Assembly: GCA_963693055.1 (NCBI GenBank)
Contig: OY843751.1
Coordinates: 1,056,001 to 1,120,000 of the forward strand
Source: a bacterium
GTDB lineage: Bacteria > Zhuqueibacterota > Zhuqueibacteria > Residuimicrobiales > Krinioviventaceae
Reading direction: 5' to 3'
Length of the DNA stretch: 64,000 nt
The translations under genes were made by a program, and so were the position numbers. Shown one piece after another: positions 1 to 64,000 of the stretch (its first letter is position 1; each line of letters starts with the position of its first letter). A model generated the notes under the pieces. The model was not told where the DNA came from. It worked only from the letters and a program-made list of their open reading frames with translations, and did not search any database.

Positions 1-538
1 ATATGTGCATGCATCGGCTGGATATCGTAACAGGTCAAAGAAATCCCATTGGAAACTGCAAAAAGCTTATGGAGGCGGGGCATTGATGGATATGGGGGTA
101 TACTGCATACAAGGCGCAAGATATACAATTCAGGAAGAGCCTGTTAGTGTTACCGCGCAGCAATTTACCTTTGATCCTGAACGTTATGATGAAGTGGATG
201 AAATGGTGACCATGCAATTTGAATTCCCTGGAGGTGCAGTTGCAAATTTAACCACAACATTTGCAGCCAGTACAAATACGCTTTACGCGGCCGCTGAAAA
301 AAAATGGTTCAGCATGAATCCTTTCTCGCTCTATAATGGATTAACCTTGCGTACACAGGATGGCCCGGTAAATCTGCCGGATATTAATCAGCAAGCCGCG
401 CAAATGGATGATGTGGCCTGGAGTATCGCAAAAAAACTGCCAATGCGGGTACCCGGTAAAGAGGGATTACAAGACATCAAGATTGTCACCGCTGTTAAAA
501 AAGCAATTAAAACCGGGAATAAAGTTGAAATATTGTAG
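1..538 (+). CDS. Gfo/Idh/MocA family oxidoreductase (glucose-fructose oxidoreductase-like), C-terminal part; 5' end lies outside the window
   Basis: YGGGALMDMGVYC motif and C-terminal GFO-like segment; the ORF runs from the window edge. Confidence 0.85.
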   Translation, partial: YVHASAGYRNRSKKSHWKLQKAYGGGALMDMGVYCIQGARYTIQEEPVSVTAQQFTFDPERYDEVDEMVTMQFEFPGGAVANLTTTFAASTNTLYAAAEKKWFSMNPFSLYNGLTLRTQDGPVNLPDINQQAAQMDDVAWSIAKKLPMRVPGKEGLQDIKIVTAVKKAIKTGNKVEIL

Positions 539-573
539 CTTTACTATTATTGATTAATCGAACAGGAGTTTGC

Positions 574-2388
574 ATGTCGGAACATATTATGATCAGTCTG
601 TCAAGTGTCATTATTCTGGGTATTGGCGCGCAATGGCTGGCATGGCGTTTAAAATTACCTTCAATATTATTTTTGCTCTTATTCGGCTTTATTGCTGGTC
701 CTATTACCGGGTTTCTGAATCCCGATGAATTGATGGGAGAGCTTTTACTGCCGGTAGTTTCAATTTCGGTTGCAGTGATTTTGTTTGAAGGGGGCCTGAC
801 ATTAAAACTCAACGAGTTGAAAGAGATTGGTCGACAGGTCATGACGCTTATTTTTGTGGGCGTTTTGGTTACCTGGGCAATTGCCGCTGTTTCCGCGCAT
901 TATATTTTGCATTTGAACTGGAATATTTCATTATTACTGGGATCTATTCTGGTTGTTACTGGCCCTACGGTTATTGGGCCTTTGCTGCGTCATATCCGCC
1001 CAACCCAAAAAGTAGGTAAAATATTAAAGTGGGAAGGTATTGTTATTGATCCCATTGGGGCTTTGCTTGCTGTACTGGTTTTTGAAGGTATATTGATTGG
1101 TGAAATGGGCAAGGCCGGCACGGTTGTCATGTTGAGCATTGGTAAAACTATAGTTTTTGGCAGTCTGATTGGCTTACTGGCGGCCGGATTGTTGGTCTTG
1201 TTTTTTAGACGGTTTTGGATACCCGATTTTTTGCAGGAGACTGTGACCTTGATGATGGTTGTAGCAGCGTTTGTGGCGTCTAATATGGTTCAGAAAGAAT
1301 CGGGATTATTTGCGGTTACCTTGATGGGCATAGCGCTTGATAATCAGAAATATGTTACGGTGAAACATATTGTAGAGTTTAAAGAAAATCTTAGAATCCT
1401 GGTAATCTCGGCCTTGTTCATATTGCTGGCAGCACGATTGAATTTGCAAGATTTTAAAGCTTGTAGTTATACCAGCTATATCTTTTTGGCGGTTATTGTT
1501 TTTATTGCTAGGCCGGTTTCGGTATTTTTGTCAACCATCAATTCCGGTTTGAATATTCGTGAAAAACTGTTCCTGTCGTGGATGGCCCCACGTGGAATTG
1601 TTGCTGCTGCCGTGGCTTCTATCTTTGCCCTGGAACTGACACATATTCATTTTCCACAGGCTGAATTTTTGGTGCCCATTACCTTTATGGTTATTGTGGG
1701 TACTGTAAGTATTTATGGGTTATCATCTTCTACGGTTGCCAGGCTGCTTGGGGTGTCGCAGCAAAATCCGCAAGGAGTGTTGTTTATTGGAGCGCACCAT
1801 TGGGCCAGGGCATTGGCTAAAATTTTACAGGAATATAATTTCCGGGTGGCCCTGGTTGATACAAACCGTTTTAATGTGAAAACCGCGAGAATGGAAGGTT
1901 TAAAAGTCTATCATGGTAATGTAATGTCTGAACATATTTTAGATGAAATGGAGCTGGAAGGGATTGGACGGATGGTTGCACTGACTTCAAATACCGAAGC
2001 GAATTCCATGGCTGCTATTCATTTTTCCGAATTATTTGACAAGGAAGAGTTGTATCAACTACCACCAGCACCGGAAACCAAGACGGATATTAATTCGTCC
2101 AAACATTTGCGTGGTAGATATTTATTTTCCAAAGATGCTTTTTACAATGCACTTAACACGCTATATATTAAAGGCTCTGTGATCAAGGCTACAAAGTTGA
2201 CCAAAGAATTTGATTTGCAAAATTTTTACAATTTATATCAGAACAAGGTCATTCCCTTGTTTTTGATAGTAGATGATAGACTTCGGGTGTTTACTGTTGA
2301 TACTGTGTTAGAGCCCAAACCAGACCAAATAATAATCGCCATGGTAGACCAAACTGTATTGCCATCCAACGCCAAGATGAAAGCTTGA
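574..2388 (+). CDS. NhaP-type (CPA1) cation:proton antiporter with C-terminal TrkA-N-like domain
   Basis: About 12 hydrophobic segments; motifs ILFEGG, TGPTV, EGIVIDPIG, APRGIVAA; soluble C-terminal domain. ATG 574 follows an AGGAG SD. Confidence 0.9.
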   Translation: MSEHIMISLSSVIILGIGAQWLAWRLKLPSILFLLLFGFIAGPITGFLNPDELMGELLLPVVSISVAVILFEGGLTLKLNELKEIGRQVMTLIFVGVLVTWAIAAVSAHYILHLNWNISLLLGSILVVTGPTVIGPLLRHIRPTQKVGKILKWEGIVIDPIGALLAVLVFEGILIGEMGKAGTVVMLSIGKTIVFGSLIGLLAAGLLVLFFRRFWIPDFLQETVTLMMVVAAFVASNMVQKESGLFAVTLMGIALDNQKYVTVKHIVEFKENLRILVISALFILLAARLNLQDFKACSYTSYIFLAVIVFIARPVSVFLSTINSGLNIREKLFLSWMAPRGIVAAAVASIFALELTHIHFPQAEFLVPITFMVIVGTVSIYGLSSSTVARLLGVSQQNPQGVLFIGAHHWARALAKILQEYNFRVALVDTNRFNVKTARMEGLKVYHGNVMSEHILDEMELEGIGRMVALTSNTEANSMAAIHFSELFDKEELYQLPPAPETKTDINSSKHLRGRYLFSKDAFYNALNTLYIKGSVIKATKLTKEFDLQNFYNLYQNKVIPLFLIVDDRLRVFTVDTVLEPKPDQIIIAMVDQTVLPSNAKMKA

Positions 2389-2478
2389 CAATAATAAAAA
2401 TAATATTTATTTTTTAAACTAGTGAACTCATCAGATCGATAGATGTGTGTCTGTCGAAATTAACTCAGGAGAAGAAAA

Positions 2479-3240
2479 ATGAAATTTCGCAGTTTTACTT
2501 TTGTAGTATTGGCACTACTTTTCATCTCTGTTACTTTTGTAGCAGCGCAAGAACAAGAACTCCCTGATCCCAAATTGACCGAAGTATGGGAACCGGTTCC
2601 CCCAATTGTTACACCTGGTGAAGGTACAGCTGCCCCATCAGATGCGATTGTTTTGTTTGATGGTACGGATTTTTCCAATTGGAAACATGCAGATGGAAAA
2701 CCTGTAAAATGGTTTCTGAATAAAGACCAAGGTTGCATGACCGTTGTTAAAAAGACCGGAACAATTGAAACAAAACAAGAATTTGGTGATATTCAACTTC
2801 ATATCGAATGGCGTACCCCTGCAATTCCTGTTGGTCGTGGACAGGGACGTGGCAATAGCGGCGTTTTCTTTCAAAAACGGTACGAGCTGCAAGTGCTGGA
2901 TTCATATCTGAACCAGACCTATTCAAATGGTCAGGCTGGTAGTATTTACAAGCAATCTATTCCATTGGTTAATGCCAGCAAAGGTCCCGGCGAATGGCAA
3001 ACTTATGATGCAATCTTTATTGCACCCCGTTTTAACGATGATGGCTCTTTAAAATCTCCGGGTTATATTACTGTATTGCATAATGGTGTATTGATTCAGA
3101 ACCATTTTGAAATTCAGGGTCCTACAGAATATCGTGGAAAACCGGAATATAAAGCACATCCCCTTAAACAAGGGATTATGCTGCAAGATCATGGGAATCC
3201 TACAAGTTTTAGAAATATCTGGGTAAGAGAATTGGATTAA
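2479..3240 (+). CDS. DUF1080 (3-keto-disaccharide hydrolase family) secreted protein
   Basis: Signal peptide; LFDG, GNSGVF, YELQVLDS, GEWQTYD, LQDHG and FRNIW motifs; SD CAGGAG. Confidence 0.9.
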   Translation: MKFRSFTFVVLALLFISVTFVAAQEQELPDPKLTEVWEPVPPIVTPGEGTAAPSDAIVLFDGTDFSNWKHADGKPVKWFLNKDQGCMTVVKKTGTIETKQEFGDIQLHIEWRTPAIPVGRGQGRGNSGVFFQKRYELQVLDSYLNQTYSNGQAGSIYKQSIPLVNASKGPGEWQTYDAIFIAPRFNDDGSLKSPGYITVLHNGVLIQNHFEIQGPTEYRGKPEYKAHPLKQGIMLQDHGNPTSFRNIWVRELD

Positions 3241-3248
3241 GATTTTTT

Positions 3249-3283
3249 TACAGGCCATCAAGCTTTTGGTGGCCTGTATTTTT
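3249..3283 (+). terminator. Intrinsic terminator
   Basis: TACAGGCCATCAA/TTGGTGGCCTGTA stem followed by a T-run after the DUF1080 gene. Confidence 0.8.
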
Positions 3284-3623
3284 GTGGGGCTGTTATGTAA
3301 ATTATTGTACAGATTGTAATTGTTAAGCCGATAATATTTTTCAATTCTTTATTGCAATAATTTAAATTTTTCCATAGTATATTAATATTTATTTCCAGTT
3401 TGTTGATGTATATCCAGTATCAAGGAAATTATACCACTTAATGGAACGCCACTAATGTTGCAACGGGACAATATTATTTCCGCTTGACAACTGAAAACTA
3501 TTGTGCTATTCGCAAATGTACATTGTTGAAATAGAATGTTTTTGGCGATAAATATGTTATATTAATAATATTGATTATTGAAATTATCCCGGATGAATTT
3601 AGGGATAATGATAAGGAGCGCTA

Positions 3624-4490
3624 GTGGATTTAAAAACGACGTTGTTCAGATATCGGTTATTGATTATCACTGTTTTGGGATTTTTTGTGCTGATTCTTGT
3701 ATCGATGCTGAACGAAATTCTGGATTTACCACACCTGCTTTTCAATCAGCCCGCAACGCCAATCAACAAGACCGAGTTTTTGTTAGAAACTTTTATGCTG
3801 CTATGCTTTGGATTTGTTATTAATGTCAGTGTTTTTATCTATTCTTATCGATATAATCGTTCCAAAGTTATGCTTATGCGGTCATTGGAAGAAAAGGAAT
3901 TTCTGCTCAAAGAGATCCATCACCGTGTCAAGAATAATCTGGCTCTGATTACCAGCATTATTAACCTGCAGGAACGATCTGTTGATGATGAGCAATTTAA
4001 AAATATTTTGCAGGACCTGAAAAGCAGAATAACTTCCATAACACTCATTCATAAAAAATTATATACATCCGATGATTTGAATACAACCCATGCTGAAACC
4101 TATTTCCGCGAACTGCTTGAAGAAGTAACACAGATATCTGACAAATCGATTGATATTCAAATGGATTTTGATGATATCCGCATCGATCAGAAAACGCTTA
4201 TTCCTTTGGCTATTGTAACTAGCGAGTTGGTGACCAATGCCATTAAATATGCCTTCCCGGATGAAACCCATCCGCAGATTCGCATGACTTTAAAAAATAG
4301 AAAAGAAAACCTTTTATTCAGCCTGGGGAACAATGGCGCTGGATTGCCGGAGGATTTTTCAATAGAAAATTATTCTTCATTGGGGCTAACACTGGTGAGG
4401 CTGCTGACCAGCCAGATTAATGGGGATTTGGAGATTGTTACTGAACCACACACTGAATTTAGGATAAGGTTCCCGGTGGATGGGGAGTGA
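3624..4490 (+). CDS. Membrane sensor histidine kinase, HisKA_2 family
   Basis: Two TM helices, LLKEIHHRVKNNL H-box, ELVTNAIKYAF N-box, SSLGL G-box; SD AAGGAG before GTG. Confidence 0.9.
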   Translation: MDLKTTLFRYRLLIITVLGFFVLILVSMLNEILDLPHLLFNQPATPINKTEFLLETFMLLCFGFVINVSVFIYSYRYNRSKVMLMRSLEEKEFLLKEIHHRVKNNLALITSIINLQERSVDDEQFKNILQDLKSRITSITLIHKKLYTSDDLNTTHAETYFRELLEEVTQISDKSIDIQMDFDDIRIDQKTLIPLAIVTSELVTNAIKYAFPDETHPQIRMTLKNRKENLLFSLGNNGAGLPEDFSIENYSSLGLTLVRLLTSQINGDLEIVTEPHTEFRIRFPVDGE

Positions 4491-4551
4491 AATTTTAATA
4501 TTTAATCAAAGAAAAGTTTTGACGTAACAAGCCAGGGGCAAATAAAAAGGG

Positions 4552-5604
4552 ATGGTTATGATGAAAACCTATATTTTTCGCAAGAGCATAATATTATTCG
4601 CAATTGCTGTATCTCCACTGTTTAACTGTTTTAATCATCAGGACCATCAGGTGACCAGGCCCGAGGTCCCCCGTTATGTGCTGACAGGTACAACAATTGA
4701 TTATACCACCGGACTGCCTTTGGCCAATGTCCCCTTGAAAATAACGGCAGGTATGTTGGTATATGATGTTCGGTTTAACAGCCAAACTCTGCAATCTGAC
4801 AGCAGCGGTTTTTTTTCAATTTCTCCGGTATATCCCGGTAATTATACATTGTACGCGCAAAAAAATGGCTGCTGGTTACAAGGCAGTAAGCTGGAGATAC
4901 AACATGAAGACCGTGATTTTGTATGTAAAGTACCAAATGTAGTTTATGGTCGTTTACATTCATCAAAATTATTTATTGATGATAAAACATTCCCAAATGC
5001 AAATGATTTTTATCGTAGCTTTACTATAAGCAGTTTAACTGGTATTTTCCCAATAAAGTTTTTAGAATATGATCTAAGCTGGTCATATTATTTTGCAAAT
5101 GTAACACTAAAAAACGGCTTGAATACATATTTGTCACATTTTAAGTCTGAAATACCATTAAAGGGAATATATCAATTGGCTATAGGTGGCGGGTATTGCT
5201 GGGGTTGTAAAAAACCGGATTCAATATTGGTGTTTGATCAATGGCAATATACGTTTTTGAATAAATATTCAACAGGTGTTTTTATTAAAGATATTGCCTA
5301 TAACGTGAATGATAAAAATTTATATGCCTGTACTGACTCTTTACTGTACCAGGTAGATGTGAAAACATACGCTATGAATGAAATAGCGGCATTACCCATA
5401 ACCGGTACAATCGCCATGACATGGAATGATAATTATCTTTATCTTTTGCAAGGCACGGAGGACCTTGTCTATAAACTTGACAATCGATTGCGAATCGTTG
5501 ATATTTTTGCCATAGTCGATCAGACAGACAACTTTCAATACACCCAATTGTATGATATGAATTTTGATGGATATAATAATTTGTGGATATCGGTTGAGGG
5601 GTAA
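4552..5604 (+). CDS. Putative lipoprotein: carboxypeptidase-regulatory-like domain plus probable beta-propeller (paralog 1)
   Basis: Hydrophobic N-terminus ending LFNC; GTTID-TG-PLANV...SDSSGFF...PGNYTL pattern; propeller-like strands in the C-terminal half. Confidence 0.65.
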   Translation: MVMMKTYIFRKSIILFAIAVSPLFNCFNHQDHQVTRPEVPRYVLTGTTIDYTTGLPLANVPLKITAGMLVYDVRFNSQTLQSDSSGFFSISPVYPGNYTLYAQKNGCWLQGSKLEIQHEDRDFVCKVPNVVYGRLHSSKLFIDDKTFPNANDFYRSFTISSLTGIFPIKFLEYDLSWSYYFANVTLKNGLNTYLSHFKSEIPLKGIYQLAIGGGYCWGCKKPDSILVFDQWQYTFLNKYSTGVFIKDIAYNVNDKNLYACTDSLLYQVDVKTYAMNEIAALPITGTIAMTWNDNYLYLLQGTEDLVYKLDNRLRIVDIFAIVDQTDNFQYTQLYDMNFDGYNNLWISVEG

Positions 5605-5780
5605 ACTTTATTCAAGTTTACGTTAATTAACTAGTCCGTTATATACGAACTGTTACTTTTCTCTATACTAAATTCAGAATCAAATTTTTGGATGAAAGGT
5701 GATATATTTTCATACAGATTCAATTTCATGTAAAAAGTTTTTATAAAAGATACTTGACTATTGTTTTTTTTTATTTTTTC

Positions 5781-6180
5781 TTGCCCTTGGATCGGGCGAA
5801 AAATAAGGGGTTAAAAATGAAAAAAATTAAAGTTCTTGGGATTTTTCTTTTATTTTCAGTAATTGTTTTTGGTGGCTTTCAGATTATTAATGTTTCACCT
5901 GCCTATGCTCTAGATAATCCATTTTGTGGTACTGGAATTTATGTCAGAGTGTAATCTATGATGTAGAATGTCAATCTTGTTGGTGCGAACAACTTGGTGG
6001 TGGTCATAGATATTGTTGGGTTTGTCAGTGTTATATTGAGGAAATCGAGTATACTTATATTTCACAGGAGTTAACTTGTGATTATGAGGAGCAATGGCAT
6101 CCCTGCTATGGTTATTAATTGTTAAAACTTAAATAGTCTAAACATACACTGTACAATAGTTTGATCTGATCCAGGGGCAA
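5781..6180 (+). repeat. Long-range inverted repeat enclosing peptide gene 1 (arms 5781-5800 and 6160-6180)
   Basis: TTGCCCTTGGATCGGGCGAA pairs with TTTGATCTGATCCAGGGGCAA: 20 bp including four G-U pairs and one bulge. Confidence 0.85.
5817..6118 (+). pseudogene. Secreted 10-Cys peptide 1, split by a 1-nt frameshift at ~5936 (pseudogene or sequence error)
   Basis: ATG 5817 after AAGGGG; signal peptide ends AYA. Adding one A in GGAATTT gives CGTGNLC, which matches CPVDNLC in the paralogs and joins the 5924-6118 frame. Confidence 0.85.
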
Positions 6181-6191
6181 ATAAAAAAGGG

Positions 6192-7241
6192 ATGGTTATG
6201 ATGAAAACCTATATTTTTCGCAAGAGCATAATATTATTCGCAATTGCTGTATCTCCACTGTTTAACTGTTTTAATCATCAGGACCATCAGGTGACCAGGC
6301 CCGAGGTCCCCCGTTATGTGCTGACAGGTACAACAATTGATTATACCACCGGACTGCCTTTGGCCAATGTCCCCTTGAAAATAACGGCAGGTATGTTGGT
6401 ATATGATGTTCGGTTTAACAGTCAAATCCTGCAATCTGACAGCAGCGGTTTTTTTTCAATTTCTCCGGTATATCCCGGTAATTATACATTGTACGCGCAA
6501 AAAAATGAGTGCTGGTTACAAGGTACCAGGTTAGAAATACAACATAATGACCGTGATTTTGTATGCAAAGTACCAAATGTGATTAATGCAAATCTACATC
6601 CAAGTCAAATTTATACAGGTTCTCATTTGTACCCTAATGCAAATGGATTTTATCGTTGTTTTACAATTACAAGTTTAACAGGTGTAATCCCAGTAAAGTT
6701 GATTAGTGCTGATAAAATTTCATATTATTTTGGTAAGGTTACATTAAAGAACGGCTTTGGAAAATATTCATCATTACATGAAACCAATTCTTCATTACAA
6801 AATATATATCAACTTGCACTTGGTGATGAAAAGTTTTGGGGTTGTAAAAAACCGGATTCAATATTGGTGTTTGATCAATGGCAATATACATTTTTAAACA
6901 AATATTCGACAAATGTTTTTATTAAAGATATTGCCTATAACGTGAATGATAAAAATTTATATGCCTGTACTGACTCTTTACTGTACCAGGTAGATGTAAA
7001 AACATACGCTATGAATGAAATAGCGGCATTACCCATAACCGGTACAATCGCCATGACATGGAATGATAATTATCTTTATCTTTTGCAAGGCACGGAGGAC
7101 CTTGTCTATAAACTTGACAATCGATTGCAAATCGTTGATATTTTTGCCATAGTCGATCAGACAGACAACTTTCAATACACCCAATTGTATGATATGAATT
7201 TTGATGGTTATAATAATTTGTGGATATCGGTTGAGGGGTAG
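6192..7241 (+). CDS. Putative lipoprotein: carboxypeptidase-regulatory-like domain plus probable beta-propeller (paralog 2)
   Basis: Paralog of 4552-5604; about 7 aa differences outside the central ~85 aa. Confidence 0.65.
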   Translation: MVMMKTYIFRKSIILFAIAVSPLFNCFNHQDHQVTRPEVPRYVLTGTTIDYTTGLPLANVPLKITAGMLVYDVRFNSQILQSDSSGFFSISPVYPGNYTLYAQKNECWLQGTRLEIQHNDRDFVCKVPNVINANLHPSQIYTGSHLYPNANGFYRCFTITSLTGVIPVKLISADKISYYFGKVTLKNGFGKYSSLHETNSSLQNIYQLALGDEKFWGCKKPDSILVFDQWQYTFLNKYSTNVFIKDIAYNVNDKNLYACTDSLLYQVDVKTYAMNEIAALPITGTIAMTWNDNYLYLLQGTEDLVYKLDNRLQIVDIFAIVDQTDNFQYTQLYDMNFDGYNNLWISVEG

Positions 7242-7312
7242 ATATAAATTTCTTACATTTTTTTAAATTCTTGTATTATTAATTGAAATTTGCTAAAAAT
7301 ATTAAAAATATC

Positions 7313-7341
7313 TTGACTTTTACGATAATATTTGCTAATTA
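7313..7341 (+). promoter_or_regulatory. Putative sigma70 promoter of peptide gene 2 (duplicated at 7885-7913 for gene 3)
   Basis: TTGACT-N17-TAAT(T/A)A with TG extension in both copies. The -10 is imperfect. It would place +1 at about the start of the 5' stem arm. Confidence 0.55.
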
Positions 7342-7740
7342 AATATCAATCCTTGGGTCGTACAAAACTAAAATTTCAAATAAAATCTTAGGGGATTTAT
7401 TATGAAAAAGATGAAAACTATTAGTCTGGTTCTATTAGTAGCTGTAGTTGTCTTTGGTGGGATTCATATAGTTAATATTGAAAGTGCAAACGCCAGGCCT
7501 GGTTGTCCAGTAGAGAATATGTGCCCTAGCTGGTCATATTGTAAGTCATGTTGGTGTTCTAGTGATGGTTTTACAAGTACCTGGATATGCGAATGTCAAA
7601 AGGCATCTGATTTAGACCATTTCTTTCAAGTAGCAGAAATTGTTCCAGAGTGTGATGAGGGGCCTTGCTATTACGATTGTCCTGAACCTCCAGGTGATGA
7701 TTAAAAATAAATAAAATTTGATGACCCAAGGATTGTATTT
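7341..7740 (+). repeat. Long-range inverted repeat enclosing peptide gene 2 (arms 7341-7366 and 7717-7740)
   Basis: AAATATCAATCCTTGGGTCGTACAAA pairs with TTTGATGACCCAAGGATTGTATTT: 24 bp, two single-nt bulges, one G-U. Confidence 0.92.
7402..7704 (+). CDS. Secreted 10-Cys peptide 2
   Basis: SD AGGGGA; Sec signal ending ANA; mature part has 10 Cys including CxxCWC and WICEC. Confidence 0.9.
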   Translation: MKKMKTISLVLLVAVVVFGGIHIVNIESANARPGCPVENMCPSWSYCKSCWCSSDGFTSTWICECQKASDLDHFFQVAEIVPECDEGPCYYDCPEPPGDD

Positions 7741-7911
7741 GTAAAACGGTAAAAATGGATTTATTTTTTAGTTAAGATTTCAAGTTGTTGCTCTCTTGTT
7801 TGGAAAAAGTTTGAAGATAGGTTAATATATTTAAATTTAAAAATAATTTTTTATAATATTTTTTTCGAACAAAAATAAAACATCTTGACTTTTGCGATAA
7901 TAATTGCTAAT

Positions 7912-8317
7912 AAGATATCAATTCTTGGGTCGTACAAAACTAAAATTTCAAATAAAATCTTAGGGGATTTATTATGAAAAAGATGAAAACTATTAGTCTT
8001 GTTCTATTAGTAGCTGTAGTTGTCTTTGGTGGGATTAATATAGTAAATGTTCAAAATGCAGATGCAAGTATTGGCTGTCCAGTAGATAATCTTTGTCCTA
8101 GTTGGGCACATTGTAATAAATGTTGGTGCTCAGATGATAGTGGTGGTGGTGCCAGTACATGGATCTGTGAATGTGAAAGTTTAAAATCTGGTAATAAATA
8201 TCCTGTCGCTGAAATTGAACCGGTATGTAATGAAGGGCCGTGTTATTGGACTTGCCCTGAACCTCCAGGTTGATGATTTAATATAAATAATATTTGATGA
8301 CCCAAGGATTTTATTTT
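7912..8317 (+). repeat. Long-range inverted repeat enclosing peptide gene 3 (arms 7912-7938 and 8293-8317)
   Basis: AATTCTTGGGTCGTACAAA pairs with TTTGATGACCCAAGGATT; the C>T change at 7923 leaves a U-G wobble. Confidence 0.9.
7974..8273 (+). CDS. Secreted 10-Cys peptide 3
   Basis: First 21 aa identical to peptide 2; signal ends ADA; same 10-Cys framework. Confidence 0.9.
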   Translation: MKKMKTISLVLLVAVVVFGGINIVNVQNADASIGCPVDNLCPSWAHCNKCWCSDDSGGGASTWICECESLKSGNKYPVAEIEPVCNEGPCYWTCPEPPG

Positions 8318-8341
8318 TTTGACAAAATTTTTTAAATTGGA

Positions 8342-8917
8342 GTGGGAATGAAGAAAATTAATTTTACCAATTTATTGTTTATAATAATTTTTGTTTTAAT
8401 GTCATTTGAAGTTATATACCTCAGTGTACAAAATAAAAAGTTAACGAACCAATTGAACAAGCGAGTTTATGCTACTGAAAGCAAACCCGATTTGCCTGTT
8501 GGCACCCAGTTACCAGATTTGTCATTTACTTTACAAAATCAGGATAGAATTGATTTGTCAGCGCATAATGATAAATACTTTTTTGTGTTTTTCTCAACCC
8601 ACTGTCAAGCTTGTGTACAGGATGCTGATACATGGGAAAATATGAATGAGTTGAATACCAAGAATCAAGTGAAAATGATAGGGATCTGTAAAGGTGATCC
8701 TGATGTAGTAAAAGAATTTATGGCACTGCACAAGCTAAACTTTCCTGTTGTTCCTGATCCTGAAAATGAAATTGTTAATCAATTTGGAATAAAATCATTC
8801 CCCAGCAAATGTCTGGTTGATGAAAATAATAAAGTTGTCTTCTATTCCAGAGGATCCTCAGGGAAAAGAGATTTAGAGCAATTAAAAAAGATTGTACCTG
8901 AATTACAGGCAGGTTAA
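8342..8917 (+). CDS. Membrane-anchored TlpA/ResA/AhpC-TSA-like thiol-disulfide oxidoreductase
   Basis: N-terminal TM helix; G-x-x-LPD, FFSTHCQAC (CxxC), LNFPVVPD, FGIKSFP (cis-Pro loop). Confidence 0.85.
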   Translation: MGMKKINFTNLLFIIIFVLMSFEVIYLSVQNKKLTNQLNKRVYATESKPDLPVGTQLPDLSFTLQNQDRIDLSAHNDKYFFVFFSTHCQACVQDADTWENMNELNTKNQVKMIGICKGDPDVVKEFMALHKLNFPVVPDPENEIVNQFGIKSFPSKCLVDENNKVVFYSRGSSGKRDLEQLKKIVPELQAG

Positions 8918-8920
8918 GAT

Positions 8921-9550
8921 ATGAAGAAGATAGCGATGAATGCTTTGTTGGTTATTGTATTGCTCGCGGTTGGTATTCACTTTGTTATACAAATCAATAA
9001 CAACAATAACGTTTTGGCTGAAATTGATGATTCGCTCAAGCCCTTGTCATATCAGCAGCAAGTTGATTACATGAAACAGGTTTTTGCTCAGGCGGACTCG
9101 TTTCGTTATATTAAATTCAGGGACCAGTTTTTTTATCATGTCTTTCAGGATACGGTCCCGGTTGGGTATGCTAAAATTATCGACAAGGACCTTGCCTGTT
9201 CTACCTGTCGTGATGTGAGATATTTATGCGCCCTGGACAGTGCCTTGTGTGTTAAAGAGGTTATACTTATCAGTGAATTGGACCAGAAACGTATCTATGA
9301 CAAAATACTCCATTTAGAAGATGGTGTAAACCGAGTGGTTGGGAAAAAAGTTTTTAATATTGTGAATTTGTCTGATTTTGTTTCTCAATTCATCAGCACA
9401 TTACCAAGTGATAAAATTTTTAACAAGGATGCGGAGATTGATGTAATCAGTGGTGCCACCAAGACCAGTCACAGTATGTATGAGGGCATTAGAGAGTTTT
9501 TAGATGAAGCGGCTTATTACTCCAGGCAATATCATGCGCAAAATTTGTGA
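8921..9550 (+). CDS. Exported FMN-binding domain protein with flavinylation motif and CxxC
   Basis: N-terminal hydrophobic anchor; IDVISGATKTS ([S/T]GA[S/T]) motif; CSTC plus two more Cys; starts 3 nt after the upstream stop. Confidence 0.75.
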   Translation: MKKIAMNALLVIVLLAVGIHFVIQINNNNNVLAEIDDSLKPLSYQQQVDYMKQVFAQADSFRYIKFRDQFFYHVFQDTVPVGYAKIIDKDLACSTCRDVRYLCALDSALCVKEVILISELDQKRIYDKILHLEDGVNRVVGKKVFNIVNLSDFVSQFISTLPSDKIFNKDAEIDVISGATKTSHSMYEGIREFLDEAAYYSRQYHAQNL

Positions 9551-9577
9551 TTTTTTATTCCTTTTTAAAAAGATGTT

Positions 9578-9610
9578 TTTGCCTGGCACAACCTGCCAGT
9601 GTCAGGCAAA
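9578..9610 (+). terminator. Hairpin closing the peptide/redox operon
   Basis: TTTGCCTGGCAC/GTGTCAGGCAAA 12-bp stem; no immediate U-tract. Confidence 0.55.
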
Positions 9611-9828
9611 CAGATGTAATTTTTATATAATAAATTATGCATGGATAAATAAAATGTTTGCTTTTGTGCTATAATTATTGTATAATTTCAAAATTGATCC
9701 CAAAGTAAAAATTTTGCAATTTTTTTATACAGTGTGTTTTTGACACAGGGTTTGGTGTGTCTACATGTGCCGGGAAAAGTGTGTTTATCTAATTATTCTT
9801 ATTAACTCATAATTCGAGAGGGTGTATT

Positions 9829-10776
9829 ATGCGTAATTGTTTCATTTCATGTCTGTTACTAGTATTACTTTCAAGTGTAGTTTTTGGCAATGAACAGAAA
9901 TTTGTAGATGATGTAGAGCAGTTTGTAGCACAATTGAATTCCCAGGAACAAGCATTTGAGAAACGCAGTATTCAAACTCAAATGAATATAATTAATGAAC
10001 GTCGAGTTCCTTATGCAATGATCTATGAGCAGACAGGATTGTTTACCTGGCAGCTGTTTTCAAATTGTTTTTTTGATTCTGATGTTGATACAACTACTAC
10101 AGTAAACGTGAATATTGATTACAGACCCACAACTGATCAATTTACTGTAATACCCGCTTATTTTACTTTTACTTCAGAACGTCCCTATGATTCATTGGAT
10201 GATTTTAAAGCTTTTATGATTACAGTCTTTCAGAGTGTAGGGTCCGCTCATTCGGTTTTAATTGATGAAGCCAATAGCAGATATGGATTTACAGGCCATC
10301 ATTATTGCCAGTCATTTTATTCCGGTACAACAAAATTGGTTCTTGATTGTTATTTTGTATATGTTAATGATGTTGCCTGTGCATTTTATTATATGACAGG
10401 TGACTCGTTTTATGACAATGCCTTGTATCAACTCTTTTTTGAATTGATTCTTGATGTGGTTGAATTTCAACAACCAAGTGCAATCAATAACGAATCCTTG
10501 AAAAAACCGGTGAATTTTGACATGTCTCAAAATTACCCGAATCCTTTTAACGCTTGTACCCGGATCCAATACTCTGTCAATGAGCCTACTGATGTAAAAA
10601 TTGAGATTTTTGATGTCAATGGTAGATTAGTACAGACTCTGGTAGACAAGTTTCATTCCCAGGGACAATATGACATTAGCTTTGATGCAAACGATTTGGC
10701 CAGTGGAGTTTATATTTACAGAATTTCTGATATGAACCATGCTTCCCGTGCACATCGGATGATCTTGGTAAAATAA
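9829..10776 (+). CDS. Secreted protein of unknown function with C-terminal T9SS/FlgD-like sorting domain
   Basis: Signal peptide; QNYPNPFN...IFDVNGRLV...LASGVYIY...MILVK. Confidence 0.8.
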   Translation: MRNCFISCLLLVLLSSVVFGNEQKFVDDVEQFVAQLNSQEQAFEKRSIQTQMNIINERRVPYAMIYEQTGLFTWQLFSNCFFDSDVDTTTTVNVNIDYRPTTDQFTVIPAYFTFTSERPYDSLDDFKAFMITVFQSVGSAHSVLIDEANSRYGFTGHHYCQSFYSGTTKLVLDCYFVYVNDVACAFYYMTGDSFYDNALYQLFFELILDVVEFQQPSAINNESLKKPVNFDMSQNYPNPFNACTRIQYSVNEPTDVKIEIFDVNGRLVQTLVDKFHSQGQYDISFDANDLASGVYIYRISDMNHASRAHRMILVK

Positions 10777-10789
10777 ATGTGAAATTCAA

Positions 10790-10830
10790 CGTGTCGGAGA
10801 TTAGCTTTACCGATCTCCGACACGATTATT
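10790..10830. terminator. Terminator between convergent genes
   Basis: CGTGTCGGAGAT/ATCTCCGACACG 12-bp stem. Confidence 0.8.
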
Positions 10831-10835
10831 TTTTA

Positions 10836-12311
10836 TTATCTGGACAATATCTTTTTCTGGTTGGCGGGACGCGGCATGAAAAAGTCGTATTGACCAATAC
10901 CGCATTCCTGAATCATCTCAATGCAATATTCCAGGCGTTTTAATTCTTCCGCATTACGATTGTTGGTGCCCATGGCGAATTTACATCCTGCTGCTTTTGC
11001 TTTTTTAATGAATGTTGCGCTGGGTACGCAGTAGCGGTCATTGATCTCTATGGCAACGTCGTTTTCCAATGCGGCTTTAATCACTTTATCCATGCGGGCA
11101 TCGGTCCACAGTTCATCATAGCGATCACGGATGATCTCGGGCAGTACCGTGGAATTGACATATATGTCGATAGGCTCATGCAATACACCGACTATTTTTT
11201 CCACATACAAGTCCATCCATTTTTGCACATCATCAATTTCTACCTCTTCATTTTTCCAGATGTGGATGCGCTTGCCGCGGTGATCGGTAAAGGTCATGGC
11301 GTCTGAAAAGACATAATCGAATTTGGCAATGGCTTTTTTACTAAACAATTCCATCCACTCGCGGCCTTCGGCCTGCATGCCCAGATACACCGGTTTGTCT
11401 TTCATAGATTCGATGAATTCATAGATACCTTCATCTGTATTGATGGGGAAATCGAGTCCGCAGTTGGGTGCAATACCGTACATGATACCATCACGCATAG
11501 ATTGAGCCAGCGCCATATCCAGGGTAAGGTCTTCTTTTAAATGAACGTGAAAGTCGATAACCGGATAGTTGTCGTGGTTCATGTTGAGGAGTGTGGTGTA
11601 GGTTTCGTCCACAACTGGGGTGACAATTTCACCGGGATCCGCATCGTCCGGTAGTGGTTTGACCATAATGTTTTTATACATGGCTGTGCTGTTGGGATCG
11701 TGACATTGGAACGCGAATGTACCGCTGGAAAGCACGCGACCGGGTTCACTGGGGCGAACCGGATGTTCAGGCTCTACATAGTCTGATACCAGCATATCAT
11801 TGATCCATACCTGAATACGTGGAACAACCACTTTGATACGCATGGTGAACCACTCATCATCATCAATAAACTGTTTAAAAGTATTGCGTACCGCATAGAT
11901 ACTGCCGGTTTTTTTGTATTCGTACCAGGTACCGTCAGCACTGGGCTTTTGTGAATTGTTGACCTGTATCTCATAACCGTGATCAGGCCAGCCATCCTGC
12001 TGATATTTAGAATGCACATAGATACCGGAATTGGAATTGGCGCGGGCCATCACATCGGCCTTGAATTCAAAGTTTTTGAAATTATGTTCCATGACCGGGC
12101 CATCATAAAAGAGATGCGCGCGTGTACCGTTGCATACAATGGCGCCGTTTTCGATTCGGGCCGATTCACTGTTTTCACTTATTTTCCAACCATCAAAAGA
12201 TTCTCCGTCAAACAGGGGAATCCAGTTTTTAGCATCAGGATCACCGCATCCGGAGAAAAAGACCAGGAACGATACTGACAACAAGAGGGGGAGGAGCATC
12301 CGGTATTTCAT
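10836..12311 (-). CDS. Lipoprotein: DUF1080 domain fused to a PHP-like domain
   Basis: Lipobox FSGC; NSGIY, YEIQV and FQCHD motifs; then DFHVHL and AIEIN PHP-type motifs. Confidence 0.8.
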   Translation of the reverse strand: MKYRMLLPLLLSVSFLVFFSGCGDPDAKNWIPLFDGESFDGWKISENSESARIENGAIVCNGTRAHLFYDGPVMEHNFKNFEFKADVMARANSNSGIYVHSKYQQDGWPDHGYEIQVNNSQKPSADGTWYEYKKTGSIYAVRNTFKQFIDDDEWFTMRIKVVVPRIQVWINDMLVSDYVEPEHPVRPSEPGRVLSSGTFAFQCHDPNSTAMYKNIMVKPLPDDADPGEIVTPVVDETYTTLLNMNHDNYPVIDFHVHLKEDLTLDMALAQSMRDGIMYGIAPNCGLDFPINTDEGIYEFIESMKDKPVYLGMQAEGREWMELFSKKAIAKFDYVFSDAMTFTDHRGKRIHIWKNEEVEIDDVQKWMDLYVEKIVGVLHEPIDIYVNSTVLPEIIRDRYDELWTDARMDKVIKAALENDVAIEINDRYCVPSATFIKKAKAAGCKFAMGTNNRNAEELKRLEYCIEMIQECGIGQYDFFMPRPANQKKILSR

Positions 12312-12330
12312 GTTACATTCCTTTCTGTAA

Positions 12331-13275
12331 TTATGAATTGATTAATACCAGCTTGCCGGCAACATGACCAGTCTCAAGCAATGTATGAGCATTGTTTGCG
12401 TTTTGCAAGGTGAATTCTTTTTCTCTATGGATATTAATTCTTTTATCTTCGAACAAGCTTCTAAAAATGTGCAGATCTTTTGCATTGGGAGTGACAACCA
12501 TGCCGACCGCTTTGCGCCCCAATTCTTTTGCTTTGATAGTAACCGCTTGTGTGGATATGGTAGGGAGACAAACCAATAAGCCATTTGGGGCCAGGCATTC
12601 AAGTGAGCGAAAACCGGTTTCTCCGCCAACAGCGTCTATGATCAAATCCATTTCTTTAGCGATCTCGGTAAAATCCTCTTTTATATAATCGATACACCGA
12701 TCAACACCTAGTGAATAAAGCAATTCGTGGTGATTGGCAGATGCGGTTGCGGTTACATGAGCATTTTGAGCTTTGGCAAACTGTACGGCAAGATGCCCAA
12801 CGCCGCCGGCGGCTGCGTGTATTAGCACATTTTGTCCGGATTGTAAATGTCCTGTGTTGTGCAGGGCCTGCCATGCAGTTAATCCTGCCAGGGGAACACC
12901 GGCAGCCTCAGACCATGATATTGTAGAGGGCTTTATAGCAATTTCATTGGGATACACTATAGCATAATCCGCATATGCACCGGCACGGTTCAGAGCAATC
13001 ATGCCGTAAACCTCATCACCCGGTTTGAATTGGGAAATGGAATCTCCGCACTGCTCTACAGTTCCTGCCAGGTCGTATCCCGGTGTCCAGGGTAGGTGGT
13101 CTTTGATCTTTTGCGCTATGAATCCCAGTCCCTTACGGGTTTTCCAGTCGATGGGATTAATACCCGCGGCATGGACTTGCACCAAAATCTGATCGTGATT
13201 GATTTGTGGTTTTTCTACCTCCTGGTATACTAGAACAGATGGGGGGCCGAATGCTGTAATTTGAACGGCTTTCAT
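12331..13275 (-). CDS. NADP-dependent quinone oxidoreductase (MDR superfamily)
   Basis: MKAVQI..FG, AAGINPID, PLAGLTAWQAL, HAAAGGVGH motifs. Confidence 0.92.
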   Translation of the reverse strand: MKAVQITAFGPPSVLVYQEVEKPQINHDQILVQVHAAGINPIDWKTRKGLGFIAQKIKDHLPWTPGYDLAGTVEQCGDSISQFKPGDEVYGMIALNRAGAYADYAIVYPNEIAIKPSTISWSEAAGVPLAGLTAWQALHNTGHLQSGQNVLIHAAAGGVGHLAVQFAKAQNAHVTATASANHHELLYSLGVDRCIDYIKEDFTEIAKEMDLIIDAVGGETGFRSLECLAPNGLLVCLPTISTQAVTIKAKELGRKAVGMVVTPNAKDLHIFRSLFEDKRINIHREKEFTLQNANNAHTLLETGHVAGKLVLINS

Positions 13276-13282
13276 TTTTTCC

Positions 13283-15430
13283 TTATTTTAATAGCAAACA
13301 TTTTTTTATATCAGTGGCATTCTCTGTTTCGAGTTTGTAAAAATAAACGCCGCTGGGAAGATTTTTTGCGTTAATGGTTAATTTGTGATTTCCCGTGGAT
13401 TGTACTCCGCTGTATAATTTTTGTACCAGTTGTCCGTTTGTGTTGTACAAAGAAATCGAAATAAACTGTTTTTGTAGCAAGTCATATTCAATAACCGTTT
13501 CTGGATTAAAGGGATTAGGATAGTTTTGTTTTAATAGAAATTCCATGGGAACTGGTTCCGAAGGATTTTCTGAAATGGCAGTTGTTGGATCATATTTTAT
13601 AAACCAAAGACCGGTTTCCCTATTGAGAATACCAATTAAGTCATCCTGAATGGCTAATTTTCTTGCTTCATCATTATTATCAAAAGAGCCTGTTGATTCC
13701 AGGTTGTTACTATCATTCAAGTCAAAAATGTTTAATGCGATTGATGTACTTGCAGTATAAAGTGAATTGTTTAATATCTCCATTTCAAAAATATAGTTTC
13801 TATAGCTGACAGCATGAGATTCAGTTATTGCTGCAGGATTTGTTATATCAATATATCGGACATAGCGTGAATAATCATAAGTGATTATATAATTTTCAAA
13901 AAAAGTGAGTGCCGATATACGATTGGGGGTTGTAAATGAATCCACTTTAACCGGGTTCAAATAATCTGACAGGTCAAACAGGTATAACCCGTTAGATCCT
14001 TCAAGCGTTGCAAGATATGGAACAGAATATTCGAATCCATCTATACTATTGTTTGTGCTAAAGGAACTGATCTCAACAAGTGATGTGGGATCAGAAATGT
14101 CGATGATACGAATATATCTGTCATTTGTTGCCACTATGATTTTGTCATTTTCTACATGTAAATATTCGCAAGAGTAGGATGAATCCAGTTTTCCTATAAC
14201 CTGTGGATTTTGTTTGTTTGATGTGTTCAGTATATATAAACCGGCATAAGACATGGCAATATATACCGTGTCATTTTTTACTTCAAGATCCGTTGCGTAA
14301 CAATGGTCCTGGCGCCAGGTAGATAATAATTGAGGATCTGACGGATTTGTTATATCGATAATTCGTAAACCATGATGTGAATTGGCAATATATGCGTAAT
14401 TGCCTTCTATTTCAATTTCCTGTAATCTGCCACCCGGTTCAATTATAGAGGGTGTCATAGAACCCATTTCAGCGTCCGGATCGAATTCGAACAGATACAC
14501 ATCGCCACCATTGTCTGCTATAATTACTTTTTCAGATGTAGCAGTTACAAAAAATGTGTTATCTGGTGTATAGTAATAATTTACCATTTCACAATTATGG
14601 GGATCAGAGATATCCCATATATCCAGCCCGTTTGAGCTGGCGACGATAGATATAAAATTGTCATGAATAAACATTTCATGTACTACGCTGCCGGTATACA
14701 TTGTATCAATAATAACAGGATTTTCAATGTCTGTTATATCATAAACGAATACATTGCCACCGCAGCCCGTATATAGAAAATTATCTTTAACATCAACAGC
14801 ATTATTTTTCCCATCAAGTGGAATATTGATCACCTCAAACATATTGGCAGGATCTGCAATATTGTATATAGTTGTTCCATCATTATAACCGGTTGTAAAA
14901 CAATAATCACCAGCTATATGAAAATCCTGGCAATAATGTGCATCTAATACCGAGATCAAGGTGGGCTCACTTTTATTACTAATATCCAGAGCTGTTATGT
15001 CGTTTGTAATGAGAAAAACAACATTGTCTTTAACACAAAGGTCTTGCACTTCATAGGTTTCATCGTTTCCCGGATATCTGGAGATTTCTGTTGGATTCAC
15101 CGGATCTGAAACATCAATAATGATCAGACCCTCTTTATAATTTCCAATGAATGCGGTCTGGTCCTGAACTTGAATGGCATTAATGATTCCTTTTGTTACT
15201 ACCTCGGAAATCAAAACCGGATTCTGTACGTCTGATATTTCATAAATCTGCAGGGTTCTTCCGTTTGCCATGAACAATGTATCGCCAGTTGCATAAACTG
15301 CTTCGCACAAACCATATGGCCATTCACCTAATAATGTACAATTTAAATTATCCTGTGGATTTGCGGAAACAGGTGCCCAAAAGCTTGAAAGAATTATAAA
15401 GAGGAGAATATAGTAAACATAATGTTTCAT
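13283..15430 (-). CDS. LVIVD-repeat beta-propeller protein with C-terminal T9SS/FlgD-like domain
   Basis: Repeated GL-IIDIS-P-NP units; QNYPNPFNP tail. Confidence 0.88.
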   Translation of the reverse strand: MKHYVYYILLFIILSSFWAPVSANPQDNLNCTLLGEWPYGLCEAVYATGDTLFMANGRTLQIYEISDVQNPVLISEVVTKGIINAIQVQDQTAFIGNYKEGLIIIDVSDPVNPTEISRYPGNDETYEVQDLCVKDNVVFLITNDITALDISNKSEPTLISVLDAHYCQDFHIAGDYCFTTGYNDGTTIYNIADPANMFEVINIPLDGKNNAVDVKDNFLYTGCGGNVFVYDITDIENPVIIDTMYTGSVVHEMFIHDNFISIVASSNGLDIWDISDPHNCEMVNYYYTPDNTFFVTATSEKVIIADNGGDVYLFEFDPDAEMGSMTPSIIEPGGRLQEIEIEGNYAYIANSHHGLRIIDITNPSDPQLLSTWRQDHCYATDLEVKNDTVYIAMSYAGLYILNTSNKQNPQVIGKLDSSYSCEYLHVENDKIIVATNDRYIRIIDISDPTSLVEISSFSTNNSIDGFEYSVPYLATLEGSNGLYLFDLSDYLNPVKVDSFTTPNRISALTFFENYIITYDYSRYVRYIDITNPAAITESHAVSYRNYIFEMEILNNSLYTASTSIALNIFDLNDSNNLESTGSFDNNDEARKLAIQDDLIGILNRETGLWFIKYDPTTAISENPSEPVPMEFLLKQNYPNPFNPETVIEYDLLQKQFISISLYNTNGQLVQKLYSGVQSTGNHKLTINAKNLPSGVYFYKLETENATDIKKCLLLK

Positions 15431-15500
15431 AATTGACCCCTTTTATTTGTTTGATAATACAGTATTAATACAATATACATATTACTGGTGCAGAGTCAAG

Positions 15501-15534
15501 AAAAAACTGATCTAAATACAATTTAGATCAGTTT
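15501..15534 (-). terminator. Intrinsic terminator after the GH16 gene
   Basis: AAACTGATCTAAAT/ATTTAGATCAGTTT perfect stem with a T-run on the minus strand. Confidence 0.75.
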
Positions 15535-15566
15535 GAATTGTATGATACTAAAAGCGGTATTAGGGG

Positions 15567-16355
15567 TTATTTGTCTTGTTGATAGACTCTTACATAATCT
15601 ATATAATATTTTTGTGGAAAAATTGAATCGTCAATACCTTCACGTCCGCCCCAGGCACCGCCAATAGCAAGATTAAGCAACAGATATTGAGGTTTGTCAA
15701 ACGGCCAGGTTTTCCAGTCTCCTTTTCTATCATTCTCATAGGTGAACAGGGTATCATCATCCACAAAGAATACCAGCTTTTCAGGCGTCCATTCGAGTGC
15801 ATACGTGTAAAATTGATCATAAGGAGTGGTATATTCTTTACGGTTGCCCTTGCCAGTGCCAATTGTATGATTATTGGTCTTGGTATGAACATTGGCGTGG
15901 ATATTTTCGGGGGCATAGCCCACGTTTTCCATGATATCGATCTCACCGCAACTTGGCCAGCCGACATATGTAAGGTTTGTGCCCAGCATCCATATGGCAG
16001 GCCAGGTTCCTTTACCGGTGGGGAGTTTGGCCCTGATCTCGAACCGTCCATAGGTCCATGATTGAGTATAGCGGGTGTTGATACTTGCCGAGGTGTATTC
16101 CATATCTTTGAACGGCTCTTTATGGGCTTCAATTACAAGAAATCCATCCTCAACCCTTGCGTTTTTCAGACGGTGCTTGGTATAGTATTGTTTTTCCTGG
16201 TTGCGAACATATCCTGATTCATAATTCCACTTTGCGGGATCAGGCAGCCCTTTATAATCAAATTCATCACTCCAGACGAGCTTCCAATCTTGAGCAAAGG
16301 AGGGGAGTATTGAACAAAATAATAAAAAGACCATGGAATATTTAACAATTTTCAT
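15567..16355 (-). CDS. GH16 glycoside hydrolase (laminarinase-like)
   Basis: WSDEF, WPAIWMLG and catalytic GEIDIME motifs; signal peptide. Confidence 0.93.
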   Translation of the reverse strand: MKIVKYSMVFLLFCSILPSFAQDWKLVWSDEFDYKGLPDPAKWNYESGYVRNQEKQYYTKHRLKNARVEDGFLVIEAHKEPFKDMEYTSASINTRYTQSWTYGRFEIRAKLPTGKGTWPAIWMLGTNLTYVGWPSCGEIDIMENVGYAPENIHANVHTKTNNHTIGTGKGNRKEYTTPYDQFYTYALEWTPEKLVFFVDDDTLFTYENDRKGDWKTWPFDKPQYLLLNLAIGGAWGGREGIDDSIFPQKYYIDYVRVYQQDK

Positions 16356-16943
16356 CTAAACTCCTCTGAATTTGGGTAGAATGTTTTGTTCAATATAAAA
16401 GACAACTTTATCCTTTGTAGGGAAAAAAAGATAGACAAAGATAAAAAAGAAGATAGAAGGTAAAAGTAGAAACCAATAAATATTCACTTTCCGCATTAAA
16501 TCCGCAAATACACCCGTCAAAAAGCTGGTTATACCTAATAATGCTATACCTTCGAGTATAGCTAATTTGAAAATCAAGAGTGTGCGATATTGAATAAGCA
16601 GGATATCAACAGGATTTTCTATTCTGTTTCCTTGTGTATCTCTGTAACCTTGTTTGTGGATTTTGGCTATTCTACCGGGTGAAAGAAAGATTTTATGAAT
16701 AGAAAATACAAGCGGAAAACCTATTATCATTAGCGCAAATACCATAATTAGGAAAATATTCAGCACTTTATAATCTGCGCCGCCTGTTCCGCTGTTGCTG
16801 CCAAAGTAATTTAGATACATGGTAGAAACTAAAAGAATGAGTACACCCATTAGCATAGATATATTGATTATTCTCATCTGCCGGATTTCAACGTCCGAGA
16901 TTTTCTGTTCAAGCTGAATTGTAGATATGTTTGTGAAATCCAT
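16356..16943 (-). CDS. Hypothetical 4-TM membrane protein
   Basis: Four hydrophobic segments; SD GAGGGG; abuts the GH16 start. Confidence 0.7.
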   Translation of the reverse strand: MDFTNISTIQLEQKISDVEIRQMRIINISMLMGVLILLVSTMYLNYFGSNSGTGGADYKVLNIFLIMVFALMIIGFPLVFSIHKIFLSPGRIAKIHKQGYRDTQGNRIENPVDILLIQYRTLLIFKLAILEGIALLGITSFLTGVFADLMRKVNIYWFLLLPSIFFFIFVYLFFPTKDKVVFYIEQNILPKFRGV

Positions 16944-16969
16944 TTAGACCCCTCTAATAATGAATAATG

Positions 16970-16993
16970 GGGGCTGTTTTTTTTAACAGCCCC
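16970..16993 (-). terminator. Hairpin/terminator after the sugar porter
   Basis: GGGGCTGTT/AACAGCCCC stem. Confidence 0.6.
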
Positions 16994-17006
16994 TGAATTG
17001 TTAAAT

Positions 17007-18344
17007 TTAAACGATCCCCAGTTCTTTTTGGATTTGTTCAAGCGATTTGCCTTTGGTCTCGGGCAGCCATTTCCAGACCATAAAGAATTGCAATATCATC
17101 ATCAAGCTGAAAAAGATAAAGGCACCACCACCGCCAATGCCCGGCAGGTTGGCAATGATCGGAAAGGTCCAGGATACCAGGGCAGCTCCTACCCAGTGGG
17201 TAAAACTTCCCAATGCCTGACCTTTAGCGCGCACCATATTGGGGAAAATTTCGGCCAGAAATACCCAGATAACCGCACCCTGTGAGAATGCGAAAAAGGC
17301 AATGTAACCAATCAAATAAACCAGGACCGCGTATCCGTTAAAGGATTCGAGAATGAATGCACGTCCTACCATGCCCATAAAGAAGGTAAGACCAACGGAT
17401 CCAATCAAAAGCAGGGTTTTGCGCCCAAATTTGTCTATTACAGTCATGGCAATAATTGTAAAAATTAAATTGGTTGCACCTACTGCAACGGTTTGAAGCA
17501 ATGCTGTGTCAGATGCCAGACCCGTCATTTCAAAAATGCGTGGCGCATAATACATGATCACGTTAATACCGGAAAGCTGGTTAAAAGCCGCAACCATAAT
17601 GGCTAACAGAATAGGTTTTTTAAATTTGGGTGAAAATAGTTTTTCCTTGGCACTAGAGAGTTCAATCTTTAATGATGCTTCAATTTCATTTAATTCCTGT
17701 TCTACATTATCTTCACCGATTTTGAGTAAAATCGCTTTTGCTTCTTCACGTCTACCTTGTTTCATGAGCCAGCGTGGGCTGAAAGGAATAAAAAATAATA
17801 GAATGAAAAACAATATAGCCGGCAGGGTTTCCACTCCCAGCATCCAACGCCAGGAATCGGTTTGTATTGTACCGGCAATAAGAAAATTTGAGAAATAGGC
17901 AACCAGAATACCAATAACAATATTAAATTGACTTACAGCTACCAGTCGTCCGCGTAACCGTGCAGGAGAGATTTCTGCAATATACATGGGCGCCATAACA
18001 GAAGAGCCACCAACAGCCAAACCACCAATAAAGCGAAAGAATAGCAGCGAAAACCAGTCCCATGCAAAAGCACATCCCATTGCTGAAACCGCATACAAGA
18101 CAGCAAGAATAACCAGTACCCGTTTACGACCGTAAGCATCACCCGGCTTGCCCACAAGAATTGAACCAATAATGGTACCAATCAAAGCAACGGCGACTGT
18201 AAAACCCAACCAAAATTCATTTAGATTGAACACAGTCTCCAGGGCGCTGGTAGTGCCTGAAATAACTGCAGTATCAAATCCGAATAAAAAACCCCCTAAT
18301 GCTGCAACAACAGTACATCCTATCACAAACATTTTGCTTTTCAT
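17007..18344 (-). CDS. Sugar porter family MFS transporter (XylE/AraE-like)
   Basis: GFLFGFDTAVISG, YIAEISPA.LRG, NQLSGIN, PETKG motifs. Confidence 0.95.
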   Translation of the reverse strand: MKSKMFVIGCTVVAALGGFLFGFDTAVISGTTSALETVFNLNEFWLGFTVAVALIGTIIGSILVGKPGDAYGRKRVLVILAVLYAVSAMGCAFAWDWFSLLFFRFIGGLAVGGSSVMAPMYIAEISPARLRGRLVAVSQFNIVIGILVAYFSNFLIAGTIQTDSWRWMLGVETLPAILFFILLFFIPFSPRWLMKQGRREEAKAILLKIGEDNVEQELNEIEASLKIELSSAKEKLFSPKFKKPILLAIMVAAFNQLSGINVIMYYAPRIFEMTGLASDTALLQTVAVGATNLIFTIIAMTVIDKFGRKTLLLIGSVGLTFFMGMVGRAFILESFNGYAVLVYLIGYIAFFAFSQGAVIWVFLAEIFPNMVRAKGQALGSFTHWVGAALVSWTFPIIANLPGIGGGGAFIFFSLMMILQFFMVWKWLPETKGKSLEQIQKELGIV

Positions 18345-18583
18345 TTTCTTCCTCTTTTTCCAATGTGATTGATATGTACTGAATTTAATAATATTTATTT
18401 ACTATGCAATATTTTATAATATTTAAGCTTTTTTATTTATAACAAATTATAGTATATTTCTTAATCTGTAGTCAGGATAAGCATGTGTCAAGATTACCGG
18501 GGCAACATATCTGGGAATGTAGATTTTGATAAAGGTATTTTTTTGATTAATAATTAAATGTAATCGTTATGCTGGAGATATAA

Positions 18584-20926
18584 ATGCGCAATATTTTGAT
18601 TGTGCTCCTGGTGTTGTTTTTGATAGCTCAAAGTATGGGCCAAACCGCAGGAACGGTCAGCGGATTTGTTTATGATGATGATACTGGAGAGGCTTTAATT
18701 GGGGCCAATGTATTTATTAAAGATTCTCGTATTGGATCAACTACCAATACCATGGGATTTTTTTCAGTCCCTAAAATACCGGTAGGGCAATATCAACTTG
18801 TATGCCAGTATATGGGGTACACGGCAGAGCAGCAAAAATTAGTTATAAAACCCAATGGTAAAGCGGAATTGATTTTCAGGCTTGCTCCAACTACTATTTA
18901 TACTGAAACAGTTTCTGTGGTGGCAGATTCGGTAAGAGCCAGTGTGAAATTATATCGCCAGCCAATTTCCAAAATTACCATGTCGCCCCGTGAAATTCAA
19001 CATATCCCTCAGGTGGTTGAAACAGATTTGTTACGGTCATTGCAAACCATGCCGGGAATTGCATCGGTTTCGGATTTTTCATCAGAACTTTATGTGCGCG
19101 GCGGAACACCGGACCAGAATTTATATTTAATCGATGGCACAGATGTTTACAATCCTGAGCATTTGTTTGGTTTGTTTTCTACCTTCAATACCGATGCAAT
19201 TAAAAACGTTGAACTATCAAAAGGAGGTTTTGGTGCCGAGTATGGTGGACGTTTGTCATCTGTGTTGGATGTTACCAACCTTGACGGAAACCGCCGTGAA
19301 TATACAGGAAAAACCAGCATTAGTATCCTGTCTGCTAAAACAACAATGCAGGTCCCGCTGGGCAAATATGGCGCGTTATCTGGCTCTATCCGCAGAACGT
19401 ATTTCGATAAAACCATTGCCAAACTGGATGCGTTTAAAGATGAGAATATTCCAGATTACTATTTTTACGATGGTCATCTCAAGGCGTATCTGGATCTGGG
19501 TACTCATGACAAACTGACGCTGAGTACTTATAAAGGTCAGGATAATATGGATTTTGTGTTTGATAAAGATAATCCCAACTCTCAATCCATGATGTATAAA
19601 TGGGGAAATACAACTGCAAGCGTAAGGTGGACCCATATTTTTTCATCTCAATTGTTTGGGAATTTCTGGTTCACCAGTAGCAGCTTTGACTCGGGTTTTG
19701 AGTTGGGTGATGATATGAATGAAACCAATACCATTGATGACCGAACATTAAAAGGGGACCTGGAGTATTTTTATTCCGGTAGATTGAGCTTTAAATTGGG
19801 TTATGAATATAAAGATCTATCCGGTAAATTTGTCTCAAAATTCCCCGGTAACGAAGTTGACATTCAACAAGAACCAATCCATTTTGCAGCCTATTGGCAG
19901 GCTGAATGGAAGCCAACTCCGCTCATGGAAGTTCAGCTCGGGTACCGTTATAATTCTTCATATAATAAAGTCACCAGACATGATCATGATCCCCGGGTTA
20001 GTTTCAAGTATCGTTTAAGTGAAACGTTAAATCTGAAAGCCGCTGCCGGGCGGTATCATCAATACCTGTTTCGCGTTCCACGGGTGTTTATAGCGGATAT
20101 ATGGTCGGTATCTGACGAGTATTATGATGATGCCAAATCGAACCATTATATATTGGGACTGCAAAAAGAGGTGGCTGGAAATTACGAGTTTGAAGTTGAA
20201 AGTTATTACAAAGATTACGTAAATCTCTATATCTTTGATCCTTTTTTCTGGGTGGAAACGCAGCATGATCAGTATAATTATAAAGGTGAGCCCTTGTACA
20301 CAAATACCAAAGATATGTATGATGTGGGTACCGGTCGTGCTTTTGGTTTGGAAATGATTTTGCGCAAAAATAGTGGACCGGTAACCGGGTGGATCGCATA
20401 TACTTTGGGTCGGGTTGAAAACACAGTTACGGATTTGAATGGTGGTAATGAATATGTGCCACGTCATGACCGTACACATACATTAAATATGGTCAGCACA
20501 ATGGATGTTAAGAATGCCATTCTGGCGTTTAGGGGATTACCGGTAAAAGATGGTAAGGCAAAGTGGCGTTTGGGCTTTGGATTCGTTTATGCAACCGGTC
20601 AACCTATAACAACAACCAGTTCGGTGTATGTTACCAATCAGCTCCCCGACCAGAATGTGTATTTGGGATACAATTTATATCCTACCAGTCGTAATAATTT
20701 CAGGTTACCGCCATATATACGTTTGGATCTGAGTTTGACCTATTCGCGCAAATTCAAGCATATTACCTTTGAGCCGTATCTGCAGGTTTTTAATGCTTTG
20801 AACCGGAGGAATGTCTGGTTTATTCGATATGAAGACGAGATTAACAATGGCATGATCATGCAGAATGTTGATACACAGGGTATGTTACCTGTATTGCCAT
20901 CAATTGGTTTTAATCTGCTATTCTGA
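18584..20926 (+). CDS. TonB-dependent receptor with N-terminal carboxypeptidase-like domain
   Basis: TGEALIGANV, YVRGG.PDQN, HLFGLFS.FN, YGGRLSSV plug motifs; C-terminal Phe. Confidence 0.92.
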   Translation: MRNILIVLLVLFLIAQSMGQTAGTVSGFVYDDDTGEALIGANVFIKDSRIGSTTNTMGFFSVPKIPVGQYQLVCQYMGYTAEQQKLVIKPNGKAELIFRLAPTTIYTETVSVVADSVRASVKLYRQPISKITMSPREIQHIPQVVETDLLRSLQTMPGIASVSDFSSELYVRGGTPDQNLYLIDGTDVYNPEHLFGLFSTFNTDAIKNVELSKGGFGAEYGGRLSSVLDVTNLDGNRREYTGKTSISILSAKTTMQVPLGKYGALSGSIRRTYFDKTIAKLDAFKDENIPDYYFYDGHLKAYLDLGTHDKLTLSTYKGQDNMDFVFDKDNPNSQSMMYKWGNTTASVRWTHIFSSQLFGNFWFTSSSFDSGFELGDDMNETNTIDDRTLKGDLEYFYSGRLSFKLGYEYKDLSGKFVSKFPGNEVDIQQEPIHFAAYWQAEWKPTPLMEVQLGYRYNSSYNKVTRHDHDPRVSFKYRLSETLNLKAAAGRYHQYLFRVPRVFIADIWSVSDEYYDDAKSNHYILGLQKEVAGNYEFEVESYYKDYVNLYIFDPFFWVETQHDQYNYKGEPLYTNTKDMYDVGTGRAFGLEMILRKNSGPVTGWIAYTLGRVENTVTDLNGGNEYVPRHDRTHTLNMVSTMDVKNAILAFRGLPVKDGKAKWRLGFGFVYATGQPITTTSSVYVTNQLPDQNVYLGYNLYPTSRNNFRLPPYIRLDLSLTYSRKFKHITFEPYLQVFNALNRRNVWFIRYEDEINNGMIMQNVDTQGMLPVLPSIGFNLLF

Positions 20927-20942
20927 TTTTGAGGAGATCATT

Positions 20943-21860
20943 GTGAAATATATTATTTTAAATATTCTTTTGTTATTTATACTATTGTCCGCTTGCGGCA
21001 AAGTTTCTGTGGATGTAGATGAATCCACATATGAACCCAAAATTGTGGTTGAGGGATATATCTATCCCGGACAGGTGCCTGCAAAGATTATTCTAACCCG
21101 GAATCATCCCCTGAATACGGAAATTGATTTGGGGGAATTTTACATTACGGATGCTGATGTGTCCATTACGGATATGAAAAGTGACGAAACTTTTTATTTG
21201 GAATATGACGCGTTTTCTTTTTCGTACAAATACAAGGGTAACGATTTTGTGATTGACTATGATCATTCTTATAGAATCAATTTAAAAGCAACAATTGATG
21301 GTAAAGAATTGACAGCATCTTGTGTTACAATCACACCTGCGGATGGTTTTAATATAATTTCTGACGAGTCCTTGCTGGGTACACAAAAATATACAACAGC
21401 CGTAGAGAAGGGTACAAAATTCAAATTAAAATTCAAACGTTCGCCCACCATTGATTCTTATATAACTTCAATTGTTGCGCTTGATGCATCGTTTAATAGT
21501 TTTATTGAAGATAATATTATGGGCTTGTCACGTTCGGATTTTGCAGATACAACAGATTCAGACGAGTTGAGATACTATAACTATATCAAAAATCAGTCTC
21601 AATGGACACAAACGCGTTTGGGTGAAGGAGATGATTTATCTGCAATGGATATTGAATGGTACTCTACCTGGTTTTATGGCACTTATCGGGTAATTATGTA
21701 TTGCGCAGATAAGAATATGACAGATTATTATCTTACGCACAGCCAGATCCAGGAAGTGGATGGTAATCTATTGGAGCCCAAGTTCCATTTTGAGGGAGAT
21801 GCCATTGGGGTGTTTGGTTCTGCAGTGACGGATACGGTGTATTTTGTGATTATAGATTAG
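20943..21860 (+). CDS. DUF4249 family lipoprotein
   Basis: GTG after GAGGAG; lipobox LSAC; EPKIVVEGYI and GVFG motifs; follows the TBDR. Confidence 0.8.
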   Translation: MKYIILNILLLFILLSACGKVSVDVDESTYEPKIVVEGYIYPGQVPAKIILTRNHPLNTEIDLGEFYITDADVSITDMKSDETFYLEYDAFSFSYKYKGNDFVIDYDHSYRINLKATIDGKELTASCVTITPADGFNIISDESLLGTQKYTTAVEKGTKFKLKFKRSPTIDSYITSIVALDASFNSFIEDNIMGLSRSDFADTTDSDELRYYNYIKNQSQWTQTRLGEGDDLSAMDIEWYSTWFYGTYRVIMYCADKNMTDYYLTHSQIQEVDGNLLEPKFHFEGDAIGVFGSAVTDTVYFVIID

Positions 21861-21862
21861 GT

Positions 21863-21894
21863 ATTATGCCGGAGGAATTTTCCTCCGGCATAAT
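21863..21894. terminator. Bidirectional terminator
   Basis: ATTATGCCGGAGGA/TCCTCCGGCATAAT perfect stem between convergent genes. Confidence 0.85.
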
Positions 21895-21901
21895 TTGTGA
21901 T

Positions 21902-23854
21902 TTACGGGGTTATCTTGATCACACAGCCACCGCCGGGTGCGAGATGGATATTGAGCTTGTCGTTGGCTGTTACCTGTTTTTTATCTACGATATAATCTTC
22001 GGCAAATCGGTCTGCGTTAATACCGTCTTTGTATATTGTTGCCATAAAACTGCCGGATGTGAGAAATGACAGGTCAACGGTTATGTCACGGGGTGTCCAG
22101 TCTGTCATGGCACCCACATACCAGGTATTACTGCAGCGGCGGGCAACAATTATATAGTCTTCTATTCTAGCGTCTAGTACTTTGGTTTCATCCCATTCAA
22201 CCGGTACGTTTGCAATCAAATCCATTATGTTTGCGGGTTCACTTTCGTAATTTGATGGAGAATCACACAGCATTTGCAACGGACTTTCATAAACTACATA
22301 CATGGCCAGTTGATGTGCACGTGTTCCCTGTGACATTGGACGTTCAAATACCGGGTTAAAATTGTTCTTGTTTGCATTGCGCATGGCCCCTGGGGTAAAA
22401 TCAATGGGACCTGCCAGCATTCGGGTAAAGGGAATCAATACTTGCTTGTCCGGTGTTTCATCCTTTGACCACTTGTTATATTCGTTTCCACGAACACCTT
22501 CACGTGTCATCAAATTGGGATATTCTCTTCTCAAACCGGTAGGTTTGTATGCTCCGTGAAAATCTACCAGAAGATGATGTTCGGCAGCTTTTTTTACAAT
22601 CTTTTTATACCAGTTTACTATTTTTTGATCGTCACGGTCCATAAAATCAATTTTAACACCTGCAATACCCCAATCTTCAAACTGGGCAAAGGCGTCATCT
22701 AATTGATTTTCAACAGTCACCCATACGCACCATAACAATATTTTTACGTCTTTTTCTTTGGCATAATCTATTAATACCGGCATATTTACTTTGGGATTGG
22801 TATGTAATAGGTCTTCGGTACCAGACCAGCCTTCATCGAAAAGAACATATTCTAAACCATATTGGGCTGCAAAATCTATATAGGCTTTATATGTATCTGT
22901 ATTCAAACCGGATTGAAAATCGACATTGTAGAGGTTTGAGGCGTTCCACCATTCCCAAACGACTTTGCCGGATTGGATCCAGGATGTGTCTTTGATCTGA
23001 TTGGTTTTAGCAAGACGATAGACCATATCGCTTTCGATAAATGTGCCATCGTTTTCGGAAATTACCATAACACGCCAGGGGAAAAAGCGACTACCCTTTG
23101 TTTCGGCAATGTAATCTGCAGACTCTGATACGATGATCTTGCGGTCACGTACTTGTTTTTCTTTTAACGCAACCTTGGGAAAAGTACTTACCAGAGTAGC
23201 TGAATGATCGTTGGTGCCTTTGAGATAAAGTCCTGCGTAATCATCAAGATCCGCTTCAGTAATAACAAGTTTAACACCATTTCCTTTTTTTACTAATATG
23301 GGTAGGTAACTCATCTGTGAATCAATTACAGAGTTTACTGCAACAAAATGATGCAATTCTTCATACGAGGTATGAAAACTCTCTACAAAACTGTAGAAAC
23401 AAGAGTCTGCTTCATCAAGACGATATTCTACATGTTCATTTTTGACTTTAATTTTGCCGGGAATGGATGAGAAAAAGCGGTATGCCGCTCCATCATTATA
23501 TGCTCTAAATTCAAGACCAAAGCTGCTATTAAAAGTAAGAGTTAATTTGTTATAATGATCTGTAATTGTTGAGCGTTTTATTTTCACTATAGGTTTGATT
23601 GTGTTATTGATGCTGTTTTTGCGCGAGTTTCTAATAGTTGGATTTTCTCCCAGTATGGTACCGTCTGTCAAGGTCATGTCTATACGTGAGGGAGAGATTA
23701 CGGTTTTGTTGTTTAATGTAACATCATATTTTATATCTTTTTTAACATTAACCGTGATTTCCAGATTCTCGTCAGGAGACTGGATTTTGAACTCCTGTGC
23801 AAATCCATTAAAACAGAATAATATGACTAGTATCCCAATTAACCTTGTTTTCAT
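21902..23854 (-). CDS. GH97 glycoside hydrolase, probably the retaining subgroup
   Basis: FRAYNDGAAYRF, GVKIDF (Asp nucleophile type), REGVRGNE, PFTRMLAGP.DFTPG. Confidence 0.92.
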   Translation of the reverse strand: MKTRLIGILVILFCFNGFAQEFKIQSPDENLEITVNVKKDIKYDVTLNNKTVISPSRIDMTLTDGTILGENPTIRNSRKNSINNTIKPIVKIKRSTITDHYNKLTLTFNSSFGLEFRAYNDGAAYRFFSSIPGKIKVKNEHVEYRLDEADSCFYSFVESFHTSYEELHHFVAVNSVIDSQMSYLPILVKKGNGVKLVITEADLDDYAGLYLKGTNDHSATLVSTFPKVALKEKQVRDRKIIVSESADYIAETKGSRFFPWRVMVISENDGTFIESDMVYRLAKTNQIKDTSWIQSGKVVWEWWNASNLYNVDFQSGLNTDTYKAYIDFAAQYGLEYVLFDEGWSGTEDLLHTNPKVNMPVLIDYAKEKDVKILLWCVWVTVENQLDDAFAQFEDWGIAGVKIDFMDRDDQKIVNWYKKIVKKAAEHHLLVDFHGAYKPTGLRREYPNLMTREGVRGNEYNKWSKDETPDKQVLIPFTRMLAGPIDFTPGAMRNANKNNFNPVFERPMSQGTRAHQLAMYVVYESPLQMLCDSPSNYESEPANIMDLIANVPVEWDETKVLDARIEDYIIVARRCSNTWYVGAMTDWTPRDITVDLSFLTSGSFMATIYKDGINADRFAEDYIVDKKQVTANDKLNIHLAPGGGCVIKITP

Positions 23855-23931
23855 CGGTTCCTCCAAATTTATTAAAAAAAGATAGAAAGATTCGTTGAAA
23901 AAAGCAAGGATAGTGTTTTTGTATGTATAAC

Positions 23932-23963
23932 AAAAAGCCCGGTATATTTGATTACCGGGCTTT
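23932..23963 (-). terminator. Intrinsic terminator
   Basis: AAAGCCCGGTA/TACCGGGCTTT stem with T-run. Confidence 0.75.
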
Positions 23964-23989
23964 GATTTAATTAAATTGATTTTAATTGA

Positions 23990-24394
23990 TCAAAGATCTA
24001 TTGGAATAGAATCCAGGAAGGCTATATCATATTTGCCATTTGCGCCTTGCCATAATAACCAGTATGTTACTTGAATACTTTTAGCTTCTTTATGCTTTTC
24101 CAATAACTCTGAATATGACAATATTAAGCATTCACCGCTTTGAATGCCTTTTCCGCAAGTTTCCGGGGTAGAACAGGGTGTAAATTCTATCATTTGTAGG
24201 TAAGTTGTAAAATGTATAGCATAATACATGGTATAACTGGTTTGGTTGTTCAATGTCAGCGTATGGTTAATAGAATCCGCGGATATTGTAAAATCCTGTG
24301 ATGTCATATTATTTGGATCCAATGGCTGCTTTTCTGTTGTGCAGGAAAACAATACTACAGCCATTGTAATGATTGATACAAGATAATATTTCAT
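23990..24394 (-). CDS. Hypothetical lipoprotein
   Basis: SD AGGAGG; lipobox LFSC. Confidence 0.75.
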   Translation of the reverse strand: MKYYLVSIITMAVVLFSCTTEKQPLDPNNMTSQDFTISADSINHTLTLNNQTSYTMYYAIHFTTYLQMIEFTPCSTPETCGKGIQSGECLILSYSELLEKHKEAKSIQVTYWLLWQGANGKYDIAFLDSIPIDL

Positions 24395-24465
24395 AACATC
24401 CTCCTATGGAGAATGGATTAAACTGCATTGGATGATGCCATTAATATTATAGAACAAAATTAAAA

Positions 24466-26001
24466 CTATTGATGTTCCTTGTTTGTTGAAATTCGTTTGA
24501 TAACCAGTTTGTCATATGCAAGAATCAGTAATGCAGATACTAGAGCCAGTACAGTGAATATGATCCACATGATGTCAGGGCGCTGCATGTCTCTTGCGAA
24601 TTTTGCGTACAACTGTCCTGAAAGGATTCCACCAAAAAGATTTCCTAGTGCAACACACCAATAAAAGTAACCCATATAGAGCGCAACTTTATTAGGTGGG
24701 GCAATGGACCCGGTATACTCTTTAGATTTGGGACTGGCCATCATTTCGCCAAATGAAAAGATGAAAATACCCCAAACAACCACCCATCCCATATGGCTAA
24801 ACGTAAGCACTGAAAAGCTTGCAACCGTTATGAGCACACCCCAGAATATTGTGGTAAAGGGCTTGAGACGGGTAACCAGGTATGAAATCAGCAATTGAAA
24901 AAAGATGATGGCACCAGCATTGATGTTGATAATATATTCAGGATTCATTTGTCCGCTTACTGCCATGGAATTGCGGAATGACTCTATAGCGCCTCCCAGA
25001 CCTACAATCGTCATGAATGCTGTGGATGTGTTCATCAAATCTGTTGTATCTACAAAATCCCGAATATAAAGCGGAAGCGTGTAAAAGATCTGATTAAAAG
25101 ACGTCCAGAAACCAGACATGAGCAACAGAAACAGACCAAACCGCCAGTCACCCAGTTTCATGGGACTGGTCAGCCAATTTTTATTTTGGCTGGAAGCGTT
25201 TTTGAGAATTATATCATATATGATATTGACTCCTGTCCACACAGCCAGTATGATTATGATGTCATACCAGGAAATAAATCCACTGGCAGTATATTTTGAT
25301 CCCAGAACCAGAACGAATAATAATACAAACACAAACAGGAAGAATCTTCCATTACCTAAAACTTTAACCATGTCTGTTAGTACTTTTTTCAGGTTGCGTT
25401 TCTCGGCAGAAGTGCTTTCAGTTGTGGGCTCTTTGTATAACAATAATACCAGCAGAATATTAAAGGCAATCCATCCCGCGGACGCGACAAAAACCCATTT
25501 CCAGGCAATGCCTCTAACAATTCCGGCAACAATGGGGCCTACAAAGCCACCGATATTCACCATCATGTAAAATATTCCAAAGCCCATAGACGCGGTTTTG
25601 GGATTGGTAGTTTTTGATACGGTACCAATGATAACCGGTTTGAACATGGCTGCACCCAGGGCTACAGTCATATAGACCAGAAAAAAGGCAGGGAAGGATT
25701 TTGCCTGTCCCAGAAAAAAGTAGGCAGGAGTAAGTACGAGAAATGCAGAAAACAGCATTTTTTTAAATCCGTATCGGTCGGCAAGCGCACCGGTAACAAC
25801 GGGAAAAAGATAGAGGAAAAAAGTAACAACGCCCTGTAAAACACCACGGTCTTCGTCTGTAAATCCCAAGCCACCTTCACTTACCGCTCCGGTAATATAT
25901 AAAGAAGATACTGCAAAAAATCCATACCATGCCATGCGTTCAAATATTTCCATTACATTGGCGATCCAAAATGTTTGTGGGAAATCTTTAAGTTTAGCCA
26001 T
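24466..26001 (-). CDS. POT/PTR2-like MFS peptide transporter
   Basis: ExxER motif (EIFERMAWYG), ADRYG, FYMMVNIG, GEMMASP. Confidence 0.88.
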   Translation of the reverse strand: MAKLKDFPQTFWIANVMEIFERMAWYGFFAVSSLYITGAVSEGGLGFTDEDRGVLQGVVTFFLYLFPVVTGALADRYGFKKMLFSAFLVLTPAYFFLGQAKSFPAFFLVYMTVALGAAMFKPVIIGTVSKTTNPKTASMGFGIFYMMVNIGGFVGPIVAGIVRGIAWKWVFVASAGWIAFNILLVLLLYKEPTTESTSAEKRNLKKVLTDMVKVLGNGRFFLFVFVLLFVLVLGSKYTASGFISWYDIIIILAVWTGVNIIYDIILKNASSQNKNWLTSPMKLGDWRFGLFLLLMSGFWTSFNQIFYTLPLYIRDFVDTTDLMNTSTAFMTIVGLGGAIESFRNSMAVSGQMNPEYIININAGAIIFFQLLISYLVTRLKPFTTIFWGVLITVASFSVLTFSHMGWVVVWGIFIFSFGEMMASPKSKEYTGSIAPPNKVALYMGYFYWCVALGNLFGGILSGQLYAKFARDMQRPDIMWIIFTVLALVSALLILAYDKLVIKRISTNKEHQ

Positions 26002-26141
26002 TTCTTTTCCTGCTTAATTGTGGTCAGTATTTTTCAAGGCCTAGTATACTAAATACCTGTTTGAATATCAAGTCAAATAAAGGATTGAATAAAAAGTTGC
26101 GAAATGTGTATATTCATATAGAAAAATTATAGAGGGAATTT

Positions 26142-26890
26142 ATGTTGAAAAGATTGGGCCTTTTGTTAGTATTATTGGGTACTTTTGCTGCATGTACCAG
26201 AAAAAAAAGAATGCTGAAACCTGGGCCGAGCTGCCTCAGCAGCAGTGGCCTGCTATTGCTTTGACAAGTGATTTTGTGATTGATGGAAAACAATATGTAG
26301 CTAAAGGCAGTGGGTTTTTGATAGATACCGGCAAAGATACACTGGCCGTGACCTGCAAACACTGGTTTTTGTTTTTTCAGGGTGCACATGGCTTACGCAA
26401 TATTGATTTTGATGGCAAATTGGAATCCTGGGAAATGTATCCTAAAAATCAGCCAGAAAAACGGATTGTTTTAGGAGAACCTATCAATACGGACCCGAAT
26501 GAAAAGGTATTAAGTAATGAGATTATGAATTACGACTGGTTATTGTTTAAAATTAAAGAAAAAAATCCGGATATTTATCCATTGAAAATTCGTTTTGGCA
26601 AGGTTGACAAGGGAGAAGATTTGTATTCAATTGGTTGGACAAATGATCAGGATCCCATACTTCAACCTGTGAGACATTGGATTATGTACAAAACTTTTGG
26701 TTTTCGGCACTTGATTGATATTCAGGGCAGTAAAGAGTTGGCGGGGCTCAGTGGTGCACCGGTAATTGATGGAAACGGGTATGTAATTGGGATAAACGGA
26801 GGAGGTTCCGGTGAAAAAGCCTGGATATGTACAACAGAGTATTTAAAGACTGTATTGGAAAAATATGGTTATTTATCAGTTGACATGTAA
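26142..26890 (+). CDS. Trypsin-like serine protease lipoprotein; signal peptide out of frame at an A8 tract
   Basis: Triad-like TCKH, YDW and GLSGAP in 26192-26890. Upstream ATG 26142 (SD GAGGGA) encodes MLKRLGLLLVLLGTFAAC and joins with one more A at 26201-26208. Confidence 0.8.
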
Positions 26891-26908
26891 CATTATTTTT
26901 TATATAAT
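26880..26908 (+). promoter_or_regulatory. Consensus sigma70 promoter for the aminopeptidase gene
   Basis: TTGACA-N17-TATAAT exact match. Confidence 0.85.
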
Positions 26909-27046
26909 GAATAACTCCCCCCGGCGCAGAGAATGAAATTCCTTGTTTAAAAATGTTTTATTTGGCTGCAATGATTTTGTGTCTGATTTTTGTTATTGTA
27001 GTTACAAGTGAAACTGTTTAGTTTAAGTTGTGTTTAATTTAAATAG

Positions 27047-30000
27047 GTGATTGCTATGAAATTAAATATAGTATTCTTGCTAATAGGATTTATGATTGCT
27101 TTTGTTTTTGCCGGGCCTGAATTTGATACCGGGGTGCATGAAAAACTGGCCAAGGCAAAAGAACAACGTGTTCGTAACATGTTGAGACAAGAGCAAGCGC
27201 TCCCGGATGTTGAAACTGTTCATGCAATTGATATTGTGCATTATGATCTGCAGCTTGATTTTGATATCAATGCCAAGGTTTTGTATGGTAAAGTTGGTGT
27301 TACAGCATTGGTAAATGTAGACGCTATCTCCATGATGGGCTTGAACATGTGGGATGGATTGGTTGTAGATTCTATTGTTGTGAGTGAAACACAACAACTT
27401 TTAAATTATTCAATCAAAGGTGCGTTTGACATGCTTATGATCAGCCTGGATCGTGAATATCGTGCGGGTGAGTATATTCAATTTCAGGTTGTTTATCATG
27501 GGAAACCTCAAAATTCAGGATACAGGGCTTTTGATTTTTCCGGTAACGGTAACAGTACAAATATCTGGTCTTTGAGTGAGCCTTTTGGCGCTAGAAGCTG
27601 GTGGCCATGTAGAGATACACCTTCAGATAAAGCAGATTCCGTTGATATTCATTTGACTGTACCCAACAATATGATTGCAGTATCAAATGGAACGCTCCGT
27701 TCAGCGGAGAACCACGGCGAGAAAACTACCTGGTGGTGGCATGAGCAATATCCTATAACAACTTATCTAGTTTCAGTTGCAATCCATGAATATGAAATCC
27801 ATTATGATAACTATATTTATAATGATGGTGCCGATACCATGGCTATTGAATTTTATAACTATCCGGGCAATTACCAGGCGCAAAAAAAAGATCTGGATAA
27901 AGTCAAACACATGATAGAATTCCTGTCTGATATATATGGCCAATACCCGTTTATCAAAGAAAAATATGGTCACGCGGATTATGGCGGGGGAGGAGCAATG
28001 GAACACCAAACCTGCTCTTCTTTTAGTTTTTGGGGTGAGGAAGTATTTGTGCATGAACTTGCGCATCAATGGTGCGGAGATCTGATTACTTGTGATTCCT
28101 GGGAGCACATTTGGCTGAACGAAGGATTTGCAACCTATAGTGAAGCTTTATGGTATGAACATGCATATACTAATGTTACTGCAAGCAAATACCAAATGAG
28201 AACGGTTGGCGCAGTGGGGGAAGGTACCGTAATAGTTGAAGATCCCTTGAACGATCGTATTTTTGATGCAGGATTGTCATACAACAAGGGATCATGGATT
28301 TTGCATATGCTGCGTCATGTTGTAGGGGACAGTTCATTTTTTAATATCATGAAATACTATTTTGGAGAGTCAGAGTATAGATTTAATTCCGCTACAACAG
28401 AGCAGTTTAGAGACCTATGTGAACAGATTTCCGGAATGGACTTGGATACATTTTTTCATCAATGGATATATGAACCGGGAAGACCTGTTTATCAGGTGTT
28501 TTGGGATTGGGAGCCGTTGCCGGACGAAACATATCGAGTGTTTGGATTTTTAAAACAGGTGCAGACTTTGGGGCCTGTTTTTGAAATGCCAATTGATATA
28601 ACCATTTTACAACCAACGCTGGATACATTGATTACGATACAGAATAATATCTCTGAGCAACCTTTTGAATTTATTGTTCAGGATGTTCCGCTGGGGGTTA
28701 TTGTTGATAAAGATAACTGGATCCTCAAGGAGGTAGAGTATCTCTCTCGGCCTGACATAAAAATAGATTCAATAGTCGTTACAGAATCTTTGGGCAATCA
28801 AAATGGTGTGCCTGAAGCGGGTGAACAAATTTATATGCAAATTCAGATTGAGAATTTGAATCGGCGTTTAAAATCAGTCGACTTTTTACTCTCATCAGAT
28901 GAAGAATCTGTAGAAATTCTGGAAAATACCTGGCAGGTGAGTGATTGGATCAAAGGTGATATCATGGGTAATGACCCTCTTGAAATTAAAATGAATATTA
29001 CAGATAAAGCTTATCCGCATCTTGTTAAATTTAAAATGCAACTTTTAACAGATGGGGATTTTGAATTAAATTATTATTTTTATTTTCCTATAGGAATTGA
29101 ACCTTTATTATATGTTGATGACAGCAATTCTTTAGAGTCTCAGCTTTATTTTGAAACTTTATTGAAAAGATACAATATTTTCTATGAAAAATGGGAAACA
29201 GCATTGCAAGGTCCGCCGGAATTAGACGACAAGCTTATGGTTATCTGGTCTACCGGAAATGAGACTGATAGTACGTTTACAACTAGGGAGCAAGGTGTAA
29301 TTCGCGAATACCTTGATAAAGGTGGCAGAATGTTGATATGTGGTCAACATATAGGTTTTGATCTGGTTGAAAACGGAACCGTAGAGGATTCTCTGTTTTA
29401 TTCCAATATTCTCAATGCCGAATACGCGGGACGTGAAACAGATTTTAGATATCTTTACGGCATTGGGAATACGCTATTTGAAAACAGTGTATTGCTAAGC
29501 TTATTGCAGGACAAGAGTAATTATAATTTCAGTGATTACCCGGAAATAATTGTTCCAATGCATACGGAAGATCGATTGTTTAAATATAACAATACAGCCA
29601 ATACATCCGGGATATATTTTCATAATGAAATAAATGATTCAAAGCTGATATATCTTTCATTTGGTCTTGAGGGTATTTCCACATTATATGATCCAAATGC
29701 AATGCAGAAATTTGTAAATGGTACCTTGATGTGGTTTATGGATTCATCCAAACCTGTAACGTTTTTAACAGAAGAGAAGGAAAATCTATTGGATTATAAA
29801 TTGGGTGATAATTATCCCAATCCCTTTAATCCTGAAACAATAATCTCTTTTACGCTTTCCAGAACAGAACAGGTAACGCTTGAAATATTTGACATTACCG
29901 GTCGCAAAGTCACAACACTATATAATAAAGTTGCTGCACCTGGTGAATATTCTGTTAACTGGACGGGTAAAGATATGAATGGAACACAGATGCCCAGTGG

Positions 30001-30067
30001 TACGTATTTCTACCGACTTGAGAGCAAATCGTTTAGTGAAACGAAAAAATTATTGCTGTTACGGTAA
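27047..30067 (+). CDS. M1 family aminopeptidase with C-terminal FlgD/T9SS-like domain
   Basis: GAMEH, HELAHQW...WLNEGFA and YNKG motifs; NYPNPFNP tail. Start may be ATG 27056. Confidence 0.93.
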   Translation: MIAMKLNIVFLLIGFMIAFVFAGPEFDTGVHEKLAKAKEQRVRNMLRQEQALPDVETVHAIDIVHYDLQLDFDINAKVLYGKVGVTALVNVDAISMMGLNMWDGLVVDSIVVSETQQLLNYSIKGAFDMLMISLDREYRAGEYIQFQVVYHGKPQNSGYRAFDFSGNGNSTNIWSLSEPFGARSWWPCRDTPSDKADSVDIHLTVPNNMIAVSNGTLRSAENHGEKTTWWWHEQYPITTYLVSVAIHEYEIHYDNYIYNDGADTMAIEFYNYPGNYQAQKKDLDKVKHMIEFLSDIYGQYPFIKEKYGHADYGGGGAMEHQTCSSFSFWGEEVFVHELAHQWCGDLITCDSWEHIWLNEGFATYSEALWYEHAYTNVTASKYQMRTVGAVGEGTVIVEDPLNDRIFDAGLSYNKGSWILHMLRHVVGDSSFFNIMKYYFGESEYRFNSATTEQFRDLCEQISGMDLDTFFHQWIYEPGRPVYQVFWDWEPLPDETYRVFGFLKQVQTLGPVFEMPIDITILQPTLDTLITIQNNISEQPFEFIVQDVPLGVIVDKDNWILKEVEYLSRPDIKIDSIVVTESLGNQNGVPEAGEQIYMQIQIENLNRRLKSVDFLLSSDEESVEILENTWQVSDWIKGDIMGNDPLEIKMNITDKAYPHLVKFKMQLLTDGDFELNYYFYFPIGIEPLLYVDDSNSLESQLYFETLLKRYNIFYEKWETALQGPPELDDKLMVIWSTGNETDSTFTTREQGVIREYLDKGGRMLICGQHIGFDLVENGTVEDSLFYSNILNAEYAGRETDFRYLYGIGNTLFENSVLLSLLQDKSNYNFSDYPEIIVPMHTEDRLFKYNNTANTSGIYFHNEINDSKLIYLSFGLEGISTLYDPNAMQKFVNGTLMWFMDSSKPVTFLTEEKENLLDYKLGDNYPNPFNPETIISFTLSRTEQVTLEIFDITGRKVTTLYNKVAAPGEYSVNWTGKDMNGTQMPSGTYFYRLESKSFSETKKLLLLR

Positions 30068-30195
30068 GCAGTTTATCAGGCACAATTCTTTGGTTAGAAA
30101 CAGGTAGTCCGATTTTTCTTGCAATTTTGTATTAATATAATTAATATATGAAGTTAAACTTGTTTTGGGTGAACATTAAAAATAAGGGGAATGTT

Positions 30196-30570
30196 ATGTT
30201 TTTATATGGTCTGGTACCCGGTTTATTTGCAGGTTTAGTATGGGTATGGTATTCAAGTAAATATGAACTGTATCCGGAAAATAAATTAAGCCAGTTTGAT
30301 AGAAAAGTTTTGTCCATTCTTGGCTTTGGTGCATTGTTGTTGATAGCGGGGCCCATAAGTATATATTTTTATTCTCTACGGTATGTAGGCTCGGGTAATT
30401 CTGCTTTTTGGGACCATTTATTTGTTTTAGGAGTTCCAATAATTATTTTAAATTTGATGAATTTAAAAAACATTAACAGGAATAAATTGATTCAATTTAT
30501 GTTTTCAGGACTAATTGTTTTAATATTTGGATTTGTTACACCTTTGATGTTTACGATACAGAACCACTGA
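30196..30570 (+). CDS. Small hypothetical membrane protein
   Basis: Four hydrophobic segments; SD AAGGGGA before ATG 30196. Confidence 0.6.
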   Translation: MFLYGLVPGLFAGLVWVWYSSKYELYPENKLSQFDRKVLSILGFGALLLIAGPISIYFYSLRYVGSGNSAFWDHLFVLGVPIIILNLMNLKNINRNKLIQFMFSGLIVLIFGFVTPLMFTIQNH

Positions 30571-30585
30571 TTGGAGTAAAAAAAA

Positions 30586-32463
30586 TTGTTACGGCGTTGG
30601 GATGCGGTTATTGTTGTTATATTGACTATGGTATTTACAGTATTGTACGCAAGTACTCCTGCTGAAGATTATGATAAAGTGCAATCAAGACTGGCACAGG
30701 GATGGAACACCTGGAACACGCACAGTTTATTGTCGCATGTGTTATTACCCCATGGTTTGGCCGTAAATATTGGTCTGAAATATTCCGGGGTTGAAGGTGA
30801 CTCTTTTTTGAATTCTCCCCTTGTTGAACAAGAAAAAGAAAATGCAGTTATTCAATTCGGTCCGCATGCCTGGGACGGCAGCTATACTGAATTGATTGTA
30901 ACATGGCAGGGTGCACGTATCAAGGTACAAAGCGCGGTAGAAAATCGTGATTGGTACATATTGCTTTCCCCCGAGATAAAAGCTGACAGACCATTGATTG
31001 CTTACGCAGAGGCAGGTATGCTGTGGAACTTTTCAGGATCAGTGGCATTTGCAGGAGATCATGTTGAAGCGGTTTTTCCTGATTCTTTGGTAAATATTTA
31101 TGCATCTGGACAATTACTCGTTGATGCGGGTTTACCGGTTTTGTCTCCATATTTGGCAATCCGTTTGGATAATGCTGTTGGTTTCTGTACCGGTGCACAA
31201 AAAAGTATATCTGAAATACAATCTGTGATTAACCAGAAAAAAATGGATCTTGATGCCGCTGCGCAAAAGTTTGGAAATTCATCAGATGCGTATCTTGCAA
31301 TGCAAAGCGTTGTAGCCTGGAATACCATTTATGACGCGGGTAAAAAAAGGGTTATTACTACTCCTGATCGGCTTCAAAACAAGATCAATGGTGGTTGGGC
31401 ATTGAATGCTACGGATATTTTTTATTCAGCTTTAATGACATTACCGGATTATAAAGATCTGGCCTTGGCAAATATTGTTGAAATATTGCGTGAAAATACC
31501 GAATTGGGATTTGTACCCGCAACCGTGTGTGCTAATGGTAAAACCACCCTGGACCGCTCTGCATTACCGCTTGGGTCGACTGCTGTATTGAAATATTTTA
31601 AAAAATATAAAGAAAAGTGGCTTTTGGAACTGGTCTTTCAAGAGCTTTTGACCTGGAACCGTTGGTGGGATATTTACAGGAATTATGACGGACTGCTAAG
31701 TTGGGGTTCTAATCCTTATTCGGACCCCTTTAATGACCCTGCCAGAGGTAATTTGCGGGCTGCAATTTTAGAATCGGGTACAGTTAACTCTCCCATGTAT
31801 GATCTTGTTCCTTTTAACGATAAAACACAATTGATGGAATTGTGGGATGTGGGTTTAAACAGTCTATATGTAATGGATTGTAAAGCGTTGGCGGAAATTG
31901 CAGTAACATTAGGCAAGACTTCTGAAGAGCGTGAGCTCCGTATGCGTGGTGAACAATATGCTGATAATATTGAAAGATTATGGGATGATAAAGCCGGATT
32001 GTATGTAAATGTTCGTACAGATACAGACGAAAAGAGCTCCCGAATCTCTCCTACATCTTTTTACCCTTTGATTGCTAAAATTCCAGATGAAGCAAGAGCG
32101 AAAAAGATGGTTGAAACCCACTTGCTTGATCCACAAAAATTTTGGGGTAATTGGATAGTTCCATCAATCTCAAAAACAGACCAGGCATATAAAGATAACA
32201 ATTACTGGCGTGGAAGAATTGTGGCACCCGTTAATTTCTTTTTGTATCTGGGGCTGGATAATTATGATATGGCCCAGTTCAAGACTGAATTGGCTGAGAA
32301 ATCACAAGCTTTACTGGTGAACGGATGGTCTGAAAACGGTTGTATATGTGAAAATTTTAATGCTGAGACCGGTATGGGTAACGATATAGAATACAATAAA
32401 AATTTTAATCTGTGCAGTGGTTTGCTGGGGTTGATTTCACTCATGAATGCCGGACAATTTTAA
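30586..32463 (+). CDS. MGH1/GH63-like (trehalase-fold) glycoside hydrolase homolog, active site apparently degenerate
   Basis: GWNTWN, ESGxxNSPMYD, PTSFYPL, YWRGRI and ENFN landmarks; expected catalytic Asp replaced. Confidence 0.8.
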   Translation: MLRRWDAVIVVILTMVFTVLYASTPAEDYDKVQSRLAQGWNTWNTHSLLSHVLLPHGLAVNIGLKYSGVEGDSFLNSPLVEQEKENAVIQFGPHAWDGSYTELIVTWQGARIKVQSAVENRDWYILLSPEIKADRPLIAYAEAGMLWNFSGSVAFAGDHVEAVFPDSLVNIYASGQLLVDAGLPVLSPYLAIRLDNAVGFCTGAQKSISEIQSVINQKKMDLDAAAQKFGNSSDAYLAMQSVVAWNTIYDAGKKRVITTPDRLQNKINGGWALNATDIFYSALMTLPDYKDLALANIVEILRENTELGFVPATVCANGKTTLDRSALPLGSTAVLKYFKKYKEKWLLELVFQELLTWNRWWDIYRNYDGLLSWGSNPYSDPFNDPARGNLRAAILESGTVNSPMYDLVPFNDKTQLMELWDVGLNSLYVMDCKALAEIAVTLGKTSEERELRMRGEQYADNIERLWDDKAGLYVNVRTDTDEKSSRISPTSFYPLIAKIPDEARAKKMVETHLLDPQKFWGNWIVPSISKTDQAYKDNNYWRGRIVAPVNFFLYLGLDNYDMAQFKTELAEKSQALLVNGWSENGCICENFNAETGMGNDIEYNKNFNLCSGLLGLISLMNAGQF

Positions 32464-32505
32464 ATTATAATAACGGTATTTTTATTTTCACACCATAGAA
32501 TTTCA

Positions 32506-32534
32506 TGTAAACAAAGATTATAATTGATTCGTCT
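32506..32534 (+). promoter_or_regulatory. Putative autoregulatory ECF-sigma promoter
   Basis: TGTAAAC-N17-CGTCT (AAC...CGT signature) about 50 nt upstream of the ECF sigma gene. Confidence 0.65.
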
Positions 32535-32584
32535 TATTATTGAGTAGTGTTCAATACATGACGAGGTTATGTGCAGGATATTGA

Positions 32585-33145
32585 ATGGCGGACAAGGATA
32601 AGCGACTTGTAAAACAGGCACAAAATGGAGATCGGTCCGCCTTTGGATTGCTGGTCAAGCGGTATCGTATGCAGGTACTCTATCTTGCATTTGATATTGT
32701 AGGCAATTACGATGATGCACAGGATGTAGCGCAGGAAACATTTATTCGAGCATTTACGCGGCTGCATCAATATGAAGATCGTGCCAAGTTTTCAACCTGG
32801 TTGTATCGTATAACGGTTAACCTTGCGTTGGATACACATCGTAAAAAAAAGCGCAGTCGTCAAGACGCACTGGACACCCGGGTACGTGAAGTTGAAGCTC
32901 TGAGTATACGTGAAGAGTTTGAAGGCGCTCACCCGGATGAACGTGTTGAACAGAATGAACTCAGAAAAGTTCTGGAGGATGGATTAGATAAATTAACAGA
33001 GAACCAAAGAACTGCAACTGTGTTAAAGTATTTTCATCAAAAAACATCCAAAGAAATTGCCGAGATTATGGGTTGCGCTGAAAGTACGGTTAGAATTCAC
33101 ATTTACAGAGCTTTGCAGAATTTAAAAAATACGATCAATTATTAA
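32585..33145 (+). CDS. ECF RNA polymerase sigma factor
   Basis: DAQDVAQETF, FSTWLYRI, EIAEIMG..ESTV motifs. Confidence 0.95.
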   Translation: MADKDKRLVKQAQNGDRSAFGLLVKRYRMQVLYLAFDIVGNYDDAQDVAQETFIRAFTRLHQYEDRAKFSTWLYRITVNLALDTHRKKKRSRQDALDTRVREVEALSIREEFEGAHPDERVEQNELRKVLEDGLDKLTENQRTATVLKYFHQKTSKEIAEIMGCAESTVRIHIYRALQNLKNTINY

Positions 33146-33165
33146 GATAATTAGAGAAGATTATC

Positions 33166-33957
33166 ATGAGCACAAAATGTAAATACAGTCACCTGCTGCC
33201 CTTGTTTCTTGATGGAGGCATGTCTAACAGCGAGCATGATGAATTTACATCTCATCTTGATGAATGTAAAGATTGCTCCATGAGTTTAAACGGTTTGACC
33301 AGTATTGAACAGATGCTTGACCAATATAATCGAGAAGAACCTTCAGTAGAAATTCTTTACGCATATCAAACACGTTTAACTAAACATTTTCCAATAACTA
33401 ACAGGTTTGTAGCTGCCTGGCGACGTACTTTATACAGTTGGAACTGGATTTTGGATTATCATCCCCGGGTGATGACTGTAGCGCGGGCTGCGGCTTTTGT
33501 TTTTATTGGTGTTTTAATTGGAAGATTTGTATTTTATACTCCGGTAAATGAGCCAGAGATGTTGGCGTCTAGCGCTGAGGTCATGGTTCTTGCCCCGGAT
33601 TCCAAAGATGTACATCTGGTGAATGAATTTTTTACACAATCTGAGATTTTGCTGCTTGCAATTAAACATACAGATGAGAATTCTACCGCGCAGCAAACCG
33701 GTGATTTGAAATTTGAAAAACAGCTTGCTCAGAATTTATTGTTCAAATCTCAACAGCTGCAGGAAAATATGATTGTGCTGCAAGATCAGGAATTGAAAGC
33801 CTTTTTGGAAAAGCTTGAATTGGTACTGCTGGAAATTTCAAACACTGAAGATTCTGAAATACGTTATATATTTAGCGAGTTGAAAAAGATTATAAACAAT
33901 ACCAAAATGGTAAACCAGTCTAAACAGATTCAAAAGAAAATTGAGAAATTGATCTGA
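33166..33957 (+). CDS. zf-HC2 (ZAS) membrane anti-sigma factor
   Basis: HLDECKDC (HxxxCxxC), one TM helix, directly downstream of the sigma gene. Confidence 0.88.
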   Translation: MSTKCKYSHLLPLFLDGGMSNSEHDEFTSHLDECKDCSMSLNGLTSIEQMLDQYNREEPSVEILYAYQTRLTKHFPITNRFVAAWRRTLYSWNWILDYHPRVMTVARAAAFVFIGVLIGRFVFYTPVNEPEMLASSAEVMVLAPDSKDVHLVNEFFTQSEILLLAIKHTDENSTAQQTGDLKFEKQLAQNLLFKSQQLQENMIVLQDQELKAFLEKLELVLLEISNTEDSEIRYIFSELKKIINNTKMVNQSKQIQKKIEKLI

Positions 33958-34000
33958 AATAAATATACAGGCTTGTTAATAAACAGTCTTTGAGGTCTTT

Positions 34001-35569
34001 ATGAGAATACAATCCGTTCGTTTCACCCTTGTTCTACTGGCCATGATTTTTATTTCTGAATTGTTTGGAAATACGGGGGATGCCGTGCAGGATTTGTACT
34101 TTAATGCCAAGACCCGAACCATGGAACAGAAATGGGAACAGGCTATACAGTTGTACAGCGAGATTATTAAGCAATATCCTGACAGCAGATATTTTGATGA
34201 ATCACGATTCTGGATTGGGTATTGTTATGAAAAAAAAGAAGGGGGCCTTGAAAATGCATTTATGGCGTTTAATGAATTGTTAAGTGCTAATAAAAGCAGC
34301 TCATGGGCCGATGACGCTCTTTTGCATCAGATCTATATTTCTGAAAAGTTGTTTCATTCAGAAAATCCGGAATATCGTAATTTTTTGATTGGTAAACTCT
34401 CAGATCCGCAAATCAATGTACGAAATCAGGCTGCCCTGGCGCTTGCCAGAAACGGGCACAAAAGCGCGCTGCCGGTATTAAAAGATATCCCCAAAGATGA
34501 AGATTCTTTTGAAGAAGCCCAGATTTTGATCAGAGAGATTGAGAAAAATGCAGGACAAGAATCCGGTGTTGCGGCAACAGTACGGGATGAGTTGGTTATT
34601 GATCAGAAAGCCCCGAATCCCAGTGTTACATTAAAGGCGGATGGCCACCGTATTGGTTACTTTGCCAAACAACGGTTTGCCCAGTATCAAAATTTGACCA
34701 AAAAAGAGGATGTCTGGTCTCAGGAAGAATTGATTGATTTTGGATTGTGGCATATACTACGAGCGGATATTTTTGATTATTACATCATGCTAGACAGCGT
34801 GGGCAAAGAGAAATTTATGCGTAAGCTCTGGCTTACTAACGATCCTACTCCCACAACAACATTAAATGAAGCCCAGCAGGAATTTTACCGAAGAATTAAA
34901 TATGCACGTGAGCATTATTCCTATTTTGATAATTTACCCGGGCATTATTATGCTCCCTGGGATGCAAGGGGAGAAGTATATATAAAGTATGGAACACCTC
35001 ATTCCATCAAAATTCGGGGTATGGAAGAATTGTGGTATTATCCTGAGCATAACCATCTTCAATTTATGGTGCGCCGCTATGTAACCAATATTTTTGGCCG
35101 CGCTATATTTACACGTTATGGAACGCGATGGGGCATGTGGGCTGATCCGCAAAAGATTGATCCTGAATCTTTTGAATTGATTTACAAGCCTGTGTTTGTT
35201 TATAAATTTGAAGGTCCATTCAAAGAATTGGAAGACTTGCAAACCACAGTCAAGATGGATGGCGGGTATCCTACTTTGCATTATACAATACCGGCAAAAT
35301 CATTTAAAATTCAAAAGGATGATTCAGGTTATTACATTGATTATATTGAAAGATATGCTATTTACAACAGTGAATACTTGCAGGTTAAAACAGAAGAAAC
35401 CCCCAAACGTCTTACGGGTAGTAAATATGAATTAAAAAATATGACCATAGAACAGGATGTTAAAATGGAACTGGGACCCGGAGATTATTTTATGGGTATT
35501 CGTCTTGAAGATAAAGCTGCAAAAAAACGAGCTGTAAGTAAAATGAATTTTAAAGTGAAAAATTTTTAG
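34001..35569 (+). CDS. Exported TPR/HEAT protein with GWxTD-like domain
   Basis: Signal peptide; YPDS..DE..FWIG TPR; HEAT unit; DPTP.T.LNE..EFYRRI.YA...DARGEVYIKYG.P. Confidence 0.75.
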   Translation: MRIQSVRFTLVLLAMIFISELFGNTGDAVQDLYFNAKTRTMEQKWEQAIQLYSEIIKQYPDSRYFDESRFWIGYCYEKKEGGLENAFMAFNELLSANKSSSWADDALLHQIYISEKLFHSENPEYRNFLIGKLSDPQINVRNQAALALARNGHKSALPVLKDIPKDEDSFEEAQILIREIEKNAGQESGVAATVRDELVIDQKAPNPSVTLKADGHRIGYFAKQRFAQYQNLTKKEDVWSQEELIDFGLWHILRADIFDYYIMLDSVGKEKFMRKLWLTNDPTPTTTLNEAQQEFYRRIKYAREHYSYFDNLPGHYYAPWDARGEVYIKYGTPHSIKIRGMEELWYYPEHNHLQFMVRRYVTNIFGRAIFTRYGTRWGMWADPQKIDPESFELIYKPVFVYKFEGPFKELEDLQTTVKMDGGYPTLHYTIPAKSFKIQKDDSGYYIDYIERYAIYNSEYLQVKTEETPKRLTGSKYELKNMTIEQDVKMELGPGDYFMGIRLEDKAAKKRAVSKMNFKVKNF

Positions 35570-35674
35570 GAACTTGTTTGTGTTTATCTAGTTAAAACAC
35601 CATAGCTGGAAACGCAGGTATGCGTTGACTTGCTCTCCTTCCCTGAGCCCCGGAAAAACCGGGGCTTTTTTTTT
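35569..35674 (+). ncRNA. Candidate ~75-nt sRNA with RpoE-like promoter, anti-SD tract and terminator
   Basis: GGAACTT-N15-GTTAAA, hairpin AACGCA/TGCGTT, CTCTCCTTCCCT, then a terminator. Confidence 0.4.
35646..35674 (+). terminator. Intrinsic terminator
   Basis: AGCCCCGG/CCGGGGCT stem followed by a long T-run. Confidence 0.9.
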
Positions 35675-35677
35675 ATA

Positions 35678-36790
35678 TCAAGACATTTCTAAAAGTGTAT
35701 GATACAAGTGGTGAAGTAACAGGCGATTGTCCAGAGACGCATATGTTACCCTGCCACCCATTCTGTAAAAGGATTTTAAAAAGCGCAGGTAATAATCTGG
35801 AGAGCTTTTAGGAGGCTCACCCTGTGACCAGTCCCATACTGATGCTTGAAGATCGTTAATAATGATTTCATGGTTCTGAACAATTTTACCTTCACGCAAA
35901 AGCATGTTGTTTGCAAAAGATACAGCCTTTTCAAACACCTGTGGTGCCATAATAGCAGAACCAACTGATAAAAACACACCATTTGACAGGTTTTTTACAG
36001 AGTGTACAAAACTGCCATAATCCAGATGAGCTCCACGTCCCAGGGCTGCGCCATTGGCAAAGGGATTGTTATATATAATATCATACCCAATTCCAGGATG
36101 TACAGTAACAGGTACATTTAAACGATACGCGTTACCAAAAATTGAAAACGCTTTATTCGGATGCAATACCGACTCTTTTCCACCTGACATGTTGAATGTT
36201 TTTAATGTATTGTATAATTCTGCTTTTGCTGGCAGTAATTCATCGTTATTGTCAATGGCCTTGCGAATGTCTGCTTCCAGTTCTTCAATAGTGGGCAAAT
36301 CAAGGGTATCTTCCTGGATCAATTTGCCAAGAGATTGACCATAGCCCATATTTTGTATTGCACCAGCTTGAACCGCAAGACTGATGTACTTGCCAGTTTC
36401 TTCCCAGGTTCCAAAGGTACCGGTTTTAACATTTGCTCTTACATCTTCTTCAGTTCTGCCAAAATATGCGAGTTCCCAATCATGAATGCTGCCCGCGCCT
36501 TGTGTTGAAACGTGAGTAATCCATCCCTTTTCCATCAAACGTACAACAATATGTGAAGCACCATTTTTCACTAGATGGGCTCCATATGCCATCATAATAG
36601 ATGCATTATTCGCTTTGGCTGATAGTATTTTTTCAGCAATAGGCGTTACCAGTTCTTTAATCTCTTTATTGGGGGCCGGTGGTGTATCCGGATCAATAGT
36701 GATAGCTTTAAGTTCTGATTTACTTTTTCTTTCTTTAACAGAAAGTACATTAATTTCTCGAGGTCCGATTTTGTCGTATGGCATTTTCAT
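35678..36790 (-). CDS. Conserved hypothetical protein, possibly deoxyhypusine-synthase-like fold
   Basis: GAHLVKNG, IHDWELA..G.T.EDV, GSAIMAPQVFEKA; fold assignment from recall only. Confidence 0.55.
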   Translation of the reverse strand: MKMPYDKIGPREINVLSVKERKSKSELKAITIDPDTPPAPNKEIKELVTPIAEKILSAKANNASIMMAYGAHLVKNGASHIVVRLMEKGWITHVSTQGAGSIHDWELAYFGRTEEDVRANVKTGTFGTWEETGKYISLAVQAGAIQNMGYGQSLGKLIQEDTLDLPTIEELEADIRKAIDNNDELLPAKAELYNTLKTFNMSGGKESVLHPNKAFSIFGNAYRLNVPVTVHPGIGYDIIYNNPFANGAALGRGAHLDYGSFVHSVKNLSNGVFLSVGSAIMAPQVFEKAVSFANNMLLREGKIVQNHEIIINDLQASVWDWSQGEPPKSSPDYYLRFLKSFYRMGGRVTYASLDNRLLLHHLYHTLLEMS

Positions 36791-36932
36791 TCCTTTTTTG
36801 ATTATATGTGACTAAAATACTAAAAAAAATAATAGAATCAAATATTGAATTTTGTATATTATTCTTGATGTTGTCATATATTTTTTTCATAATGTTAATT
36901 ATCTGTTGATTTAAATGTTTTGGAGGTTTTAA

Positions 36933-37235
36933 ATGATTAAGCATATAGTATTGTGGCGATTAAAAGACCAGGCAGAAGGTGCTGATAGTGCGGAAAATGC
37001 AAAAAAAATAGTTCAGGCTTTGAGTACATTGAAATCAAAAATAAGTGAAATTGTTGAACTTGAAGCGGGTATAAATTATAATGAAACCGCCGCGGCCTTT
37101 GATGTTGCATTGTATTCTGTTTTTAAAACCAAACAGGATTTGGAAATATATCAAAAGCACCCCGAGCATGTGAATGTTGCACAAATGGTAAGTAAGCGCG
37201 TTGCGGAACGTGCAGTAGTGGATTATGAAATATAA
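36933..37235 (+). CDS. Dabb family stress-responsive A/B barrel protein
   Basis: MIKHIVLW...YQKHPEH...VDYE; SD GGAGG. Confidence 0.92.
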   Translation: MIKHIVLWRLKDQAEGADSAENAKKIVQALSTLKSKISEIVELEAGINYNETAAAFDVALYSVFKTKQDLEIYQKHPEHVNVAQMVSKRVAERAVVDYEI

Positions 37236-37244
37236 AGGTTAAAC

Positions 37245-38030
37245 ATGTTTAAAATTTTTCAGGTAGATTCGTTTACAAATAAAGCATTTCAAGGGAATCC
37301 TGCGGGGGTTTGTTTGCTGGATAAACCTATGGATACCGATTGGATGCAAAACGTAGCAATGGAAATGAACTTGTCAGAAACTGCATTTCTGTTAAAGGAT
37401 ACCGACAGTTACCGGTTACGTTGGTTTACTCCTGCAATTGAGGTGGATTTGTGCGGCCATGCCACATTAGCAAGTGCGCATATATTGTTTCAGGAAGAAT
37501 TGGTTTTTCCTGACAGTGTGATTAATTTTCAAACCCGAAGTGGGTTGCTAAAAGTCGCTCAGCAAGATGGTTGGCTGGAGATGGACTTTCCTGTTGATCC
37601 GGAAAGGCCGGTTGAGGTCGCACCCATATTGCAACAGGGGATTGGAGGTCCATTACCTCAATATACCGGCAAGAGTAAACGGTTTTATCTGTTTAGATTC
37701 AAGAGTGAAAAAGATGTTTTTGATTTAAAACCCGATTTTAATATGCTTGCAGATATTCCTGACAGTGAAGTGATTGTTACGGCTGTTTCTGATAATCCTG
37801 AATTTGATTTTGTGTCGCGATTTTTTGCACCCGGTATTGGAATAAATGAAGATCCGGTTACGGGTTCTGCACATTGCACATTGGGGCCCTATTGGCAAAA
37901 AGAATTGGGTAAATCACAGTTGACTGCGTTTCAGGCATCTAAAAGAGGTGGTTTACTAAAGCTGGATGTAGGAACGAAAAGAATTAAAATTAAAGGTCAG
38001 GCAATAACTGTTATTCGGGGTACAATTTGA
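37245..38030 (+). CDS. PhzF family epimerase/isomerase
   Basis: GNPAGV, NLSETAF, EVDLCGHATLA, EDPVTGSAH. Confidence 0.95.
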   Translation: MFKIFQVDSFTNKAFQGNPAGVCLLDKPMDTDWMQNVAMEMNLSETAFLLKDTDSYRLRWFTPAIEVDLCGHATLASAHILFQEELVFPDSVINFQTRSGLLKVAQQDGWLEMDFPVDPERPVEVAPILQQGIGGPLPQYTGKSKRFYLFRFKSEKDVFDLKPDFNMLADIPDSEVIVTAVSDNPEFDFVSRFFAPGIGINEDPVTGSAHCTLGPYWQKELGKSQLTAFQASKRGGLLKLDVGTKRIKIKGQAITVIRGTI

Positions 38031-38102
38031 TTTTTAAGCAAAGACTGTGTTTGGGGGGATTATATTATTTCTAGAGCAAGTTGTTTACACGCTTGAATGG
38101 TA

Positions 38103-41100
38103 TCAACTTTCAATCTGTGCTTTGAATGCGGAATCCAGCACATCTCTTATTGCTTTTGCTATGTTTGACATGGTTAGAGGTTTTAAAATAAATTCCCTTA
38201 TTCCAATCTGTTTTGCTTTTTCTTGTGTTACAGATTCACTATAACCTGTACACATGATGATGGGGATGTCTGGTCTGATATTGAGTAGTTTTTTGGATAA
38301 TTCTGTACCTGTTAAATGCGGCATCGTATGGTCTGTAATTACCAGATTGAACTCGTCCGGATTTTGTTGAAACAATTCTAGTGCTTTTTCACTTTCTGTA
38401 AATGTTGTTACTACATATCCCAAACTTTCAAGGATTTGTTGATATAAAAGAACAATTTCTACCTCATCATCTACAAACAGGATATGTTCATTTCCTTTGG
38501 GTATTTTATCTGAAATTTTATTGTTAAATTTTTCAGCTTTTTCTGTATGCTGAGGAAAATAGATTTCAAAAGTAGTACCTACCTGAGGTGTACTTTTTAC
38601 CTGAATATCTCCACCATGACTCAGTACAATACCGTGTACAGCAGATAACCCTAGCCCTGTACCTTCACCCACTTTTTTGGTAGTAAAAAATGGTTCAAAA
38701 ATACGTGTAATGATGGTTCCATCCATGCCTTTACCCGTATCAGAGACCCTTAAAGACACGTACGGGCGGTTGGCTTGTAAATGGCTAAATTTGGCTGCTT
38801 CATCCTTGTCGAATACTTTATTTGATAAATGTATGCCCAGTGTTCCGCCATTTTCACGCATTGCATGAAAGGCATTTGTACACAGGTTCATAATGACCTG
38901 ATGAATTTGAGTAGGATCAGCCAACAAATAACCTGTATCTTTTTCAATTTTTACATCAATTTCAATAGTGCTTGGTAATGATGATCTCAAGAGGCGTAAT
39001 GCTTCATTGACCAGATTTTTGATGCTTACAGTTTCAAGACCTTTTTGTTCCTGTCTACTAAATGTTAATATTTGTTGAACAAGATCTTTGGCCCGTTTAG
39101 ATGCCTTTAATATTTTTTCAAGGTTTGATTTTAATATATCATTGCTTGTAACAAGATCAATAGACATTTCCGCATACCCGATGATGGGTACAAGAATATT
39201 GTTAAAATCATGTGCAATGCCGCCAGCCAAAGTACCAATTGTTTCCATTTTTTGGGCATGTCTTAACTGGGCTTCCATAATTTTTCGTTTTTCTTCTGCT
39301 GTAACCAGATCTGTAATATCCAGAACCGCTCCAATGGACCCGCTGAATTCTCCTTCATCATTATACATGGGAGATGAGGACGTACGGAAATATTTTTTTT
39401 CTCCGGAAGGATGTAGATAATTGAGTTCATAGGTTGTGTTGAGACCTTTTTTCTTTTTCTTTGTTTCTTCCATAATGATTTTATGTGTGCTTGGAGGAAA
39501 TATCTCTAATAGACTTTTGGTCATCAACTCATCTACCGGGTGCCCCAGTAATTCTGCAAATGCATTGTTAAGATACAAGAAATTTTCATGTTCATCGACA
39601 ATGCCAATACCTTCCTGAACGCCATTTAATACATTATCAAGAAATATTTTTTGTTCACGTAATTCATGTTCTATACGTTTTCTTTCTTTAATTTCTGATT
39701 CAAGGTTGTTATTAAATGACATTAATTCTGCATTTCTTTCCTTGATAGAACGGGTTTGTAATATATACATCCCCATAATTATGGATACAACAAGTGTTGA
39801 AAACAGAATTCTGAACCACATGGTCATCCAGAATGGGGGGGACATGATAACCCAAATGCTGCTGCCTTTTTCGTTCCATATTCCATCATTGTTGGATGCT
39901 TTGACATGGAATGTATAGTGGCCGGGATTTAAATTGGTATAAGTGGCAAATCTTCTGTTTCCGGAATAGATCCAATCCTCATCTACTCCTGCCATTTTAT
40001 AGGCATATTGGTTTTTATCAGATGCAAAATAATTCAAAGCCGCAAATTCAAAAGAAATGATCTTGTCATGATAAGATAGTTGGATCGTGTCTGCTGAAGT
40101 TATAGTGTGATCCAGTACTTTTTTATTATTTCTAATTTCTTTATGATTGATAGATTCATTAAGAATTTGAAAATCTGTAAACACTACCGGGGGTATAAAA
40201 TCATTTTTTTTGATTTTGGAAGGCGAGAACCAAATCAAACCACCAATTGAACCAAAATACATATCCCCATTTTCATTTTTAAAATGAGCGCCGGTGTTGA
40301 ATTCGTCATTAATTAATCCTTCTGTGTGGGTATAATGTACCATATCGTAAGTAATTGGATTTAATTTGATTAATCCTTTGTTTGTGCTGATCCATAGATT
40401 GTTTAATTCATCCTGTTCAATTCCATGGATAGCTTCTGTTCCGGTTTGATTGTTTTCAAGAATAGTAATAAATGAATCATTATCCGAATTGTATTTTAAT
40501 AGCCCGCCACCCCAGGTACAAATCCATATATTGTTGGAATTGTCTTTAAACAGGGATAATATATACTCGTTTTGTAAACTGTTTTTATTATTAGGATCAT
40601 GCTTGTAATTTCGAAATGTATCATTTTTATAATTATACCTGCTGATACCTCCACCCAAAGTACCTATCCAGAGCTCTCCACTGTCGGCTTCTATTATGGC
40701 TCCTACACGATCATAAACCAAACTATTGGGATTTTGAGGATTGTGATAAAAATGAGTGAATTTTTGGGTCTTTCTGTTGAATTTGTTTAATCCCTTTTCT
40801 GTACCTATCCAAAAATTATGGTTTAAATCTTCATAGATTGAATACACGCGGTCATGTGATATGCTGTTTGGATTTGAATCCTTGTGCCGAAATGAACTAA
40901 ACGTTTCATTTTTAGGATTATATTTATTTAAACCACCGGCACCTGTTCCTATCCAAATTTGACCTTGTTTATCTTCAAACACCTTCATAACCTGATTGTC
41001 GCTAATGGAGCCAGGTTTTTCAGGGTCATATTGGTAGTGTACAGCCTGTCTGTTTATAGGTTCAATTTTATTCAAACCACCGGCGTCTGTACCGACCCAC

Positions 41101-42281
41101 AATGTTCCATTTTTTTGTTGATGAATGCTCCACACAACATTGTCACTCAAAGAGTTTGATGACCAGGGAGAAAATGACATGCTGTTAAAATAGTTTCGGT
41201 TAGCATCTAGTTTTACTACACCTGTTCCTGTAGTGCCTAACCACAAAATGCCTGAATCATCAAGATAAAAGCTGGAAATTCTATTATTGGGCAGAGATGT
41301 ATATCTGTAATCATTGATAAAATATTGTTCCGCTTGCATCGTTTGGGGATTAATTAAATATATATCTCCAGGTTCATTAATGACCCATAAAATCCCTTCT
41401 TGAGAAGCCGCAATACCCACAATGCTGTTGCTCAGGTTTTTATGTTTTTCTACAGTGGGTAATTGAAAATGTTTAGCTTTGCCATTAATGTTATCAATTA
41501 ATATCAAACCCTCATTGGTGCCTACCCACAGGTTGTGATTAGAGTCCAGGAAATAGGATTTTATTATGAATTGTTCTAATGAAGCATTTTTTCCAACCAT
41601 AATTTGGGCTTGTTGAAATTGATTCAAGTCAGAATTGTAAATATAAATTCCGTGATTTTCAACACTTGTCCATATTTCACCAGTCTCTTCTACTAGAATA
41701 CTTTCTATTGTAATATTTTTTTCCGGAATATTTAAAAAGCTTATTGATTCATATTTTTTAAAATGTGTGTTGAATCGATAGATTCCTTTATTGTTTGTTC
41801 CAACTATTAAATCACCATTGGGTGTTTCTTTAATACAAGTGATTTTAAATCCCTGGTTGGGTTTTACCGAAGAGTCGGGAGGGGGTAGATAATGTTCAAA
41901 CGCATCCATTTTAGGGAAATAACGGTTTAAACCATTTTCTGTACCAATCCACAATGTTCCGTCCTGGCTTTTAAGTAATATATTGATAGCTTGATGACTA
42001 AGAGAGTTTTTAGGATCTTTTTTGTCGGGACGGTAGATCTTGAAATTGTAACCATCATACCGGTTTAATCCATCTCGGGTTGCAAACCAAATAAATCCCA
42101 AATCATCCTGAACAATACTATAAATATCACTTTGTGATAATCCATCATTAATGGAAAGAATTTGTATAGATGATGCTGTTACATTGTTAATATTTAATGA
42201 TAATAATATCAATAAAGTAATAAACAATTTATGCAGGTTTTGAGTAGTAAAATAAACAGATTTTTGAAAATTTGTCCACAT
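38103..42281 (-). CDS. Hybrid sensor kinase: periplasmic beta-propellers, Y_Y_Y, TM, PAS, HisKA, HATPase, REC
   Basis: Repeated LWIGT..GLN units, YTNLNPGHYTF, AGGIAHDFNN, FEPFFTTK..GEGTGLGL, ITDHTMP. Confidence 0.95.
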   Translation of the reverse strand: MWTNFQKSVYFTTQNLHKLFITLLILLSLNINNVTASSIQILSINDGLSQSDIYSIVQDDLGFIWFATRDGLNRYDGYNFKIYRPDKKDPKNSLSHQAINILLKSQDGTLWIGTENGLNRYFPKMDAFEHYLPPPDSSVKPNQGFKITCIKETPNGDLIVGTNNKGIYRFNTHFKKYESISFLNIPEKNITIESILVEETGEIWTSVENHGIYIYNSDLNQFQQAQIMVGKNASLEQFIIKSYFLDSNHNLWVGTNEGLILIDNINGKAKHFQLPTVEKHKNLSNSIVGIAASQEGILWVINEPGDIYLINPQTMQAEQYFINDYRYTSLPNNRISSFYLDDSGILWLGTTGTGVVKLDANRNYFNSMSFSPWSSNSLSDNVVWSIHQQKNGTLWVGTDAGGLNKIEPINRQAVHYQYDPEKPGSISDNQVMKVFEDKQGQIWIGTGAGGLNKYNPKNETFSSFRHKDSNPNSISHDRVYSIYEDLNHNFWIGTEKGLNKFNRKTQKFTHFYHNPQNPNSLVYDRVGAIIEADSGELWIGTLGGGISRYNYKNDTFRNYKHDPNNKNSLQNEYILSLFKDNSNNIWICTWGGGLLKYNSDNDSFITILENNQTGTEAIHGIEQDELNNLWISTNKGLIKLNPITYDMVHYTHTEGLINDEFNTGAHFKNENGDMYFGSIGGLIWFSPSKIKKNDFIPPVVFTDFQILNESINHKEIRNNKKVLDHTITSADTIQLSYHDKIISFEFAALNYFASDKNQYAYKMAGVDEDWIYSGNRRFATYTNLNPGHYTFHVKASNNDGIWNEKGSSIWVIMSPPFWMTMWFRILFSTLVVSIIMGMYILQTRSIKERNAELMSFNNNLESEIKERKRIEHELREQKIFLDNVLNGVQEGIGIVDEHENFLYLNNAFAELLGHPVDELMTKSLLEIFPPSTHKIIMEETKKKKKGLNTTYELNYLHPSGEKKYFRTSSSPMYNDEGEFSGSIGAVLDITDLVTAEEKRKIMEAQLRHAQKMETIGTLAGGIAHDFNNILVPIIGYAEMSIDLVTSNDILKSNLEKILKASKRAKDLVQQILTFSRQEQKGLETVSIKNLVNEALRLLRSSLPSTIEIDVKIEKDTGYLLADPTQIHQVIMNLCTNAFHAMRENGGTLGIHLSNKVFDKDEAAKFSHLQANRPYVSLRVSDTGKGMDGTIITRIFEPFFTTKKVGEGTGLGLSAVHGIVLSHGGDIQVKSTPQVGTTFEIYFPQHTEKAEKFNNKISDKIPKGNEHILFVDDEVEIVLLYQQILESLGYVVTTFTESEKALELFQQNPDEFNLVITDHTMPHLTGTELSKKLLNIRPDIPIIMCTGYSESVTQEKAKQIGIREFILKPLTMSNIAKAIRDVLDSAFKAQIES

Positions 42282-42489
42282 ATTTGGTTTTCTTGAGATT
42301 GGATTTCAAGTTTTATTTTTCACAAACAGTTGTTTTTTATTTAAATATGTGTTCTGTTTGTGTTGTAAATATTTTTTCAGTTTTTAATTAGCAATTATTA
42401 TTCCATGAATTTACAAGTTTAATCTTGATATTTTGAGAATTGTTTGATACTTTTTTTTATAATTGGAACTATTTAAGAGTAGAGGTAAA

Positions 42490-43317
42490 GTGAAAAAAAT
42501 TGGATTAGCTTTAGGTGGTGGTGGTGCCAGAGGATTAGCACACATACCTATACTTGAAGCTCTGGATGAAATGAAAGTTAAACCTGTTGTAATATCCGGT
42601 ACAAGTATAGGAGCAATACTGGGTAGTTTTTATGCTTCCGGTTACAGTGGCAGAGAGATCCGTGATTTGACATTGAAAATTGGATTACGTGACATTAATA
42701 AAATGCTGGATCTCAATTTCTTTGGAGATGCGCTTTTTAAAGGCAAGGGAGTAGAAAACTTTTTTGCCAAATATTTAAAGCCCACAACTTTTGAAGAATT
42801 AAAAATACCCATGTATATTGTTGCTACCGACTTTTGGAACCGTTCAGAAGTTGTAATGAATAAAGGCTCGTTGGTTCCGGCAATCCGGGCGAGTATGTCT
42901 GTGCCGGGTGTTTTTGATCCTGTTTCACACGACAATAGTATTCTTGTAGATGGAGGTGCGGTAAATCCTTTGCCATATGATATAATACGTGAAAAGTGTG
43001 ACATATTAATTGCGATTGATGTCTCTGGCCGCCCATCTGAAAAGCACAAAAATAAACCTCCATCTATGATTGAAAGTATTTTGGGCACGTTTCAGATAAT
43101 GCAGGATTCTATTTTGGAAAATAAACGCAGAATTTCTGACATTGATCTATATGTAAAACCGGATATTGTAGATATTGGTATTTTAGAGTTTCATAAATAC
43201 AAACAAGTATTTCAAAGCGGTGATAATGAAGTTGAAAATTTCAAAGATAGGTTGCAAGATCTTTTAAAGGGTACGGTGCAAAGCTTTTTTGAACGTCTGA
43301 GAAACAGTATAGATTAA
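42490..43317 (+). CDS. Patatin-like phospholipase (RssA/NTE family)
   Basis: GGGGARG, GTSIG and DGG motifs; GTG 42490 after GAGGT. Confidence 0.92.
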   Translation: MKKIGLALGGGGARGLAHIPILEALDEMKVKPVVISGTSIGAILGSFYASGYSGREIRDLTLKIGLRDINKMLDLNFFGDALFKGKGVENFFAKYLKPTTFEELKIPMYIVATDFWNRSEVVMNKGSLVPAIRASMSVPGVFDPVSHDNSILVDGGAVNPLPYDIIREKCDILIAIDVSGRPSEKHKNKPPSMIESILGTFQIMQDSILENKRRISDIDLYVKPDIVDIGILEFHKYKQVFQSGDNEVENFKDRLQDLLKGTVQSFFERLRNSID

Positions 43318-43325
43318 TTGATGAA

Positions 43326-43765
43326 AAATGCCGGCAGAAGCAAATTTTCGATTAATATTGTTTATGGACGAGCTTGAAGATATACCAGACTATTAGCGAA
43401 AAAATAAGGATCAATGATCCAAAGATCACTACATGCAGTGTTGCACCATACCCACCGGCATTCATACGCAAACCCATTTCAGTAATATCAGGCTTTTTTG
43501 CAATGGTTTCCGTAAGGTATTGTAAGCCTATAAAATGCCCTAAAATGCCTGTTACCAGGCTCATAACTCCCCAAAAAAGGATAGCGTCCACCCCCCGCAA
43601 TGGGTGACCGGTATTGTTTTTCTTGTGTTGATATAACCCAATAATCTGTTTTACAGTGAGGCCTATTATGATCAATAGAAATACAGCAAGGAAATACATA
43701 AATCCGCCCCCATCATTCAAATAATTTAACATATTTACCTCCTTAATAATGCTCTGCCGGCATTT
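43326..43765 (-). repeat. Inverted repeat enclosing the 43352-43732 gene (arms 43326-43342 and 43750-43765)
   Basis: AAATGCCGGCAGAAGCA vs TGCTCTGCCGGCATTT: 16 bp with one bulge. Confidence 0.85.
43352..43732 (-). CDS. Small 3-TM MotA/TolQ/ExbB-like membrane protein
   Basis: N-terminal DGGGFM, G.LG..IG helix; SD AAGGAGG. Confidence 0.65.
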   Translation of the reverse strand: MLNYLNDGGGFMYFLAVFLLIIIGLTVKQIIGLYQHKKNNTGHPLRGVDAILFWGVMSLVTGILGHFIGLQYLTETIAKKPDITEMGLRMNAGGYGATLHVVIFGSLILIFSLIVWYIFKLVHKQY

Positions 43766-44504
43766 ACTCTATGAATAATGTATCAAATTCGTATTGCCTG
43801 ATTTTGTTTGTTTTTTGCAGCAAACAGAACCAGGCAGAACCACCAATCAATATACATGCTATTCCATAAACCAATAGCGGTGTTGTCTTTTGAAACAGTA
43901 AAATTAGTTTCTCATACCAAAGATTTGGATGTTCTGCGATTTTTAAAAGTGTGAAATACCACTCTAAATAATAAGCGCTTAATCCGGTCAAAAAGATGAG
44001 AACCGGGAAAAACAAAATCGATACAAGACCTTGAGATAATTTTTTGACCTGATGGTCTCGCTTCAAGTATAATTGTGATCCTTTAAAAAGGGTAAGCAGA
44101 ATCAATGGAACCGTGAGGGTGAATTGGATCTAGATTGCAGAGCTGGATGAGGAAAGGGTTGACATATTGAATAGCTTGTAAACAGTTAAAGAAATAAAAC
44201 ATAATAAAGATAATATAACTAGTCTTTCAAATATTGATAGACTATGCTTTGAAAATCTTTGCGCCAGTCTTGAATAAAATCCTTGATGAAGTGATATCAA
44301 CTCTTGTAATGCCTGATCTGATGGAAACCAATCCTCACGAATGGTTGTTATGGCATTTTCCTGAGAAACACCGTTTGAAATTAATTGATCATAATATGCT
44401 TCCATATCAGCAGCAATCTCCAGAATAATGCGAGATTGCTCAGGCTGCGGTAGATTAATTTTATTGTTCAATTCCATATATAGTGGGGACAATGCTTTGA
44501 TCAA
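43764..44504 (-). pseudogene. PadR-associated membrane protein interrupted by an in-frame TAG (44130-44132)
   Basis: ORFs 44130-44504 and 43764-44105 are in one frame: SSAI*IQFTLTVPLILL. Confidence 0.75.
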
Positions 44505-44846
44505 TTATGCCTCCTTGAAAAATGATTGAAAAGAATTGATAAATTCATTCCATCCTTTTAATTGTGTTTCAATATGGGTTTTACCTTTGGTTGTGATTGC
44601 ATAATATTTTCGTTTACGTTTAGGACCTTCCTGCTGCCAGCTGCCTTTTATCAAGCCTTCTTTTTCCATCTTGTGTAAAATAGGATAGAGAGTGCCATGA
44701 TTAAAATGAAAATATGTTTTACTTTTTTCTTCAATCTCTAACGCAAGTTGATAACCATGCATTTTTTCTTTCAATAATGTTTGCAAGAGTAAAAGTTCAT
44801 TACAGCTTTTAGTCAGGTTTTGTATTTCAAAACGATTGTTTGACAA
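44505..44846 (-). CDS. PadR family transcriptional regulator
   Basis: MHGYQL, GTLYPILHKME..GLI, RKYYAIT.KG; likely TTG start 44846 after AAAGGA; TTGACA-N17-TATATT upstream at 44918-44890. Confidence 0.93.
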   Translation of the reverse strand: MSNNRFEIQNLTKSCNELLLLQTLLKEKMHGYQLALEIEEKSKTYFHFNHGTLYPILHKMEKEGLIKGSWQQEGPKRKRKYYAITTKGKTHIETQLKGWNEFINSFQSFFKEA

Positions 44847-45191
44847 TGTATAGATCCTTTTTGTATAGATGTTCGATATATATAGGTTCAATATATATAT
44901 AAGGAGAATACATGTCAAGAGATTTTTTCTATGGCAAAGAGTACACATTTTTAATAATTTGTCCCTTGCATACCACATGTAAATCGTAAAAATTTTTGGG
45001 CTATATAATTATTTTTACTTTTTTTGTTTTTTATAATTTGACGTACATTTTGGTTATTGTATTGTATTTTATAGGCTTAGGTTGGTTTTGTTGAGGTTCC
45101 GGGTCTGGCATTCTATGCCACAGATGGATTTTATTCATTTTTTATCTAAAAGAGGTAAGGTATTTGCTTAATAGCCTGTAATGATTAGTAT

Positions 45192-48100
45192 ATGAGTACC
45201 ATTATTACGGGTTTTTGGATGAAAGTATATATTTATATTTTTTTTATGTTCATTTCTGTCACTGGATTATTTGCAAGAACCGTCTCGTTAGACAGTTATA
45301 ATACATCTGTTAGTACATTTGAGATATTAGAATTTACAATATCAGTTTCAGATCCTGTAACCGGAAATCCTTTTACTGAAGCGCAGGTATCAGCAGAAAT
45401 TCAAGCCCCAAACAAAATAATTTCCATTAATGGCTTTTGTGATGCGCAGGATGGTTCAGTTTTTCGCGTTAGATTTACGCCCATGCGAACAGGTAATCAT
45501 TCATTTACTATTACTTTTACTGACACCGCAGGTACAGAAACTTTTTCAGGCAGTTTTGATGCATATGATGGGGGAAACAATGGCTTTATTAAAGTTGATT
45601 CTCAAAATCCTACACGCTTTGCCTTTAGTAATGGCGGGCACCCTTATATAATTTCAAAAACAGCTTGGCTAATTGCAGGAATTCCCAAGACCAATTATAG
45701 ACAATTTATTGACAAGATGGTACCACGTGGTGAAAACTGTTTTCGATTTGGTTTGGAATTTGATTATTCTAATGATGATCCTTATGTGGATGTCTGGCCC
45801 TATGAGCAACCGCGAGAGGCACAGAATTTTACAGAATTTGATATAGATTACTGGCAAAACTTGGATGAGCTTTTAACCTATGCCGCGGAACGAAATATTT
45901 ATGCTGAACCGGTGCTCTTTACTTTGATGAAATTTAGTGATATGGCCGATTCAGATGTAATGTTTTATATTGACTATCTAATTGCACGTACTGCCAGTTA
46001 TCCCTCTGTCATTATGTATCAATTAGCAAATGAACGCATTAGCAGATATGATTTTCAAACCGTAATGGCTGATCGCATTCACAATAATGATCCATATGGA
46101 CACCTTGTGAGCACATCGCATGGTACAACGATGGATGCTGCATGGCCGGATGCTCCCTGGATGGACGTTGCAATCAACCATGCCTGCTATGATGATGAAC
46201 AATTGAGTGAACGCTATTACGCAATTGCAAATACAATTTCAGGTTACAATATGCCGGGTTGGTGCGATGAAACCGGTCGTGAAGATCGTCATGGAAACGA
46301 TGACGGGGTACATCGCCGCAAACAATATTGGACCTGGAACATGGGTGGTTCTTATTTTAACTATCACTCTTGGGAAGGTTGTGAGGGGATTATGGATATC
46401 TCTTATAACGGACCGGGGAGTCAATATTTGCAATACATGCGTTCGTTCTGGACTTCCACAGATTTTTGGAAACTGCGTCCCAATAACAATATTATTAAAA
46501 ATAATCCTGATGTACAATACGAATGGGCCGTTGCCTCTGACGATGAGGTGGTCGTGTATCTGGTGAATGAGGCAACGGGCCAATCTTCTTCTGAAGGAAC
46601 CATTGATATAGCTTTACCTGCCGGTTATACCTATGTGGCAGATTTTTATAATCCTTCCAATGGTGAAGGATTTACCCAGTATCGAAAATCCAGATTGGCC
46701 GGAGGTACAACCGTATCAATTGCTTATCCCTCTTTTACGAATGATTTGGTTCTTCATTGTTTTGTTAGTGACGATACACAGGCCCCTCAGCAATCTTCTG
46801 TTTCAATCTCTAATGTGTCTCAGAACCAGGCAACGATTAGTTGGAGTACCAATGAAAATACAGAAGCCAGAGTGGAATATGGATTAACAACGAATTATGG
46901 GCGTAAAACCTTTTGGGATATAGAGTTGAAAACATCTCATTCATTTACATTGAATAATTTAATGCCGGGTACTGAATATCACTGTCGTGTCATGTCTAGG
47001 GATATGACGGGTAATTCTTCTGTCAGCTCTGATTACACTTTTACTACACAGGGTTCAAGCGCACAGCCTGGAATATCTTCTTTCTCGCCAACCACGGGAA
47101 ATATGACAACCGAAGTAACAATTCAGGGTTCTCATTTAATGGGATCATACGCTAACCCCATGCGTATGATGCTGCTGGGACAGTCTGAAGTTAGGGGCGT
47201 CTCAGGTTCTACAGACAGCAGCGGATTTCGAAATGATCTCGTCAATCTTTTGTACAATAAAGGCATTGGTTTTCATTTTGCGGGTTCTCTGGCAGACGGT
47301 ACCGCGTTTGATGCCCTTCACGAAGGGCATGATACTAATGGCGTTGAAACGCTGGCCCAGAATGTGGGTAGCTATATATCGCAATGGTCACCGGATTACA
47401 TATTGATTTATGCGGGTGCTCTGGATCTTGATAACGGACAAACTCCGGATGCAGTGATTGCTGAACTGGAAATGTTGTTGGATGCAATATATGCCAGTGA
47501 TTCAAATATAATCATGCTGTTGGGAAATTTACTGCCCCATACAGATGCTTCGATTTCAGATGTACAGCAATTGAATGGATTTATTGAAACACTGATAGCC
47601 ACCAAAAAAGCATCCAATTACCGTGTATTTATGGCTGATTTTTATCAGGCTTTTACGGACAATGCAAATTGGGCATCTGAATTGATGCATGACAAGCGTC
47701 ATCCCAATGATACTGGTTATGGAGTAATGGCCCTTGCCTGGCAGAGTGCATTGCAGAATGCCTGGACAGCGTATACTGATATTGATATTTTTTTTGCAGG
47801 TACTGCTGTTACAGAATATTCCATCAAATCCGAACAAAAAGTATTAGCCAAGGTACCTGCCGGGGCTGCAAATGGTAAAATTGCTATTTCAACACCCTAT
47901 GGTTCGGTTGAAAGTAGTGCTAATTTTATAACTTCACAGGTTGAAGGTAACTTTACAGCGGATGTAACATCCGGATATGCTCCATTGATTGTACGTTTTA
48001 CCAATATGACTGAAGGTGAAATGAATAGTTTTGACTGGAATTTTGGAGATGGCAGCAAGCACTCTACGGAACAGAATCCTGGTCATGTCTTTACCAAAGC

Positions 48101-51100
48101 CGGTAATTATACTATTACATTAACCGTATCAGACGGTATAGTGCAAGATGCTGAAACCAAAACCGCATACATTAATGTACAGGAACGTTCAAATGTACCA
48201 TTGACACCCAAATGGGTTTATGAGCCTTGGGTTTGGGAAGATAATATAAATACCCAGGCAGGCCTCGAAGCGCTTGTACAGGGTTATCTTGATCGTGATA
48301 TCCCCGTAGGTGCAGTTAATATTGACAGTCCCTGGGAAACTGAATTTAATACATTTCAATTCAATACCGAAAGATATCCCGATGCGCAGGGAATGATTGA
48401 TGGTCTGCATGATAAGGGAATCAAAGTCATGGCGTGGATTACTCCCTTGACCAATCTGCATTCAAAAGATGAGCCCAATATCGGTAAAGCATCTAATTAT
48501 GATTATGCTCTTGAGAACGGCTATTTTATCAATGATGGACAAACATTCGAGTGGTGGAAAGGTTGGGGAAGCTTTATTGATTATACAAATCCTGATGCTC
48601 TTGAATGGTGGCATGCCCAAATGGACCAGGTACTTGATCTGGGGATTGATGGATGGAAGACCGATGCCGGTAACCGGGTTTTCCCGGAATCTACAAATGG
48701 ATATAATGGAAGAATAACCCAAAAAGAATACAGCTATCTTTATTATAAAGATTTTTATGAATACAGCTTGAAATCACGTGGGCAACATGCAATTATTTTT
48801 GCCAAACCTTATGATGAGAATCCCGCAGATTCAACATTTGTTCCCAAAGCCTATACTCCCGCAGCATTTGTTGGAGATCAGACCCATTTCTGGGGTGACA
48901 GTGGTTTGTTGAATGCGCTCAATAATGTTTTTGAAACAGCAAAGAATGGATTTGTAGCGATTGGATCAGACATTGGCGGATTTATGGGTGAAATGAATGT
49001 AACCAAAAATCTGCTTATCCGTTGGGCACAGTTTGGTGCTTTGTGTCCTATAATGGAAAATGGTGGTGGTGGAGAGCACCGTCCCTGGATGTTTGATCAG
49101 GAAACGGTTGATATATATCGCTATTATGCAAAATTGCACAGCCAGTTGGTACCCTATCTGTACTCTTATGGTGTATTAGCACATAATGGCGGCAAAGTTA
49201 TTATACGCCCAATGGATGGTGTTTGGCAATACATGTTGGGGCGTGATCTGTTTGTTTCTACCATTTATCAGGATGTGACTTTACGAGAGGTTACATTACC
49301 GGAAGGTACCCGGTGGGTAGATTTCTGGAATGATGATATAACCTATGACAGTGGCCAGACATTGAGCAACTATGATTGTCCTATAGACCAGTATCCGGTA
49401 TTTATACGGTCTGGTGGTATTGTACCCATGAATGTTAGTGATGATGAAACCGGCCATGGTTCGTCTGCTTCGGCGGGAAAGTTAACTGTACTGGTTTATC
49501 CTGATGGTACATCTTTTTTAACCTTTTATGATGAAAATCATACAACAGAATTTGAATGTGTGGAAACGGATGATGTGGTTTCTGTTAATGTTTCTTCTGC
49601 GGCAGATAATTATATATTCAGGATCAAGTATAAAACTACTCCATCTATAGTTACCTTGAACAGTTCAGGAATGCAAACGTATTCCGAATTCAGCGAGTTT
49701 GAGGCTGCTCAGACAGGATGGTATTATGATGAAGAAAAGCATTACGTTTGGATCAAAACCGGGGCCAAATCCGGTAGCTTTAACTTGTCCATAGCTCCGC
49801 AAACCACAGCCGCTTTCAGCGCTGATCCGCTTACTGGTGAAACCCCATTGGATGTACAGTTTACGGATGAATCTGTTCATGCGGTTTCATGGCAGTGGGA
49901 TTTTGGTGATGGTTCTGAGTTAACAACAGAACAAAATCCGGTACATACCTACACGGAACCGGGGAGTTATGATGTAATCCTGACCGTTACAGGAGCGTCT
50001 GGTTCCGATTCCATGGAAAAATTAAATTTTATCCAGGTTGGTTCCAGTGCCCACGCTTTTACCGATATAACGAGCAGTGCGGGTGTTCATGTTTCATCTG
50101 TATCCGGTAGTCATGGTGCTGGATTTGCGGACGCAAACAAGGATGGCCGGTATGATATTTTTGTTGCAAACAGCGGCGAAGATTACAATTACGACTTTAT
50201 GTATATAAACCAGGGCGGAGCATCCTTTCAGCAAAGTTCTACTTCCCGTGGTGTTGATGATGAAGGGCATACCTTTAAAATTGTAAATGCGGATTTTGAT
50301 AATGATGGTGACCTGGATGTTTTCTATGCAAATCAGCCTATTGGTAATAATTATGTTATTGGTGTAAACAAACTTTACCAGAATGACGGCAATGGGTATT
50401 ATACAGATATATCTGATGATGCCGGTATACCCCAGGAATATTCAAACAGCCAGGCTGCGTTGGCTGCTGATTTTAATGGCGACGGCTGGCTTGATCTTTA
50501 TGTAGCCAACTGGGATGCTGAAAACGCCATGTATTTGAATGATGGTACCGGAAAGATGATACGGGTGCACAATGGTTCGGATGGCGATGGCAGCGGTATT
50601 TATAAAGCTGTATCCGTATCTGCCGCAGATGTGGATAATGATAATGATGTAGACTTGTATGTCAGTCGCCATGAACAACCCAACTGGTTGTTTATTAATA
50701 ATGGTTCTGGTTATTTTTCTGAACGGGCAGCTTCAGCGGGTGTAGCTGTAAATGCGCGTTCCAAAGGGGCCAGTTTTGCGGATGTAGATAATGATGGAGA
50801 TATGGACCTGTTCCTGGCAAAGTATTCATTGTCCAGTGGTGGTTTGCCACCGGTTGGTATCTTTTTTAACAGGGGTAATGGAACATTTCATGATCGCAGC
50901 TCGGATTATGATATTCAAAGCAGCTTGTATTCCATACTCTTGATTGATGCTGACAATGATGCGGATGTGGACATGCTGGTGGTTAGAAATAATCAAAAAG
51001 AAGATAATGCTGTACCACAGATGTATTTAAATGATGGTTCCGGACAGTTTACATATCAATTGTTCGCCGGACTAGAAGTTCCTGCCAAAGACGCGCAAAG

Positions 51101-52964
51101 CGCTGCGTATGCTGACATTGACAACGATGGTGATGTGGATGTTTTTCTTACCTGCGAAGATGGCAGTAATTATTTGCTTCGTAACGACCTTGAATATGAT
51201 AACAATTACATTGATGTCCTTTGCAAAGGCGCCGGAGGTGATTTTGGTGGTTTTGGCACTCGGGTATATGTATATAAACCTGGCTATTTGGGCGACAATA
51301 ACAATTTGATAGGATACCAGCAAAGCACCAGTTCATCCGCTTATCTGGGGCAGAACCAGACAGCTCTGCATTTTGGTTTGAATGGTTACAATTCGTGTGA
51401 TGTACGAGTTATATTATCAGACGGAACACAACTGGACTATGCCGGCAAGAGTGCAAATCGGCAGATTATTGTTGGTGGCCCTGTTGAAAGCAATTCTGGT
51501 TCTGTAAATGCTCCCAACGTGCATACACCGCTGCCTTGTGGGCAGAATAATTTGCAATTGTCATGGGAGTCAGTCAATAGTGTGTCCGGTTATCACATCT
51601 ATCGTGATACTACACCCTTTTTCGAACCAGACTGCCAGAATGGATCAAACCGTCTTGCAGCCCTTGTGACTGATGAGGATCCTAATGCCTATGGTATTCA
51701 GTGGACCGATACTGATCCTGTTTTGGGTGATCATGAGGTTAATTATTATTATGTAATTACATCTATCAAAGATGGCCAGGAAAGTGAATGTTCAAAACAT
51801 ATTGGTGCATTTGATTACAAGCTTATAACCACTCCATCTACAGATTTTAATGAAATTGCCTTGTCCCTTTCAAAAGCGGATTTGGTAACCGCAGAAGATT
51901 TGATGGATGCCATTCCCGGATGTAATAGTGTTGCCAAATGGGAACCGAGCATTCAAGGATATATGCAGTATATTCCGGGATTGTCTTCAACAAATTTTGA
52001 TCTTGCAGAAGGGCATCCCTATTATGTGAATGTAACGGATTCTTCTGTTTACAGCCTTTCCGGAGAACTGGTGAATCCCAATTATCAATTGATTACAACG
52101 CCTTCTACGGATTTTAATGAGATCATGCTGCCTTTAGATAAGCATGAAATTACCAAAGCCTCTGAACTGATGCTGGATATTCCGGGATGTAACAGCGTTG
52201 CCAAGTGGGAGTCGAGCATTCAAGGTTATATACAATACATACCCGGGTTGTCATCAACAGATTTCCCTGTACGTGCAGGTTATCCATATTATATAAATAT
52301 TACTCAGGATATTAGCTGGCCAGAAGCCGGTTTAAGTAAATCTACTGCCGTGAAAAAAGATGTAATTACCGGCAACACTCCGGTCCATTCACCGCATGCG
52401 GTTTACGGTGAATTGGAATTACATGAAGAGATAATTGGGCTGCATTTTCGCGCCTACCTCCGGAACAGACCGGATGATTATATTAAAAGTAGCGGCAGTG
52501 GTTCTTTAATTACGAACACCGAGTGGTTTGTGCAATTGTCCACTATACCAGGTGGGTGGCTGGCAGGTGAAGAATTGGTTGTTGAATTTTATAATGAACA
52601 TGATGTGCTTGTTGGTACGGTTACAAAAGAATTGAGCTGGAATGCCGCTGATGATGCGGGTTTGGTCAGTCTTGAGAAAGTAGTTACCGAATACGAATTG
52701 CATCAGAATTATCCCAATCCTTTTAATCCGCAGACCACAATACAATTCGGGCTGCCAAAAGCATCGCATGTGGATCTGTATATTTCTGATGTTATGGGAA
52801 GAAGAGTAAGAACATTAATAAATGCAAACCGTGGGGCCGGGTATCATCGGGTTGTGTGGACGGGTGTTGACGATTCCGGCCTCACTGTTGCTTCTGGTAT
52901 TTATTTTTATTCGCTGCATTCGGGTGATCAAATTTTGAGAAAAAAATTGGTATTAGTAAAATAG
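45192..52964 (+). CDS. 2590-aa secreted multimodular glycosidase: DUF5060/DUF4038-like, FN3, IPT/TIG with inserted SGNH, PKD, GH31, PKD, FG-GAP/ASPIC-UnbV, 2x repeat, FlgD/T9SS-like tail
   Basis: GFCD..DG..FRVRF, IDSPW, WKTDAG, GSDIGG, RWAQFG, two WxFGDG PKD motifs, D.DNDGD.D repeats, QNYPNPFNP. Start may be ATG 45219. Confidence 0.85.
51816..52304 (+). repeat. Intragenic tandem repeat, 267-nt (89-aa) period, two copies
   Basis: [12 protein letters not shown]...[25 protein letters not shown] occurs twice. Confidence 0.9.
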
Positions 52965-52991
52965 TATTATTGGAAAGAGTATTTTAACTGC

Positions 52992-53028
52992 AAGCGTCCT
53001 GAAAATTTGATTTTTTGGGACGTTTTTT
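52992..53028 (+). terminator. Intrinsic terminator
   Basis: GCGTCCTGAAAA/TTTTTGGGACGT stem plus T-run. Confidence 0.75.
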
Positions 53029-53094
53029 GTTTGCAGTTTACAATAATCTTTTTATTTTAAGTTTCTGGGCCAAGATAAAAAATGGACAATTTTA

Positions 53095-55425
53095 ATGAAG
53101 CATTTTTTCAAGATAGTATCTCTTGTTATTGGAGTGGTATGTATACTTTTATTAATGGGCATTGCTACTTATTGGCTAAAGTACCAAAGCATTGTTAATA
53201 CTGTACACAATAATGAAACTGAAAATATAAAACCGGGAACTCTTGGTAAATGGGTAAATACATTTATCGGGACGGGTGGTTTTCCGGCATGGGTGTGTGG
53301 ATATAATTTCCCCGGAGCTACTGTGCCATTTGGCATGGTCCGTCTCAGTCCCGAAACCTCATCGTTTTATCGAAATACCAGAGGATTAAATACTTCGGGA
53401 TATTATTATGGTGATAACAAGATACTTGGTTTCAGCCATACACGGCTTGCAGGAACAGGAGCAACGGATGGCGGCCATTTCCTTATAACTCCGGTTACAT
53501 GGAAGCCTGAAGAGATTGATTATACCCGGGATTTTTATTATACCTTTTCACACGCTGACGAAACTGCTTTTCCCGGTTACTATCGTGTGGCTTTGGATAA
53601 TAATAATGTGATTGCCGAGTTGACTGCGACAGAGAGAACCGGCTTGCACCGATATACGTTTTTAGATCAGACCAGCAGGGGCATTCTTTTAAACATAACC
53701 AATACCATTGCAAAAAAACGGGCAGAGAATGGAACCGTAAATGTTGATACGGAGAGAAACGAGATTTCCGGTTCTGTCAGAACGTTTGGGTCCTTTGCCG
53801 GCAGGTATGGCGGTATCAAAGTCTATTTTGTTGCACAGTTTGACACGCCTGTAACACACTATGGAATTTGGGATGGCAAGATTTTTACTCCCGATCTTTC
53901 TATTGCCAATAGCGATACCTTGATTGTCTATGCGGGATTCGATGAAAATATCAAACAGGTGAACATCAAAGTTGGTATCTCACATGTTAGTATTGAAAAC
54001 GCGCGTTTGAATTTGGAAACAGAAGCAAACAGTCTTGATTTTGATGAGGCTTTGCAAAATGCTATTCAAAAATGGGAAGACAAACTTGATCTGATTGAAA
54101 TTGAAGGCGGCAGTGAGAAAGAACAGACGATTTTTTACAGCGCGCTGTATCGCTGTTTTCAGATGCCAACCATTTTTAATGATGTAAATGGCGAGTATTT
54201 CGGATTTGATAAACAGGTGCACCAGGTAACGAATTTTAACTATTATACGGATTTATCACTTTGGGATACGTTTAGGACTCTGCATCCCTTGTATATTTTA
54301 ATTACTAACGATTATCAACGGGATATGCTGGTATCACTGGTGAAAATGGCTGAACAGGGGGGAGCTTTACCCCGCTGGCCTTCAGGTAATGGCTATACCG
54401 GATCCATGCTGGGCTCACCCGCGGATATGGTTGTTGCGGAATCATATCTAAAAGGAATTAAGGATTTTGATGTAGTGCTTGCCTATGAAAAAATGAAGGC
54501 TGTTGCGCTTGCTCCGCGCCCCAAAGGGGCCTCTTATTCCGGCAGGAGAAGTATTGAAGGATATTTAAAATATGGTTTTTGTCCCGAAGATTTGGGCGAG
54601 CGTTCGGTCAGCCGTACGCTTGAATATGCCTGGGCGGATTATGCTATCAGCCAGTTGGCCGGCGCGTTGGGACACCAGGCTGATTCGGTTCTGTTTGCCG
54701 AACATTCCCGTTTCTATAAAAATCTGTGGAACCCCAAAACACAATATTTTCAATCCCGCTATAGTGATGGCAGCTTTGTGGAAAAGTTTAAACCTTTGCA
54801 ATTGACCTATACGGACTGGGATGAAGAGTATACCCGTGGTTATGTTGAAGGCAGTGCGTTGCAATGGCGCTGGGCAGTACCCTTTGATACGGAAGGATTA
54901 ATGTCTCTGTTTAAGAGCCGGGATTATTATATATCAGAGCTTGAACATTTTTTTGCAAAAGCGAATCCGAAACTGGCAACCTGGATACCCGATTCGTATT
55001 ACTGGCACGGTAATGAACCGGATATCCATGCGGCGTATTTGTTCAATGATGCCGGCAGACCGGACCTGACACAGAAATGGGTTCGATGGGTGCTGGATAA
55101 CAAGTATGATGTATCGTACACGGGAATTGACGGTAATGATGACGGTGCTACACTTTCGGCATGGTATATTTTTAGCTCGCTTGGAATGTATCCTATTGCG
55201 GGAACGGATATTTACCAGCTTGGGGCCCCACTATTCAAGCAAGCTAACCTAAAAATGGGTGATAATACCCTGACAATCATTGCGGACAATTATGCTCCGG
55301 ATAATATCTATGTCAAAGCCGTTTATTTGAATGACAAACCGTTAACACAGTATAAAATCAAACATGCGGATATAGCGAACGGAGGGACTTTGCGATTTGT
55401 GATGAGTGAGAAAACAAAAAATTGA
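53095..55425 (+). CDS. GH92 alpha-mannosidase
   Basis: FIGTGG, PGATVPFGMV, SLWDTFR, HGNEP, GNDD.G.LSAWY motifs. Confidence 0.95.
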   Translation: MKHFFKIVSLVIGVVCILLLMGIATYWLKYQSIVNTVHNNETENIKPGTLGKWVNTFIGTGGFPAWVCGYNFPGATVPFGMVRLSPETSSFYRNTRGLNTSGYYYGDNKILGFSHTRLAGTGATDGGHFLITPVTWKPEEIDYTRDFYYTFSHADETAFPGYYRVALDNNNVIAELTATERTGLHRYTFLDQTSRGILLNITNTIAKKRAENGTVNVDTERNEISGSVRTFGSFAGRYGGIKVYFVAQFDTPVTHYGIWDGKIFTPDLSIANSDTLIVYAGFDENIKQVNIKVGISHVSIENARLNLETEANSLDFDEALQNAIQKWEDKLDLIEIEGGSEKEQTIFYSALYRCFQMPTIFNDVNGEYFGFDKQVHQVTNFNYYTDLSLWDTFRTLHPLYILITNDYQRDMLVSLVKMAEQGGALPRWPSGNGYTGSMLGSPADMVVAESYLKGIKDFDVVLAYEKMKAVALAPRPKGASYSGRRSIEGYLKYGFCPEDLGERSVSRTLEYAWADYAISQLAGALGHQADSVLFAEHSRFYKNLWNPKTQYFQSRYSDGSFVEKFKPLQLTYTDWDEEYTRGYVEGSALQWRWAVPFDTEGLMSLFKSRDYYISELEHFFAKANPKLATWIPDSYYWHGNEPDIHAAYLFNDAGRPDLTQKWVRWVLDNKYDVSYTGIDGNDDGATLSAWYIFSSLGMYPIAGTDIYQLGAPLFKQANLKMGDNTLTIIADNYAPDNIYVKAVYLNDKPLTQYKIKHADIANGGTLRFVMSEKTKN

Positions 55426-55445
55426 TTCAGTCAGGCAATTCTATT

Positions 55446-56732
55446 TTAATTCTTGAAATATTGCACCATTCTTGCCAAGGGCAAGGCTTCATCTCCACGG
55501 GCTTTGAATTGTGTTGTTCCAAATTGGGACTGTTCAAACATGGCATTGATAATGATATTAATTGCTGTGTCAATATCTGCTGATTTAAGATTCATTTCAT
55601 TGGCCGTAACCAATACTGATAAGGCATTAATAGTGGAATATCCATTGTTATTTATCTCTGTTGCCAGGTTTTGCAAAGAGACAAAAAGGCCCTGTTTTAA
55701 TGGTTCATAAAATGGATGATCTTGAGGTAATACCTGATATAATGCCAGCATGCCCCTTGTCAGGATAACATGATAGCTTGTACAGGCATTGTGTGGATCG
55801 ACCCATCTTCCGTTTTCCATTAGACCCGGCAAGACACCCAGTTTGCAATTTTGTACAGAATGGTTGAGATAGATTGTATCCTGAGTTACTGCAAAATATT
55901 TTGCCAATAACCAGACTGAAAACGCGTTATAGTTCCAGTTTTTAACCAGATTTATATTAGTGCAATAATCCGCGGCTTTTTGAGCGGCAGCAAGATATTT
56001 TTTATCAAGCGTTATTTTATAGGCGTCTAACATTGCCACACCACAAACGCCTGTATCGAACAGGGTACCTCCGCTGCCATCATCCTGTATTACCCAATTG
56101 TTGGCAAATGCATTGGGATTACGTTCATAAAAACGTTCAAGAGTAGGACTGAAATTTTTATCTATGCCACGCAGATCAGGAAAAGGGAACATGCCGGAAT
56201 CCAATTGCTGACGGCATAAATAATCTGCACTTTCAACAAGCAAGGTCTTTAAATGTGCTTGATTACTGATTGGGTAATCAAGTATTTCTGAAAAGCCACA
56301 AATCAGGTAGCCGTTAAACCTCAGCATGGGTGACACCTGGGGCGGGTATTTTTCGGGTTTCCATTCACCATTTCCTTTGTACATGTGTTTTTTGATAAAG
56401 TTTATATAAAGATCATAATATTGAATAGCACTAGTAAACGTATGGATTTGTTTGTTGCTGGCCGGCATGTAATAACTGGGTTCTTTTTCCGGTTTTCCGG
56501 CCCATTCTCCCAATTCCGTTTTTAATTTTTGGACGAGTAAAAGGATTTGTTGTTCATTTTGCTTCTTGAGTGCTATGCTGAGCTCATTTGCTATGGGTTG
56601 TACCTGTTTCATAACCGTTTTGAGATCACAAGCAAAGTCAGTCTTGTTTTCAGTCTGATCATTACCGTTTGCCTGTAAAGTTGCTCCGCAAATTATGCAA
56701 AGCAGTACCCAAAAGATCTTTGTTTTCATCAT
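55446..56732 (-). CDS. Secreted hypothetical protein, probable alpha/alpha barrel
   Basis: Signal peptide; helical units such as ADYL..QQ..SG and KYL.AA.KAADY. Confidence 0.6.
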   Translation of the reverse strand: MMKTKIFWVLLCIICGATLQANGNDQTENKTDFACDLKTVMKQVQPIANELSIALKKQNEQQILLLVQKLKTELGEWAGKPEKEPSYYMPASNKQIHTFTSAIQYYDLYINFIKKHMYKGNGEWKPEKYPPQVSPMLRFNGYLICGFSEILDYPISNQAHLKTLLVESADYLCRQQLDSGMFPFPDLRGIDKNFSPTLERFYERNPNAFANNWVIQDDGSGGTLFDTGVCGVAMLDAYKITLDKKYLAAAQKAADYCTNINLVKNWNYNAFSVWLLAKYFAVTQDTIYLNHSVQNCKLGVLPGLMENGRWVDPHNACTSYHVILTRGMLALYQVLPQDHPFYEPLKQGLFVSLQNLATEINNNGYSTINALSVLVTANEMNLKSADIDTAINIIINAMFEQSQFGTTQFKARGDEALPLARMVQYFKN

Positions 56733-56749
56733 AATCCAGCTTGATTCGT

Positions 56750-59700
56750 TTAATTAAATGTTAATAACCTGACCGGTCCCAATAGACCTGATTCAAACAG
56801 GGGCGAATCTTTTTTATAGTATCGCTTTGTGGTAAAGGAATACCTGCCGCTGGTACGGGGCTCGCCATTCAACAGCCACTGCGGCCATTGCCCATCTTTG
56901 ATTCCGTCATCGGGGAGATATTCATCACCAATCAACCGGTTGGGCCAGAGATTGGCAATCTCGATCTTGAGGTGATTGTCTTTATCTTTGACCGAACCGG
57001 ATATATCCACTCGCCAGGGATGGGTCCAGGCAATGCCCAAATCCTGATCGTTCAGGCGAACTCGTGCCATATTGCAGACCTTGCCAAGCTCTAGAAACAA
57101 GCCATCCTCAATAACAAGATCGTTGGGTAAATCAAAGGTCTTGTTGTACACAGCGATCCCCGAATAGTATTTCACTCCTTTATTGGGATGTTTGGACCAG
57201 TCCGATAATTCATCAAATTGTATGGATTCCGGGCCGCCCCATTTGGGATCAAACTCTACCTGCCAGGGACCTGTAATTTTAGCAATATTTTGGAATTGTT
57301 TGAAATTGGAATTCCTTGATGTTTTCTCTACTTTTTTATCTTGATCAAAGACAATGAAATAACTGCCATGAGGCTCAAATTGCAACGGGATTGTAGTATG
57401 TTCTCTATCAATCGTATAATCTGTCAAAGTCCACGTTACCCCGGTGAGCGGGTCCCACAATTCAGGAGCACCTTTTGTTGCGCGGAAACGGCAATCGGTT
57501 TGTACAAGCGCGTCCTCACGATTGGATACAAAATAAATATCGAGATCTGATGTGTGACGATGCGTATAGCGGATAGGTCCGTCGTTTTCAAAATCAGGCG
57601 CAACCGCCAGTTCTTCCAGTATTGTGGCGGTGATCCCATATGCAGGGAACAGGGATGCATCCATGGGGTTGAGTGCACTGCCAGATATGATTTTGCCCTT
57701 GCCGTATTGTCGTTCAATCATTCCGTCGGGCAGATCAAATCCGCCCCACATAGCCTCTGCCAGTGAATGTACATTTTTATCACACTGGGGATAATCGGCC
57801 AGACTAGGGGATTTTAACGGCGGCGGACCGGCAATTACAGCGCCATCCCAAACCAGTCTTTCCAGTTTATGCAACAATTCTGGTGTCATGGTTTGAATAT
57901 TGGGTAACACCAGCAGCGCATAAGAGGCACCACCGGGGAAAACGATTCTGTGGTTTTTTACCTTTGCTTTTGCTATCAATTGCAGAGGAGAGCAGGCATC
58001 AAAATTATAGGCCTTGCGGTCCGGCAGGGTATCGCATCCTGCCAGTGCGGATTGGGGAGGTACAAATACATTCGGGGCGCCTTCGGGAGTGAGGTAAAGA
58101 ATATCCGCAACCGCATTGCCCTGGCGCAGTAAATGTGAACAACGTGAAATATATTTGTGATAGGCGGAAACCATGGGCCACCAGGTTTGTCCGCGGTCCC
58201 AGTGAACGCCATAGGGGCCCATGCACATTCCCGGACGATACTGTTCGCCAAGGGGTTTGTGAGCAAACGTGTGATACACAAACTTGTTAATGCCCATGCA
58301 GAGAGCCCAATCACCCTGATTTTTTAACACTCCGGGATACAGCTTCCAGGCTTCATCACCACCTGCGGTAAAGGCCTCTGCCGCAACCACCGGTAAACCG
58401 TTTATATGTGCAATAGATGAAGATTCGAAGCAGCTATAGGTTGTGTTAAAGCCATATCCCTTGCTCCAGAATTCACACATGGGCACATCTGCGTAATCAC
58501 CCATATCCAGATCAGCAGTGGGATTCATATCATACGGCTCAATGGACAGTCCCAGTCCGTAACGGTCTCCCAGGGTTTTAATATGATTGACATGGTTTTC
58601 AAGCACCAGCTCTTGCGAGGTCAAACGTACATCCCATAGAAAGCGTTCGGTCTTTTCGCGGCTGTTAACAATGTAGCCAAGATACGCGGGTAAATAGGGG
58701 ACAAGAGAATATCCGCGACGCTTGAGAAACTCGCTGCGGAACGTGTCGGACCAGTTTTGTGCACCCATTTCCCAACTGTCCATGTGCAGCATAGTAAGAC
58801 CCGCGTTTTGGGCAAGCGGAGCACAACGCTTCAACAGTTTGCCTACATATTGATCAAAATGTGCATTAAACGCGGTGGTATCAAACTTGTCGCATTCGAA
58901 TCCGAGTCCCGGGGCAGGAGCGGGACGCGTAACCGCACCGTTGTTACGCATACCAAAACGCAGAATTGTCATATCGCCGGCCAGATTTTTATCAAGGCTG
59001 CCATCGGGTTGCAGATATTGAGTCAGGTTTTCAAAATTGTTGGATATGATGATTGAATCCGTCGAGGGTTCATGATATTCTGGTTGTGTAGGCAGCCAGG
59101 GTTTGACATTGGGACGCGAACTGTATGGCGCGCGGTAATAGAGCGCTTTTTCATCACTGTCCTGCAAGCGGACTGATCCACTTGGGCTACGATACTCCAG
59201 TACAAGTACATCCTCGTAATAGTCGTTCCATTTTTCTTTCAAAGTGGGGGACAATGCGCTTTCGCCAAAATAAGGACGACGTGGTTCGGGCACAGGTAAA
59301 ATTAAATTGTCATGTGTTTCGCGGTTGTCAAGCTCGGTTACCGAAGCAACCAGATGGCGCATGGACTGTTCAGGTTTCACCCAGGGGCCACCGCTACCGC
59401 TCCATCCGGGGCCTACCCCCAGAGTGATCTCGATGCCCAGCCGTTCTGCTTCTCGCACCATGTGCACAAACAGATCCTGCCATTCCTCGCTGAGCATATC
59501 CACGGGTCCACGCGGAACACCCACGTTCACTTCGAGGAAAACCACATTGCCAATACCCGCGGCTTTCATGGATTCCAGATCGGCAGTCATTTCCTCCCGG
59601 TTAAAGTTACCATCCATAAAGTACCAGTACACGCCGGGTCGCGCGTTATCGGGGGGATTGGTGAATTCCTGTTTCAATTGAGCGGTAGTAACAGAATGTG

Positions 59701-59794
59701 AATGGTTGCATCCGGTTGTGGAGAGAATAAACAGGATTAAAAAGATACTGCAAAAAACAGATTTAACTATCAGCGTTGTGTTTTTCATGATCAT
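56750..59794 (-). CDS. GH106-like (alpha-L-rhamnosidase family) lipoprotein
   Basis: Lipobox TTGC; WYFMDGN, GWSGSGGPW, HMDSWE, PMCEFW, AAEAFT, SGLLGPV. Confidence 0.85.
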   Translation of the reverse strand: MIMKNTTLIVKSVFCSIFLILFILSTTGCNHSHSVTTAQLKQEFTNPPDNARPGVYWYFMDGNFNREEMTADLESMKAAGIGNVVFLEVNVGVPRGPVDMLSEEWQDLFVHMVREAERLGIEITLGVGPGWSGSGGPWVKPEQSMRHLVASVTELDNRETHDNLILPVPEPRRPYFGESALSPTLKEKWNDYYEDVLVLEYRSPSGSVRLQDSDEKALYYRAPYSSRPNVKPWLPTQPEYHEPSTDSIIISNNFENLTQYLQPDGSLDKNLAGDMTILRFGMRNNGAVTRPAPAPGLGFECDKFDTTAFNAHFDQYVGKLLKRCAPLAQNAGLTMLHMDSWEMGAQNWSDTFRSEFLKRRGYSLVPYLPAYLGYIVNSREKTERFLWDVRLTSQELVLENHVNHIKTLGDRYGLGLSIEPYDMNPTADLDMGDYADVPMCEFWSKGYGFNTTYSCFESSSIAHINGLPVVAAEAFTAGGDEAWKLYPGVLKNQGDWALCMGINKFVYHTFAHKPLGEQYRPGMCMGPYGVHWDRGQTWWPMVSAYHKYISRCSHLLRQGNAVADILYLTPEGAPNVFVPPQSALAGCDTLPDRKAYNFDACSPLQLIAKAKVKNHRIVFPGGASYALLVLPNIQTMTPELLHKLERLVWDGAVIAGPPPLKSPSLADYPQCDKNVHSLAEAMWGGFDLPDGMIERQYGKGKIISGSALNPMDASLFPAYGITATILEELAVAPDFENDGPIRYTHRHTSDLDIYFVSNREDALVQTDCRFRATKGAPELWDPLTGVTWTLTDYTIDREHTTIPLQFEPHGSYFIVFDQDKKVEKTSRNSNFKQFQNIAKITGPWQVEFDPKWGGPESIQFDELSDWSKHPNKGVKYYSGIAVYNKTFDLPNDLVIEDGLFLELGKVCNMARVRLNDQDLGIAWTHPWRVDISGSVKDKDNHLKIEIANLWPNRLIGDEYLPDDGIKDGQWPQWLLNGEPRTSGRYSFTTKRYYKKDSPLFESGLLGPVRLLTFN

Positions 59795-59845
59795 CCCTGG
59801 TTTTGATGTTTTTTGAATATAATAACAAAATCAACGCATTGCCAT

Positions 59846-59998
59846 AAAAAAAAGACCCCGATTGGCAGGATCTCTTAATCGCAAAAGGAGCTAAAAGTCT
59901 CACACAGAGCTGTACCAATGGAACACTTTTAATACATGTGTTATGACAAACCCATATCAGGCTTTAATATTGCGTACCTGGAGGTTGGTTTGTGTTTT
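59846..59998 (-). ncRNA. Candidate ~150-nt intergenic RNA ending in an intrinsic terminator
   Basis: Terminator GAGATCCT/GGGGTCTT plus T-run with no minus-strand CDS upstream; 5' stem ACAAACC/GGTTTGT; CTCCTT tract. Confidence 0.35.
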
Positions 59999-60060
59999 TA
60001 ACGACTATAATTTAATATTTTTAGTGTTTTCGTTTTTTTTTGCGAATTTAACGATTATAC

Positions 60061-60089
60061 TTGACAGTAATTATTTTTTTTTGTAATAT
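60061..60089 (+). promoter_or_regulatory. Sigma70 promoter
   Basis: TTGACA-N17-TAATAT. Confidence 0.7.
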
Positions 60090-60233
60090 CAAAAAGGGAA
60101 GCAAATTTTTTTATTATTTAAAGTAAAAATTCCAAATTTCGGGGCGACTCACGGGGACTCGGTGATGTACCGGGTGAGAATCAGAATTAATATTATTCAG
60201 TTATTCATTTACAACTGTTATTGGAAGATTATT

Positions 60234-62378
60234 ATGATGAACAGATTAATAGTTGTCTTAATGCTTGGATTATCCTCTTTATTGTTTGCGCAAACCTGGA
60301 CTGTACAAAATCCATTACCAACTGAAGCTTATCTATATAATGTTTGTACTGTTACTGAACAGAACATTATTATAGGTGGGTTAGGCGGTACATTGTTAAA
60401 GAGTTATGACGCGGGAAATACCTGGATTACACAAAAAATCAAAGAACTTGAAAATATTCGTAAAATCTGTTTTACTGACAGTTTGAATGGTTGGCTGATT
60501 GACAGTTTTTATTTATATCAAACAACAGATGGAGGAGAGACGTGGAAGAACGTGAATATCAGTAATATGGTTAATATTGTTGATTTTACGGATTATTATT
60601 TAACAGATTTATTCTGCTTTCATAACAAATTTTACCTGTTTCTAAAACCACAAACAGCCGTTGTAGACGAATTGATTGGAATAACCAGTATTGTTCTCGA
60701 AAGTAGTGATTATGGAAAAACCTGGAAAAAACAGGAGCAGCAATTAAACGGCAAATTTTTATGCGCTCATTTCCTGAATGAAAGTACTGGTTATGTTTAT
60801 ACGGAAGTTACTGTAAGCCTGGGAGAATCATATAATCTTTGTTATCTCACACGTGATGGTGGTCTCTCCTGGAATAGTTTTCAATTTCCGGTCACGTATT
60901 TTACAACCAGTATCTACTTTATAAATTCAGGCACCGGTTTTGTAGGAAAGTATCGGTCCCCAAACGGTGGAAATACCTGGGAAAATGTATTTCCTGCTCT
61001 GGAAGAATCGGAAAGTATTAATGATATGTATTTTACAGATAATTTGAATGGTTGGGCAATTTCTGACTTTCGGATTTTTCAAACCCATGATGCCGGAGAA
61101 ACCTGGAAACCTATAGAAAAGGAAGACGCTGGCAAATTGGTAGATATTGTTTTTTCCCCCTCTCAAAACGGTTGGATTGTTGGCGGTGATGGTACGATAT
61201 TTCGAAAAATGAATACCAATGCAAACTGGGAATACTTGAGCAGAGGGCACAGGACAGCTTTGCGAGATGTTTTTTTTATAGATGAAAACACCGGTTGGTG
61301 TGTTGGCGACAAAGGATATATTTTACACACCCAAAATAGTGGGGACAACTGGGAAAAGCTCAATGTGCCTGTGGACAATATATTATTCAAAGTCATATTT
61401 TTAAATCATCTTGATGGCTGGGTAGCGGGAAATAATGTTTTGTTGAGAACAACTGACGGGGGGAAAAAATGGTCCGTTTTAATAAATAATAGTAAATGTA
61501 AATTTGTGGATATTGCTTTCTTTGATGATAATACTGGTTTGTTGATTGATTATTGGGGGAATATATACAGGACTATCAATGGGGGGGGAGAATGGGAGTT
61601 GTTAGCAGAGTCGCCTGTTTTTTTAACCAGTATTGAAATTGTGAATGAGCAGGAAGCCTGGATTGGCGGCTGGTTCGGATTAATGCACATGACTGAAAAA
61701 GGAGATGTTATAAATTGGTATGATGTTCCGGAATTAAATAAAGTATTGGATATCCAATTTGTTAATACAACAACAGGTTTTCTAATGACAGAATACGGTA
61801 CACTTTTTAAAACGATTAATGGGGGCTGGGACTGGATAGAAATGGCAAGGGGAAATGGCGTTGAAGATGATCCGATACAGGCTTTTCGAATGATCGATAA
61901 CACTAATGGTTGGATTTATTCAGACAAATTGGGTGGGGCGATAAAAAATATTTATACCAATAGTATAATGATTCAAACGGATATTGAACAATACAAGGTA
62001 CCTACGATCAGAGCTTTTTCTTTTGTTAATGAAAACCTGGGGTGGGCGGTTGGATTAAACTCAGCGATATTAAAATATTCAAATGCTAATGATACCCCTA
62101 TATTTCCGGGTTTAGAAAAAAGTAAACAGCATGTTCATGTTTTTCCCAATCCTTTCCGGGAACAACAATATATCATTTTTAAGCTAGGTCAACGGCAATT
62201 AGTAAAAATTGATATCTATAATTTATTGGGTGAAAAAATTGAATCAGTTCATAATGATTATTTAAATGAAGGAATACAGGTTTTACGCTGGTCAAACGAG
62301 TATGCTTCTGGTGTTTACTTTATAACCGTGAAATGTGACGAGTTTGTGGAAACATGTAAAAGTACTACTTTTCATTAA
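60234..62378 (+). CDS. YCF48/BNR-repeat beta-propeller protein with T9SS-like C-terminal domain
   Basis: Many T.DGG..W Asp-boxes and F.D...GW repeats; VFPNPF...IYNLLGE...SGVYF; signal peptide from ATG 60234. Confidence 0.88.
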   Translation: MMNRLIVVLMLGLSSLLFAQTWTVQNPLPTEAYLYNVCTVTEQNIIIGGLGGTLLKSYDAGNTWITQKIKELENIRKICFTDSLNGWLIDSFYLYQTTDGGETWKNVNISNMVNIVDFTDYYLTDLFCFHNKFYLFLKPQTAVVDELIGITSIVLESSDYGKTWKKQEQQLNGKFLCAHFLNESTGYVYTEVTVSLGESYNLCYLTRDGGLSWNSFQFPVTYFTTSIYFINSGTGFVGKYRSPNGGNTWENVFPALEESESINDMYFTDNLNGWAISDFRIFQTHDAGETWKPIEKEDAGKLVDIVFSPSQNGWIVGGDGTIFRKMNTNANWEYLSRGHRTALRDVFFIDENTGWCVGDKGYILHTQNSGDNWEKLNVPVDNILFKVIFLNHLDGWVAGNNVLLRTTDGGKKWSVLINNSKCKFVDIAFFDDNTGLLIDYWGNIYRTINGGGEWELLAESPVFLTSIEIVNEQEAWIGGWFGLMHMTEKGDVINWYDVPELNKVLDIQFVNTTTGFLMTEYGTLFKTINGGWDWIEMARGNGVEDDPIQAFRMIDNTNGWIYSDKLGGAIKNIYTNSIMIQTDIEQYKVPTIRAFSFVNENLGWAVGLNSAILKYSNANDTPIFPGLEKSKQHVHVFPNPFREQQYIIFKLGQRQLVKIDIYNLLGEKIESVHNDYLNEGIQVLRWSNEYASGVYFITVKCDEFVETCKSTTFH

Positions 62379-62593
62379 AAGAAAGGAGGGGGAAATAATT
62401 ATTTATATCTTTCTAATTTAGTTCGTTAAACAGTTAACCGATGCAAAGGAGTAAAAAATGAAAAGATCATTTACCTTGATCGCGATACATATTCATGTAT
62501 CGCGGAATATTGTATTGGGGAAGTTCATCCCATAAAAGATGATAAAGTATGTTAGTTTATTGAGGATTGCAGCATTGATCAATGTTTATGTAA

Positions 62594-63391
62594 AACTGGG
62601 ACTATTTCGGTGCCCGGTTTTATGATGCGAGTCTGGCAAGGTTTACCACTGTTGACCCGTTAGATGAATTCAGTTCTCCATATATTTATTGTGGCAATAA
62701 TCCCATTGCCTATACTGATCCAACAGGATTAGCAACATATACAGATAGTACAGGAAATGTCTTACATGTTGATAATAAGGGTAAAGGTGTATATAAGTAT
62801 AATGTTGGTAGCGATTATTCTGGTACATTTTTACAGGAATGTGGAACTTTAATGGGAGAAACAATGGAGTGGAATTCTTTTACCTTAAATGGCGATGGTA
62901 AAACTCCATTTGGTAAAATTGATTTTGGATCTACTGCTGCCTCTGATTGGATTTCAAAATCAACAAATGAATTAAAAGATTTTCGTAATACTTTTATAAG
63001 GAGTGACAATATTGTTGAAAGTTTTGCTATGGGAAGCATACAAGCAATGATACATTATATGCAAAACGGGGGAAATGGTGAATATTATGATTTTAAGAAT
63101 GGAACCAAGACATATCAATATAGTGGTTCTCAAATTCACCCAGGTATTTATGTGACCAGACGTGATGCTGGAAATTATATGGCGGGTGTAGCTGCCAGAA
63201 TTGGTTTAATGCCTGAAAAATGGTCACTACGTTTTGCAGGTGCTTTTAATGCCGCTGGAAATCCAACTTTAAATAAAGATGGAATCCAAAGAATAGTCAA
63301 GGAACTTACAAACCGATTTATGGATGGACCTCCTTATGGAGAAACTCCTTTATCGCATCAATTTCAAAAAAATGGATATAGAAATAAATAA
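62594..63391 (+). pseudogene. Orphan Rhs core end plus C-terminal toxin (Ntox44-like)
   Basis: Open frame from 62594 reads WDYFGARFYDASLARFTTVDPL...PYIYCGNNPIAYTDPTGL and continues into ORF 62852-63391 (DFK, GNYMAG motifs); no start codon before the core. Confidence 0.85.
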
Positions 63392-63428
63392 TGTATCATT
63401 CAAATTGAACATTTTTTATGGATATGAT

Positions 63429-63863
63429 ATGAAAATAAGTGTTTTATTCTTTATAAGCGTGTTTTTTTTAATTATTTTAAATTGTATTAATTTTGAGGAT
63501 GAAATTGATTTTATTCATATTGAATCCAAGATTAATAAAAATTTAACAATAGTTCGACATCATATCTATGGTAATGATACTGCTGGAGGCTATTACATTG
63601 TCAATGGATTTCGAGATGAAAACAAGGGTATTCCACAAAATAATTATGTAAAAATCAGCGAACATACATTACCTCTCTGGATTAATATGAATAATGATGA
63701 ACAAATAATTATTTTGTATAGTATGGGAGAAATATGTGAAAATAAACTGATTGATGACAAAATTATAATTAAACAAATTGATTCTTTAGATGATATAAAA
63801 GAAAAGTATGGTTATGATCCTGATAATTTTAAAGTTTATGACATTAACAAAATGGGTTATTGA
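63429..63863 (+). CDS. Putative immunity protein (lipoprotein-like signal)
   Basis: Directly downstream of the toxin; very AT-rich; MKISVLFFISVFFLIILNC. Confidence 0.65.
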   Translation: MKISVLFFISVFFLIILNCINFEDEIDFIHIESKINKNLTIVRHHIYGNDTAGGYYIVNGFRDENKGIPQNNYVKISEHTLPLWINMNNDEQIIILYSMGEICENKLIDDKIIIKQIDSLDDIKEKYGYDPDNFKVYDINKMGY

Positions 63864-64000
63864 ATTTTTTCTGTGGTCTATAGACATGATTTAAAAAGTA
63901 AGTGTTATTATATTGCCGGACAAGTATAATAAATCAACAAAGTGCTTGATCGCGATTCATATTCATGTATCGAGAGATATTGGATTGGGGACATTCGTCC

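Follow-up and report, generated by a model that had tools for sequence, protein, structure and literature searches.

A bacterial cassette linking short cysteine-rich secreted peptides with a thioredoxin and a CxxC-containing FMN_bind-type protein

The window analysed in this work is a 64,000-nucleotide stretch of a bacterial genome (GCA_963693055.1 OY843751.1:1056001-1120000), of which bases 1-16000 were covered by the listing of open reading frames (ORFs). Within it lies a plus-strand gene cluster consisting of lipoprotein-like paralog 1 (4552..5604; 350 aa), peptide gene A (5817..6118), lipoprotein-like paralog 2 (6192..7241; 349 aa), peptide genes B (7402..7704) and C (7974..8273), a gene for a TlpA/ResA-like thioredoxin that has a hydrophobic anchor at its N-terminus and carries the motif CQAC (8348..8917, with an alternative GTG start at 8342), and a gene for an FMN_bind-type protein (8921..9550) that starts 3 nt past the thioredoxin stop. 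This last protein, called the CxxC-FMN protein here, has an N-terminal helix, a CxxC motif (C93 and C96) and an ApbE-type SGAT motif (residues 177-180). A preliminary description of this DNA had already noted two duplicated lipoprotein-like genes and the neighbouring CxxC thioredoxin-fold and CxxC/FMN-motif genes, and both observations are borne out: the former pair is 85% identical, and the latter genes encode CQAC (AhpC-TSA, E 1e-15) and CSTC/SGAT (FMN_bind, E 8e-4, below cut-off), respectively.

Peptide gene B encodes a Sec signal and a 69-aa acidic mature part, while gene C, its tandem duplicate (81% DNA identity, 7305-7740 versus 7877-8316), encodes a mature part of 68 aa. Both genes (100 and 99 aa) are unbroken and each encodes a Sec-like N-terminus and 10 Cys, and both mature peptides are acidic (D+E 13 in B and 9 in C, versus K+R 3 in each). 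The early picture of three secreted 10-Cys genes holds for these two, but gene A (302 nt) is frameshifted, with a stop after 45 codons of the first frame, a break at ~5928-5941 and the remainder in another frame. When read with an X at the break, gene A also yields 10 Cys, although on a different scaffold in which the last Cys is missing and an extra one precedes W-x-C-x-C. An assembly error is not favoured as the cause, the letters of gene A being identical and free of indels in contigs of three runs, all of them from one sample that is possibly the DNA's own source. The three motifs first quoted for these peptides, C-x3-N-[LM]-C, C-x2-C-W-C and W-x-C-x-C, are present.

The peptide family comprises five genes, found only in this genome and that of one sister species. 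Because its fifth member, encoded by the sister genome, carries 8 Cys, "exactly 10" Cys is no definition of the family. Cysteines have been lost pairwise (10 to 8), and the non-Cys residues diverge fast while the signal is conserved. Homologues beyond the two genomes were not found in any of the sets searched (3/7 candidates; 4/189; 41 and 167 genomes; metagenome contigs), nor in other genome contigs among the matches listed; ten weak matches surfaced in the 167-genome search, and none of the eight inspected was a peptide gene. Atlas leads for the peptide reached 0.76-0.77 only, and a structure model of peptide C is a beta-sheet of low confidence (pLDDT 59.7). Like defensins, conotoxins, pacifastin and VWC domains, these peptides combine a conserved signal and fixed cysteines with variable loops, but they are acidic and are set apart by sequence profiles: no Pfam or NCBIfam family matched at E<=1, known Cys-rich peptide families (defensin, conotoxin, pacifastin, VWC, NVEALA and Cys_rich_CWC) among them, and PDB sequences yielded a single weak match, to a TRIM5 fusion (E 0.033). 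Of the proposed family of five-disulfide miniproteins, the lack of a database match and, from the even Cys counts, likely disulfide bonding are supported.

The thioredoxin provides a broader view of the cassette. Its C86 and C89 are invariant across eight aligned members, its best NCBIfam match is ResA, below that family's cut-off, and relatives at E<=1e-12 are present in 9 of 167 genomes. Linkage was scored by the presence of a same-strand Sec-type ORF with at least 6 Cys within 2.5 kb, a rule written after the first eight loci had been seen and then fixed before ten new loci were scored. Such an ORF was found at 8/8 thioredoxin-relative loci outside the genus in the first set and, once the rule was fixed, at five of the ten new loci and not at the other five, the loci scored being kin and not independent. 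One of the five new passers contains 15 Cys in an ORF of 328 aa, and in two of them the thioredoxin lacks a CxxC in the frame read. The rule picked out not one of the 14 other AhpC-TSA genes used as controls in this genome, and it was passed by 50 of 5000 random sites (1%). Since the 6.5-Mb genome has only 30 ORFs with a Sec signal plus 6 Cys, and since random sites pass so rarely, the peptide cluster is not a product of chance.

The peptides beside the thioredoxin at other loci are unrelated to the window family, and yet their cysteines follow a shared pattern. Among cassette ORFs of up to 200 aa, Cys counts after residue 25 were even in 17/17 and 11/12 cases (28/29 in total) versus 10/18 control ORFs, and above six Cys the figures were 12/13 versus 3/11. 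The order peptide, thioredoxin, CxxC-FMN gene is retained in the sister genome, in keeping with the expected co-occurrence with redox genes. The linkage of peptides with the thioredoxin and the CxxC-FMN gene is real and well supported, and it returns across several bacterial lineages; the putative folding machinery first attributed to the peptides as their own is linked with many unrelated Cys-rich peptides as well.

The CxxC-FMN protein matches PF04205 (FMN_bind) at 20.5 bits, against a gathering cut-off of 22, and several relatives exceed that cut-off; its top Atlas matches are likewise FMN_bind (0.87). G178, A179 and T180 are invariant across five aligned members, and the complete genome has two ApbE genes. 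The structure model is of the alpha/beta FMN_bind type, though poor around SGAT (pLDDT <50 at 170-178). A search of PDB sequences with the FMN alignment gave no matches, and no close relatives were found in the metagenome scan. The protein resembles RnfG and NqrC (PF04205) in its membrane anchor, its weak PF04205/RnfG/NqrC matches, its [S/T]GA[S/T] motif and the two ApbE genes of its genome. In contrast to RnfG-like matches, it has a conserved CxxC, is paired with or fused to a thioredoxin, and lies outside any rnf or nqr operon, being flanked by the thioredoxin and by a secreted protein whose tail is of the sorting type. A CxxC lying 50-125 residues ahead of the flavinylation motif was found in 47 of the best 150 profile matches, and 11 of 21 CxxC-FMN proteins scanned were fused to AhpC-TSA domains. 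A neighbour that passes the linkage rule, an ORF of 193 aa with 7 Cys, was found at just one of 12 fused loci, so that the relay is not bound to peptides in every case. Beyond the fused group, the rule is passed by 5 of 15 CxxC-FMN loci (Latescibacterota and Poribacteria records), and four further ones have a 6-Cys peptide ~5 kb upstream. A CxxC-FMN gene in another genome (G124) has propellers and a pair of leader-type Cys peptides around it; as the latter lack Sec signals, that locus was left out of the cassette count.

The reading that we favour, with moderate confidence, is that a flavin-thioredoxin relay oxidatively folds secreted miniproteins outside the cytoplasm, the direction of electron flow being predicted. 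Sec would export the precursor, which signal peptidase I would cleave after A-x-A, and the anchored thioredoxin would donate or shuffle disulfides in the manner of MauD or DsbA, leaving five (or four) on a small beta-sheet. The thioredoxin's CxxC would be re-oxidised by that of its partner, which would hand electrons to an FMN that ApbE would have linked to SGAT, and the CxxC-FMN protein would thereby act in place of MauE or DsbB. Flavin sulfhydryl oxidases such as Erv/ALR, QSOX and Ero1, all-helical FAD folds of eukaryotes, similarly use a CxxC and a flavin as a disulfide source, and the thioredoxin fusions described above are reminiscent of QSOX; here, by comparison, the model is of the alpha/beta FMN_bind type and the FMN is predicted to be covalent.

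A closer parallel is the MauE-MauD pathway, where a dedicated CxxC thioredoxin also sits beside a small, disulfide-rich exported client, in that case methylamine dehydrogenase's small subunit. The cassette differs in that its clients are unrelated short peptides, that it lacks MauE, and that the partner is a single-anchor FMN_bind-type CxxC protein, whereas MauE is a four-helix, quinone-binding CxC protein. No MauE (PF07291) was found in bases 1-16000 of the window, and neither DsbB nor VKOR had a match in the complete genome, where positive controls did match. MauE (CGCF) is encoded once in that genome, unlinked, at 542 kb, and DsbD is present too. At other loci, the place of the CxxC-FMN gene is held by MauE: among 20 thioredoxin-found loci, five have MauE, four CxxC-FMN, none both and 11 neither in the stretch fetched, an exclusion that is not significant (p 0.28). 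MauE is reported to substitute for DsbB in E. coli, as a general replacement, and the preprint reporting this states that gaps remain in known bacterial disulfide formation (10.64898/2026.03.05.709764); FMN, flavin and TlpA are not mentioned in that paper. A literature search found no account of disulfide-rich secreted peptides clustered with a thioredoxin, although the cluster table of PMC8238504 may list such loci, and nothing was found on NVEALA, on MauE/MauD/DoxX with cysteine-rich proteins, or on DoxX plus thioredoxin plus RiPP precursor.

It is conceivable, if unlikely, that electrons flow in the opposite direction, with the flavoprotein, fed by DsbD, Rnf or quinol, reducing a thioredoxin that acts as a reductase or isomerase correcting wrong disulfides, while bond formation is left to the genome's general MauE. 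Proteins of the TlpA/ResA type act as reductases in most cases, ResA is the best NCBIfam match, and an isomerase is required by peptides with 4-6 disulfides, which also counts for this flow. The unlinked MauE and DsbD fit the same scheme and weigh against the relay as oxidant, for a genome with MauE does not need a second one. Yet MauE, itself a reported oxidant, adjoins this very thioredoxin clade at 5/20 loci, and no DsbD-like gene was noticed by eye in the cassette ORF lists. DsbD has been proposed as the electron source for ApbE-flavinylated proteins with thioredoxins (PMC8238504). As outlined there, clusters of DsbD, DUF3570, thioredoxin and DUF4266 likewise unite a thioredoxin with a flavinylated protein and a small Cys protein that is secreted, but their carrier is DUF3570, their small protein is CxC-only, and DsbD lies in the cluster (PMC8238504). 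The window proteins scanned had no match to the DsbD, DUF3570 or DUF4266 families.

The even Cys counts suggest that the peptides are likely disulfide-bonded. The same cysteines might instead make them exported binders of metals (Zn, Cu, Fe-S or toxic metals), with thiols kept reduced by the redox pair, and their acidity, the C-x2-C-x-C and C-x-C spacings that occur in metal sites too, and the TRIM5 fusion as the only PDB sequence match are compatible with such a role. It is improbable, however, given the excess of even counts over controls, both overall and above six Cys, the loss of cysteines in a pair, and the fast non-Cys divergence beneath a conserved signal. As to function, the acidity of the peptides argues against membrane lysis, and the most plausible, though speculative, mode of action of the folded peptides is the binding of a protein, as a signal or enzyme inhibitor.

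The two lipoprotein-like paralogs are near-identical at their ends, and their divergence is confined to a central block. Paralog 1 has a CarboxypepD_reg-like N-domain and a weak repeat-domain match in its C-half, and in the family alignment the Cys is invariant while the lipobox is non-canonical. They were first taken for cognate receptors or immunity proteins, and a toxin-immunity or ligand-receptor pairing, in which each peptide has its neighbouring lipoprotein as cognate, would suit the divergent central block, the lipoprotein-peptide-lipoprotein order found at two non-orthologous places (the window and locus L009 of genome G001), and the six-bladed propeller genes beside peptides at four other loci (Pfam). 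This pairing is nonetheless very improbable, and the evidence lends no support to a role as receptor or immunity protein. The family, with 10 matches each in this and the sister genome, occurs in 11 of 167 genomes, nearly always without a peptide; only two places among 27 loci scored have a peptide within 1.5 kb of a family gene. Moreover, the stretch ~4493-7258, including paralog 1, is absent at the sister genome's locus, and no lipoproteins occur at its orthologous cassette, contrary to the co-occurrence anticipated earlier. The orthologue of the L009 pair in this genome lacks the intervening peptide, and the broken peptide gene is the very one that the two lipoprotein genes of the window enclose. 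Probably both lipoproteins were inserted later and are dispensable for the cassette.

Each of the five family genes has 5' and 3' flanks joined by a covarying predicted helix of 11-16 bp. In the window, its arms lie at 5781..5796 and 6165..6180 for gene A (16 bp), 7347..7361 and 7721..7735 for gene B (15 bp, the 5' arm 34 nt past a TTGACT hexamer), and 7920..7933 and 8297..8310 for gene C (14 bp), all on the plus strand. The arms covary at six columns and keep G-U pairs that are workable on the sense strand only, features that fit RNA. That they instead terminate a small mobile DNA cassette whose neighbours are incidental is scarcely credible: the varying presence of peptide genes at orthologous sites, their tandem duplication and a lipoprotein duplication that begins inside a copy of a 3' arm would suit it, but the covariation and sense-strand-only pairs, together with a thioredoxin-peptide link that persists in genomes without arms, speak against it. 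In 5/5 genes, 19-40 nt separate the end of the helix from the ATG downstream, which leaves the ribosome-binding site outside. In type I toxin mRNAs such as aapA and hok, the ends of a small-protein message also pair, but there the pairing hides that site (10.1101/615682). No such pairing was found in 16 unrelated cassette genes (one with a 3' flank of 3 nt only), and the helix is not a general feature. A promoter scan was at chance (33 sites versus 27 expected), and no plus-strand terminator was found. Within the favoured relay, the helix would turn every peptide message into a closed, stable unit, with the result that peptide would outnumber the folding enzymes; it is a candidate means of setting peptide-to-enzyme ratios.

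In its widest form, the proposal is a tentative one: the CxxC-FMN protein may rank with DsbB, VKOR and MauE as a fourth disulfide generator of bacteria, namely a covalently flavinylated dithiol oxidase without a quinone-binding membrane core of its own, which together with one thioredoxin clade would mark a large, unannotated class of disulfide-rich bacterial miniproteins whose messages, in this genus, would be sealed by a covarying RNA helix. The thioredoxin clade serves as a search handle, having yielded 28 short ORFs that are secreted and have an even number of Cys; no family was found for any of the 12 scanned (10 searched against Pfam and 4 against NCBIfam, two being in both). Such ORFs are a source of new stable scaffolds and perhaps also of signals or inhibitors. 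Finally, many bacteria have no known disulfide-forming route, and for these the CxxC-FMN protein is now a named candidate.

Genes B (7402-7704) and C (7974-8273) have intact reading frames, each encoding a Sec-like leader of 31 residues followed by an acidic part of 68-69 residues with 10 Cys, as the preliminary description had claimed for three secreted miniprotein genes. The third, gene A (5817-6118; 302 nt), is frameshifted: a stop follows 45 codons of the first frame, the Cys-rich part lies in a different frame from its start, and 10 Cys, one at a different place, are obtained only by translating with an X at the break. The gene A sequence recurred letter for letter in contigs from three runs of one sample, possibly the source of the window's DNA. 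Genes B and C are tandem copies of one another (81% DNA identity), and so are the two lipoprotein genes (89%); the G+C content of the region is 34% versus 38.5% for the window. Searches of proteins and genomes brought the family just two more members, P0003 (10 Cys) and P0006 (8 Cys), both in the same-genus sister genome G001; genome and metagenome contig scans gave no extra member among the matches listed, and at E up to 1 neither Pfam nor NCBIfam gave a match. When B, C, and P0003 are compared, the leaders (26-30 of 31 residues identical) prove better conserved than the mature parts, where 16-30 of 49-56 non-Cys positions are identical. An AlphaFold2 model of C shows a three-stranded sheet at low confidence (mean pLDDT 59.7).

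The cassette in which these genes lie is real, and its redox pair, a TlpA/ResA-like thioredoxin with a CQAC motif (8348-8917) and an FMN_bind-type protein with a CxxC (CxxC-FMN; 8921-9550), turns up repeatedly beside secreted Cys-rich proteins, across at least three phyla. The association proposed earlier is supported. Relatives of the thioredoxin at E up to 1e-12 were found in 9 of 167 genomes, and all eight loci outside the genus (seven genomes) have, no more than 2.5 kb away on the same strand, a Sec-type ORF with six or more Cys; three such ORFs are longer (185, 433, and 547 aa). Such an ORF accompanied 0 of 14 other AhpC-TSA genes of the window genome, a set that omits one second-domain match, and 50 of 5000 random sites. 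Since this rule was formulated after the first eight loci had been seen, it was tested on ten new loci from a profile search, and held at five, one with an ORF of 328 aa and two with thioredoxins that lack a CxxC in the frame read. The remaining five comprise the two lowest-scoring, generic-looking thioredoxins, two apparent clade members without a peptide, and one locus at a contig end. Client ORFs elsewhere share no sequence kinship with the window family, and a Pfam scan of eight short ones named none. At G124:C59:32918-33319, two TGA codons inside the thioredoxin match may mark either a broken gene or selenocysteine.

Cys counts after residue 25 were even in all 17 cassette ORFs of up to 200 aa and in 11 of 12 from a second set at CxxC-FMN loci, compared with 10 of 18 control ORFs; three long cassette ORFs carry 15, 11, and 12. 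Because the six-Cys threshold favors a count of six, higher counts were compared separately, and were even in 12 of 13 cassette ORFs versus 3 of 11 controls.

The CxxC-FMN protein matches the FMN_bind profile weakly and by language-model features at 0.87. Five members, each from a different genome of the phylum, all keep its CxxC and G-A-T motif unchanged, and the modeled CxxC lies in a loop joining two strands (pLDDT 67 for the whole model but below 50 close to the motif). A profile search returned 1122 hits, and in 47 of the best 150 a CxxC precedes the flavinylation motif by 50-125 residues; 11 of 21 scanned hits are fused to AhpC-TSA domains. Two scans yielded 42 loci, of which 37 were scored (five repeats of the same contigs omitted) and 27 contain CxxC-FMN. 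Outside the fused deltaproteobacterial group, the three-gene cassette occurs at 5 of 15 CxxC-FMN loci (Latescibacterota and Poribacteria records), and at four more a 6-Cys peptide lies ~5 kb off. Only 1 of 12 fused loci has a nearby secreted Cys-rich ORF, which argues that the relay serves other clients too.

Several of these loci have further features. The deltaproteobacterial fusions (L144-L155) are thioredoxin-thioredoxin-CxxC-FMN proteins that measure ~540 aa and end in a conserved C-tail containing Cys; by eye, the next gene resembles an ABC solute-binding protein at L144, L149, and L153, and an Nqr/Rnf-like operon lies upstream at L144. At L135, L136, and L138, also by eye, an ApbE-like gene directly follows CxxC-FMN, with an ABC permease upstream. 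Two FMN-family members, P0041 and P0080, retain the CxxC with the GAT motif replaced and may lack covalent flavin. At locus L017 of genome G124 (5035-5470, 9754-9942, 11312-11896), a CxxC-FMN gene sits amid several six-bladed propeller genes, together with two tandem Cys peptides sharing a leader without a Sec signal; a short ORF there, without a Pfam hit, looks like the beginning of a radical SAM enzyme of the kind that modifies peptides.

All five peptide genes are flanked by complementary 5' and 3' arms (16, 15, 14, 14, and 11 bp), and in their alignment six columns vary on both sides and four core columns contain G-U pairs, a pattern consistent with a sense-strand RNA helix. All five family genes, representing only about three independent lineages, have a flank helix of 10 bp or more that includes at least five G-C pairs, versus 16 of 1500 control ORFs. 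Against shuffled flanks, duplex z-scores were -3.7, -5.6, -3.3, -2.0, and -1.8; the helix of the two G001 genes is thus weak on its own. The stretches that were folded had been cut at the arms, a choice that favors closure. In four genes, 33-35 nt separate a TTGA(C/T)T hexamer from the start of the 5' arm (27 nt in A), which places the arm about where the transcript would be expected to start, and the helix ends 19-40 nt upstream of the start codon. Type I toxin messages, in the accessible text of 10.1101/615682, hide the ribosome site by 5'-3' pairing, whereas the present helix stops before the start codon and, judging from sequence, may be a stabilizing or processing stem. None of 16 unrelated cassette genes showed such a helix.

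The two lipoproteins around gene A (4552-5604 and 6192-7241) had been suggested as cognate receptor or immunity proteins, a role left unsupported by an orthologous locus without a lipoprotein, by many paralogs, and by peptides at only two places, the window and G001, among 27 loci scored with 1.5-kb flanks. The orthologous G001 locus carries, in order, a kinase gene, a peptide gene, the thioredoxin gene, and CxxC-FMN, and lacks any counterpart of window ~4493-7258. Each of the two genomes has 10 matches to the lipoprotein family, which is present in 11 of the phylum's 167 genomes. Nonetheless, a lipoprotein-peptide-lipoprotein sandwich occurs twice, in the window and around the second G001 peptide; the pair that matches the latter in the window genome stands 114 nt apart with no peptide between. 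The duplicated lipoprotein unit (4532-5603 and 6171-7240) begins within a copy of the 3' arm of gene A. Its two copies agree almost completely toward their ends (54-60 of 60 in each block) and far less in the middle (35-49 of 60), a pattern suggestive of gene conversion or diversifying selection. Elsewhere in the window genome (G000:C1:2496521-2497931), three lipoprotein-like genes in tandem, coding for 148-149 aa each, conserve a Cys pattern. The sister genome (L008:13716-14525) has an extra 269-aa gene, with short repeats on either side, at the stem-loop that follows gene 9829-10776; its counterpart is missing from the window (site 10774-10837).

As to the direction of the relay, oxidative folding via the thioredoxin and a flavinylated dithiol protein is, with modest confidence, the best mechanism. 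Among 20 thioredoxin-found loci, MauE occurs at five, CxxC-FMN at four, both at none, and neither at 11; this exclusion is not significant (p 0.28), and p is 0.04 once eight FMN-found loci are included, with no correction for kinship. According to the accessible text of 10.64898/2026.03.05.709764, which mentions neither FMN, flavin, nor TlpA, MauE can substitute for DsbB in E. coli. The gene slot common to MauE and CxxC-FMN points to an oxidant. The main rival, a rather improbable one, is a reductive or isomerase role, kept alive by the unlinked MauE and DsbD of the window genome, which also has two ApbE genes and in which no DsbB or VKOR was found. Its only MauE (G000:C1:541945-542849) follows, by eye, a rhodanese-like gene. 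A flavin-thioredoxin hybrid fed by DsbD, described in the available part of PMC8238504, differs from the window's pair, and "CxxC" occurs 0 times in that listing; the available part of PMC10979944 does not mention thioredoxin, cysteine, or CxxC. A literature search, with subscription journals and supplements outside its coverage, found nothing on this cassette.

The cassette is of a kind already known, a dedicated disulfide pathway plus its client, and it is conceivable, if somewhat doubtful, that the CxxC-FMN pathway constitutes a new class of disulfide generator.

Follow-up and report, generated by a model that had tools for sequence, protein, structure and literature searches.

We have analysed a window of 64,000 nucleotides (the whole stretch of DNA under study, to which all positions refer) from a bacterium of the family Krinioviventaceae. 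It contains three genes for cysteine-rich peptides (Cys-peptide genes), each flanked by a pair of complementary arms and followed by other genes. The features of the locus are given below; both promoters are predictions based on the genome's own consensus.

5781..5796, + strand: 5' arm of the gene 1 clamp (16 bp uninterrupted, 3 G-U; fold and helix scan)
5817..6118, + strand: Cys-peptide gene 1, frameshifted (first frame 5817-5954, Cys-rich second frame about 5924-6118)
6165..6180, + strand: 3' arm of the gene 1 clamp, 12-18 nt ahead of the next start codon
6192..7241, + strand: 349-aa protein with a weak carboxypeptidase-regulatory-like domain, following gene 1
7313..7341, + strand: predicted promoter of gene 2 (TTGACT, 17 nt, TAATTA, a -10 without its last T; predicted +1 about 7348)
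7347..7361, + strand: 5' arm of the gene 2 clamp (15 bp uninterrupted; after a bulge, 4 extra pairs up to 7366)
7402..7704, + strand: Cys-peptide gene 2 (100 aa, 10 Cys, hydrophobic N-terminus)
7721..7735, + strand: 3' arm of the gene 2 clamp (fold and uninterrupted helix)
7885..7913, + strand: predicted promoter of gene 3 (TTGACT, 17 nt, TAATAA; predicted +1 about 7920)
7920..7933, + strand: 5' arm of the gene 3 clamp (14 bp uninterrupted, 2 G-U)
7974..8273, + strand: Cys-peptide gene 3 (99 aa, 10 Cys; 66% identity to gene 2)
8297..8310, + strand: 3' arm of the gene 3 clamp (fold and uninterrupted helix)
8311..8320, + strand: T-rich run (9 of 10 nt are T) immediately behind the 3' arm of gene 3
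8342..8917, + strand: ResA/TlpA-like thioredoxin with an N-terminal hydrophobic stretch, likely a helper gene
8921..9550, + strand: protein with a weak FMN_bind match under the Pfam cut-off, likely a helper gene

The peptide family and its distribution

The peptides of this family have 91-100 aa, 8-10 Cys and a signal-like N-terminus, and they match no known family; for gene 2, neither a Pfam nor an NCBIfam family was found. Gene 1 had been taken for an intact ORF in the first-pass annotation, but it is split over two frames and is likely a pseudogene. The frameshift region has the same sequence, with no gaps, in contigs of three runs of one sample. The 349-aa protein behind gene 1 has a paralogue at 4552-5604, and a relative of it also follows a clamped gene (locus L006) in G001, a genome of the same genus. 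None of the other h-type paralogues in the source genome (G000) and G001 has a Cys-peptide gene upstream.

The family is narrowly distributed. It occurs in 2 of 125 genomes of the class, a collection of 5.8 billion proteins contained four family proteins, all from G000 and G001, and the one locus matched in the genome collection was that of G001. No further members were found among viral and metagenome contigs, the best scores in the ESM Atlas reached only 0.76-0.77, and both matches of a leader motif scan of metagenomes lay in coding sequence unrelated to Cys-peptide genes. The pattern of the paired core was matched in 29 of the 125 class genomes, as its reversed control also often was. When 30 paired-core loci were scored, none outside G000 and G001 enclosed a similar gene, although a few had 15-18 of 22 positions paired. 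One of these loci, L058, belongs to an unpublished genome (G116) and is not used for any conclusion.

A predicted helix encloses each Cys-peptide ORF

The arms are a genuine clamp, which is shorter than first claimed. Folding placed them, at pair probabilities above 0.5, at all three places where they had been proposed, with the whole ORF inside each pair. The fold gave 15 such pairs for gene 1 (5781-5795 with 6166-6180), 24 for gene 2 (7341-7366 with 7717-7740) and 22 for gene 3 (7914-7938 with 8293-8315). The proposed length of 20-24 bp is thus reached in the fold by genes 2 and 3, but the uninterrupted helices are 16, 15 and 14 bp; the outer AU-rich extensions that make up the difference have no conserved register, and in genes 2 and 3 they precede the predicted +1. 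The folding z-scores of the whole transcripts are modest (-1.4 to -2.6), indicating that the clamp alone is exceptional.

An arm pair encloses the ORF in all five known genes of the family, three in G000 and two in G001 (G001a and G001b). The conserved helix measures 14-16 bp in four of them and 11 bp in G001b. Accordingly, the proposal that every Cys-peptide gene is clamped stands for the present family, but does not extend to four more distant thioredoxin-linked Cys peptides that were folded (L062, L064, L065 and L069, the last with only 21 nt of upstream sequence), where no comparable clamp was seen; this comparison left out four other candidates that run off their loci. L064 carries a 9-bp G-C-rich match that the fold does not use.

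Covariation of the arms

Across the five genes, which represent three lineages of one genus, 68 of the 70 cells of a 14-column core are paired, 60 as Watson-Crick and 8 as G-U pairs. There is no A-C combination, so that the earlier observation of G-U pairs confined to the + strand holds. The five compensatory changes reported between genes 1 and 2 were also recovered, at core columns -4, -3, -2, +5 and +9, with column -5 added in the helix comparison. Over the three lineages, two-sided changes occur in seven core columns. On the other hand, CUUGG and one G-U pair are unchanged in all five genes; the 5' base is the same throughout at 7 of the 14 columns, while neighbouring columns covary freely. 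The 3' arm forms a conserved island within a divergent trailer, with 13 of 14 columns identical across gene 2, gene 3 and G001a.

The pairing depends on the register and on the partner. Sliding the core by 1-3 nt left only 18-40 paired cells. In comparisons across lineages, the pairing energy is -20 to -29 kcal/mol for cognate arms and -8 to -16 kcal/mol for non-cognate ones. Column shuffles among the three lineages reached the observed 40 of 42 in 24 of 100,000 trials, and dinucleotide shuffles of the flanks never equalled the helix (0 of 300 for each of the five genes). A list of flanking helices from 5171 ORFs in this genome has gene 2 in 6th place and gene 3 in 14th; this ranking comes from a scan for uninterrupted helices, which replaced an earlier duplex scan swamped by long loose duplexes. 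The covariation, its recurrence in two further genes of the relative and the strand bias of the G-U pairs together argue for the cis helix at the RNA level that had been proposed. The arms likely pair in the mRNA as a helix of 14-16 bp, running from the predicted transcript start to a stretch just past the stop codon.

Predicted transcript start and 3' boundary

The promoter consensus of the source genome is TTGAC-17-TA...T (122 of 412 sites). In gene 2, gene 3 and G001a, TTGACT-17-TA sets the predicted +1 on core column -4, which is the start of the shared helix. The earlier placement of the 5' arm near +1 in genes 2 and 3 is therefore kept for the shared helix and extends to G001a, but the outer extensions lie upstream. 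In the folds of these three genes, the initial 6 nt are predicted to be paired, the first at 0.22-0.78 and the later ones at 0.8-1.0. The three genes showing this coincidence form a single lineage, and the promoter spacers of gene 1 and G001b are 12 and 15 nt. Of 144 comparable sites, 122 end their -10 in T, which the predicted -10 does not. A scan with the consensus promoter did not list the predicted site of gene 2 and offered another one, with +1 near 7336.

As first noted, no classical terminator follows the genes: within 4400-9900 no hairpin terminator was found on the + strand, and the five sites found are all on the - strand. An intrinsic terminator split across the ORF would call for a G-C-rich helix with a U-rich run immediately behind it. 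The 8 nt after the 3' arm contain 1 T in gene 1 and, in the four intact genes, 5 in gene 2, 7 in gene 3, 3 in G001a and 5 in G001b. In the background, 13% reach 5 and 1% reach 7; coding positions form part of this background, which flatters the run. As the counts for gene 1 and G001a show, conservation of the run is lacking.

Discussion

We consider the chances even that the helix acts by closing the ends of the mRNA, that is, by capping the 5' end and marking the 3' boundary as a hairpin terminator otherwise would, so that the peptide message would be enriched over the helper mRNA. Transcription would start at the first base pair of the helix, and the sequestered 5' end would hinder pyrophosphate removal and 5'-end-dependent attack by RNase E/G or RNase Y. 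RppH and RNase E are both reported to require single-stranded 5' ends (PMC3997798). At the other end, the helix may serve as the 3' boundary through leaky termination at the U-rich run, through halting PNPase as it trims read-through RNA, or through both. The peptide would then be made from a single-gene message that has closed ends and lives long. The genes downstream of it (thioredoxin, flavin-binding or lipoprotein-like) would be expressed from rarer, shorter-lived read-through RNA, giving more peptide than helper. The source genome encodes RNase E/G, RNase Y and PNPase; no match for RNase J above the cut-off, and none for RppH at the cut-off, was found in it. Of the four functions first offered (excision, stabilisation, circularisation and translational gating), stabilisation in this form fits best. 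Pure end closing leaves the invariant CUUGG, one U and the G-U pair unexplained, and an active RNase III might cleave such a helix.

Pairing between the two ends of an mRNA is known in principle. In Bacillus subtilis, a 14-bp helix that joins the 5' UTR to the 3' UTR stabilises the hbs mRNA, with rescue by compensatory mutation (Braun, Durand and Condon 2017, PMC5737220). The hbs message shares with our clamp a UTR-UTR helix of about 14 bp around a short ORF with a free Shine-Dalgarno sequence (SD), and its helix stabilises the primary transcript. However, the 5' partner in hbs overlaps an RNase Y site inside the leader and the 3' partner precedes a normal terminator, whereas here the helix starts at the predicted +1, no + strand hairpin terminator is found in 4400-9900 and further genes follow; unlike that of hbs, the clamp also recurs with covariation through a paralogue family. 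In Staphylococcus aureus, icaR mRNA likewise has UTR-to-UTR pairing about one ORF, but its 3' UTR is described as pairing with the SD and repressing translation (PMC7821165); here the 3' arm finds its partner 28-50 nt upstream of the start codon, and the SD takes no part in the pairing. Promoter-like sites, counted on both strands as a check for antisense RNA, are at chance level (33 versus 27 +/- 6).

Type I toxins are short, hydrophobic and about 30-60 aa long, and the end pairing of the hok toxin mRNA resembles that of aapA1. In Helicobacter pylori, an 11-bp end helix of the aapA1 mRNA is reported to induce termination and to stabilise the message, with a half-life over 3 h (PMC5416894). 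The 5' and 3' ends pair across the entire ORF there as well; however, the closed fold of aapA1 sequesters the SD of a 30-aa toxin under antisense RNA control, whereas our genes encode Cys-rich proteins of 91-100 aa followed by helper genes, and their SD is unsequestered (footprint opening changes by at most 1 kcal/mol). With a free SD and a product of this size, the genes were not assigned to type I toxin-antitoxin mRNAs. The element had been called undescribed. Its principle is known from hbs and aapA1, but the element itself is without a match in Rfam 15: none in 5600-8400 reached the gathering score, the two matches seen having about 23 bits where 55 and 70 are required. In the literature covered (main texts, largely outside subscription journals), neither this element nor a comparable clamp on the gene of a peptide precursor was found described.

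The main alternative, possible though unlikely, is cleavage of the helix by RNase III, which would act at the inner end, immediately inward of the invariant G-U. Cutting would uncouple the peptide ORF from the downstream genes with loss of the protected ends, and the clamp would then time decay or processing instead of stabilising the message. The source genome has one full RNase III gene (one match above the cut-off, in the region 3537119-3537505 of G000), and the B. subtilis enzyme is reported to cut long-range duplexes of 10-36 bp with strands hundreds of nt, up to 505 nt, apart (PMC11780869), as are those of the clamp. By rules derived in E. coli and Aquifex (PMC1540722, PMC3074117), a substrate should be paired over 11 bp or more next to the cut, with A-U at proximal-box position 2 and without G-C at position 4. 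Both strands would be cut, with a stagger of 2 nt. Only one register avoids G-C antideterminants in all five genes, G001a having U-G for U-A (from a hand-read pair table). Since this register uses the invariant G-U and the invariant U, cleavage would explain their fixation, but the argument is post hoc and the boxes are degenerate. Moreover, the clamp helix does not reach the 22 bp of the two-sided substrate (PMC3867540), nor the length of the rRNA processing stems of the host's family, with which it does not share the full sequence: the complete core CUUGG-R-U-S-G is missing from the 16S and 23S stems of six genomes, where parts alone recur. The resemblance of the core to these stems is partial and not conserved in the family. 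The proposed excision by RNase III is conceivable; against it stand the shortness of the helix and its start at the predicted +1, which makes a 5' cut unnecessary.

It is improbable that some other RNA-binding factor recognises the invariant duplex (CUUGG, U and G-U) and so governs how stable the peptide message is, where it is located or how it is translated. The seven invariant 5' bases amid covarying columns form the pattern expected of sequence-specific recognition; however, none of the loci encodes a candidate protein, and invariance over three lineages can reflect shared ancestry.

A translational gate is quite improbable. In this mechanism, the anti-SD-like (C)CUU of the 5' arm would block AGGGG on the nascent RNA until captured by the 3' arm, or the closed form would be silent as in hok and aapA. 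In B. subtilis, anti-SD-like sequences are reported to work over a distance (PMC12697547). Gene 1, gene 2 and G001a could form arm-SD duplexes of -7.7 to -8.0 kcal/mol, and the leader-only folds of gene 2 and G001a contain this pairing. However, the duplex is weak in gene 3 (-4.9) and G001b (-1.3), and its probability, at most 0.4 while the nascent RNA is short, drops to about 0 after synthesis of the ORF. Considering that the SD lies outside the helix, uncovered in the closed form, and that closing hardly alters the ribosome site, the gating first offered is weakly contradicted. Circularisation is without support: at the cut-off of PF09414, the one family tested, no RNA ligase was found.

It is very improbable that the arms act in DNA, as terminal inverted repeats of a non-autonomous mobile cassette or as single-strand hairpin recombination sites that move or duplicate the peptide genes. 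The number and position of these genes differ between G000 and G001, a duplication boundary at about 4532 lies inside a copy of the gene 1 3' arm, and G-T pairs in single-stranded DNA would likewise favour one strand. In addition, the only stronger flanking helices in the genome belong to repeats and to the ends of a multi-copy IS-like ORF (not family-scanned), and TAT flanks both arms in genes 2 and 3, which are one lineage. The other three genes, however, lack a clear target-site duplication, and at both loci the synteny boundaries of presence and absence fall 85-100 nt outside the arms, which makes transposon ends unlikely. The predicted promoter also lies outside the arms, the cargo is without a family match, the paired pattern occurs at only these three places in G000, and no arm joint is listed in the contigs of four runs, although contigs drop rare variants. 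Finally, it is hardly credible that the arms arose by chance or are what remains, without function, of an ancient inverted duplication. The five genes come from one genus and count as only three lineages, and flanks rich in AT pair readily, but both kinds of shuffle and the seven two-sided changes, kept while the flanks diverge, argue against it.

Returning to end closing, we tentatively put forward a stronger form, which we regard as rather unlikely as a whole. The helix would be a split terminator and cap, in which the first 14 nt build the termination helix by bridging 350 nt of translated sequence, and the fixed CUUGG/G-U signature would be read by a nuclease or binding protein. It would set the ratio of secreted peptide to folding helper and may exemplify a general, so far overlooked class of closed-end bacterial mRNAs, missed by terminator and motif finders because the loop is the gene.

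Few bacterial pairings between 5' and 3' UTRs are known so far, and 3' UTR elements such as that of hbs are described in a review as poorly conserved between related species (PMC7821165). In contrast, compensating changes have preserved the clamp described here while its paralogue family diverged, in a setting where the precursor gene must outproduce its helper genes. The natural variants of the arms provide built-in mismatch and rescue controls. If the ends are indeed closed, the clamp would be a ready part for stabilising short mRNAs, and these bacteria would possess a compact control of operon stoichiometry that works without a hairpin terminator and is invisible to local-structure searches.

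Results

The bacterial genome under study is closed (6.5 Mb, 39% G+C), and the window is its positions 1056001-1120000. Region 4552-9550 of the window comprises the following genes.

4552-5604: 350-aa gene, the first of the region
5817-6118, +: Cys-peptide gene 1
6192-7241, +: 349-aa paralogue of the first gene
7402-7704 and 7974-8273, +: Cys-peptide genes 2 and 3
up to 9550, +: ResA-like thioredoxin, followed by a protein that matches FMN_bind weakly

The two paralogues (4552-5604 and 6192-7241) have near-identical ends, and their differences fall in a central block, as though a variable segment had been exchanged; their family has about ten members here and about ten in a same-genus genome, G001. 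The peptides carry 10 cysteines and a hydrophobic, signal-peptide-like N-terminus (by eye and hydropathy), and they matched no Pfam or NCBIfam family.

In minimum-energy and centroid folds alike, a helix between a 5' arm and a 3' arm, hereafter the clamp, encloses the ORF of each of genes 1-3. Pairs with a probability above 0.5 numbered 15, 24 and 22, respectively, and they persisted with 300 nt more downstream sequence. The first-pass annotation had proposed 20-24 bp per ORF; the enclosing helix is borne out for all three genes, but its uninterrupted part is 16, 15 and 14 bp, and for genes 2 and 3 the outer extension would lie in DNA predicted to be untranscribed. We scored 5171 ORFs of the genome by the best uninterrupted helix that the 90 nt upstream of each could form with the 90 nt downstream. 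Gene 2 was listed 6th and gene 3 14th; the five entries above gene 2 were two repeat-hairpin pairs and an inverted-end, IS-like ORF present in three copies. Gene 1 is absent from this list because it is frameshifted; scored separately, its helix was exceeded by 2 of the 5171 ORFs.

A search of 61 related genomes yielded two further family members, G001a and G001b, both in G001 and both clamped in folds, and a profile search across 125 genomes of the class added none. Within these genomes the clamp is narrow in range, with its carriers in one genus. For each of the five genes, none of 300 flank shuffles matched the helix. A gap-free alignment of the five genes on their CUUGG core has 14 columns, in which 68 of 70 cells are paired (60 Watson-Crick, 8 G-U, no A-C), compared with 18-40 when the partner was slid by 1-3 nt; the two unpaired cells are those of G001b at columns -3 and +9. 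By their N-termini, the genes form three lineages: gene 1; gene 2, gene 3 and G001a; and G001b. Between lineages, two-sided changes that keep pairing occur at columns -4, -3, -2, -1, +5, +7 and +9, in agreement with the compensatory changes first described around this core. Column shuffles among the lineages reached the observed 40/42 in 24 of 100000 cases, a figure to be taken as a guide rather than a probability since relatedness is ignored and the outer columns are taken as homologous. Arms pair strongly with their cognate partner and weakly across lineages. The G-U pair at column +8 is invariant, and all three further one-sided changes also give G-U. The earlier observation of + strand G-U pairs holds and, as modest evidence from four events, points to the + strand acting as a single strand.

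At other loci of the phylum (L062-L065, L069; L065:1107-2619 is in genome G051), unrelated Cys-rich, secreted-looking peptides lie beside the same thioredoxin type, and the G051 locus also has a homologue-like third gene. No comparable clamp was found at these loci, including the four (L062, L064, L065 and L069) whose distant thioredoxin-linked Cys peptides were folded.

Of 412 intergenic TTGAC sites in this genome, 122 have TA...T after a 17-nt spacer, and TTGACT-17-TAATTA/TAATAA is common to gene 2, gene 3 and G001a. From this we infer a +1 about 7 nt after the -10, at 7348 (gene 2) and 7920 (gene 3), which would in all three coincide with column -4, where the shared helix begins; the placement is inferential because the -10 lacks its last T, a consensus scan preferred another site, and the spacers of gene 1 and G001b are short. 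With this +1, the outer extension would be promoter DNA. The 3' arm starts 17-48 nt past the stop codon and ends 12-59 nt ahead of the next start. As the first-pass annotation had stated, no classical terminator follows the genes: a scan of 4400-9900 found no + strand hairpin terminator. Gene 3 has a T-rich run after its 3' arm, gene 2 and G001b have a moderately T-rich one, and the sequence at this place is not T-rich in gene 1 and G001a. On a read-through transcript, the gene 2 3' arm (7721-7735) could pair with the gene 3 5' arm (7920-7933), and the gene 2 5' arm with the gene 3 3' arm; the equilibrium fold prefers this nested cross-gene pairing.

The gene 1 ORF is broken across two frames near 5929. 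It is probably a real pseudogene, since the identical, gap-free sequence occurs in contigs from three runs of a single sample that may be the source sample. Its clamp is nonetheless the strongest of the five (16 bp), an indication that the frame was lost recently or that the RNA is under selection for the sake of the downstream gene. At 7272-7841, contigs from three runs of one sample have short-sided joints skipping about 554-568 nt, the gene 2 unit length, reflecting either a repeat artefact or population copy-number variation. Before the first paralogue, 4520-4550 has a truncated copy of the gene 1 3' arm plus TTGAC, which may be what is left of a deleted peptide gene.

Discussion

We consider the chances about even that the clamp helix closes the ends of the peptide RNA, protecting its 5' end and setting its 3' boundary. 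This reading is favored because RNase E and RppH are reported to require a single-stranded 5' end (PMC3997798) and because there are precedents. In hbs, a 14-bp UTR-UTR helix around a short ORF is described as stabilizing the transcript, with compensatory rescue (PMC5737220), and for aapA1, an end helix of 11 bp is reported to cause transcription termination, the RNA lasting over 3 h (PMC5416894). The genome encodes RNase III, RNase E/G, RNase Y and PNPase; none of the models tried for RNase J, RppH and RNA ligase had a match above the cut-off.

The main rival, a cleavage site for RNase III, seems unlikely to us. The B. subtilis enzyme is reported to cut long-range duplexes of this size (PMC11780869), and one register meets the proximal-box rules using invariant pairs (hand reading against PMC1540722 and PMC3074117), but the clamp helix is short, and its core is absent from the rRNA stems of the family. 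Among the roles first suggested, namely stabilization, translational gating, excision and circularization, stabilizing end closure is favored. Gating is unlikely because the energy to open the ribosome footprint shifts by no more than 1 kcal/mol when the clamp closes. The helix does not include the SD (AGGGG), with which the arm can pair, weakly, in short nascent RNA. Arms as DNA cassette ends, to which TAT flanking the arms of genes 2 and 3 and a duplication boundary near 4532 inside the copy of the gene 1 3' arm might point, seem very unlikely: segment 4493-7257 is missing from G001 and the G001b gene from the genome under study, and in both comparisons homology ends 85-100 nt beyond the arms; moreover, the predicted promoter lies outside them, and the genome has just three occurrences of the paired pattern.

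Neither an Rfam match nor a literature account of this element was found, consistent with its having been called undescribed. However, since 5'/3' end pairing is already known, it is a variant rather than a new principle. What is new is a family-wide, covarying clamp within an operon, with a free SD and no hairpin terminator; the covariation and operon-internal place go beyond hbs, and the free SD sets it apart from aapA1.

Promoter, leader and signal-peptide region (7305-7500, 7877-8070 and, for G001a, L002:1410-1590) are near-identical in gene 2, gene 3 and G001a, with 26-30 of the first 31 aa identical and divergent mature Cys-rich parts, which is typical for secreted peptides that diversify. 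For these peptides, an end-closing clamp would, at the even chance we give it, enrich peptide RNA relative to that of the helper genes, the thioredoxin and the FMN_bind-like protein.
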